A stretch of DNA of 57,006 bases, the filler included, from Dugesia japonica (taxonomy: Eukaryota), in the NCBI GenBank assembly GCA_001938525.1. It is 5 parts of 5 records of this genome, joined end to end, with 100 filler letters (N's around TTAATTAATTAA, not from the genome) between each part and the next. Parts side by side here need not be neighbours in the genome. Positions count along the whole stretch, not along the records: positions 40,756 to 57,006 come from MQRL01642553.1; 4 more parts are not named here. The stretch is one strand, 5' to 3'. Both the position numbers and the translations under genes were made by a program. Shown one piece after another: positions 1 to 57,006 of this stretch; position 1 is the stretch's first letter; every line of letters starts with the position of its first letter. The notes beneath the pieces are model-generated. The model saw nothing but the letters and a program-made list of their open reading frames with translations, made no database searches and was not told the DNA's origin.

Positions 1-12229: not shown

Positions 12230-12520
12230 ACTATTTTGTGGTGTTTGGACTTGATTTGATAGCATATTAGTTATTTCAGATGTTATTTTATTAGATATAC
12301 TTTGCTACCTTTGGAATCATACTGGTTACTCAGCTATGTAATAATGACAACATTTTCAAGCTCAGCTAACGCATTAGATTTTAATTTTGGTAGTATATTT
12401 CCGTCATTAGCTAGTACATCCTGAGCTGTTTTCATACCAAAAGAAACAATACGTTTAAGAATCAGCAAAGGAAATCTACCTATTGTTCTCAAATAACCAG
12501 ATCCATACTGTTTTCCAAGT
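12230..12520 (-). pseudogene. Small conserved Polinton virion/core-type protein between penton and MCP
   Basis: QYGSGYLRTIGRFPLLILKRIVSFGMKTAQDVL resembles the QxGxG...G...A.DVL small Maverick protein, and sits in the expected position. Confidence 0.55.
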
Positions 12521-12539
12521 ACTATACATTGACAAAATA

Positions 12540-13385
12540 TCAGGATGAATTTTGTAGTTTTCTAAAATGTAAAGATAAATGNGTTTTTGAATCTTTTAGA
12601 AACTTGATTAATTTTCCGTTATCATCGCGTATATTAATTTCTATATTGTTTATACATGAGGTTGCAATAGGTAAATACATTGGATTATCAACAATTATTT
12701 GTACTACTTCATAAGTTTCATGCCTTTCTATCCATACAGAGGTTAACAAAGGTACACTAACATTTCACACAATTATAGGTTCAACAAGACTACTATAGAT
12801 AATGATCTTTGGATTTCTATCACCATGTATCACACCATTCTTCATATCTGCAAGTGAATATTAATCATTTTCTAAGCCCAATGTTCTTGACAAGACTTTA
12901 TCGAATGTAACCGTTTTGATATTATCTTTCAGTGAGAATCGAAATAGATTATTTGCTTTGAAAGAAATTGTATTAAATAAATCAGATCCGCTTTCTGTTA
13001 AATCTTTACTTAGTTGCTTTAATAATGTTATGTATAATGCATCTTTTAACTGTACAGTATGATAAGTTACTTTAGAATAAGCCATTATAATTTTTAGATT
13101 TTCTAATGAAGAATCTTTAAATAATGAATACTTCATAAAAAGCTATTTTTATCCATCTTTTTAGATTTATATCGGAATCAAAATTTATGTGCAATAGTCT
13201 CATGTTCAAATGTGAGTACATATGGATATTTACAACCAAGAGTTAAATAACCTCTGTAAGATTTAAAAGCATTCTCATTTTTCTTGACAGTCACGACTTT
13301 TGTTTTTTGAATAAGTGTAACAGTTATTTCATTTACTAAATTTTTAGATGACATGTATTGAATTTTAGAATTGCTATATACAAGG
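12540..13385 (-). pseudogene. Polinton/Maverick minor capsid (penton) protein
   Basis: C-terminal IYSSLVEPIIVGNVSVPLL...NPMYLP...IEINIRDDNGKLIKF...LSLHFRK. N-terminus truncated at the junction with the integrase. Confidence 0.85.
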
Positions 13386-13740
13386 AACTTCGTATTAGCA
13401 GATTTTGATTTAACAGGAACAGTTCTTGCAAATCTACTGAATATATCGATACATGTCAAAATATACTTGTAACCTTTATTAACTTTTGAATATGAAATCA
13501 TCTCCATTAGATCCATTTGCCATAAATAATCAATACAATATGTTTTATATGCTCTTGTTGGAAATCTTTTCAACATTGGCTTGTTCATGCTGTACACTAG
13601 CTGCCCAAATAATCACGTTTTTGTCTTTTTTTTCGTTTTTTGAGTTGCATTCATCAACTTTTCTATACCTCGAAAACCTGCTAAGGTTTTTGGATCCGCA
13701 CATATTGTCTTCAGTTTTCCCATTACAACAATTTCATGCA
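13386..13740 (-). pseudogene. Polinton-type rve integrase, N-terminal part
   Basis: YADPK, YSMNKPMLKRFPTR, IDYLWQMDLMEM, NKGYKYILTCIDIFSRFA, PVKSK. The rest of the DDE core is deleted. Confidence 0.9.
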
Positions 13741-13799
13741 AATTGTTAGTCCAAATTAGGTAATTATTGCAATTTTCTCATTGTTTATTAATATATTGA

Positions 13800-14138
13800 T
13801 CAAAAACTTCAATTTTCTTTTGAAATGAGTTAAGCCTAATGCTTCTAATGCAAATGATAGTAATGCTGCTATAAATTTACCACCTTGATTATTTCGTTTT
13901 ACTTTCCTCATCAATCTCCTATTTTTAGTATTTACAAGTGACAGTAAGGATTTTTTATGTTTTTTAATGTTTCCTTTTTAGCTTCGCTCAAATTTACATT
14001 ACCACAAACAATATTTACAATAATCTCAAGTAAATTATCCATAACATATGATGGAAACGGTTCCAAAATTCTCATTCTCATTGATTTTGATGATTTAATC
14101 CAAGCCGTAAAAAACGGAATACTTCTTTCTAATTTCAT
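13800..14138 (-). pseudogene. Small conserved Polinton protein with a QGG-hydrophobic-helix C-terminus
   Basis: LLEIIVNIVCGNVNLS...K..L, then after a frameshift NQGGKFIAALLSFALEALG. This fits the Maverick small ORF upstream of INT. Confidence 0.7.
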
Positions 14139-14514
14139 TTTATTTCAATAACAAAGACATACCAGTTAATTATTTATAATGATATCCATTTTCCATTCAT
14201 CAATTACAGTTTCTTTCCAGTGCTTTTTGCAAGTTCTTTAAACTTATTAAATTCATTTTTCTTATTTGTATGTTTTCTTATGTGATATTTATTTTCTTTT
14301 CACTATTTTCTGAAAGTTTTTTAAACTTATTCAATTGTTTTTTCTTATTTGCATACCTTTATTTAAAAGGTTGCTTTTTGTGAGATTTCGTTTTATAAGA
14401 TTGATTTGTATTTTTCTTCAAAACCATCTATTTTTTGTTTAACGACAGCACAGTAACTGAATCAACTACAATTTTCTTAAACTTTACCATTTTATATAAT
14501 ATTATAAAAATTAC

Positions 14515-14660
14515 CTGTTTTGTTTATATACTGTGATACCATTAGTGTTGAATATATCTTTCTTCACACTATAATCATCTGAACATTGTTGTGTAAAGTC
14601 AGGAAATATATATCCATGTGGCTTTTCTGTTGCATCTTGAAATGATTATACACTCATAAA
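14515..14660 (-). pseudogene. Polinton A32/FtsK-like packaging ATPase, C-terminal fragment
   Basis: YNHFQDATEKPHGYIFPDF...DIF matches the DAT..PYGYL.ID C-terminal signature. The upstream part is replaced by a non-LTR insertion. Confidence 0.75.
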
Positions 14661-14699
14661 CTATACATTCTTGCGTCGATCTGTTGGATGAATATCAAA

Positions 14700-15900
14700 C
14701 TCAATGTGTTGTGCAATATTTTAAATTACTTACCTCAAGATGCATGTACACAAATAAAATTAATAAAGACTCCTAGTCTTTTGTAGCAAGTCCAAGAATA
14801 AACAAACTAAATCTATCAATAAATGAATGTCTCAAATGGATAAATGGGAAAAAACATTGAAAAACTGAAAATCAAGCCTTTTCAGCAAATAAGAACTGTA
14901 ATAAATCTTTTCAAAAGGATTCATGAAACAGATATATAGTTTTATGTACTTAATAAAGAAATAGTTTTTTATATGACAAACAAGACAAGAGAAACCCAAG
15001 TTATTACTCATACCTCTAGTAAAGACATTTCAAATATCATTCACAACGTACTTTGATTCATACGCTGAAAAATGGAAAAAATTAAAGTAACCAACTTGAT
15101 ATTCACAGTTATTCAAATGAGCCCTATTATTAATAAAATGATTTTCAAAAGTGTCCTCAATGAATTTCAGTGGAATTTTATTCAAAGTGCATGAACAAAC
15201 TCTCTATCAATACGTGGAAGATCATTTTTTGAAAAAACAAAACTGTCGGCGCTGTTTTACTGAAAATGAATCTTAATGATATGTTCTTCAAAAATGCAAT
15301 ATGGATCAGGTAATGCAACTAAAAGACATAATGTTTGCCCTGATATTATTGTCAGCAAACTTAAAATCTCAAATGGTGTTGTTGAAGTCAAAATAATAAA
15401 TAAATATATTTTGTATTCTAGGGAAAGAGTGGATGCTACAGTAACTAATGTTGTAAAAGACAATGTATTTAATTGATGTCAAATGCCCAATAGACCGCAA
15501 AAAGAGTTCTAAAGAGTGTAACAAAAAAAAATTCGAAAAATATAATCTATTGAAAAATAAAGTGAAAATAGCGAAGCCTGACTTTGAAGTTGAATCACAT
15601 ACTTGCATAATTGAATCACTTGGCTCAATTCCAACCACAACCACTCGAATTCTGGAAAAGATTATCGAAAACATAAATATAAATAAAAGAATATTAAAAG
15701 ATTACTCCAAATCAAATATAGCCTACTCAGCAGAAATATAGAAATTCAACAAAACTAGTATCAGAAACCACAAAATAACTTTCGATATTCAAGAATAGTA
15801 TATAAAGAATTGAAGAAACGTGTGTGGGTTCCATGCCGAACCTAAAACAACACTGTTTGTATATTCAAACTTATATTTATATTTAATAAATTTATTAAAT
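14700..15900 (+). mobile_element. 3' end of a non-LTR retrotransposon with restriction-like endonuclease (NeSL/R5/R2-type)
   Basis: CRRC...VLQKC zinc-knuckle remnant, RHN, PDII, IDVKCP, K..KY, IIESLGS, followed by a 3' UTR with AATAAA. Confidence 0.75.
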
Positions 15901-16025
15901 ACTATATGCTCATAAACCCTATATACTCATAAGCCTTATACATTTATAAACCCTATACTCATAAACCCTATACACTCCTGAACCTTATACTCATTAATTT
16001 ATACATTCATAAACCCTATACTCAT
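15900..16025. repeat. Minisatellite, unit ~ACTCATAAACCCTATAT (17-19 bp)
   Basis: About 7 degenerate units; the array resumes after the solo LTR at 16517. Confidence 0.8.
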
Positions 16026-16516
16026 TGTGAGGTCGATTCATGAACTTCAAATATCTGAGATTTTTTAATTTTTATATATATTACGTATATATTATTTAAA
16101 CATTTATTTCTGAAACTTTTAAATATTATTGAAAAAATGAAGATAAATTTTTAAAAATTCTTAAGGGCTTTTTTGAAATTAAATTATTTAAAATCAAAAT
16201 AAATATTTTATATTATATAAAAGTATAAAATTATAAAAATTGTTTTATAATATTAAAATGTTTTAAAATCAAGATTGATATTTTTTATTATGGGAAATTA
16301 TAAAATTATAAAAAATTGTTTTATAAAACTATCATAAATAAAATATGTTTAAAAAAGGAAAACCGATATTTTAAAGAAATATATTTTATGAAAAGGTCTC
16401 AGATTATTTGTTTGAATATTGTGACTTGTTCTTCATCATTTTTTCATTTTAATAAAAGACTTGTAATAATCAAAAAGAATTTATGGGGACTTGTGAGACT
16501 TTGATTTTAATTAATA
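16026..16516 (+). mobile_element. Solo LTR of the 3735-4799 gypsy family
   Basis: TGTGAGGTCGATTC...TTAATA, colinear with the reverse complement of 4390-4799 and flanked by CTCAT (16021-16025 and 16517-16521). Confidence 0.8.
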
Positions 16517-16529
16517 CTCATAAACATTA

Positions 16530-17793
16530 TACAGATATCAAACGTTTTACTTATCAAAGATTGTCACTACTAATATGTTTTTTAAGAAAAATTGTTAGTA
16601 ATAATGTTTTTTATGAAAAATAGTCACTACTTATATGTTTCTTTAAAACATCGGAATTTTGAGATTTCTTCATCGTAAAACCTTATTTCTTTCATTGGGT
16701 ATTAACTTTGGCAAATTGTAGGTTAACATATTTAGAATCAGCTGAAAAACTTCTATCAAATAGAAACTTTGTTATCGTATTTAAGAAGGAAATTATTTTT
16801 GAAAAGTTTGTATTTGGGAAAAATGATCACCGTAAAATTATAAGCAGTTTGGTATAACAATCTTTGAAATCAGAGATAAATAAAATATTTTTTCAAAACT
16901 TTTGACTGTTCACCTAGATTCCCATTAAAACTTGATTTAAAAAACTTTAAATTTTCATATTATTTAAACAACATGAACGATTTGCACGTATACCTAAAAT
17001 AAATATACATAAAAAATTTTCAAAGAACTTGAAAATTTAAACAAAGTCGACTTTTACCATTAATTTCTATAGAATTCAACCAAAACTGACCAGCCCGAGT
17101 AAATTATCACTCAATTTCACCTAAAACTGACTACTGTGAATAAATAACTGACAAAGATTTTCCAAACATTAATCAATAAAATAGACCAATTTCACCCTAT
17201 TTTTCCCAAATTGACCATACCGAGGAAATATTTGACCAAATCGTCCAAAACTAGCCAAATTGTTTATCGACCGAAAAATTACCAATCACGAAGGAAACTT
17301 CAACCAAAAAACCCAAATTAACCATTCCCGAGAAAATCTTTCACCAAAACACCTAAAAATTACCAATCCCAAGTAGAAATTGGACCCATTCATCTAAAAA
17401 CTACTCAAACCTAGAAATCCCGATGAAATACTGGAACAAATTCACCTGAACCAAACAAAAATTGACCTCATTCGACCTCATTGAATAAATACCCAACTAA
17501 AAAGCCTGGAAAAATATTGCCGCTTAAAAAGCTTTACAAACAATTTGCCAACTAAATCTTCAGGAAAAAAATTTTGCCAACTAAAATCATTTAAAAATTT
17601 TCTACCGCCTAAAAAGCCTGAAAAATATTACAAATTATAAATTAAATAATAAATTTAATTGATGGATTAAATTTTTGATTATGTAATTACATCATAAATT
17701 AAACTATCAAATTACACATAATTGCACAAATTACATCACTAATCATGGGGTTGTTATTAAGGTATTTGTGGCAATGCGCTAGTACACCCTACT
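16530..17793 (-). mobile_element. Non-coding repeat-rich Polinton-TIR-like element end
   Basis: Degenerate tandem repeats ending in a terminus whose reverse complement reads AGTAGGGTGTACTAGCGCATTGCCAC. Confidence 0.45.
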
Positions 17794-17944
17794 TTTAATT
17801 GACTATAAAAGGTCTTATTAAATAACAAAAATCTTTTGAGCTAACATAATTTGTTTAAAATATATGAAGAAGCAGAAGATGCACTACCACAAAGTTGTTT
17901 TCATTATAATTCTTGTCTTATTAGAATGTCAAATGATTAAAAGG

Positions 17945-17977
17945 TATATTATAATTATTATAATAATAATAATTGTA

Positions 17978-18033
<56 letters not shown>

Positions 18034-18083
18034 NNNNNNNNNNNNNNNNNNNNNNNNNNNNNNNNNNNNNNNNNNNNNNNNNN

Positions 18084-18135
<52 letters not shown>
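17945..18135. repeat. (ATT)n microsatellite
   Basis: ATT trimers around an N gap; these generate the poly-I and poly-N ORFs. Confidence 0.95.
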
Positions 18136-18138
<3 letters not shown>

Positions 18139-19437
18139 TGGGGTGAAACACCTGGTACCGGAAATAAAAATGGTGATAAGTAGACTCAAAGTTCAAAAAA
18201 TTGTAGTCAGAAAAGAAAGCAAAGCATTCATACCCAAGAAGAATATAGTTTAGTGAAAGAAAGAAATAATTAAAAGGAAAACCAAGATTGGTAGTTAAAA
18301 CCAACGAAATAACCAACAAAGCCTAAAGTTCACAACAAGAAACAACTCAGAAACAAACAAACCAAAGAAGAAAAGAAGTAACAGAACTTGTAGCAGGACA
18401 AAGAAAAATAATGAATAACCATTATTTCATTAGACAAAATCAAGAAAATCACATGGAATTAATACTGGAACAAAGAAATATTAATTAAAAAAATTATTTA
18501 ATAGAAGAGAACAGCGAAATTAAATTAAAAACAAATCAAGAAACAAAGAAATGAACACTTAATTAAGATTCACAACGAAAATAAAATAAATAATTTATTT
18601 TGTTTAAATAAAATAAATCATAAAAATTAAAATGATTTATTTTAAATAGAAAATTAAATTTTCTACAAAAACTAAGAAAATTAGGACTTCTAGTGGTGCC
18701 AAAATTATCAATTTAGAAAATTCTGATCAAGGAAAAATCGGGAAATTCGAATCATCACAAATCATAAAGAATCATCACTTTTCAATCAACCTTACTGAAG
18801 ACAATTAGCAACTCTCAATCAAGATAACTAAGATTTTCCTTTTGGAGGAGCAACGATTTTCCGACTCAAAAATGGAAAGCTATGGAGGACCACTAAAGTC
18901 GTTAATGGCTACCGAAGAGGCCCAGCTCCAGTTATTGTGCATGATCCGGATCGGTATATAGGTCATGTTAGTTTTATTAATTGTCGTATTTACTAAGCAT
19001 ATGTATAAGAAATGAAATTTGCCGTATTCAATATATTTTTCACTAGTTCAATTATTTTGATTTATTTTTCCCCATTAACTTTATTCCCAGAACTTACTTA
19101 AAGTATGGGTTGTTAAAATGGAACGTTTGAATAAACTATTACCGCCAAACTTTTAACACCAATTAGTAAAATCTAATGGAATAAAAATGTAATAAATTAT
19201 TTTTGATAAATTAATCAATGATATTTGATAAGGAACAAGTATCTAAAGAATCGAGCCAGTATCATGTAGTAGGAACCCGAACCAAAGGGATGCGAATCTG
19301 TACTCGAATTTCGAGTCAACGACTCCATTCCGAAGATCTGGATTTTTTGGGGACGCCAGATTAAATTCTTCGAGGGGTTTACTAGGCCACCCTATATTTA
19401 ATTATAAAAAGTTAGCCCCCTAGGTAAAACCCTAACA
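18136..19437. mobile_element. 1.3-kb TG...CA-bounded element (candidate solo LTR) inside an ATT microsatellite
   Basis: Starts TGTTGGGGT and ends ACCCTAACA (imperfect inverted termini). TTAA lies on both flanks and ATT repeats on both sides. Confidence 0.45.
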
Positions 19438-19626
19438 TTAATATTATTATTATTATTAATATTATTATTGTTATTATTATTATCATTATTATTATTATTA
19501 TCATTATTATTATTATTATTATTATTNNNNNNNNNNNNNNNNNNNNNNNNNNNNNNNNNNNNNNNNNNNNTTAATTAATTAANNNNNNNNNNNNNNNNNN
19601 NNNNNNNNNNNNNNNNNNNNNNNNNN

Positions 19627-21060
19627 CAAATAAATTGGTAGCTTCTAATCTCTTTATCTTCTCTTTAGTTGCTGTTGTCACTACTTTGGTCTTCTGACAA
19701 CTTTCACAACTACGAACTATTTTCTGTATTTGGCTCCACAAATTATTTGCAATATATTTTATTCTCATATATTCGTACACCTTTTCAACTCCTGCATGGC
19801 ATAATAATTTATGTATTTCTTCTATTGTTTCATGTAATTTGTCATCCAGAATTTTCATTTTCTTGATCAAATCTGTTTCCTCAGAAATATTTAAATTATC
19901 TTATTTTTCCTTTTCAATTATATTCAATAATCTCGTTTTAATCTTCTCTTTCTTGGAATCTTCATGTGACATTTGGCATTGTACACATACCTCACATCTT
20001 GGTCTAGATAAAAAATCTGCATTAGCATGCTGAATTCCTTTTCTATATTCCAAAACCATGTCTAAACTGCTCAGATAATTAATCCATGTCTGGAATTGTG
20101 ACGTAATTGGTTTCTTTAACGTCATCATGAAAGTTAGATCTTTGTGATCTGTTCTAAGAGTAAATCTTCTACCATACAAATAATGTTTGAAATGTATACA
20201 GAAATAAAAAAACAGCCAATAATTTCTTTCGTTTAATGCAGTAACCCTTTTCATGACTTTTCATTGAGTGTGATCCATAGGCAACAACTCTTTCTCTTAC
20301 TTCTTTAACTCTCTGTGACAATACTGCTCCAATTGTATCGAAACTGGCATCTGTATCTAATATAAATTCTTTGTTTACGTCTGAAAAACACAATATTGGT
20401 GCAGTCTTTAGAGATTTTTTCAGACCTTCAAAAGTATCGTTTATTTCATCTGTCCATTCCAATTTCTTGTTGCTTGTTCCATTAAAACAATATTATCCGT
20501 GTTTTGTTGAAAACGCCGATTTTTCCTGAGATACTTCTTCGAGCTCTACCTGATAGTATGCATTTCCCAAATCCATTGAACTGAAATATTTGGCTCCATC
20601 TAACTTATCCAGCATTTCATCAACATTAGGCATCGGAAAAGATTGTCTTTTCGTTACAGCATTCAATTGTCTAAAATCCAAGCATATTCTTATGTCTTTC
20701 TTTTCCTTTTTCCAAACACAGATCAGTGGGGTNNNNNNNGAAGAGTTGCATTTCCGGATAATATTATTCTCGAAAAGGTATTGGATAGCTTCTTCAATTT
20801 TAGATTCTAAATTTATTGGCGGTCTGTACGGTTTTACATTAATTGGTTCACCACTAGTGATTATTTTGTGACTTATCAGATGTATGCGTCCTACATACCA
20901 TTTATCTACCATAAAAGCATCTTCTTTACTTCCAATTATTTTCAATAACTGTTGATTGTCTTTAATCTTTAAAATATTTCAGACTCTTGTTAATCGCTCT
21001 CCTTTTTTAATTTGTCTCCCAAATTACGCTTCAATATTACAAATGTAATTTTCATTGTTT
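19627..21060 (-). pseudogene. Ty3/gypsy pol fragment (RT N-half, RNase H, integrase zinc-binding domain)
   Basis: RICLDFRQLN, FSSMDLGNAYYQV, FILDTDASFDTIGAVLSQ, FTLRTDH, NADFLSR, H..LCHAG...CESC. The RT YxDD segment is deleted. Confidence 0.92.
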
Positions 21061-21364
21061 CTTCAATTTCTTATGAAATACAAGTATTTAAATATTAATA
21101 TTTAGATATCTTAATTCCTATTGGGTGAGATTATTTATAATTAATTAGATGAGTTTGAAGTTCTCATCGGATCATTAATGTCAAAATTCATTTCTATAAA
21201 AAATTTATTCAGAATACAAAATCTATATCTAACTCTATTTGTTTATTCAAACAAATTAAAATTTCTATAAGCATTCATCTTTGCATTAAAAATCTAATAA
21301 AATAGATTATTGTAACAAATTTTAAAAGAAATTCAAAATTCCCCTTCTCCCTCCATATCCACTC

Positions 21365-21680
21365 ATCCCCCAATACACATCACATACATAATTATCTTTA
21401 CCATTTATTCAAAGAAATGAGTAAATTAATATTAATTGGTTTTTCTACGAGCTTCCTATCTATTTGAACCATTAACCTAATTTAGTAAAAATGCATTCTT
21501 CATAACCAACCACGCCTACCACGCTCCATACCCTCCTGCAATTATAAAAATAAAGTTTTACTAAATTGCGAAGGTCTATTGATATATTTCTTGCTCGTAG
21601 AAAAAAACCATTATAAATATAGAAATAATTATTACACATAACTGGTAGAGAAAATTATATATATATGATAAGTGGGGTAG
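21365..21680. repeat. ~320-bp degenerate palindrome centred near 21523
   Basis: Symmetric arm pairs AATTTAGTAAAA/TTTTACTAAATT, GGTTTTTCTACGAGC/GCTCGTAGAAAAAAACC, TACCA/TGGTA and CCCC/GGGG share one centre. Confidence 0.7.
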
Positions 21681-21731
21681 AGAATTAAGAAATAAGAAAA
21701 GTCTTAAGAAAAAAGCTTAATGTAATAAAAG

Positions 21732-22290
21732 AATGAATGAAGAAAACACATGTCCAAATTGTAATCGTGAATTTTAAACATTAAAAACTCAAAAGTTCCA
21801 CATTAAAATTAGATGGGTATTATAAAAGTAAAAGAAAATATTATTTTAAAAAAGCGAAAGTCGCTTACTTAATGAAATGTGAAGTATGTGAAAAGGATTT
21901 CCATAAAAAGACGGATTATTTAAACTATATGAAAAGCAAAACGCATTAAAATAAAACACAAAAGATGGAAAACAATTGTTAGAAATTAGATACAAAAGAA
22001 TTTAATGAATACTTTTTAAAAAATGGATATGAAAAATCAATATTTTTGATAAATATGAAAGAATCACAAAAGAATTTGAATTCAAAGTCAGACCTCAGGG
22101 TGTTATAACAAATGTTAAAATTTCATTATTTAAACATTTGAAAAATATTAATAATTACTATATTTCAATAATTTCTAAATTAGAAATAAGAATAGGAACG
22201 AACTGCTTATATGAAAAGCCAGATAAATCATTAAATATAGAGATGTATTTCATAAGTCCAGCAAAAGTTGTTACGAATACAAAATAACAT
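21732..22290 (+). pseudogene. Decayed C2H2 zinc-finger ORF, possibly Polinton-derived
   Basis: TCPNCNREF...KFHIK and KCEVCEKDFHKK...KSKTH, with stops and frameshifts. Confidence 0.5.
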
Positions 22291-22300
22291 TAGATGAAAA

Positions 22301-22633
22301 ATCAGGTCATGCAGAAAGTTCGTAAAATTCATACATAAAATAAAAAATTGTTTCCTTATAACCTAATCGATGTATAATCACAGAGACCGAACAACAACAA
22401 GTACCCAACGATCACGTAAAGTAATTAAATCATCAATAAAGAAAATTTGTTTTTGTCTAATGCAAAAATCACGAACACAATCAATTAAATCACCACCTGA
22501 ATTAAAATTCCTGCCTCGTAAGTATTTCTTTAGGTTAGAAAATAAGAACTCAGGGAGCAACGTCAGGACTATAGGTGAGATGATTTAATGCAGTGAAATT
22601 TGCGTCATTGAATTTGCAGTTTGCAACAATTTA
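22301..22633 (-). mobile_element. mariner transposon 3' end (transposase C-terminus and probable TIR)
   Basis: YSPDVAP...LF..LKKYLRGRNF...FF...I..L..RW. Plus-strand ATCAGGTCATGCAGAAAGTTCGT at 22301 is mariner-TIR-like. Confidence 0.8.
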
Positions 22634-23781
22634 NNNNNNNNNNNNNNNNNNNNNNNNNNNNNNNNNNNNNNNNNNNNNNNCAACTTTCCGATTTGTTTTG
22701 CTTTAATTGATTGTTTCAATCTCAAATATAAATAATTGCAAAGCTCACCCGTAAGTTAAATAATTTTCAATAATTCATTTTAAATCTTAACATAACACTT
22801 AAAATTAAAATAGAATAGTATTCATTAACCATTTTAAAAAATAAGTAGACACCGCTAAAACTTTGTACATATTTCTTTAAAATTCTCTTGCTCATTATTT
22901 GCAAGAGACAATTTGTGCGCTAATTTTCTATTGTCTAGCACTTCTTATGTCAAGCTTTGGCTGTCTAGTAATATTCATTTATCTCCTCCATCATAAGCAT
23001 ATTTAGAAAACTATTTATTTTACTTTGTATATTCATCAATCATATTTTGTTTATATTCAATTTCACCAGAATTAGAAAATTCCCATACACACAAACCATT
23101 AGATTTATATATATTTCCCATAAAAAGTGGATGTTTAAAATATTAAACCACCAAGAAAATACGTATTTTCAAATATATAAGAGATAAAATGTTAATATTA
23201 ATCATTTAAAATTAAAANNNNNNNNNNNNNNNNNNNNNNNNNNNNNNNNNNNNNNNNNNNNNNNNNNNNNNNNNNNNNNNNNNNNNNNNNNNNNNNNNNA
23301 TCACTACTAGAGTGAGCCACAATGTGGCGAGTATTTTTAGTTTAGGATGTTTAGTAATTTTTCATTTTAAAAGAAGTCTACCATCACTACTATTAGGAGT
23401 ACAGATAAATAATGTGAATTTTTTTAATAACAAAGGAATGATAATTTCAAAAGATACATAAAAAATAGTTTATTCAAAGTATAGGACGTTACTAGACACA
23501 TAATTTAGTTAATTTATGGAAACTGTACCTAAAGAACNNNNNNNNNNNNNNNNNNNNNNNNNNNNNNNNNNNNNNNNNNNNNNNNNNNNNNNNNNNNNNN
23601 NNNNNNNNNNNNNNNNNNNNNNNNNNNNNNNNNNNNNNNNNNNNNNNNNNNNNNNNNNNNNNNNNNNNNNNNNNNNNNNNNNNNNNNNNNNNNNNNNNNN
23701 NNNNNNNNNNNNNNNNNNNNNNNNNNNNNNNNNNNNNNNNNNNNNNNNNNNNNNNNNNNNNNNNNNNNNNNNNNNNNNNNN

Positions 23782-24440
23782 ATTCAGCTGAACTATTTTG
23801 TTTCGGTAGAGCTCAAAATTTACGGTTTCACCTAGTTTGAGAACCTCATGGTGCACCACACTTTTTTAATACCTCCAGACGCAGAGCATTGTTTTCTTTC
23901 TAAAGCGGTCTGGTCTTGCAGTCTGCTTTGACGGTTCAGCTGGGTTAACCCATGATTTTGTACGTTTGAGATTTTCAAAATAAATCCAATTTTTAACTCC
24001 TACCAAAATTCGATAAAAGAAAGACTTTCTTTCATACCGTTATAACAACATCTCACTGATTACTTTTTGGTTTTCTAGTTGTCTTTCATTCAAATGATAG
24101 GGCATTCATTTTTCTTTCGTAAAAATCTTGCCCAAATCATTTAATCGCGCACATATTGTCTGCTGAGTAAAACCTAATGTTGTGGAAAGTTGATTTTGAG
24201 ACTGGCATGAATCTTCATCGAAAAGAATTTCTAAATCTTGGTCGTCAAGTTTGGAAGGGTGGCCTGGACGTTCTTATTTCTGAATCTCATAAATCAATGC
24301 TCGCATATATCCTGAGAAACTACATGTTTTTCATAAACAACACAAAATAACCGGTTGCTTTCTACGGCACTTTTATTCATCATAAAATGATGAATAAGAA
24401 CTTCCCGTAAACGATCTTTGCTCGGGATAAATGTTGGCAT
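23782..24440 (-). pseudogene. mariner transposase N-terminal two-thirds, Mos1/mauritiana-like
   Basis: MPTFIPSKDRLREVLI, HLNERQLENQK..SEMLL, WIYFEN.KR.KSWV.P, TARPDRF.KKTMLCVW, LKLGETVN. These closely parallel Mos1. Confidence 0.88.
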
Positions 24441-24609
24441 GTTTAGATCTAAAACTTTTCAATTTATTAACATATTATGGAAATATACATAATTACCCTA
24501 TTAATTAGCGATTGTTAAAAGAAAATGAATTATATTTGAATTTAAAATTATATTACCATATATTAGTTAATCGATTAGAAGACAGGAGTCATATATCAGT
24601 TATTAATTG

Positions 24610-25000
24610 AATTTTTAAAAATCTTGGCTTAAAACTCTTCCGATTTCCTCAAAACTAGCATCTGTATCAAATATCATTTAACTTTAATCATTTGGAAAAG
24701 CCAAGATAGGAGCAATAAATAACTTTATCTTTAACATTTGAAAACTATTCTCACATTTCTTTGTTAATTCAATGTTTTTTCATGGCCCGCAGTGGCTGCA
24801 TATAATATTACGGCAATGAGAGCGTATTCGCTTTTCTAAGATTTCCCCATAACTCATCAAGTTTGCTTTTCAAATGCATTGGTTATCTTCTAGGATTTAA
24901 CATTATTGATCCTTCTTTGGTTTCCATGTGATATTGCATTATTGTGGTAAATCCAAAATCAAATTTTGATATCATAAATATCACTATGTGTTCTTCTATC
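24610..25000 (-). pseudogene. Ty3/gypsy RT/RNase H fragment
   Basis: IAPILAFPND...FDTDASFEEIG.VLSQ. Confidence 0.75.
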
Positions 25001-25099
25001 AGTCTTCTAATTTCTTGATTGACATTCCTTTGAATATTAAGAACAATATTTTACTCTTTTTGGATTCTCAATAACTGGTTCAATAACATTATTTGAATC

Positions 25100-27110
25100 A
25101 ATAAAACCGACGCAATCACAGAGAAATTGTTGCCAAAATTATTTTCAGAGGCGATGATCTAGAGACGTTTATCAAACGGTGTGAAATATACTTCGAGGCG
25201 AATAACATCGTTATTAAGGAAGATCAGAAGAGCTTGATAACATGTATGCTTAATGAAGATTTAATGAAACCATATGTAAAAACATTAAAGAAGAAAGCAA
25301 ACGGATATCAAGAGAGATTGCGATTAGCTTTTGAGAGCAAGAGAGATGTAATAAAAGATTTGAAGAATCTTGTAGCTATCGGTGTGGTGATGAAAACCTT
25401 GAGGTGTATTTTAAAAAAAGGGAAAATTTGGTCGATAAGTCTTTAACAAATGGAGATCTGACGAAAGAAAAACTCTATTCAAAAATGCTAATAATTTGTG
25501 CTGCTAATAAAAAAGCAGAAGAAGAAATAATCATGCGAAAATTGGAGAAAGTAGAAGATATAAAAAAACATTTTCATTAGTTGTAAAAATAGAAAAAAGT
25601 GAACCTATTAATATAGTTAAGAGTTACGGAGGTGTAACACGTGGAGAACGTACCGGAGAGAGGAGAAAAAATATTGAGAGAGTAACAAAAAGAACAGAAC
25701 CACAGTGTTGGACATGACAGGGTTATGGGCACACAAAAAGAGTGCCCAAAAAACTTACAAGTGGAAGGTTAGATTTGTCTGAGGAGAGAGCATGTAAGAA
25801 GAAATTGTCCAATCAATAAGTCATCGAAATGTTTTGGGTGTGGTAACATTGATCATGTTAGAAGGATGTGTACAGAAATTGTATGCGGTAGATGCAAAAG
25901 ACTGGGTCACAGAGCGGAAGAATGTTATTCGAACATTAATAAACCAAGACTAAAAAACAGAAGATACAATTATAAAAGCGAACAACAAACAAAAGATTGG
26001 AGTCGTACCAAACGTATTCATGCCATTCGAGAAGAGGATGATGATGAAAATGAAGATATATTTTCTGGGAGCATAATAGAAAATGAAGATCAGAGAAGAG
26101 AATACCCAAAAGTCAGGGTTCCATCAGTAGAAGAGTTGGTTGGATACCGTTTGAAAATCCTCAAGAGACCGAGAAATGTGATAAGACGAGTAAAGTGAGA
26201 GAAAAGGTTTACAAATTCCTAAAAAGAGAAAGTTTCAATGATGCGGGAGTTAACAAACGAGAGGTGATAGAAACAATTGGAGAGAAACATGACGTAGAAA
26301 TTTCGTATGATAAGATGCAATGGAGACCTAGCATACCAGTGATGATCACTGGTGAATAGTTTAATTGTTTGCTAGATACAAGAGCAAGAATGAATGTAAT
26401 GAGCATGAGAAGATTCAGTAGACTTGGAGAAACAATGTTAGAGAAAAGCGAGAAAAGGAACGATTGCATTGCGCGAATACCAGCTCATTGGAGACAATTC
26501 GAAAGATACTTGTAGAAGTTGTAGTTCAGAGGTGTGTAAGGAAGTAACATTTATAATAATAATGAAACTAATACAAGATCTAAATGTTGGAGTAGAATTT
26601 CAGAATACTTTCGAGTATCACCTTCAAAAAAAGTGAGGGTAGACATCAATAGTCAACGAGATAAATTTGTTTGCAACATTGAGGCAAAATTTGGAAGGCA
26701 GCTACAGACGGGTGAACGATTAAGACATGCAATGGAGATTCTAGAAATTAACTAAGATCATAGATTGTCTTTAAATATTCAGAATAATGAAGATGTATTT
26801 ATGGCGGACAAATGGAACATTGGATGCACACACTTAACGAAGCATCTAATAATCACTAAAGAAAGTCCAATCAACGTAAATCCTTATCGTCAACCAATGA
26901 ATCTAGAAGAGAAGATTGAAAAGGCCATCAAGAATCTGTTTGATAACGGCATCATCCGGAAGTGTAATTCTCAATGGAATACGCCAATAATCTGCGTTAG
27001 GAAAAAGGAAAAAAGATATATGATTATGTTTAAACTTTAGACAGCTCAATGCAATAACAGAAAAACCAGCTATTCCTATGCCAAATGTAGACGAAATATT
27101 GGATGCTTTG
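25100..27110 (+). mobile_element. Ty3/gypsy gag-protease-RT fragment
   Basis: Gag GDDLETFIKRCEIYF, four CCHC-type knuckles (25705-25926), protease CLLDT.A, RT YRQP...IIRKCNSQWNTPI...LNFRQLN. Confidence 0.9.
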
Positions 27111-27399
27111 GTACACCGGTACCAGAAAATAGAAAACAAAGTTTTGTAAAAATATTTGAATATAGAAGTTCCATAATATGTAGTAATTAAACTTTTTATT
27201 GATTACAAAATCAATATTTGTATTATGCTTTTTTATTCATTTTGATTTCAATTACGTTTTGTTTTATAAAAATTAAAAATTTAGCTGTTAAATTTAAATC
27301 TGTAAGTAATGTACAATTAATTAGTTTTATTATATTAATAGTTAACTATTATTATTTTAGAATTACCCTTCAATGAACAATAAGAATTCATCACATTGA

Positions 27400-28309
27400 C
27401 AGTAATTTAGGAAAGTGGATGCTGTAGGTGTTTGCAAAATTGATAGTTGTGCAAAAATTTAGTAATACGTTGGATGAATGGTCATCTACCAAAAATCACA
27501 GATGTGTGAATGTAGATGTACACGATAAAAGTAAATTATGAAATATTCGGCTAATAAGAGTTCATGGGTCAATGCCTGCAGCAAAATCTTTGGACATTTT
27601 GAAGGCCAAATTTAAGTTAAAATTGAAAGATTGTGCAGCTAGTATAACAGATGGTGCGTACGTTATGAAAGAGTTTGATAGTATTATCAAATATTGGTCA
27701 CCAATTATGACTAGCACATGATATTCAGTTATCTGTAATAAAAGCTTTATACAAAGAATATAATTAATCCATGAATTTAACCTAAGAAGATAGTTTTGTA
27801 CATGAAAATAGTGAATATGATAACAGTTGTTACCATGAGGGCAGTTATTTTTCAAGTGTTGAATCTAAAAGCGATTGTGAAAAGTATTGACAATCAGAGA
27901 TCAATTACAACCAGTAAAATTACTACAGTTTTCATCTATCATGAATCCATTGATTAAAAAAATTCGTAGAGATGTAAAAATATTTCGTAAGTCATCCAAA
28001 AAAACGACATACTGCAAAAGTACGTTTCAACACAAACTAATAAAGAATTGGCAGTAATTTTGAATGCAAAAACAAGATTGGAATAATTTACTTAGTATGT
28101 TAGAACGGTTCTATGAAATTCGTGATTGTTTAAAAAAAGCACTATTTGATATAGATGATCATTTTAATTTTTTGCAAGAGATAACATTATTGGGTGAGAT
28201 AATTTTTGCATTACAGTCAATAAAAACTACAGTTGAATCACTTTGTTGTGAAAATTCTAAATTATTAATTGCTGATGTTGCTTTAAAATTTATGTTTGAT
28301 GAATGATCA
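27400..28309 (+). pseudogene. hAT-superfamily transposase fragment
   Basis: TLDEWSS, SITDGA.VM, LAH..IQL, IKKIR..VKIFRKS, KTR/WNNLLSMLERF. Confidence 0.85.
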
Positions 28310-29639
28310 NNNNNNNNNNNNNNNNNNNNNNNNNNNNNNNNNNNNNNNNNNNNTTAATTAATTAANNNNNNNNNNNNNNNNNNNNNNNNNNNNNNNNNNN
28401 NNNNNNNNNAAAATGAGGTTTTTTTTATATTTTCTATAATTTTTTAGTTGTTGTTAGTATTTCAAATTTTTGACTTTTGCCTTCTTCAGAATTAAACTTT
28501 TTTAGTGATTTAATCGATATTAGAAAATTTTATCGAAATTTTATTGGATGATTTTACTTTAATTTAAATTAAATATATTTAAGTTTATTTTAATTATTAT
28601 AAACTACATAGATTTTAGGTTTATCCTCTTTGATCAATATTTCTTCAGGTTTCTTCCTGTGCAATGTGCAAATTTGAAAAAATTATTTATCTATTTCTAA
28701 ACATCTATTTTCTCTGATGTTTTCTATATTATATGGTGTTTTCCTCGAAAATATTAATTATAATTATCATTATCATTAGTTGAAAGTGTCTAAAGATTTT
28801 TTTCTGTTTGATATGTACGTTTTATGCATGTTTCTCCTATATATGTATNNNNNNNNNNNNNNNNNNNNNNNNNNNNNNNNNNNNNNNNNNNNTTGCTACG
28901 ATCAAAAAGTCAATTGGGACCACAAATGTTCTGTCTTGGTTTCTAAAATTGGATGCCCAAATGTGCTTGCGTTTAAAATATAACTCTTGGATTATGTTTA
29001 AATTTCGATGTTTTTATTATATTTTTCATGACTTGACATTACTCATTAATAAAAAGTAATTTAATTATTGTGTTTGTATTTTGTTTGATTTTATTTAATT
29101 TTGTATTCGAGGAAAAACTTTTAGATATAATTTAATTTGGATATCCATTATTTAGGAATTTATCTTTAATCAAGCAAAAGAAGTCAATTATATTTCTTCA
29201 TTTAATTATAATCTTACAGTTCTCATTTTATCGAAGTTAATTATTCCAATTTTCTGAAGAAAAAATGATCAAAAAAAGAACAAAAAAAATTCTTTTGGTT
29301 AGCACTTTTTACATTTAATTAAGATGATAATTTAAATCAAAATTAATTTCACAAAAAAACGAAATATAATAAAAAGCAATTAAGAATTTTAATTTATTTT
29401 TCAAAACAATTTTTAGTACTTTTAATAAGTTTTTAAATCATTTCAATAAAATGAAATAATAATTGACAAAAATGGTATATTTGTCAAAAACTTTATTAAT
29501 TCACTACAATTAATAATANNNNNNNNNTTAATTATAAACAACAAAAATCCATTAACACTCCCTAGTCAGCATTAATCTGACATTTGAAAACCAGATTTAA
29601 ATTGTGTTTTTTTTAAAAATATTATTATTTCACAATTTA

Positions 29640-30060
29640 AAACCAAAATTTAATTTTGAGTTAGAATACTATTTAAATTTTCTGAATTTGAAAAAAAATT
29701 ATTTAATCTATTTTCCCACTATTACTATTCCAGTGTAATTTATGTCCACTGTGAAATGGTTTCATTTGTAATTGAATAGTTTATATTTCACCAGGTTCTT
29801 TTCAAATTAAGGCGTCAAGAAAAGGAAGTCAATTGACTTCTTTAAAATGAAATTGATGTTATCATTAATACTATTGGCTAATTCCAAAATATTCTCGTAA
29901 GGAGAATCAGTAACAAAGAAAATATTGTCAATGTATATAAACCATAGACGTATTTTTTTCTTAGCTTTGATAATTATTTGACATTCAATGAAGTTCATAA
30001 AAGTCATCGTCACCCATTGCAAGACCATCATTTTGTTTAAAAAGTTGTTCACCGACCAAA
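29640..30060 (-). pseudogene. Penelope-like RT fragment
   Basis: DGLAMG, WFIYIDNIF (degenerate YVDD), NSINDNINF. Confidence 0.6.
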
Positions 30061-30197
30061 ATGTTACCAGAGAACAGACACAAATTGATAAGAGTTTCCA
30101 GTAATACATGACTCATAATTACCCATTACCCAAAATGCTACTTTACTATGTAAAGGATGCGTTTTTCGATATATCTTTGAGTAAATTACTACCTACC

Positions 30198-30267
<70 letters not shown>

Positions 30268-30360
30268 TTTANNNNNNNNNNNNNNNNNNNNNNNNNNNNN
30301 NNNNNNNNNNNNNNNNNNNNNNNNNNNNNNNNNNNNNNNNNNNNNNNNNNNNNNNNNNNN

Positions 30361-33135
30361 TTCTGAACATTAAGTAATCAATAACTTTCAGAATTCTCAA
30401 AACATTACATAGAAGTCAATCAAAATTTTCAAAGATTTACTAGAAGTCAGTTAAAGATTTCAAAAATTACAAGAGATCATACAAATTATTATTTATCACA
30501 CTGAACTTACATTCCATTACACAAAAACTAATTCTCAACTTGTAAAATCCTTTAGCCAACAAATAAAAATTACATTTTATTATACAAAAATTATATTTCA
30601 TCCCATAAAATTTTATCCATACCACTAAAATTATATAAAAGTCATTAAAATTTATAATATATTACATGGGAGTCAAGAAAACCTTTCAAAACATTGCATA
30701 GAAGTTATTAAAAAGTTTCATAAATTATACAGAAGTCAATAAAATTTCAATACATCACAGAGAATTGTAAAACATTACACTAAAAAAACATTTCATCTCA
30801 CAAAAACTTCATTCAATCATAGTAAAATACTAAGAAGTCACACAAAATTTCTAAACCACTATAAAAATTATAATTCATCATTCTTAAATTATATAAGTCA
30901 TTAAAAATTATTAAAAATAACATATAAATCAATAAAACATTTCAAACATTNTATATTTCTATTAAAAGGTTTTATAAATTACACAGAAGTATTCAACAAC
31001 ATTCAAAGATTACATAGAAGATAGTAAAATTTATAAGTCAACAGATAAAATTTCAAACCAACAAGTTTATGTAAAATATAGTTCATTACATTAAAACTGT
31101 TAAGTCAACGCTTTAAAATTATAATCAATCACACTAAAATTACATTTCATCACACATAAAATTATAAACATTCACATTAAAATTAACATTCATCATAATA
31201 AAATTACATCCTATCACATAAAATTCTAAGTCACCATGTAAAATACAAGATTCNTTATTNAAAATAAACACTTCGACACGGTAAATAATCACTTTGGCAT
31301 GAAANATTATAGTTTCATCACGAAAATNAGACACGCNATAATTAAATATACAGGTATCATCATTGGTATTACACGGGTCATCATAAAAAATCAGAGACAA
31401 CGACATAGAAAATATAAAATTCATTATTAAAAATAAAACTTTCATCAAAGAACTTAAAATTCATAGGGTTTTAGAATTTATCAGTTTAAATTTAATATGA
31501 ATAAAAATTTGACAGCCTAAAATTAATACAAATTAAAATTTATCAGCTTAAAATTAATATGAATCAAAATTAAATAGGTTTGAACAGTTTAAAATTTAAC
31601 AGTTTAATATTAATAAGTTTAAAAATTCTTCAGATTAAAATTCTGAAATTTTTTAATAATAAATTAATTTTAGTTTAACCATCTTAAATTAAAAAACATT
31701 GAATAAATTAATTTAATATTTATTGTTTAGCTGGATTATTTAAATTTGGTCGAAATAAAATAATATGTGCACCGATTGCCTATATAAGGAAGATGCATAT
31801 ATTATTTCATCTTTTTAATAATATAAAGTAAGATTTTTATTTAATTTGTTATATTATTAATTTTATTTTAGAATATTTTTGAAATCTTATGAATTATATT
31901 AGATATAATTTAAAACTTATTATGAATTATGAAAATAAATAAGGATTTATTTTTTTATTTAAATAGTTTTTATTTAAACGGCAATGATTTCGTTAATGAT
32001 ACTTTTTGTAATGGTTTTCATTAAACGATAGTAATTTTATTTTAAGTTAACCACTTTTAAAGTTAATAATTGGATTTGATTTGATTTTCAACTAATAATC
32101 TTAAAAGTTATGAATTCTTAAGGATATGATTAAAGTTATTGGAAATATAAAAACTTATAACTTCTAATGAACTTTGACAATAAATAAGGATTTATTTTTA
32201 TTTAATGCTTTATTAAATGGTAATGATTTTCGTAAAGATTTTCTTTAATGATTTAACTTAATGAAACTAGTAATGCTATACTGTAATGATAATAAGTAAA
32301 TATTTAATTTAAAGATTCATTTAATATTATCTAATATTTAAGTCGATCAAAGAAACATTTCAACATTTTGCTTAACTAAAAGAAAACGCTCATATAAGTC
32401 TTTTAATATTAATGTCGTCGGGAACATATAATATAAATGTTAATATAGCCAGGGCTGAATAATGTTGATGTTAATATTTCCCGGGTCTAACTAATGTTGT
32501 ATCTAATATTTTTCGGTGCGATTAATGTTCATGTTAATATTTCCGGGAGCAACTAATATTGATGTTAATATTTCCCGAAACCAACTTATGTTGTCTGTAA
32601 TATTTCTCAGCGTGATTAATATTGATGTTATTATTACCGGGCAGCGTTTAATATTGCTTGGTAGAAAATTTGCTTAACTACCTACAAAATTGAAGATTTT
32701 GCTTAATTTAAACAAAAATGTAATTTCCGGTGAATACGCAATTGTTAGGTTTGTTTAAACTTATGCCATAAAAATAAATATAATTGGAATAGTAAAACAA
32801 AAATAAATTAGAATTGGAATTTTAAAAAAGAATAATAAAAATTTCATCAATTAAAACAAAAACATATAATAACTAATTAATAAAAAAACATAAGCATTCG
32901 TCAATTAAAACTAAATAATATTACGTAATCATTACATAAACATTGCGTCATCATTACATAATCAACACACAAAACAATATCGGCCAATCAGTATTTCTAT
33001 ACCAGTTATGTAATCGCACAGCTAAAGTTTTCGACCTATCAAATTGCTGAAAACATGTGTGCGACCAATCTAATTCTAAACCAAAATAATTTCTTCACGG
33101 AGGGAGGTGGTTTAGTGCGAACCTATCTGTTTACT
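30361..33135. mobile_element. Non-coding, minisatellite-rich element ending in a Polinton-like AGT terminus
   Basis: ATAGAAGTCA-containing repeats (30400-31100), ~32-bp TAATGTTGATGTTAATATTTCCCGG repeats (32400-32660), TTACGTAA and CCAAT motifs. Terminus reverse complement AGTAAACAGATAGGTTCGCACT. The same modules occur at 52390-53830. Confidence 0.55.
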
Positions 33136-33799
33136 AATGATAATTCTGAAAATTTTAGTGTAATGGTAATCGAGAAAATAGATCTAAAGAGTTAATGCAA
33201 TCAAAAAAGATATTGAAAAATTATGTAAAGTCACGATCATGGTTAAAAGACAATATTCTCGAAGCAATTTAAAACTTAGAAGTATTCGTATTGAGTGAGC
33301 GACGTATCAATACAAAACAAACAACACTTGATGCTTAGGTTAAAAAGAATAATGATTATTTAATGAAGTTTATTGAACTTAGTAAAAAGATAGTAGGGCA
33401 CTGCACTTCCTAAACCTCGTTGGCAAAGTGACTGATGATTTCATTGGTTAAATTTTGGCTTGAAAGTTTTTCGATTTTGTTTCAAAATGGTTGAAGGTTT
33501 GATCGTAAAGGCCCAATTTCAAAGTTTTGGTTTGTAATTTTTACGGTTATTTTTAATCATATGGCCTTGAGTGTAGTATTTTATATCATCAGTGTTGTGC
33601 AATTTGCTTAAATTAACTAAAGTTTATTGTATTTGTTTATTTCTAGCATAACTACTACCTCTTAGTTATTAGTTTTTATAGGGGCATCTGTTTATTTGTA
33701 CAATACATGTAAATCTCATTTTATAATGTTAATTATTGAAATTGAAAATAGAGAAATAATATAAAGCAAATATTACATTTTGTTGGCGATCGACCAAAA

Positions 33800-34660
33800 A
33801 TCCTTACGCTTTCTAAACCATTTTTAAAATCCTTAAAGCCCTCGGAATACGGAATATTTAAAACAACAAATTTTATTAATTTTATTAGATTTATCTGGAT
33901 CTTTAATAACATTTTCATCGTTTAAATTATTATTTGTGTTAAGAATAATTTTATCAATCGTTTCGTATGTTAATCTTTCTACAATTGATTTTGAATATTC
34001 ATTTTTATTTAACAAAGAACTCAAAGTTTGAATATTTACACATGACTTCAAAAATGAAGAAGATAAAATTTGTTATGTTTTAAATATTCCGGTTTCCGAG
34101 GGCTTTAAAGATTTTAAAAATGATTTGCTAAAATATTCAGTAAATCTTCCAAATTTTAAGATATTGTCCCAGTCTTTTAAAATTATAAGTGCGTTCAGTA
34201 ATAAGTCTAAGACTCCTTGTAGATTGGTTTCTAATTTTATTTATAAATATGAGTGTAATGCCACATACATTAGAGAGACTTCCCCTCATCTCTGTAAAAA
34301 TATTCAGGAATATAGTCGGTTAGTTAGTCGCAGTAATATTGCTAAATACAATATTCAATGTAAATGTCTCATAAATATCACTAATTTCAAAATTCTGTGC
34401 AGAAATTTTAAAGATTATTGGGAAAAAATCATGCGCAAAGGATTGATGATTAGACCACATGATCCAAAAATTAGTGTTCAAACTGGTGTCAATAAATCTT
34501 TATTGAATGTCTTTAATTAATTGGGATTTTATTGAGACTATCACATACTAGATTGCATAATGCGGAACTTAAGTAAGTATACTCTTTTCTTCGTTTTAAA
34601 TAGTTTGCCTGAAGATGACAGATATACTGTCGAAACTTGTTGTGTAAAATAAATATTTAA
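33800..34660 (+). mobile_element. 5'-truncated Penelope-like element (GIY-YIG end) with an inverted upstream segment
   Basis: ORF 34125-34520 has FIYKYECNATYIRETSPHL. The segment LNIP.SEGFKDFKN is present on + (34080) and on - (33860). Hammerhead at the 3' end. Confidence 0.85.
34604..34648 (+). ncRNA. Degenerate minimal hammerhead ribozyme of a Penelope pseudo-LTR
   Basis: TTTGC-CTGAAGA-T-GACAG-ATATA-CTGTC-GAAA-CTTG-TT: perfect stem II and core; the 3' strand of stem I is decayed. Confidence 0.65.
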
Positions 34661-34776
34661 TTAAATGGCGTGTTANNNNNNNNNNNNNNNNNNNNNNNNN
34701 NNNNNNNNNNNNNNNNNNNNNNNNNNNNNNNNNNNNNNNNNNNNNNNNNNNNNNNNNNNNNNNNNNNNNNNNNNNN

Positions 34777-34842
<66 letters not shown>

Positions 34843-34845
34843 GGT

Positions 34846-37800
34846 TGTTAGACTTAGAAACATAGTTAAGCATAAAATATATATTTAAAGAACAAAATGA
34901 CCCTGTAACAAATATATATAGCTTTTGAGGAATTGATAGTGTAATAATATCTGAGCACTAAAACCATACACAAATCCAAACAGTCAATCACGCATTCCCC
35001 TAACATCACATACATATGTTAATTTAATTATAAAAAAGTTAATATGAAAATATTATAATATTCTTAGTCATATCTGACATTCTCACCTTTTAAAGTGTTT
35101 TAGTCATTCAATATTTCTTCTTATTTTTTTACCATTAATAAGTTTTAATTTAAAACTCCCATCATGTATTTTCTCTATAATTATTGCTGGTTCGTCATGT
35201 CTATTTTCATTTTTAAGAAGACTTTCTCATTTAATAAAAACTTCGTAACCAATACTGATTTTTCTAATTGTATCATTCTTTTTTTCTTTCAGGAACTTTC
35301 ATGATTATTTAAAATGTTTATTATTCTTTTACGCTTTAGATTTCTTTTATTTACATTTTGTATCATTTCTAACAATCCATTATTTGTGTAAATCCTTTCC
35401 AAAAACTATTTCAGCTGGAGATAAAATCGTTCTTCTTTGATTTGTGGTGTTCATTATAAATTCTATTTCTCGTAAATTTTCGGCCCAATCCTTAAAACCA
35501 ATATGAATTGTATCTCTAAACGTTCGAGATTGTCTTTCAATTATTCCATTACTACTGTGATGATATGGACTTGAGTATTGAATTTCACAATTAAATTCAT
35601 TAGCTAATTGTTGGAATAGATTTCATTCAAATGATTTTTCACGATCTGTATGTATTATCTTTCAAAATCCAATTATTTTTTAATATTTGAACAGTGGTTT
35701 TTTCGTCTTGATGTGAAACTGCATTGAGAGATATATATCCACTGATTTTATTAATTAAGATATATTAAATTCCATATAAAGGTTTCTTTAATGGATCACA
35801 AAAACCAATATGAATGATTTCAAGGATGTCATCAGCTGTAATACTAATAATGTTTTCTTTTTTTAAAGTTGTCTTTGTTTTTCTTAACTGACAATTTTTA
35901 CCACTTTGAGTAACCACTTTTTCAATTTCTTCAACACCTTTCATATCATAATTTTCTCTTACATATTTAAGATCCTATGTGACATAATGATTCGTGTTCA
36001 TTTCTTACTAATCATTTTCTGCATTCTGAAGAAATCCAATTTTTATTATTATTAGTCATTATAATTCTATTGGAAAACTTAAATTTTGATCTCATTTGAC
36101 AATCTTTTAAGTTAATTTTTATCATATTTATTTCTTCAGAGTTTTTTTGCCATTTATTACCATTTTTTTCAAACTCAATGGCATTCGGTTGAAGCAAAAT
36201 TGATCAAACTTTGTAGAAAATGCCATTTTGTATTTTAAACTTTCATCTAATTCAACCTGGTAATATGTATTACCCAAATATTTTGATTCATTCAAAGTTT
36301 CAGGCATTTCTCTTATATTTGGTATTGGGAACAATAGTCTCTCCGTTATTTTATTCAAAAATATAAAATCCAGCCAAATTCTAATGTCTTTTTTCTCTTT
36401 CTTCCAAACACAAACTAATGGACTATTCAACTCAGAATTACAATGTTTAATTATATCTTTATCTTCCATTTCTAAAATAGCCTTATAATTTTATCTTCTA
36501 AATAAAAAAGTTGTCGCCTATTATTTATTACAATTGAAACACCATCATGTGTTGATGGTGTTGTCTTACCTAAGTCCCTTCTTACGTACATCTTTCATAA
36601 AGATTTCTGTAAATCGTTCAGTTATATCTTTGATATTTTTATTCACTTAATTTTTAAAGTTCATAGTTTTTATTTCCAATATTTATTTATTAGTATAATT
36701 TAGCATTTTTAATTTGATATTACATTTAGATAAAAAATCAATTCCTGCAATAATACTGGGAGAAATATTTTCTGCCACATAAAACTTAATGTATTCTGTT
36801 TGATTATTAAGTGTAATCTTTAATATAATACTTCATATTATTTTTAGCTGACTTTCATTAGCACAAGTAACATTAATTTATTTACTTTTAATTTTAGTAA
36901 TATTTAATTTTAAAAATATTGCATGGTCAATCACATTAATCTTAGAACCAGTATCAAGTAAATAATCAACATTTAATTCGTTATTTAACTTTATTTTTAA
37001 ACATGATATTCTTAACATTTTATTATACACAATCTTATCTTCATAATTATTTATTAAATTTTCATTATTTAAATCCTTATTTAAAACTGAAATATCAGTA
37101 AGAAATAAAATTTTATCTATAAAATATTCATTTTTATATTCTAAAGTTTTGTTAAATAAATAATCAATCAACAAATATTTACATTCATTCAAACTAAATC
37201 ATTCAATTTTTTATAATTTTCATTAATAACATCAAACAAACATTCACAAGCATTCATATCACATACATTAGTGCTCAAAAAATTATTATCTAACCTAGAT
37301 TTATAGCTCCAACTGCATTCTTCTTCATTAGAGCTTTAGCATTTCTCGAATTATAGCCTTGATCTACTCCATCACTGAGACAGGCATGATGATCATCATC
37401 ATCATAGACATTCATTTAAAATCTTCGTTACTTGTTATACATTTGTCTTCTTTCAAGGCATTAATTAGATCTTTACCAAGGTCTACAGTCTTTAAAAATG
37501 ATTATCTACATCTTGTTTCAAAATCTTCAATCTTTGAATTGATTTGTTTATATAATTTGACTGCTTTTGTTGCCATAAAAGTTTGTGTAACTATTTTCTT
37601 TAACTGATTCAAAGTCATCGAAATTTCAAAAAATCAGTTTGTTTCTTTAATAAATTCTTCTATATTTCCTCCTATCTCAAAAGTCTTAGGTGTTGAAATC
37701 CTCGAGTTCAGGATTGACGTGGTCGCCATGTTAGACTTAGAAATAGAGTTAAGCATAAAATATATATTCTAAACACAAAATGATACTCTAACAAATATAT

Positions 37801-37962
37801 ATAGCTTTTGAGGAATCAGTTATGCAATAATGTCTGTGCACTAAAATCATACACACATTCAAACAGTCAATTGCGCATTTACCTATTATCACATACATAT
37901 GTGAATTTACTTATATAAAGGTCAAAATGAAAATATTATAATATTCTTAGTCATATCTCACA
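34846..37962 (-). mobile_element. Complete-bounded but internally deleted Ty3/gypsy LTR retrotransposon (3.1 kb)
   Basis: 234-bp TG...CA LTRs at 34846-35079 and 37729-37962 (~86% identical by eye). ATGGT TSD on both sides. PBS TGGCGACCACG and PPT AAAAGGTGAGAA. Gag, protease LLDTGS, RT N-half and integrase remnants. Confidence 0.95.
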
Positions 37963-40900
37963 ATGGTCTTAGTAATAATGTACAATTATGAAATCTGTTT
38001 ATATTTGTATAATTTTTGTATATTCTTCAGTGTATACATAATAAAATTTGTATGGAATTAATGTTATTGATAAAGTACATAATAACTTTAGTGTACAAAG
38101 TTTTATACTTATTTATTATTTTATTGACTATAAGTTATTAGTGTATGTTGTATTGAATCTATTGCATTACTGCTTAATGTTTAGTGATATGTTATGAATT
38201 AATGAAAACGTGTATGTTTTAATAAAAATCAGTCCATTTATATGATATTTGATTAAAATTTTGAGAAATTAATCGCCATTTATGACAATTTCCTATATGA
38301 AGAATGTATATATTAGGTTAATAAGTAATGAAATTGTTATATAAATAAGACAAGCTTGTATACCATTGTTATTTTTCTTCATGAAACTCTTAATTAATCA
38401 GTTAAAACGGTCATATCCAATGAAAACAATTCATGAAATACTCTCATATTCTTTAGGAGTGTTTTTTAAGTAACATAGTGACTAGTAGCAACTGATTATT
38501 TGAGTATCATGACAAATTATTACTTAATAAGCTTATTCAGCTTATATGTTGCATAATTATACATNAAAGTTTTGCCATGCACCCTTTTCAACAAATTATT
38601 TAACCTTTATCATCATCTAACTGCATTTCTGTTTGCTTCTCGGCATACAAATTTCCATTAGTTTTCTTAATTTTTCAATGTTTTATAACTTTCCCAGAGT
38701 TTAGTTAGGTATATAAAAACCCAGTAAATACAGTAAACAAGTGAACAAAGTAAGCAAATAGCTACTGAAAGTCGATCTGATACAGTAAAGCCTATGTGTT
38801 TCAGTAAAATCCATGTGTTTGAGTAAAACCAGTGTAATTTATTAAGTCAATAAATACCACATATAGTACTTAATTGAATCAATTTTTTCAAGTAAATTAT
38901 TCAACTTATTACTAATTTATCAAGTGAATATGCATCAATTCCAATCCCCTATACACTAATTTCATTGAACCATGAATAGATTTAAGACACCTATGCTTAA
39001 ATTACAATTACCTGTGTAAGGATTGTGGGCCTCTATGTGTAAATTGTTACTATCTATTGTACATTGAGACATTAGTTTGTAATATGTAAAAATAGAAATT
39101 TATTTTGATCACAGAATTTTATAAAATTTCTATAGATTTTCATAAAATAATAATAAATATATACTAACTCCATAAGTAATTTCATTAAAATTTTATAGAC
39201 CCCTAATTAAAATAAAGATTAATTTTATTANGATTTGTTAAATGTCCATTAATTTTCTTAAGTTTCATAAATTTTATTAATTTTTCTAAATTAATTAATT
39301 GCATTAAAGTTCATCGATTACAATAGGTTTTATAGTTTTTATTAGAGTTTAGTGGTAGTTTTTACATAGTAGTTCAATGGTTATAGTATATGGATAAATA
39401 AAAACAATAGTTTACCATACGAACATTATAGTACTTTATTAGTAATTATTTTAATTTGATATTTTATAATTTCAGTCAAGATAGTAATCAATTGAGTCAT
39501 TCATTCATCAGATTTTCATTTTTATAAATATTATCTATAAAAATATCTTTGTATCGTTATTTTGTATTTACTTTATTTTTTATATTAATTTTGATATTTT
39601 TTCATTGAGTTATACATTAAAGTACTTGTTTTTCAATTTATTTTACTTAGGATAAATATTGACGATTTTTAATTATGTTATTCGTAATGAGCATAGAAAT
39701 CTCTATCAAATAGATGGTTTATGTTTAAATTAGAGTTACTCTTTCAAAATTCATTATCTCTTCGAGGAGACTCAAAATATATAAACTTGTTTTTCAATAT
39801 AACTTTGTATGTAGAAGGTTTGACGCTTTTAGATGATGATATTGTTAATTACCGTAAAATTCTCTATCTAATAGATAGTTTAATTATATCATTTCAGATA
39901 CTTTTATTTTTACTTAATTATTTAGAATTACAAAATTTAAACTTTTTTCAAAAATAATTTGATTTGACAAATTTTTACCTTATATATTCTTGATCAGTAA
40001 AAATGTCACTATTGAATACTACTAAGATCATTAAATTTGAATGAAAATTATAAAAAATAATTTTTTATTTGTGTCGGTTAAGCATCCGAAACTATAAAGA
40101 TTCCAAAAACATTGTGCGATAACTCGTCAGACGTTCTAGTACACTATGACTTTTTTTTTAGATAGAACGATGCATCCTACACCATAAGTCGTTTAGACAA
40201 TGTATAAATAGAATTTTAATTCTAACGCAACCATATCATAAGGACTTCAAAAAATCAAAAACTGTACAGTGCGATTGAGTGCACTTTCACCTTTGCACAC
40301 ATATAATTTTGCACACAACATCCATCTCCATCAAACCTGCACCAAAATATCCGTCATAACTTCCCAAACACACACACAATACCTACAATACCAAATTTTA
40401 ATGCCCTGAGAACAAAAAAATATAATCATGATCAAAGAAAACCTCTGATCAAAAATATGATCATCCCAAAAATCATTTAAAAAATACACGATAGCCAATA
40501 TCTAATTTATAGAACAGTGTTATTTTTTCTCGCTAGGCTGGGAGGTGTTCCAGTGCGTTTAATAATATTTAGCTGTGTATAGCTTATTGAAATTTATTTA
40601 ATTTTGTATATGAAATTATGAGTCCAATTATTCTCAAAATTTTGTTATACTTAATNNNNNNNNNNNNNNNNNNNNNNNNNNNNNNNNNNNNNNNNNNNNT
40701 TAATTAATTAANNNNNNNNNNNNNNNNNNNNNNNNNNNNNNNNNNNNNNNNNNNNTATTATTATTATTATTATGAAATTTTTTTATAGTAATCGTAAAGG
40801 TTTTTAATTTAATTTTGACAGACATATTTCATTTAGAATATTATGGGATATTTAAAACTTATTAAATCTTTCGCTGCTCCAACCGTAAATATTCGATCCG

Positions 40901-41485
40901 AGCCTGTTAATTCGCGACGTGATTTTAAATTATTCTCTGTTCAACACAACCTTTTTATATCATATGCAACGGAAGTGATGTTTTTGTGCAGTAAAATTAA
41001 AAACTTTCGCACAGCGAGAACGAAATCTCAAAAATCATTGCGCAGTGAAATATATTACTTATATTAAATTATTTTTTTACTCAAATTTTATTTAAAAAAT
41101 ATTATTAAAAATAACTGTCATGATTTGATAAGAAATTAACATTTTATATTTTAATTATTAGTTATAAATATCAAATTATTTTATAAATACACAGATGTAC
41201 CAGCACCAATTATGAAAAGAATTTAATTTTCCGCAGATTTTCTTAGAAATTTTATGGGAATTGAAAACTTAAACGACTCTTCTAAAATTGAAAAAAGAAA
41301 CTAAAACGCCTTCATTTAATATTTTTCATTAATAAATTCATAGAAGTCATTTTTAATGCAGATTCTAACAATTGAATTAAAATAAATCAAATCAATATTT
41401 AAATACTAGCATATAATTGTTATTATTTATCATAAGATCTTTAATTTTCTTTATATTACTACTTTTCCCGTTTTTTTGTTTAAAT

Positions 41486-42392
41486 CAGTGTTTCTTAAAC
41501 TTTTTTTTGAAGATTTGAAATTTTCATGGACCCCGTATTATATTTCTAACTTTTATCTTACAAAATACGTATTTAATATATATTATTGACACTAAAAAAA
41601 TTAAGTTAAATTTTTTGTTTATGAAAATATATTAAAAAAATAACAATCAAAAAACAAAAAGAACCGAATTTTTTTATGAATTATTTTGCATTATTATGCA
41701 TTGTTATGCATTATTTTATTAATTTTATATCAAAAACATAAAACTTTATTTATATCTACTTTTGCTTATCAATTTTGCTGTTGTTGTTTGGTATCTTAAA
41801 AATATCAATGTTTTATTGTTTCTAAGGTAAAGAAAAGGCACGGGATAAAATTTTTGTAATAACAACGACATTAATTAATCAAAATCCTATATTTTTGAAT
41901 TTTTAAAATGTCTTTTTATACAATTTTTAAAATTTTAAAACTTAAAATTGTTTTCTTCAATCAATTTATAGTAATTCTTTTTGATTTTTTTTATGAAAAA
42001 GCAAATAAAAAATTTGAAGAACTGTTAAGGAGACTTAATATTGACGATTTTATTTAGACAATCATAAATCGTTACTATTACTTTTTAGAATTTATGAACG
42101 TCATATGTTGAAAACTGAAAAGGATAAAAACTAAAAAAAAATAATTAACTTTTCAAGTCGTGCCAGAAGGATTGGTCATTCTAAAAACAGGGCACCTAAA
42201 AGAGACTACTATATATGTATTAAATCTGCTAAGCTTGAATTGTCTAATTATAAAATGTACTAAAAATACCAAAACATAATTTATTAGTCACGGACTCCTT
42301 TGAATCCCCTTCTCTGATAAATTCCTCTACGGACCCCCTGAATCAATCAACGGACACTAGGGGGTCCGTACGGACCACTTTGAGAAACACCG
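41486..42392. mobile_element. Non-autonomous hAT (Charlie/Buster-type) element
   Basis: TIRs CAGTGTTTCTTAAA / TTTGAGAAACACCG, 8-bp TSD GTTTAAAT/GTCTAAAT, and subterminal GGACCCC/GGGGTCC motifs. Confidence 0.88.
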
Positions 42393-43699
42393 GTCTAAAT
42401 CATAAGAAATATTATGTTTTTCGGAAATTAACTTCGGTTTTTTATGTCCAGCTGTTATAGTCTTATTTTAAAGCAGTTTTAATTTATTAAATCAATACTC
42501 ATTACGATAATTTAAATATCTAGTTTGATTTTGTTTTAATATATCAAATTATTTTTAGATGGGATATATTTGTAAATGTATGAAATATTTTATTATTTTA
42601 TTAACGAAGAGTTATAGAAAATTTCGGTCAATGTTTGGAGAAACCCAGCACCAATGTCATATTACGTTTTTTATAATGTAGAATTTTAAAGAAAATCTTC
42701 ATTTCAAAGAATATTTTTCCATTTAAAAGAAAACTAAGAAAAATACACATAATTTTAGTGACATAAACGTTTGTATTTTAGAGATATATTTATTAATTTA
42801 TGAATCATGATGATCAATTAATCGGCTGCTAAAGAAGTTCAAATTTTGTATCTATTTTTTATACAGGTATGAAGAAAGATTTCATGGAAAGGTTTCAATG
42901 AATTAAACAGTCAAAATCTGTTGATAAACATTCAATACTCCAGCGCGCATAACGCATAACAAATAGAAGTAATTGATGGACAATTTCTACTTAACGCTAT
43001 GAAATAATTGTTTTAGAATTTCCATAAAATCTATGATATTCAATCAAGAAAAAACGCTTTGTCGTTTTTAATAATTATTTGTTCATTAATAATGACAGAA
43101 AAAAAATGAAATCCAGAAATTGATTTTTTAATGGCGGCATTCATAGATAAATTGGTTATTGTTATTATTGTTTATTAAACTTTGTCAGAAAAAACTAATA
43201 AAACGTTACAAAATAATTAAATTAATTAATCTATTTGGTTAATAAAAAATTTATTTCCTGAAATTTATCATGAGAACCTTTGTCTTTTTTTTAAAAAAAA
43301 TATTTCCAATAATCAATTTTATTTTTTAGAAGATAAATTTCTCGATTAAATTTCATAGAATAAAATAGAAGAGAAAACATGTCTATTATATATTTAAGAC
43401 TAAAATGTTTGTAATTTTAATTTTCTGAACTTTTTTTATTTAAAAATCTTTTTTTAAGTTCAAGAATATCATTTGAAGTAAAAACATATTTCTAGATTTT
43501 CGCACATATCCACCTTCTATTATTTTATATTATTTCAAAATTAATTTCATTTCTTACAAAACAAAAGAACTATTTATGACCAGTTACAATGATTAACACT
43601 TTGTTTTAATATTATTTAGAAATTGTGTTATTTTTAATTATAATAAATATATTATTGAAGAATGATTTTGAAAGTGACTTAACTGGCGACTACGCCGAA

Positions 43700-46355
43700 A
43701 ATGTTAATGTGTTGACATGCCAACAACGAAAATTAATTTTAGAAGCCTTGCCTAAGAATACTCAGGAGCTGATCAATTTTAATATAAAAAATTTGATGGC
43801 AAAGATGCTCCATAGGCAACAGCATAGCTGAAAGAAATCGACGAATGTCTCATTGTGAATGAATTAAGTTTGATAAGAATTTTTGATCTCCTTTTATCAG
43901 ATGAAGCCAGAGTTTTATGGAGAAATTATACGTCGAACAGAATTACGGAAGAAAAGGCAAAAAAGTGGTTTGTAGACACTTTTACAATAAAGAAATCTAT
44001 CACAGAATGATAATAAAGCTTGCAACAGTAAAACAAGAATCAGAAGAGAGATTTGCAACGTTTGAAATACGAGTAAGAAATTTAGATAACTGTGTATTGA
44101 ATTGAGTGTTATGTAATGACGAAATTGTAAATGATTTGCTGACAAAGAAAGTCAGGAATCAAAATTTGCGGGAGACGCATAAAACAAGACCAGAAATGAA
44201 AGTTGCCGAGAGATCTCTGACAAAGATTAATGAAGATAAAGAAATTTCCAACGCTTGCTGGAAATAAAGATATTTACGGAATACATAGAAAAAGCTATTC
44301 AAATGCGTTAAAAGGAGACCGAAGTAGTCATGACAGATGAGCTGAAAACCAGCCATCAATTAATTTTAAAACCAATAATAATGCGAGATATGAAAAAACC
44401 AAGAACGTAAATGTCAACGTATCAGAGAAATTTCAACGAGAGAATGTCACAACCGGTAATTACAGAGAACAGGACACAGAGTTTAAGTAGAAAACCGACT
44501 GTATCGATGAAACATATTGCAAGATGTCATTTTAACAGATGTAGAGGATTACCTGAACCACAAGAAGACAGATTTAGAGAAGGACGATGTTATTGTTGTG
44601 AAGAACATGGATATATGCGTTATCAATGTCCATTAAAAGATATATGTTTGATATTCTGAAAAGCTGGAAACAATTTCTGGCAATACTATCTTGTGCAAAG
44701 TCGATCTAATAGCGGAAATACTAAAATTCTATGCATCCAAGAACAACAAAAGGTGCAAACTGACGAAGATTAAAGCTTTGAAATGCATAATATTGTCAAA
44801 GGAAAAAACCAGAACAATTCCGTTGCATACATTTCGTCAGTGAAATTAGTTTAAGAAGGGATAACCCAAATCGAAATAATGAGGACAGAAGAAGGATGTA
44901 TGAAAAAGAAGACGGGAGAGAGTGGAGCAGAGTAGACGTGAATGGAGTAAAATTGGAAATGTTGTTAGATTCGGTAGCATCGATTACAGTTATGAGCGAA
45001 GAGTACTGGTTGAAGGTAGGAAAACCATCCTTGTTATGTTGCAAGGTAATATTAAATGGGGTATTTTCAAGCAGTGAAGAGAAGCCGTTAGGATGTGTAT
45101 AACTGAGCGTTAAATGGAATAATAAAGTGAGAGTTATTAAAATCGTAATAGTTAAAAAGATACGACCACGATTTATTGGTGGGATAGATGCAATGAAAAG
45201 TTTGGGAATAAAACTGATAAAAGTTAATAACATTGAAACTGAATGTTTGGGAAAAAACCATTCAAATGATGATAGAAAGAATTACGCATTAAATGTCTTC
45301 AAAAAACCAATAACAAAGATTTAAATGATCTAATTTCAAAGTTTGGTGAAATATTCATGGTGTCTAAGTTTGTTATAGGATAAAAAAAACAAGTAATACA
45401 TGAAATAAAAGTATTTGAAGATCTAATTGTTCAACATCCCCGGAGACAACCGAGATAATCAATGCACTTGGAAAAGAAGATTGACGAAATGATATAGAAC
45501 TTAATAGGTATTGGGGTAATTAGCAAATGTAAAAGTCCGTGTAATTCACCTTTAGTAATTATTGGGTAAAAAGATGGTTCGATAAGAATGTGTGTAGATT
45601 ATTGACAACTGAATATGATGACTGAAAAAGTTTCATTTCCGATGCCAGACATCCAGTTATTATTGGATTGCTTAGCAGGTGCAAAATATTTTCTTCAATT
45701 GATCTAGGACAAGCTTACTATTAGGTAGAACTATCAGAAAGCTCGAGAGATGTTACGGCGTTTAGTACAAAAGAGGGTCAATATTAGGTTCAATTGGATT
45801 CCATTTGGGTTAGCAACTGCATCTGCAACGTTTCAAAAGTTGATGCATGATATGTTGGCAGGGGTAATTTTTAAAGGTGTCATTGTGTATCTAGATGATA
45901 TATTAATGTATGAAAGAACGGTCGAAGATCATAATGAAATTTTGAAAGAAGTTTTTAACAGAATAAGAGAATCAGCATTGAGAATAAATCCAAAAGAATT
46001 TTAATTTTATCAAAAACAACTGGTCTTTTTGGGACACGCAATAAGTGCAGAAGGAATAAAATATACGAAACGAAGATTCAGGAAATAAAAAATGCCAAAT
46101 AACTTAAATGTTCATCTAAACTCAGATCTTTTCTTGGCTTAACGAATTACTATAGATATTTTGTCAAGAATTACGCCAGAATTGAAACACCTTTATACGA
46201 AGCTATTTTAGAATGTGACAAAACCTTGATGTGAAGAGAAGCACGCAGAAAAAGTTTTGAAAACTTAAAAGACAAGTTATGTAATGCACCAATTCTAGAT
46301 TACCCAAGAGAAAAAAGAATGTTTATCCTAGATACTGATGCATGTTTCCGAGCTA
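43700..46355 (+). pseudogene. gypsy gag-pol (zinc knuckle, protease, RT, RNase H N-terminus)
   Basis: CYCCEEHGYMRYQC; MLLDSVAS; RMCVDY; IPFGLATASATFQ; VYLDDIL (YLDD 45888-45899); FILDTDA, interrupted at 46355. Confidence 0.92.
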
Positions 46356-46490
46356 GGTAGATGTAAAATGACGGTTTCCACGCAAGGTTGTACCCTACGC
46401 TTGTAAATGCATCGGTTTACTTTCGTAATTATAAATAGTAAAATAGAATAGGGTAAATAATCGCGTGGAAACTGTCATTTTACATCTACT
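46356..46490. repeat. 135-bp terminal fold-back with (A/G)GTAG...CTACT ends
   Basis: GGTAGATGTAAAATGACGGTTTCCACGC (46356-46383) versus reverse complement of 46463-46490, AGTAGATGTAAAATGACAGTTTCCACGC (26/28 match). It starts exactly where gypsy RNase H breaks. Confidence 0.9.
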
Positions 46491-46555
46491 TAAGGTATTG
46501 TTTTGATTTTTGAATTTGGATTTTTTAAAGTATAATTAAATTTTTAAATAATAAA

Positions 46556-46795
46556 ATGAAAGAATATACTTGTAATAATTGTAAAGAAAAATTTGATGGG
46601 AAAGCAAAATTATATGAACATTTAGATAGAAATCGTTTTGACTTAAACTATTATAAAAATGTTTTAACTTATGAATGGCATTGTGGTTATTGTGATAAAA
46701 AATTAAAGATTAGTAAAAATAAATTTAAAAAACATAAAAAATTATGTCTTATAAATAAATTTAAACAAATAAAATTATACAAAAGAATAAATTGA
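46556..46795 (+). CDS. Small zinc-finger protein (79 aa)
   Basis: Open ORF with YTCNNCKEKF...LYEHL and WHCGYCDK...KKHKKLC. Confidence 0.65.
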   Translation: MKEYTCNNCKEKFDGKAKLYEHLDRNRFDLNYYKNVLTYEWHCGYCDKKLKISKNKFKKHKKLCLINKFKQIKLYKRIN

Positions 46796-46985
46796 AGATA
46801 TTCATAAATATTATATTAAAAGTTTTATATATATGAGCAATCATGTATATTATAAAAAATAATTTTTGTTATTATTAAGGTTCTGATTAGGTTTCGATTA
46901 TATTCAGTTAAGGTTCTGATTAGGTTCTATATGATTTTGTTCAGTTAAGGTACTGTATGATTCTGTAAAAACTTTTATTAATAAA

Positions 46986-47318
46986 ATGGTTAGTCAAGAA
47001 ATAACGCAAAATAATTTTTATAAAGTCTTAAAAAGTTATAATTTTATGGAAAATTCTGTCACAGGTTTTTGTAAACAAAATAATGTAGATGATAAAATAG
47101 TAATAAAATATTTAAGAGAATTTAATATTCCTTATAATAGAAAAAAGCATATTAAATTTTCAGAAAGAGATGTTAATGGTCAATATAAATCTTTAATAAA
47201 ACGATTTGATAAAAACCCAACGGACCCCATAAACAAACACAAAATCAAAATCCCAACGAGGCCCATTCTACCAGAGCAATTCAAAATCCAAAACCCAAAA
47301 TCGATTATCATAAAATGA
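46986..47318 (+). CDS. Orphan basic protein (110 aa), conserved with 580-802
   Basis: Open ORF with an AAAATG start; a homolog follows the other fold-back in this window. Confidence 0.7.
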   Translation: MVSQEITQNNFYKVLKSYNFMENSVTGFCKQNNVDDKIVIKYLREFNIPYNRKKHIKFSERDVNGQYKSLIKRFDKNPTDPINKHKIKIPTRPILPEQFKIQNPKSIIIK

Positions 47319-48045
47319 GTGATTTAGATTTTCTAAAAGTTGTTGAAAATACTATTCGAAAGAAATTANAGAATTTTATTTTTTCACTAAAGAAAATGGT
47401 TAGTAAAAAAACCAATGTTAATAAAATAGAAGAAGACTTGGGTATAAATACTTTATATGCCAGCATGAATAATAATTTTTCTAAACTTGAAAATTTTAGA
47501 ATTAGTGAAATTGAAAAATTTATCAATTATGAAATTACAAATAAAACAGCAAAAAAATATTTAACAATTTTAAAAGAAATGTATTTACAACTTGAAACCT
47601 TTAATGATAATGATAAGTTCAAAACATTATTAAGTATTATGGTTTCCAAATTTTGTGAAGCAGAATGTAAAGGGAAATTAATAACTCACTGTTCTAAAGA
47701 AGATGCAAAAATGTAGAAATTATAAAACAATTGGAAAGAGATTATCAAAAAGAAAGAGATGAATGTAATAAATTAAGAGAACAATTAAATTTAGAACAAA
47801 AACCAAACTTTATTGAATATCCAGGTTTGAATCTTTCATTAATAAAATGGGAAGATGAAGATGCAATTATTTCAAATCAGGATTGTATAAATTTTGCTAA
47901 AAAAATAAAAGAAAATAGTGATAATTTACGTGAAAGATTAACAAGAGTAAAAGTACCAGAAGAATATGAATATGATGTAAAAAGAGTTTATGTAGCCAAA
48001 AATGATTTACCAAATTATGAAGTAAAAACTTCCAATTCTAAATAA
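47315..48045 (+). pseudogene. Orphan ORF (47315-47716 plus in-register continuation 47731-48045 after a break)
   Basis: ATG overlaps the stop of the previous ORF; K/E/N-rich coding-like composition; no recognised motif. Confidence 0.45.
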
Positions 48046-48074
48046 ATTATTTTGTTATTTTTTGTCTTTAGAAA

Positions 48075-49385
48075 ATGGAGCTACGCAACATAATAGAAAC
48101 AAAACTTGATCTTGACAGTGATATTAATTTCCAACATTTATTTTTGAAAAATTCAATTAATCATTTAATGTTCTCTGGAGATATAGTTTTTCAATCTTTA
48201 CAATCTTCAAATCCATTAGACATTTCTTATTCAATGTTGTAGTATATAATAGAGATAAATGTAACAGATGAAAAAAAATAACTTTGGAAAATAAGTGGTT
48301 TCCAAGTTTATTCAAAACAATGAGATTAACTTTAGGATTTTCGGATGTAGAAATAATTCATGATCCAGGAATAAAATCAACAATATTAAATTTTATAACA
48401 ACCACTTCAACTTGTAAAAATATTTATTGTGAATCATCTGGATGGATTCCAGACACAAACAACGGAGATTTAGATGTAGAAGGTCTTGATGCAAATTTAG
48501 GTTTTTATAAAAGAAATAAACCTTTTAACTCAAAAAAGAAGTTTGTGGGTTGTTTTCCATTAAAATATTTATTTGGATTTATGCAATGCTACAATAGATT
48601 GTTTTATATAATACAAAGATTAAATTTATATGTAACAGACAAATTTATGATAAATTATTATTTTACGGTGATAAAAATAAAACAGCAACTTTAAAATTAA
48701 CAACTTTAGAATTATATTTACGAGAATGTAGATTATTACCAAAAATGGAAGTAAATCTGTTGGAAAGAATTTATTCAAATAAATCTATTCAAGTTTCGCT
48801 TTTAAATAGAATTACTTCAAGTACAACTTTAGATTCTGGAAATAAGTATTTACTTAAACTGAGTAATTTAGTTTATAAACCAAAATATATATTTATGGTA
48901 ATAAAGATGAAGGTATTTCTTATCAAAAGAATAATAATTTATTTATTCAAAGAATATCAAAAACTGTAAAGAAAAAAGTAGGAACTGAAGAAAAAGAAGA
49001 AACTACTTACCAAGCTCTCAAAAGTATTCAAATTTAATTAAATAATACATATTATCCAATAAATGAATGTAAATTTAATATTGATGATAATGATATGATT
49101 TTCCCGTATTTAAATTATATAAAATGTTGTAAAGACTTTTTCAATGAATCTCAGTTATCATTACAAGAGTTTGGAAATTTATACCCGATCTTTTGTTTTG
49201 ATGTTTGTTCCCAAGATGATAAATTAAATATTAATACTGTTGATGTAACTTTACATATAACTAAAGATCCTGGTTTAAAAGGAAGTTTGTGTTGGTGTAT
49301 TTTAGAAGAAAAACATATATAAATGAAATTATCAGATAGTAAAATTGTAATGGTTGAAAATACACGAGGAGAAAAATTAGTTTAA
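48075..49385 (+). pseudogene. Divergent Polinton-like double jelly-roll major capsid protein
   Basis: About 435 codons across frameshifts: NKWFPSLFKTMRL...VEIIHDPGI.STI; FPLKYLFGF; KPKYIF; LNNTYYP; F..LYPIFCFDV..Q. Confidence 0.75.
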
Positions 49386-49599
49386 TATTTGGACTGCGCA
49401 AGTAATCCCCAAATTCTCTAATTAGATTTTAAATAAAATGGATAATAAAAGTGTTTGTAAAAATTGAAATAAAATATTACTTAAGAAAAAATAAACCAAG
49501 ATATTTACGAATTTGTTTAAAGCGAGAGCGAGAGCAAGCTAGTGGTGATCGCGAAGCTCCTTCCAGTCACGAGCAAAAGCGAGCTCAAGCCGTAGGCGA

Positions 49600-49930
49600 C
49601 ATACAATCTTCTAAATTAACTTCTGCAATTTTAAAACCATTTACTTGGGAAAAATATCCGGGTGAAAGACATTTGTTTAAACATAACTATACTAGTCCAG
49701 GAACAAGATTAAATTTAAGATTAGACGAAAATAATAATCCTAAACCTGGAGAAGAACCAATTAATAGAGTAGTTGAAGCTGCTTTAAAACATGATTTTTT
49801 TTAGAAAATCTGAAGATTTAAGAGATTCATGATTTGAATAATTTTCCAAATCCAACTTCTTCTGAAAAAATACAAAGAGCTCTTGTAAAATTAGCAATGA
49901 AAGGTAAAATCGTCGCCGGAGGCTCCTTGA
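49600..49930 (+). pseudogene. Parvovirus-type phospholipase A2 domain (adintovirus PLA2X-like)
   Basis: PGERHLFKHNYTSPGTRL..RL...PINRVVEAALKHD, i.e. the YxGPG Ca-loop and DxxAxxHD motifs, each with one substitution. Confidence 0.85.
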
Positions 49931-49984
49931 TCGAAGGGATTCTTTTAGGTGCTGGTGTAAGCTCAAATACAGATTTAAATTTAA

Positions 49985-50782
49985 AAAATAAAGAAATACT
50001 ATCAAATGAATTACTTAAAGATTATAGAAAACCAAAACATTTTCTCAAAGTAATAATAAAATAAAAAGATAATACTTGAGGCTGTGATATTTTTGATATG
50101 GTTAAAAAATCAACCGAGGGTTATAGATATATTTTAGTTTGCATTGATTTATATTCTAGATATGGTTTTTGTGTATCAATAAAAAATAAAAATCAAGAAT
50201 CTTTACGAGACGCTTATGAAAATATATGTGAAGAAAATAATAGAATTCATGATTATATTTGGTTTGATAAAGAATCGGCAATTAGATTAAAATACTTTGA
50301 TAAATTCCTTAAAGAAAATGAAATTAATTTGTATCACACTGAAAACGAAGGTAAATCAGTTTTTGCTGAAACATTTATTAGGACTTTAAAAACTAAAATT
50401 TGGAAATACTTTACTCTAGTCGGAAACCAAAAAGGGAATAATAATTTATTACAAAGAATTGTAAACGAATTAAATATAACATTAATGTAACTCCAAAAGA
50501 AGCTAGTGAAAATTCTGAGAAAATAAAAGAAATAATCGAAGATCACAACCATGAAAATGATAACTTTAGTTTTAAACCGAAATTTAAAATTGGAGAAAGA
50601 GTTAGAATCTTTAAATATAAATATAAATTTGAAAAAGGTTTTACAGCCAAATGGACAAATGAAATATTTGTTGTAACCCAAGTATATAATACAAAACCAA
50701 TAACATATGGAATTACAGTTTTAGAAAATGAAAAGATTTTGGGTAGATTTTATAGTAATGAATTAAAAAAAACTGTTTTATA
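49985..50782 (+). pseudogene. Polinton-type rve integrase
   Basis: LSNELLK; W.CDIFDM; GYRYILVCIDLYSRY; IWFDKES; KSVFAETFIRTLK; PKFKIGERVRI; FEKGFTAKWTNEIF; GRFYSNEL. Confidence 0.92.
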
Positions 50783-50806
50783 AATTTAAAATTAATAAAT
50801 TTAAAA

Positions 50807-51199
50807 ATGAATTACAATTCTTTCAATTTTATTTTAAAAGATGCTCTAAATGAAGAATCAAAAAATCTTTTAAAAGAAGAAATTAAACAAGAATTTAAAA
50901 ATGAATTAGAAGAAAATAATCATTTAAAGAAATCACTAGCGGCTGTAAATTTCAAAAATCCACCTGAATTATTTTGGAAGTGGATAACTATATATAAACC
51001 TAATGATGAAAGAGGTAAATCCTTGTCAGATGAAGAAATAGATGAAGAAATTAATACAATAATCAACTATATTAAAAATTTTAACTTTACTGATATGGAT
51101 ACATATAGTATAGGTATTTTAAATTTAATAGTAAATAAAATAAATGATCCACACACAAAAAGAAGAATGATTTCCAATATGAAGGACCATATCATATAA
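50807..51199 (+). CDS. Orphan ORF; the last ~10 codons come from the junction with gypsy sequence
   Basis: 130-aa open frame after INT. From ~51175 another frame encodes the gypsy GPY motif. Confidence 0.45.
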   Translation: MNYNSFNFILKDALNEESKNLLKEEIKQEFKNELEENNHLKKSLAAVNFKNPPELFWKWITIYKPNDERGKSLSDEEIDEEINTIINYIKNFNFTDMDTYSIGILNLIVNKINDPHTKRRMISNMKDHII

Positions 51200-51470
51200 T
51201 GAAGTTCATATCAGATCGGCAAGTAGAAATTCAATTTCCTCACAGTTCAAAGTACAGACGAATAGAATGGCTAAAGACGTGGAAAGCATTTAGAAGAGAG
51301 GGAGAATTACAATGATTAACACTTTGTTTTAATATTATTTAGAAATTGTCTAATTTTGAATTATAATAAATATATATATATGAAGACTGATTTTGAAAGT
51401 AATATAAATTGACAAAAAACTTTTATAATTTAATAATAATAATATAATTAGAATTATATATACATATATA

Positions 51471-51555
51471 CAGAAGAACCTTTCTATAACGTCAAACCTC
51501 ATTATAGCGTCACTCAGTTATAGTACCGATAGGTGGTTTAAAGGAGATTCGACTG
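51471..51555. mobile_element. Short pogo/Tigger-like MITE
   Basis: TA-CAGAAGAACCT...AGATTCGACTG-TA. Confidence 0.55.
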
Positions 51556-51565
51556 TATATATATA

Positions 51566-52388
51566 CAGTTAAACCTGTCTATAAGAAACACTAGAATTGA
51601 CAAAATACAACTTGTTTGCTAAAGAGGTATAAGAAACAATTATGTAAGAACTTTTATTATCCAATGAAATTACAATACGGTTTTACTTCCTAATTATGTA
51701 ATCAAGCATTGTAAGACTTTGTGAATTTCTCTCCGACAATAGTTCATCTTTGACTTTGTATATTATGTTCAATATTTATTGAATATTTTTCAGAAAACCT
51801 TTTCTAATTTTTGAAATGATAAATATGGATCATATTGAGTTATATCGTCATTTTCAGAGGTCAAATTCTGCATTGACTCATTTAAAGAGTTATTATCAAC
51901 TAAATCTGAAATTCATGTATTAATGTTTGAAATGAAGTCATCATTGTCATATTCCAATGAATCATATTGCGTAAAGTCATTATGATAGCTGTTACAAATA
52001 CTTAGGTCTGTATAATCGATATGTGCGTTTTTGAAAGAATGGTTGAAAGATTTATTAATTACCTCAGTAGAAACTGCGTATATCATTTTAACATTTTCAA
52101 CTAAAGATTCGTAATCAGTATTTGTGATTTCAGATTCAAAAATTAAATTTGGTGACTGAATCTTTTTATAATGCTGCTTAAAAGACCAAATTACACCTTG
52201 ATCTAATGCCTGAATTTTGGAAGAAGTTTTTGGTGGTATGTACAATATATCAATATTGGAAAACTCAATCCACACAGGATAGACTGGTGCATTATCAATA
52301 ATCAAAAAAATTTTCCTTTGGTCTTTAATTAAAGACTGATTGAAAGTTTTCAACCAATGGATATTTCAAAAATATCTAAAGTCATCCA
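51566..52388 (-). mobile_element. pogo/Tigger (CENP-B-like DDE_1) transposon, 3' half
   Basis: WMT, LIIDNAP, YIPPKTSSKIQALDQGVIWSFK. TIR TA-CAGTTAAACCT at 51566. Truncated at 52389 by an AGTAG-terminated element. Confidence 0.9.
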
Positions 52389-52389
52389 G

Positions 52390-53830
52390 AGTAGGTAGAA
52401 ATAAGCGCACTGGCACAACCCCCCCAGAGACAGAAAATTTTTTGCGGTGAAAGAATATACATGTACTTAGTGGAACGATAATATGTGTGCATATGATTAC
52501 GTAATATTGGTATATGAATTTTATGTGTATTTAGCGGTACGATTAAAATAGATAAGATGTGTGCACGTGATTACGTAATCGTGGCTTAAGATTTTTACAT
52601 GTATTTAGCGAGAAAGATTTGATTACGTAACTGTTGCGCGTTTTTTGTATGTGCCTAGTTAAATCTTTTTTGTTTACGATTATATTATTTTTATTTATTC
52701 ATTTATTTTTTGATGAGTCAAATGCATTAAACTAAATTTAGTTTTTAAATTGATAGTTATTTATTATTTATTGTTTAAACGAGGTTAAATTATTTATATT
52801 TTATTTGAATTAAGTGAAATTAATTATTTTTATTTAAATTAAACAAAATAATGATTTTTTTAAAGTAAATTAGTTGAAATTAATTATTTTTGTTTAAATT
52901 AAAAGAAATTAACTANTTTTTAAGTTAAATTTCCCTCGAGGAATATTAAGATTAGTCAAGCAGTTCCATATTAATATAAACATTAGATGCTCCATCGAAC
53001 CGACATAATATTGACGTTAATACCCTCCGAGCTACCATAATATTGATATTAACATTAATTTTCTCAGGGCTGACAATATATTAACATTAATATCCGCTGA
53101 GCAGACATAATAATAACCTTGATATCNNNNNNNNNNNNNNNNNNNNNNNNNNNNNNNNNNNNNNNNNNNNNNNNNNNNNNNNNNNNNNNNNNNNNNNNNN
53201 NNNACCTACAAAGAAATTACATAAAAGTCACTAAATATTTTTTAAAAAATGCATAGAAGTAACTAAATATTTTAAGAAAATGCAAAGAAGTCAATAAATA
53301 TTCTATAAATTGCATAGAAGTCACGAAATACTTTAAGAAAATGCATGGAAATCCCTAAATATTTTATGACATTTCAAAGAGATCACTAAATAATTCATAA
53401 AATTGCTTAGGAATCATTAAAATCTTTAAGAAATTGAATAGAAGTATTTGGAAATGTATAGAAATGAAATTGATGTACAGGAAAATTAACCAATAATTCT
53501 TAGAAGTTATTAATAACTTAATAAAAGATATGTAGTGTATTGAATATTCAATGATAAAACCAAAACTTTCATTATAAAAACTAATATTTTATTGGTAAAG
53601 CCAGTATTTTCATGATTAAACCCCTGTATTTNATAAAACCCATATTTTCATGATAAAAACATTGTTTCCATGATAAATCCTATATTTACCACCACCAAAC
53701 CGACATTTTCATGATAAAACCCCTGTTTTTGTTAATGAAATCATAAATTTATCTATTGAAACTAATAATTTCAATATTGAGATCAATAATTTTAATGATA
53801 AGATTAGTATTTTCAATGTTAAGTATAATT
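52390..53830 (+). mobile_element. Left end of a non-coding Polinton-TIR-like element with minisatellites
   Basis: AGTAGGTAGAAATAAGCGCACTGGCACAACCCCCC start, three GATTACGTAA, ~32-bp TAATATTGATATTAA repeats, ~32-bp GCATAGAAGTCACTAAATA repeats and TTTCATGATAAAAC repeats. Confidence 0.6.
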
Positions 53831-54916
53831 TATAAACTTCGGCAATCATAAATCATCACATTATTTCGAAACACAAATTTTAAAATGGGAAAAAAGATCC
53901 ACAATATGAATGCAACCTGATGTTTAACTTAATTATTTAGTGTGGCATTTCCAATTTAAAATCTGTAACTAACTAATAATTTTTTCCCCTATAGAATTTA
54001 ATTTGGTAATGAAATGGTTAAATTAATTTTCCCATTAAAGAAAAGATTGGTTAAATGAAAAATCTGAGAGCAAGCTTTGCACATCTAAACAACTTTTTTT
54101 GATTAAATCAATTTTTTTGATTAGTTAAAATAATGATTAAAAATATCCATTAAATTTGCTAGTAAATCGCAGTCAATCTCAACGATATAAACGATAGTAA
54201 ATTGGCCAACTTCATGAACTTAAATGTTTATTACAAAATTTATGACTAAATTCTTTTCCATCTGTTATAAAAGAATTTTAAAATTTANTAACGATCCACC
54301 AGTAAAATGAAATAAAACAACTCATTAAAATCAACACATGTTTAAGAAAAGAATCAAATAAATCAACTTTAATGACAAATATTTTCAAAAAATAACCGTC
54401 AATTAATTTTACATGAAAAAAAAGTCAGATAAAAATTATTTCAATTTGAATTTCAGATCCCATAGGAGTTTGGAAAGGCATTAAAATTCATATTTTCAAT
54501 TATTGAATTATAAAATATTTCCATTTTTTTTTGATGTTAAATCTCTAAATTACTAATTGTTAATTAATAATTAATAAGAAAAATATGTATATGAAATTAT
54601 TTTTAACCAAGTTGAATGCCATGGGAATTAAATCTTAAATGCGGTCTTTTTGAAATTAAAATTCTTAAAATTTACGTTTTTTGAAATTAATCTTTTTTTA
54701 CACTCGAATTTCTACCAATACTTGACATTAAATCTATACAACTATGGTAATAATGCTTTTATTTTGTATATATAAATATACCATATATATGTTTGTAGAT
54801 CTATAAATATAATTACATATACATATATTCAAACAGTTAAAATTAAATATTTAATATATATATATANNNNNNNNNNNNNNNNNNNNNNNNNNNNNNNNNN
54901 NNNNNNNNNNNNNNNN

Positions 54917-55182
54917 ATTTTACATCTGACATCTAACATCTGACATCTTACATTTCGGGATTATAATCCAGATTATATTTTTGGTTTGAAGGGTACACCT
55001 GATGCTAAAAACGTATTTTACCTATTACTTACATTTTACATTTTCATCTGATATTTTACATTTTTATTATGAGATTTTTACATTTTATTCTAACATCTTA
55101 CATCTTGGGATTATAATCTGGATTATACTTTGGGTTTGAAGGGTACACCCTTGATGCTAAAAAGTATATTTCCCATTACTTA
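54917..55182. repeat. Tandem duplication, period ~150 bp
   Basis: GGGATTATAATC..GATTATA...GGTTTGAAGGGTACACC..GATGCTAAAAA occurs at ~54957 and ~55107. Confidence 0.85.
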
Positions 55183-57006
55183 TATACATATATATATATA
55201 TATATTTATAAATGGAATTTAATTGTAATTAATTATTAATTATAAAACTTATGATTTATTAAATGATTCGAAAAACGATTAGAGAAAAATAAATCGCCAA
55301 AAGATCGATTGTTAATAAGTAAAAAATTAGTTAGTATGCAATATAAAAGAATAAAACAACAACAAAAGTAGATAATCTGGAAATAAATAAATTAATTAGC
55401 TAAAATAACTATTTGCTTGTTAATAGAAATTTTGTGTTTTACTCTTGTGAAGCATACATAACTCTGGTGAAGAACAATTTTTTTTTATCATAAGTATTTA
55501 TTAACTAAATTACAAGGTTTCTAAATAAATTTTTCAATAATAAATTTTCAGCAAATTCAATAAATTTTTTAACTAAAATGAACTTATAATTGACAAATAA
55601 TAAAAATTACACTTTAAAATTTATAAAGGAAACAATATTACCTTGCTAAATTTCCAAAATAAAATACTTCCAGATAAAACTTTTTGACCAAGATTTATTT
55701 TTCAAATTTAACCCATTACAAAAAACTGACTATAATATTTTAACAAAATCTAAAAATTCCTATTTCTAATTAATCCTCACAACTCTAACTCTTCTATACA
55801 CAATAGAATAATTTTATTGTAAAATGAATACTTATTGAGATAACTTCTTAAAAGCAAGTTTGCAAAATTTCGAAAGACAGAAGTTTCATTTTCGGCTATC
55901 AAACAACAAAATTATTTAATAGTAGAAACTAGAAACGCTAAATACTAGTAAGACAATACTGAAAAAATAATACGCGTAAAGTTATTTCACGGATTTTACG
56001 ATTTCATTATTTGTGATGCCTAATATAGTCAGTGAATATTGTTTAATGATTTTTTATCAGAAATATGCATATGCTCATTGTTTGGTTTATGTGATTGGTC
56101 AAGTTGTGAATATTAAATAAAATATATTAATATTGAATGTTAATAGTCAATAATGAATGCAGAAAATAATTCTAAAATAACCTTGAAATATTAAACAGAA
56201 TTCAAAAAATCGTAATGTGAATTGTGATAAAATATTTTAATTTCAGTAGAGATTGTAATTTTTCGTGTAATCAAAAATTTTGTACATTATAATTTTGATA
56301 AAACGTTTTGATGAAATTGTAGAAAGTTAATGAAAATACCGCTAACAAGTATATTGTTGATCGATTAAAGTTTCTTTAAACAAACTTTAATCACAACTAA
56401 ATGAACACAGTGAGCGTAATTGATGTGTTAATAGATTTTATTTTAATTAATTCATATTTGCAGAGTTATCTGAAATTAAAATTTTAGCTATTTGAAGAAG
56501 TGTATGAAAATGATTTCAGAAGTCAGTAGTTAAGGGAATAGTTTGTAGGAACCGTCCATTGACAAATTAATTTATTGATATCTTCAGGGGGTCGAAAAGT
56601 GAGAAAGAAAGTGTACAAATATTTAAATAAGACAAAGTTTATGGATGATAGAATAGCAGAGACGATTATTACTTNTTACTGTTTTACTTCAAAATATCAT
56701 TTATAGTTATTATAGTTGTTAAAGCTATTTTTGAATTTTGTTTAATAAATTATGTGTGAAACTTATAGTGCTCTTAATGAAAATATATTGTCTTCGAACA
56801 AATTCCTTAGGAAAATGGTAATTGTAATTGACATTCTTAAAAGAAACTCAAGATCTATAAGAAAATAGTTTTTAAAATTAAATATGGTTAAGATAGTATA
56901 AAGTTTTAAATTTAAAAAGTTTAAACATTTTTTTTAAGTCAATCGACTTTCAGATTCCTTTTCTGGACACCTTAATCCAAAAGAAACCTGGCGAATTATT
57001 ACTTAC

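Follow-up and report, generated by a model that had tools for sequence, protein, structure and literature searches.

Is the composite at 43582..51409 of this Dugesia japonica DNA a retrotransposon that has acquired the virion genes of a DNA virus, or the fossil of one element inside another? The original prediction, made on the window (the whole stretch of 57,006 nucleotides that was analyzed), described an LTR-bounded element in which a gypsy part, a Polinton-like cassette and a gypsy integrase tail follow one another. This anatomy was borne out by LTR alignment, Pfam matches, and alignment to gypsy relatives: between the LTRs, Ty3/gypsy protease, reverse transcriptase (RT), and the start of RNase H are followed by 4.8 kb of Polinton/Maverick DNA and then by the gypsy tail. 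The best account of the locus, to which we give a probability of roughly 0.87, is the nested insertion of a Polinton into an older Ty3/gypsy element followed by one deletion. This was also the history considered simplest in the original prediction, and it is supported by the hairpin at the 5′ junction, the younger-looking cassette, and the normal gypsy relatives. Because every identifiable gene in the composite is interrupted, the locus is most likely an ordinary genomic fossil and not a new hybrid mobile element.

The host element is delimited by direct LTRs at 43582..43684 (ends AGTTA...TAACT) and 51305..51409, which align with 94 matches and 9 mismatches in 103 columns and with 2 gap columns (blastn E = 4e−33); blastn found no third copy in the window. 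All features described here are on the plus strand except the unstranded target-site duplication (TSD), TGACC at 43577..43581 and TGACA at 51410..51414, whose copies share 4 of 5 bases. Its length is 5 bp, unlike the 6 bp of Polintons (PMC4196379). A 13-nt polypurine tract (51292..51304) adjoins the 3′ LTR and, like the matching LTRs of about 103 bp and the TSD, had been called correctly. The primer binding site held up in part: GGCG directly 3′ of the 5′ LTR gives a TGG start that overlaps the final LTR base (43684..43700), a position that suggests the role of this PBS-like site. LTRs, TSD, PBS-like site, and polypurine tract together characterize a Ty3/gypsy host element.

Inside the 5′ LTR lies a heavily interrupted probable gag remnant (43780..44720). 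Its position and translation, with a degenerate zinc-knuckle-like motif near 44590-44630, agree with the gag gene proposed earlier, but none of the 3 pieces scanned with Pfam matched a gag or zinc-knuckle family. The pol remnant (44893..46355; pol residues ~4 to 490) is 55 to 57% identical to the gypsy proteins P0004, P0006, and P0007 and contains RT (RVT_1, E = 6e−15), a weakly matching protease (E = 0.014), and positions 3 to 38 of the 100-position RNase H profile, about a third. It carries 10 stops and 4 frameshifts, 14 lesions in all. The surviving parts keep the PR-RT-RH-INT order with a GPY/F motif, a hallmark of gypsy/ERV elements (PMC2836005), as in a Ty3/gypsy element; with these lesions and ~490 pol residues missing between the junctions, a complete open RT-RNase H-integrase, as in an autonomous LTR element, is absent.

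Comparison with gypsy relatives, which are families of ~50% identity and not copies from this genome, locates the missing DNA. Alignment to the intact relatives (6 of 13 shown) stops at residue 484-490, which corresponds to window position 46354, and picks up again at residue 976-987 (51154-51157), so that the predicted loss of the RNase H C terminus and integrase core stands. What resumes is the C-terminal GPY/SH3 tail of the gypsy integrase (51146..51312; certain from 51157 and probable from about 51146), 71% identical to P0004 over 51 amino acids (E = 2e−18), which confirms it as the sole surviving part of that integrase. In P0004 and P0007, the tail likewise runs into the start of the LTR. 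Hence, the 3′ junction, which had been placed at ~51170, lies at or before 51157 and probably near 51146. Of the 13 close relatives, 11 are complete RT-RNase H-integrase polyproteins and two are shorter; a capsid or PLA2 domain is listed in 0 of 16 gypsy matches. Just upstream of the tail, a stop-free frame of 145 codons (50762..51199), whose end runs over the gypsy tail, had no homologue among 43 candidates (lengths 79 to 254 only) and is presumed to be a Polinton open reading frame (ORF) cut by the deletion.

Could the two junctions be an artifact, with a gypsy-plus-Polinton junction joined to the gypsy 3′ end of another locus by misassembly of short reads or ectopic recombination? The window is a gappy, repeat-rich scaffold with 38 N runs or single Ns. 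However, the interval has no N run and just one single N, essentially as the original prediction had stated, its flanks share 4 of 5 TSD bases as one insertion predicts, and neither junction has a long repeat able to mislead an assembler. We regard this explanation as quite improbable. Of 24 sequencing runs listed, 11 contain part of the stretch, none as much as half of its words (best shares 0.33, 0.30, and 0.27), and no RNA run containing it is among those listed; these shares carry no weight in the arguments made here.

The 5′ junction (46355/46356) coincides with the first base of a 135-bp hairpin (46356..46490) with AGTAG-type ends and falls within a residue or two of the end of gypsy homology. 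The hairpin is far stronger than expected (z = −8; 0 of 200 shuffles as strong; −34 kcal/mol). Such hairpins occur at 3 places in the window, all with AGTAG-type ends. The hairpin at 999-867 is homologous though diverged, continues into homologous DNA, and adjoins a piggyBac transposase interrupted at profile position 249 of 349, which repeats the pattern of one element inserted into another. The third hairpin is ~0.9 kb away from DNA with 73% identity to 11174-11393, a stretch next to a Polinton-type protease. From these copies, the hairpin at 46356..46490 appears to be a Polinton end. An independent MITE was rejected, as no TSD surrounds the hairpin and, in both copies, the homology extends beyond it on one side. 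A search of 19 metagenome loci gave no convincing match, only short and AT-rich ones with a best E of 0.003, and the exact junction pattern had 0 matches in JGI metagenome contigs, where the host may be absent. A hairpin as Polinton terminus was not found in the literature searched; hairpins of 125 to 135 bp at element ends may merit attention. This is the only putative Polinton end present in the composite, and because the far end and the Polinton's own TSD are deleted, integrase-mediated insertion is not directly demonstrable.

The cassette that follows begins with a small C2H2 zinc-finger-like ORF (46556..46795; zf-C2H2_2, E = 1.4e−4, below the Pfam cutoff) and AT-rich ORFs of no assigned function (46935..48045), two of which were scanned and gave no Pfam match. 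Within the latter, 47030-47189 shares 77% identity with window 752-595, a segment adjoining the homologous hairpin. A whole-length but broken major capsid gene (48075..49380) has 3 stops and 3 frameshifts. All 7 of its relatives scanned match Pfam DJR-like, and the predicted model of one, P0018, matches the PBCV-1, iridovirus, and mavirus capsids (E ~1e−14); as modeled on this relative and not on the broken copy, the cassette capsid is a double jelly roll (DJR). The DJR capsid and a Polinton-type rve integrase identify the cassette as Polinton/Maverick DNA and bear out the claim of a co-oriented Polinton-like cassette after the RNase H start. It is not a complete Polinton: pPolB, packaging ATPase, cysteine protease, and penton gave no match inside it, while packaging ATPase, protease, and penton genes adjoin the capsid relatives in metagenome loci L002, L010, and L014. 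None of 19 capsid-bearing loci, most of them 1 to 2 kb, has an ORF matching the gypsy part of the window, and scans of IMG/VR contigs with the rve piece, the capsid alignment, the PLA2-integrase alignment, and the gypsy pol confirmed no relative.

Downstream of the capsid lies a single broken Polinton gene (49438..50783; 60% identity to P0122; 5 lesions) that encodes a parvovirus-type PLA2 domain at ~49595-49800 and, fused to it, an rve integrase at ~50080-50783. The PLA2 piece itself has a Pfam E value of 0.049 (0.90 by Atlas features); we assign it because it is 80% identical to P0122 over 65 columns and because its relative in L008 matches the PLA2 family with an E value of 8.5e−9. Both domains are carried by 103 of the 120 relatives listed, and of 121 proteins, 111 extend across the PLA2 part as well as the integrase part in the window. 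Judged from these sequences, PLA2 and rve are one ancestral Polinton gene in its native state and not a replacement tailored to a retroelement. The idea of separate PLA2 and integrase modules, and of PLA2 as a gene of its own, was therefore rejected, since relatives carry both domains in one protein. A gypsy origin of the rve domain was rejected too: it is 30 to 52% identical to 14 Polinton-type cores and 21 to 32% to 11 gypsy cores, and it groups with the Polinton-type integrases in a tree (split 100/100), on a long end branch. What had been taken for an integrase replacing that of the gypsy element is the C-terminal half of this Polinton gene.

These results bear on the more dramatic proposal, an autonomous hybrid in which the Polinton rve takes over the role of the gypsy integrase, with capsid and PLA2 forming an env-like infectious module. 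The rve domain does sit just upstream of the gypsy tail, and the LTR ends (AGT...ACT) share their terminal three bases with the hairpin ends. However, the RNase H match covers only about the first third of the profile and reverse transcription could therefore not be self-supported, the TSD has 5 bp and not 6, the rve gene reaches its own stop ~370 bp short of the gypsy tail and is separated from it by another ORF, and the packaging ATPase, protease, and penton of L002, L010, and L014 are unmatched in the cassette. DJR capsids package DNA, whereas retroelements assemble on Gag. Nor is a captured ORF open beside a working pol, with 6 lesions in the capsid gene, 5 in the PLA2-integrase gene, and 14 in pol. 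Truncation of RNase H and the length of the TSD largely refute such a hybrid, which we consider exceedingly improbable, and an env-like mobilization of capsid and PLA2 is unlikely and has no positive support: the rve belongs to the Polinton's own gene, no gene remains functional, and the TSD measures 5 bp.

The decay of the two parts gives a modest contrast in age. There are 10 in-frame stops in 459 pol codons and 5 in 777 cassette codons, a rate ratio of 2.5 to 3.7 (two-sided p = 0.014 to 0.117 across the mutation models tried; not significant, p = 0.12, when only C>T/G>A changes are allowed). Frameshifts do not differ (4 and 6, p = 1.0), and all lesions together give p = 0.06. Because pol carries more stops, the data suggest that the Polinton insert is younger than the gypsy pol. 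In the comparison of cassette decay with LTR age, which the original prediction proposed, the 5 stops seen are also compatible with presence since LTR integration, for which 7.3 (range 3.3 to 14) are expected.

This last number fits another history, in which the chimera arose at another locus and came here as a single unit, mobilized in trans by an intact member of the family. A 7.8-kb LTR-to-LTR RNA would have been packaged, reverse-transcribed, and integrated as a LARD-like nonautonomous derivative with Polinton cargo. The cis signals (LTRs, PBS-like site, polypurine tract) are all kept, the cassette is co-oriented, its length falls in the range seen for LTR elements, and the excess pol stops could reflect decay before the trans-mobilized jump; trans movement of LTR-bounded cargo is known from the cases treated in PMC6431247. 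Against it, no second copy is known, and the cassette has 31 sense-strand AATAAA hexamers versus 9 in gag-pol, in part a consequence of AT content, which together with the −34-kcal/mol hairpin would be expected to hinder a full-length RNA. It also adds a step, because nested insertion and deletion are needed first either way. We consider it unlikely.

Repeat-rich eukaryotic genomes routinely undergo nested insertion with subsequent deletion, and the window, which holds further gypsy and Polinton remnants, makes nesting easy. The composite is most likely a dead one-off that arose in three steps. We hypothesize that an ordinary Ty3/gypsy element, of ~4.5 kb judging from its relatives, integrated via a gypsy-type integrase and left the 5-bp TSD flanking its LTRs and pol. 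Later, a Polinton/Maverick would have entered the RNase H region end-first, with its presumed terminal hairpin, which has a homologue in the window, forming the 5′ junction. One deletion, most parsimoniously a single event, would then have taken the remaining Polinton (polymerase, ATPase, protease, penton, and far end) and ~1.5 kb of gypsy pol (RNase H C terminus, integrase zinc finger, and core), so that Polinton DNA now abuts the gypsy integrase tail. The Polinton rve lies near the lost gypsy integrase only because its gene was one of the last before the deletion. All parts have decayed since, and no functional enzyme or capsid is encoded.

Among known systems, the gypsy families P0001 to P0013 (pol of ~1,000 to 1,040 amino acids) share the order of LTR, PBS, gag, PR, RT, RH, GPY tail, polypurine tract, and LTR; they differ from the composite, which has lost ~490 pol residues and has 4.8 kb of Polinton DNA instead. 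Foreign DNA between LTRs is also seen in env or additional-ORF capture (errantiviruses, Burro, rotifer elements) and in LARDs, and captured ORFs typically sit downstream of an intact pol, according to PMC6431247. In the composite, in contrast, pol has been destroyed and the cargo is broken, with no second copy known; of these comparisons, only that with LARDs might hold. Teratorn joins a piggyBac transposon and a herpesvirus in one unit and is described as keeping transposition activity (PMC5601938, PMC10175614), whereas nothing in the composite indicates activity or copies. As most likely read, the composite is of minor importance and a clear example of nesting that mimics gene capture. If it had been copied in trans, a retrotransposon would have spread DNA-virus jelly-roll capsid and PLA2-integrase genes through the host genome, a direct route of gene flow from Polinton-type DNA viruses into retroelements; no case of an LTR element spreading Polinton-type virion genes as a unit is described in the literature searched.

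The cassette resembles Polinton/Maverick elements (Polintoviricetes) in its DJR major capsid, parvovirus-type PLA2, and rve integrase, as these are presented in extracts of PMC8502044 and PMC5803895, and its capsid relatives adjoin pPolB, protease, and A32 ATPase genes (L002 and L014). It differs in the self-complementary hairpin of 125 to 135 bp at the element end and in being a truncated, dead copy. The same extracts include PLA2X in the virion module of "Alpha adintovirus" and describe the PLA2 as residing on a small virion protein (PLA2X or "CAP") apart from the integrase; in the present gene and its relatives, by contrast, it forms the N-terminal portion of the integrase ORF. This PLA2-integrase fusion, in which glycine motifs lie on either side of the PLA2, is widespread among the relatives and was not found in the literature searched. 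Because the PLA2 sits N-terminal in the integrase and is set off by these motifs, the sequences suggest that entry enzyme and integrase may be packaged as a single precursor, which the viral protease then cleaves into its two parts. This widespread fusion may prove more useful than the composite fossil itself.

The element at 43582 to 51409 is, with a probability of roughly 0.87, a dead nested insertion. A gypsy element would have inserted first, a Polinton would then have entered its RNase H region, one deletion would have trimmed the nested pair, and decay would have followed. The original prediction of an LTR element carrying a virus module in place of its integrase core was right about the structure, which is real and is best read as nested insertion, not as capture.

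The frame of the gypsy element is preserved. Alignment of its LTRs (43582-43684 and 51305-51409) gives 94 matches against 9 mismatches, plus 2 gap columns, a divergence of 8.7% (95% interval, 4 to 16%), and no third LTR copy lies within the window. A PBS-like site with a TGG start overlaps the end of the 5' LTR, a purine tract of 13 nt directly adjoins the 3' LTR, and the flanks read TGACC on the left and TGACA on the right. Matching LTRs, target site duplication (TSD), PBS-like site and PPT are present as had been claimed, and so is the lack of an N gap, the interval holding one single N and no N runs. A misassembly or ectopic joining, which the gappy scaffold might favor, fits poorly with a TSD common to both flanks, and we regard it as very unlikely. 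The TSD is 5 bp long (4- and 6-bp readings mismatch), against 6 bp for Polintons according to a passage of PMC4196379, so a standard Polinton integrase did not carry out the last integration. The cis signals survive, and the chimera might have been copied in trans as an LTR-bounded derivative, and derivatives with other cargo are described in a passage of PMC6431247; however, no second copy of the chimera is known, and this history is unlikely. Titles and abstract starts in the literature gave no description of an LTR element mobilizing a DJR capsid.

Within pol, Pfam identified the RT (E-value of 6e-15) and, weakly, a protease; of the 100 positions of the RNase H profile, it matched only 3 to 38. 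None of three gag-region pieces matched a gag family. Searching longer proteins with the RT region returned 16 matches among 524 candidates, none with a capsid or PLA2 domain listed. Thirteen have 49 to 53% identity, and 11 of these are complete polyproteins (RT-RNase H-integrase) with 1,000 to 1,038 aa (the remaining two have 666 and 467 aa). In the six relatives shown, which belong to other families and are not copies from this genome, homology stops at residue 484 to 490 (window position 46354) and restarts at residue 976 to 987 (51154-51157). The RNase H is therefore truncated and the integrase core absent, as proposed, with about 490 pol residues lost. The tail is 71% identical to the gypsy relative P0004 across its last 51 residues; GPY/F is a mark of gypsy and ERV integrases (PMC2836005, in part). 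The gypsy tail does resume at the 3' junction, which had been placed at about 51170; the position lies slightly to the left, probably near 51146, where a short match in the neighboring frame puts it.

The cassette is Polinton DNA. Its capsid piece (48272-48691) has 52 relatives, together spanning 48096-49379, and all seven capsid relatives scanned match a Pfam DJR-like family. The predicted model of one relative, P0018 (pLDDT of 88), matches the capsids of PBCV-1, an iridovirus and mavirus at E-values of about 1e-14. Cassette-type capsids occur at 19 metagenome loci, most only 1 to 2 kb long, and an ORF resembling the gypsy part was found at none of them. In L002 and L014 the capsid is accompanied by pPolB and protease-like genes, and in L014 also by an A32 ATPase. 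Gene order differs from the window: in L006, L008 and L015 the integrase precedes the capsid, and in the window it follows.

The PLA2 and integrase domains, previously listed as a module, are both present, in one gene and not separate: PLA2 is fused N-terminally to a Polinton rve integrase (49438-50783). A single 390-aa ORF in L008 (L008:2-1171) carries PF08398 and rve and aligns across 49595-50774; both domains occur in 103 of the best 120 of 2,236 matches (P0069-P0188), the nearest having 60% identity, and of 121 proteins compared with the window, 111 align to both its PLA2 and its rve part. A tree of 26 rve cores groups the cassette core, on a long end branch, with 14 Polinton-type rows and splits it from 11 gypsy rows at 100/100. 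The gene terminates at its own stop (50783), and the frame between this stop and the gypsy tail had no homologue among 43 candidates. An autonomous gypsy-Polinton hybrid, in which the cassette would serve the retroelement, is extremely improbable: RNase H is cut, rve sits in a separate gene, the TSD has 5 bp, and ATPase, protease and penton are missing. Both PLA2 motifs are spaced 20 to 50 residues apart in 77 of the 120 relatives; among these 77, a GG/GxG motif stands just before the PLA2 domain in 60 and just after it in 72, compared with 0 and 1 for two control stretches. Such motifs resemble adenovirus-type protease sites, and the pattern suggests that the protein may be a virion-packaged precursor cut by the element's own protease. 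Polinton PLA2 domains are described on small virion proteins in parts of PMC8502044, PMC5803895 and PMC3671162, and the main text of PMC11161782 does not mention PLA2. Titles, abstract starts and passages gave no description of the fusion, though it may be visible in the gene maps that supplement PMC8502044.

A hairpin of 135 bp forms the start of the cassette (z = -8; 0 of 200 shuffles as strong). A scan of the whole window found hairpins of 125 to 135 bp at three places (867-999, 5658-5782 and 46356-46490), all with AGTAG-type ends, without a surrounding TSD and close to Polinton-like DNA. By appearance they are ends of elements that can pair with themselves. Polinton ends start with AG or AGT; terminal hairpins at such ends were not found in titles and abstract starts. 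Two of the hairpins are homologous: the cassette hairpin has a diverged counterpart at 999-867, the arms of which changed together and after which homologous DNA continues. The third is close to other Polinton-like DNA. The second element (1-999, minus strand) also holds a cysteine-rich ORF (66-668), for which Pfam gave no match, and its hairpin adjoins on the outer side a piggyBac-type transposase (1000-1401; PF13843, E-value of 3e-14) truncated at position 249 of the 349-position profile. Because both elements interrupt another transposon at this shared end, as integrase-driven insertion predicts, we take the 5' junction (46355/46356) as an element end. The LTR ends (AGTTA...TAACT; 43582-43586 and 43680-43684), of a kind seen in insect errantiviruses, share terminal AGT/ACT with the hairpin ends, probably by chance or because the integrases share their chemistry. 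Between a zinc-finger ORF and the next ORF, at 46875-46955, are three direct repeats, short and imperfect (19 to 23 nt, spacing of 33 to 37 nt).

By frameshift-aware alignment with three references for each gene, pol (1.46 kb) contains 10 stops and 4 frameshifts, the capsid gene 3 of each, and the PLA2-integrase 5 lesions. Stops are denser in pol (10/459 codons) than in the cassette (5/777), with a rate ratio of 3.4 to 3.7 (p of 0.014 to 0.029), or 2.5 to 3.7 across four mutation models (p of 0.014 to 0.117). Frameshifts do not differ (p of 1.0), all lesions combined give a p of 0.06, and the five cassette stops fall inside the 3.3 to 14 expected for presence since LTR integration. The counts are only suggestive of a cassette that may be a younger insert than the gypsy element.

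Other repeats in the window include Polinton remnants with pPolB fragments (1736-2986, plus strand) and with protease, penton-like and rve pieces (10813-13612, minus strand), and a duplicated Polinton-like piece (6681-6902, 73% identity to 11174-11393). Decayed gypsy elements of different families lie at 19574-20978, 24624-25068 and 35098-36988 (minus strand) and at 25105-27110 (plus strand), matching the gypsy relative P0001 at 26 to 61%; two of them retain integrase-region sequence. To the right of the element is a pogo/Tigger-type DDE_1 transposase remnant (51913-52365, minus strand; E-value of 1e-13). An ORF at 34032-34520 (plus strand) resembles a Penelope GIY-YIG piece by eye, with no Pfam match in support. 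Minisatellite arrays with a 31-bp period occupy 30377-31039, 31475-31626, 32410-32638 and 53211-53463, and many (TAA)n tracts adjoin N gaps.

What the first reader, a model, noticed from the sequence alone, without database searches (positions are those of the whole stretch)
46356..51170. Polinton-like virus cassette headed by a 135-bp AGTAG...CTACT fold-back: candidate undescribed element class
Seen: the insert starts exactly at a 28-bp inverted repeat enclosing a 79-bp spacer. A unidirectional array follows: ZnF, orphan ORFs, MCP, PLA2, integrase, orphan ORF. The same terminal design occurs at 867-999 (arm sequence homologous, AGTAGATG..AAATG.C.G.TTCCA) and at 5658-5782. Known: Polintons end in 5'-AG simple-repeat TIRs, and PLA2-bearing relatives are called alpha adintoviruses. 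I do not know of a described family in which one end carries two opposed copies of the terminus. Inference: the unit is either (a) a hairpin telomere or self-priming origin, or (b) an LTR-like direct terminal repeat bounded by integrase att sites. No pPolB, ATPase or protease is present in the surviving 4.8 kb, but the right end is lost.
Basis: partly seen in the sequence, partly recalled or inferred. Interest (0 to 1): 0.9.

Follow-up and report, generated by a model that had tools for sequence, protein, structure and literature searches.

The report
Dead Maverick-like provirus, fold-back end
A decayed, half-deleted copy of a Maverick/Polinton-type DNA virus lies inside an old retrotransposon. 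Its one surviving end is a real 135-base fold-back, an end design with one recent published precedent and no proven role.

Summary
A 28-bp inverted repeat with a 79-bp spacer (46356-46490) sits exactly where a Ty3/gypsy pol gene breaks off. It folds far better than shuffles (z = -8.7). Behind it runs a one-strand, tightly packed gene array.

The capsid call is right: the gene at 48075-49379 covers full-length double-jelly-roll capsid relatives (Pfam PF21738), and a relative's model matches solved capsids of that fold. The PLA2 call is right: all 13 relatives carry the parvovirus-type PLA2 domain. The integrase call is right: it matches rve. PLA2 and integrase share one reading frame here and in one relative.

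The capsid and PLA2-integrase genes are pseudogenes. The right part of the insert was deleted together with more than 1 kb of the gypsy element. No polymerase, ATPase, protease or penton survives.

The arms begin with a Maverick-type 5'-AG(T) end motif, so the unit is most likely the true left terminus. "Undescribed class" is not supported. The genes place it among Maverick/Polinton/adintovirus-like viruses, and a 2026 preprint already describes terminal palindromes at such ends with a hairpin-priming model.

I could not test hairpin, LTR-like or MITE readings. The host is unknown, so I referred the fetching of relatives' DNA.

The parts
46354..46492 (.). Terminal fold-back unit. The outer arm is at the host junction and an opposed inner arm lies 79 bp inward. 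Both arms begin with a Maverick-type AG(T) end motif. The interior holds a further 7-bp stem.
   Evidence: end motif compared with PMC8097293
46556..46795 (+). ORF of 79 codons with two Cys2-His/Cys zinc-finger-like motifs. It is open.
   Evidence: Pfam C2H2 models E 0.009-0.05, below cut-off
46875..46962 (.). Two exact 19-nt direct repeats 33 bp apart, plus a degenerate third copy, between the zinc-finger ORF and the next ORF. Possibly a protein-binding or regulatory array (inference).
46986..47318 (+). Orphan ORF of 110 codons, open. A low-confidence model shows three N-terminal helices, which hints at a helix-turn-helix. Its stop overlaps the start of the next ORF.
47315..47716 (+). Orphan ORF of 133 codons, open, with one masked base.
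   Evidence: DUF4143 E 1e-4, below cut-off
47731..48045 (+). Orphan open frame of 104 codons with no in-frame ATG. It may belong to the preceding ORF. This cannot be tested without relatives.
48075..49379 (+). Major capsid protein gene (double jelly roll, Pfam PF21738 family). It is a full-length pseudogene with 3 frameshifts and 3-4 in-frame stops.
   Evidence: fold of relative P0002
49433..50783 (+). PLA2-integrase reading frame, broken. It holds a parvovirus-type PLA2 domain (about 49670-49930), a linker, an rve catalytic core (Pfam match about 50110-50340) and a C-terminal part of about 100 codons. Minimum breaks: 2 frameshifts, 2 in-frame stops and 1 short deletion of about 8-9 codons.
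50807..51150 (+). Orphan ORF cut at its 3' end by the deletion junction. The open frame runs on into gypsy sequence.
43584..43675 (+). 5' LTR of the host Ty3/gypsy-like element, followed by a TGG-start primer-binding-site-like stretch.
   Evidence: D4; 88 of 92 matches between the LTRs
43676..46353 (+). Gypsy gag / protease / reverse transcriptase / start of RNase H. Heavily decayed, with at least a dozen stops and frameshifts.
   Evidence: (RVT_1 E 5e-13; aspartyl protease E 5e-4)
51151..51306 (+). Tail of the gypsy integrase and a polypurine tract. The rest of RNase H and the integrase core (more than 1 kb) is missing.
51307..51400 (+). 3' LTR of the gypsy element.

Best explanation
The stretch 46354 to about 51150 is the left 4.8 kb of an endogenous Maverick/Polinton-type (adintovirus-like) double-stranded DNA virus. 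Its own retroviral-type integrase inserted it into the pol gene of a Ty3/gypsy retrotransposon. A later deletion removed the right part of the virus together with more than 1 kb of gypsy pol. What remains has decayed.

Shown:
- the nested anatomy;
- a full-length but broken double-jelly-roll capsid gene;
- a broken gene that joins a parvovirus-type PLA2 domain to an rve integrase;
- a compact one-strand gene array.

The 135-bp fold-back is the true left terminus. Its outer arm abuts the host junction and begins with the 5'-AG(T) motif at which Maverick integrases work.

Inferred:
- The outer arm is the integrase end-site.
- The inner, opposed copy makes the end a terminal palindrome of the kind recently reported at PLV and virophage ends.

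Of the roles for the inner arm, I rank a snap-back (hairpin-capable) end slightly above an LTR-like self-contained terminal repeat. Neither is shown. The confidence given is for the core claim (a dead, truncated Maverick-like provirus whose true left terminus is the fold-back), not for any role of the inner arm.
For: Anatomy:
- LTR pair with 88 of 92 matches, a PBS-like and a PPT-like stretch, and RVT_1 at E 5e-13.
- G+C steps 0.325 / 0.235 / 0.276 across the junctions.

Capsid:
- phmmer of one piece found 42 proteins among 1.84e9, with full-length relatives of 408-450 aa. Nine of the ten I scanned match PF21738.
- The window gene covers residues 11-430 of 431 of the best relative at 50% identity.
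- The AlphaFold model of relative P0002 has pLDDT 87.5. It matches the capsids of grouper iridovirus, PBCV-1, faustovirus, mavirus and Sputnik at E about 1e-15.

PLA2:
- 13 relatives at E 1e-25 to 1e-7, all with PF08398.
- The window piece keeps all 15 invariant columns, including the His-Asp pair.

Integrase: PF00665 at E 1e-7.

Shared PLA2-integrase frame: relative P0170 aligns colinearly from the PLA2 domain into the start of the integrase.

Terminus:
-.
- Arms begin AGGTAGA and AAGTAGA, against the published (AGT)2 / (AG)3 Maverick end motifs (PMC8097293).
- Terminal palindromes with rve integrases are reported in bioRxiv 10.64898/2026.07.28.741278.
Against: - Only one copy and one end are available, so recurrence of the unit, its orientation at the far end and the target-site duplication are unknown.
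- No polymerase, ATPase, protease or penton is present, so membership of the Polinton kind rests on three genes.
- The dinucleotide TA flanks the unit on both sides, as a Tc1/mariner-type miniature element would show.
- The stem is only 28 bp, with a 79-nt mostly unpaired interior. This is unlike the nearly complete palindromes of parvoviruses or the 52-nt palindromes of the preprint.
- The host organism is unknown.
Confidence: 0.65

Rival explanations
1. Hairpin telomere. After release, the terminal 135 nt snaps back and the paired 3' end primes copying of the genome without a protein-primed polymerase. This is the model proposed for Halocafeteria virophages and PLV subtype 4.
For: - Strong fold.
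- The palindrome sits at the very extremity, next to host DNA.
- An rve integrase is present and no pPolB is found in the surviving part.
- Precedent and model: bioRxiv 10.64898/2026.07.28.741278.
Against: - The missing right part could have carried a pPolB.
- The stem is short relative to the 79-nt interior.
- The capsid is of the double-jelly-roll dsDNA type, and most such integrating elements use protein priming.
- No second copy is available to look for two spacer orientations.
Confidence: 0.25
2. LTR-like unit. The element is bounded by two direct copies of the 135-bp unit. Each unit needs the integrase site at both of its edges, so that the two outermost edges of the element are inverted copies of one another.
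For: - It explains why one end carries two opposed copies of the terminus.
- The integrase is of the retroviral type.
- Both arms carry the AG(T) end motif.
Against: - No far end is available to inspect.
- No DNA virus of this kind with direct terminal repeats is known to me.
- Mavericks and PLVs described so far have inverted terminal repeats (PMC8097293, PMC11296320).
Confidence: 0.2
3. An independent miniature inverted-repeat element. It is either derived from Maverick ends or of the Tc1/mariner type, and merely happens to lie between the gypsy sequence and the virus remnant.
For: - The unit looks like a complete mini-element: 135 bp, non-coding, with outward-facing ends.
- TA stands on both sides.
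Against: - It would have to sit exactly at the junction of two unrelated sequences.
- Gypsy sequence does not resume to its right.
- No 6-bp duplication flanks it.
- The two TA dinucleotides also extend the inverted repeat itself, and TA is common at 23% G+C.
- No other copy lies in the 16 kb.
Confidence: 0.1
4. A one-off rearrangement of this dead copy, with no function. Examples are snap-back repair at a broken end or a local inverted duplication.
For: - The preprint's authors name accidental annealing at single-strand breaks as an alternative explanation for terminal palindromes.
- This locus has clearly suffered a large deletion.
Against: - The arms end precisely at the host junction and carry the family's end motif.
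- The 2 differences in 30 positions are in line with the 4 in 92 between the LTRs, so the duplication is not recent.
Confidence: 0.1

Closest known systems
Mavericks / Polintons (Polintoviricetes)
   Same: - rve integrase.
- Double-jelly-roll capsid gene.
- Compact gene array.
- 5'-AG(T) end motif.
- Integrated in a host genome and mostly found decayed, as 96% of vertebrate loci are (PMC8097293).
   Different: - No pPolB, ATPase, protease or penton in what survives.
- The gene order capsid, PLA2, integrase.
- PLA2 and integrase share one frame.
- The end is a 135-bp fold-back instead of a plain inverted repeat of 46-1447 bp.
Alpha (Mayetiola-class) adintovirus virion module (PMC8502044)
   Same: - A PLA2-like gene of the parvovirus VP1 type next to the capsid gene.
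- An integrase.
- Inverted terminal repeats.
   Different: - The capsid is related only at fold level (identity at or below 15% to every viral model).
- The published PLA2 gene ends in a pX-like domain, whereas here it runs into the integrase.
- An animal host is not established.
Terminal palindromes of Halocafeteria seosinensis virophages and PLV subtype 4 (bioRxiv 10.64898/2026.07.28.741278)
   Same: - A palindrome at the extremity of the element, next to the host junction.
- Association with rve integrases.
- No pPolB seen.
   Different: - There, 52-nt palindromes stand at both ends of complete elements, with named non-pPolB replicases.
- Here, one end only, a 28-bp stem with a 79-nt interior, and no replicase of any kind.
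Entomopoxvirus-associated PLVs (PMC11296320)
   Same: - PLA2 of the parvovirus type.
- Divergent capsids that profile searches nearly miss.
- Sets of inverted repeats near the integration and replication module.
   Different: - Those elements use tyrosine recombinase or no known integrase, and a primase-helicase.
- Their repeats are read as abutting terminal repeats, with the outer ends facing each other. Here the outer ends face outwards.
Parvovirus / bidnavirus ends
   Same: - Fold-back at a genome end.
- PLA2 domain in a virion protein.
   Different: - The capsid here is a double jelly roll, not a single one.
- No Rep/NS1.
- The unit is not a near-complete palindrome.

Membership tests
Polinton / Maverick | Retroviral-type (rve) integrase | tested here: met
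   PF00665 at E 1e-7, 32.6 bits, equal to the cut-off. By reading, Asp, Asp and Glu are present with the last two 35 apart.
Polinton / Maverick | Double-jelly-roll major capsid protein | tested here: met
Polinton / Maverick | Protein-primed family B DNA polymerase | tested here: not met
   No Pfam match in any ORF piece of either strand of the surviving 4.8 kb. The deleted right part cannot be judged.
Polinton / Maverick | Packaging ATPase, maturation protease, penton protein | tested here: not met
   Same scans. They may have lain in the deleted part.
Polinton / Maverick | Terminal inverted repeats at both ends | tested here: inconclusive
   Only the left end survives. No third copy of the arm lies in the piece.
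Polinton / Maverick | 5'-AG / AGT end motif | tested here: met
   Arms begin AGGTAGA and AAGTAGA, against (AGT)2 and (AG)3 in PMC8097293.
Polinton / Maverick | 6-bp target-site duplication | not testable with these tools
   The right end is deleted.
Alpha adintovirus | PLA2-like virion protein gene | tested here: met
   The window piece alone scores E 0.14-0.16. All 13 relatives carry PF08398, and the nine I rescanned score E 1e-8 to 1e-14.
Alpha adintovirus | pX-like C-terminal domain on the PLA2 protein | tested here: inconclusive
   The tail piece has no Pfam match. It is a Gly/Ala-rich hydrophobic stretch that runs on into the integrase.
Alpha adintovirus | Adenovirus-like hexon and penton recognisable by sequence | tested here: inconclusive
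   Only fold-level likeness. A protein of 'Adintovirus sp.' is one of many double-jelly-roll matches.
Alpha adintovirus | Animal host | not testable with these tools
   Host not identified. Relatives come from soil and other metagenomes, and from Lottia gigantea.
PLV / virophage with terminal palindromes | Palindrome at the extremity, next to host DNA | tested here: met
PLV / virophage with terminal palindromes | Same palindrome at both ends; non-pPolB replicase | not testable with these tools
   The right end and any replicase are missing.
Parvovirus-type hairpin genome | Near-complete terminal palindrome, Rep/NS1, single-jelly-roll capsid | tested here: not met
   28-bp stem with a 79-nt interior, no Rep and a double-jelly-roll capsid.
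Miniature inverted-repeat element | Own target-site duplication | tested here: inconclusive
   TA stands on both sides but also extends the repeat. The flanking hexamers do not match.
Miniature inverted-repeat element | Many dispersed solitary copies | not testable with these tools
   The host genome is not at hand. None lies elsewhere in the piece.
Ty3/gypsy LTR retrotransposon (the host element) | LTR pair, PBS/PPT, gag-protease-RT-RNase H-integrase order | tested here: met
   RNase H and integrase are largely deleted.

The most novel reading that the evidence does not exclude
The fold-back is the conserved terminal module of a still undescribed lineage of AT-rich Maverick-like viruses, so far seen only as unannotated metagenome contigs. 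These viruses would carry PLA2 fused to the integrase and would lack a protein-primed polymerase. The end would either copy itself by snap-back priming or act as an LTR-like direct repeat. If so, the single protist report of terminal palindromes would extend to another branch of eukaryotes and to a different capsid family.
Probability: 0.2. Interest if true: 0.7.

Novelty: new member of a known kind. Interest (0 to 1): 0.38.

Why it matters
If the terminal unit proves to be a family trait, it would be a second, independent case of palindromic ends in integrase-bearing capsid-encoding elements. It would then bear on how such viruses copy their ends without a protein-primed polymerase.

The shared PLA2-integrase frame is a small oddity. 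It hints that the integrase may travel in the particle on a membrane-active protein.

As it stands, the locus is a dead fragment. Its main value is as a marker of a poorly sampled capsid lineage: only 42 proteins matched the capsid piece among 1.84 billion representatives.

Tried and rejected
Searches that gave nothing:
- Rfam and tRNA scans of the piece.
- PHROGs on ten pieces.
- PDB sequence searches with the PLA2 piece, the integrase piece and two orphan ORFs.
- Exact look-ups of two of the window's own ORFs to learn the host; neither is on record.
- A protein search with the neighbouring pogo-like transposase piece to learn the host. This spent one of the three searches for no gain.

Low-value results:
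- A single-sequence AlphaFold model of the 110-codon ORF reached only pLDDT 59, and its fold search had nothing below E = 2.

Ideas considered and dropped:
- Ciliate code: TAA, TAG and TGA all end ORFs here.
- The integrase belongs to the gypsy element: it has its own C-terminal part and stop, its G+C matches the insert, and the gypsy integrase tail lies further right.
- The fold-back is a circle junction of two abutting terminal repeats: the outer ends face outwards, not towards each other.
- The label 'src' means the window's own genome: it is the soil reference catalogue.

Full report
**Setting.** The piece (40756-57006) is 23% G+C. It has no tRNA or Rfam match and no recognisable host gene. 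It is a graveyard of mobile elements.

**The host retroelement.** A Ty3/gypsy-like LTR retrotransposon spans 43584-51400.
- Two short LTRs (43584-43675 and 51307-51400) share 88 of 92 aligned positions.
- A TGG-start primer-binding-like stretch follows the left LTR. A purine run precedes the right one.
- Between them lie decayed gag, protease and reverse-transcriptase frames (RVT_1 at E 5e-13, aspartyl protease at E 5e-4) and the first residues of RNase H.
- At about 46353 the retroelement breaks off. It resumes at about 51151 with only the last 50 or so codons of its integrase.
- More than 1 kb of its pol gene is therefore missing.

**The observation.**
- The arms are 46354-46397 and 46449-46492. 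The core is 28 bp with a 79-bp spacer, and the arms differ at 2 of their first 30 positions.
- The DNA fold is -33.9 kcal/mol, with z = -8.7 against 200 shuffles.
- The 27-nt arm occurs only at these two places in the piece. A shorter, looser pattern adds only a chance-level match.
- The outer arm starts within 3 bp of the point where gypsy coding sequence stops, and where G+C falls from 0.325 to 0.235.
- Both arms open with AG followed by GTAGA or with AAGTAGA. That is close to the (AGT)2 and (AG)3 end motifs of vertebrate Mavericks (PMC8097293).

**The genes.** All are on the + strand and closely packed, and one stop overlaps the next start. Because the genes are broken, I searched their open pieces apart and joined nothing.

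- **Capsid.**
  - Two pieces gave weak, colinear matches to the N- and C-terminal parts of Pfam PF21738, a double jelly-roll-like domain.
  - phmmer of one piece against 1.84 billion representatives found only 42 proteins, with full-length ones of 408-450 aa. Nine of the ten I scanned match PF21738 at E 1e-12 to 1e-31.
  - tblastn shows that the window gene (48075-49379) covers residues 11-430 of 431 of its best relative at 50% identity.
  - An AlphaFold model of relative P0002, built with an 18-sequence alignment, reached pLDDT 87.5. It matches the solved capsids of grouper iridovirus, PBCV-1, faustovirus, mavirus and Sputnik at E about 1e-15.
  - Against predicted viral structures it matches giant-virus, adomavirus, adintovirus, 'MELD virus' and virophage capsids, all at 15% identity or less.
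  - The gene is a pseudogene, with 3 frameshifts and 3-4 in-frame stops against five relatives.

- **PLA2.**
  - The window piece alone is only suggestive (PF08398 at E 0.14-0.16).
  - Its 13 relatives (E 1e-25 to 1e-7) all carry PF08398. The nine I rescanned score E 1e-8 to 1e-14.
  - In the 13-sequence alignment the window piece keeps all 15 invariant columns, including the His-Asp pair. It departs at 2 of the nearly invariant ones.

- **Integrase.**
  - PF00665 at E 1e-7, exactly at Pfam's cut-off.

- **PLA2 and integrase together.**
  - The tail of the PLA2 domain, a linker and the stretch before the integrase core lie in one frame with no start codon between them.
  - Relative P0170 shows the same continuity. 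Its alignment to the window runs from 49619 to 50142.
  - Most other relatives end as stand-alone PLA2 proteins of 132-204 aa.
  - Minimum breaks in this frame are 2 frameshifts, 2 in-frame stops and one short deletion of about 8-9 codons (and reading).

- **Other ORFs.**
  - The zinc-finger call is weak.
  - The three orphan ORFs between it and the capsid gene, and the one after the integrase, have no significant match anywhere.
  - The last ORF runs into gypsy sequence, so it is cut.
  - No polymerase, ATPase, protease or penton is present on either strand.

**Relatives and host.**
- Capsid and PLA2 relatives come from ENA and JGI metagenomes, Logan assemblies and the soil reference catalogue (runs SRR5438093 and SRR5829696). 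Their contigs are 1-20 kb.
- The closest relatives are rich in the amino acids that A+T-rich codons encode (Phe, Tyr, Met, Ile, Asn, Lys: 0.40-0.43 of residues), like the window.
- One capsid relative and one PLA2 relative both sit on a 7375-bp ENA contig. This is probably the same contig, which would make the adjacency a family trait (inference).
- The only named relatives are at least 9 paralogues in the limpet Lottia gigantea, at about 31% identity.
- I could not identify the host of the window.
- A gypsy element without a chromodomain, the mollusc relatives and the adintovirus-type PLA2 lean towards an animal. The soil relatives would equally fit a fungus or a protist.

**What it is.** It is a dead, right-truncated endogenous virus of the Maverick/Polinton/adintovirus kind, nested in a retrotransposon. 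Its left end is intact.
- The likeliest history is integration by its own integrase, then a deletion that took its right part and the adjoining gypsy pol, then decay.
- The decay is comparable to the 4% divergence between the LTRs.

**What the fold-back does.**
- Shown: it is the boundary, and each arm carries a Maverick-type end.
- Not shown: any role of the inner arm.
- A 2026 preprint on Halocafeteria seosinensis reports palindromes at the extremities of virophages and one PLV subtype, next to the target-site duplications. They are associated with rve integrases and non-pPolB replicases. The authors propose hairpin-primed replication and name accidental annealing as the alternative (bioRxiv 10.64898/2026.07.28.741278).
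- A miniature element is less likely. It would have to lie exactly between two unrelated sequences, and no 6-bp duplication flanks it, although TA stands on both sides.
- With one copy and one end I cannot separate these readings.

- I did not fetch the DNA of contigs that encode relatives, did not scan collections with the arm sequence, and did not collect other copies.
- I built no consensus and read no broken gene through.

1. Searches printed the bounds of open stretches in the PLA2-integrase region and in the gypsy element, and my notes give the bounds of the searched pieces. Both amount to places of stops. I did not repeat this in later scripts or in this report.
2. Note 3 holds a short motif string taken from the PLA2 alignment, which I should have given as counts.

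Noticed in passing
window 43584-51400: The host of the insert is itself a decayed Ty3/gypsy-like element. It has unusually short LTRs of about 92 bp (96% identical) and no chromodomain after the integrase tail.
   Followed up: yes
window 51913-52353 (-): Fragment of a pogo/Tigger-type transposase (DDE_1, E 5e-12). A protein search with it found no relatives of similar length.
   Followed up: partly
window 46875-46962: Two exact 19-nt direct repeats 33 bp apart, plus a degenerate third, in the gap between the first two ORFs of the insert. They look like an array of binding sites.
   Followed up: partly
window 53213-53463: Satellite-like array of about eight 31-bp units (74-80% alike). A run of N lies just before it (about 53120-53210).
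   Followed up: no
window 52477-52637: A 60-nt sequence repeated at 74-bp spacing (82% alike), plus a third partial copy. Each has a palindromic TGATTACGTAAT-like core.
   Followed up: no
window 54939-55149: Two 61-nt direct repeats 150 bp apart (89% alike). Further short repeat families lie at 53586-53822.
   Followed up: no
proteins P0161, P0162, P0164, P0167, P0168: Several PLA2 relatives carry an N-terminal zinc finger (C2H2-like or DUF5679, E 1e-13). In the window a zinc-finger ORF stands alone at the head of the array.
   Followed up: partly
proteins P0099, P0176-P0183: The limpet Lottia gigantea encodes at least nine paralogues of a distant relative of this capsid (about 31% identity), annotated as hypothetical proteins.
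   Followed up: partly
window 47315-48045: The fourth open frame has no in-frame ATG and lies 14 nt after the third in another frame. The two may be one broken gene.
   Followed up: no
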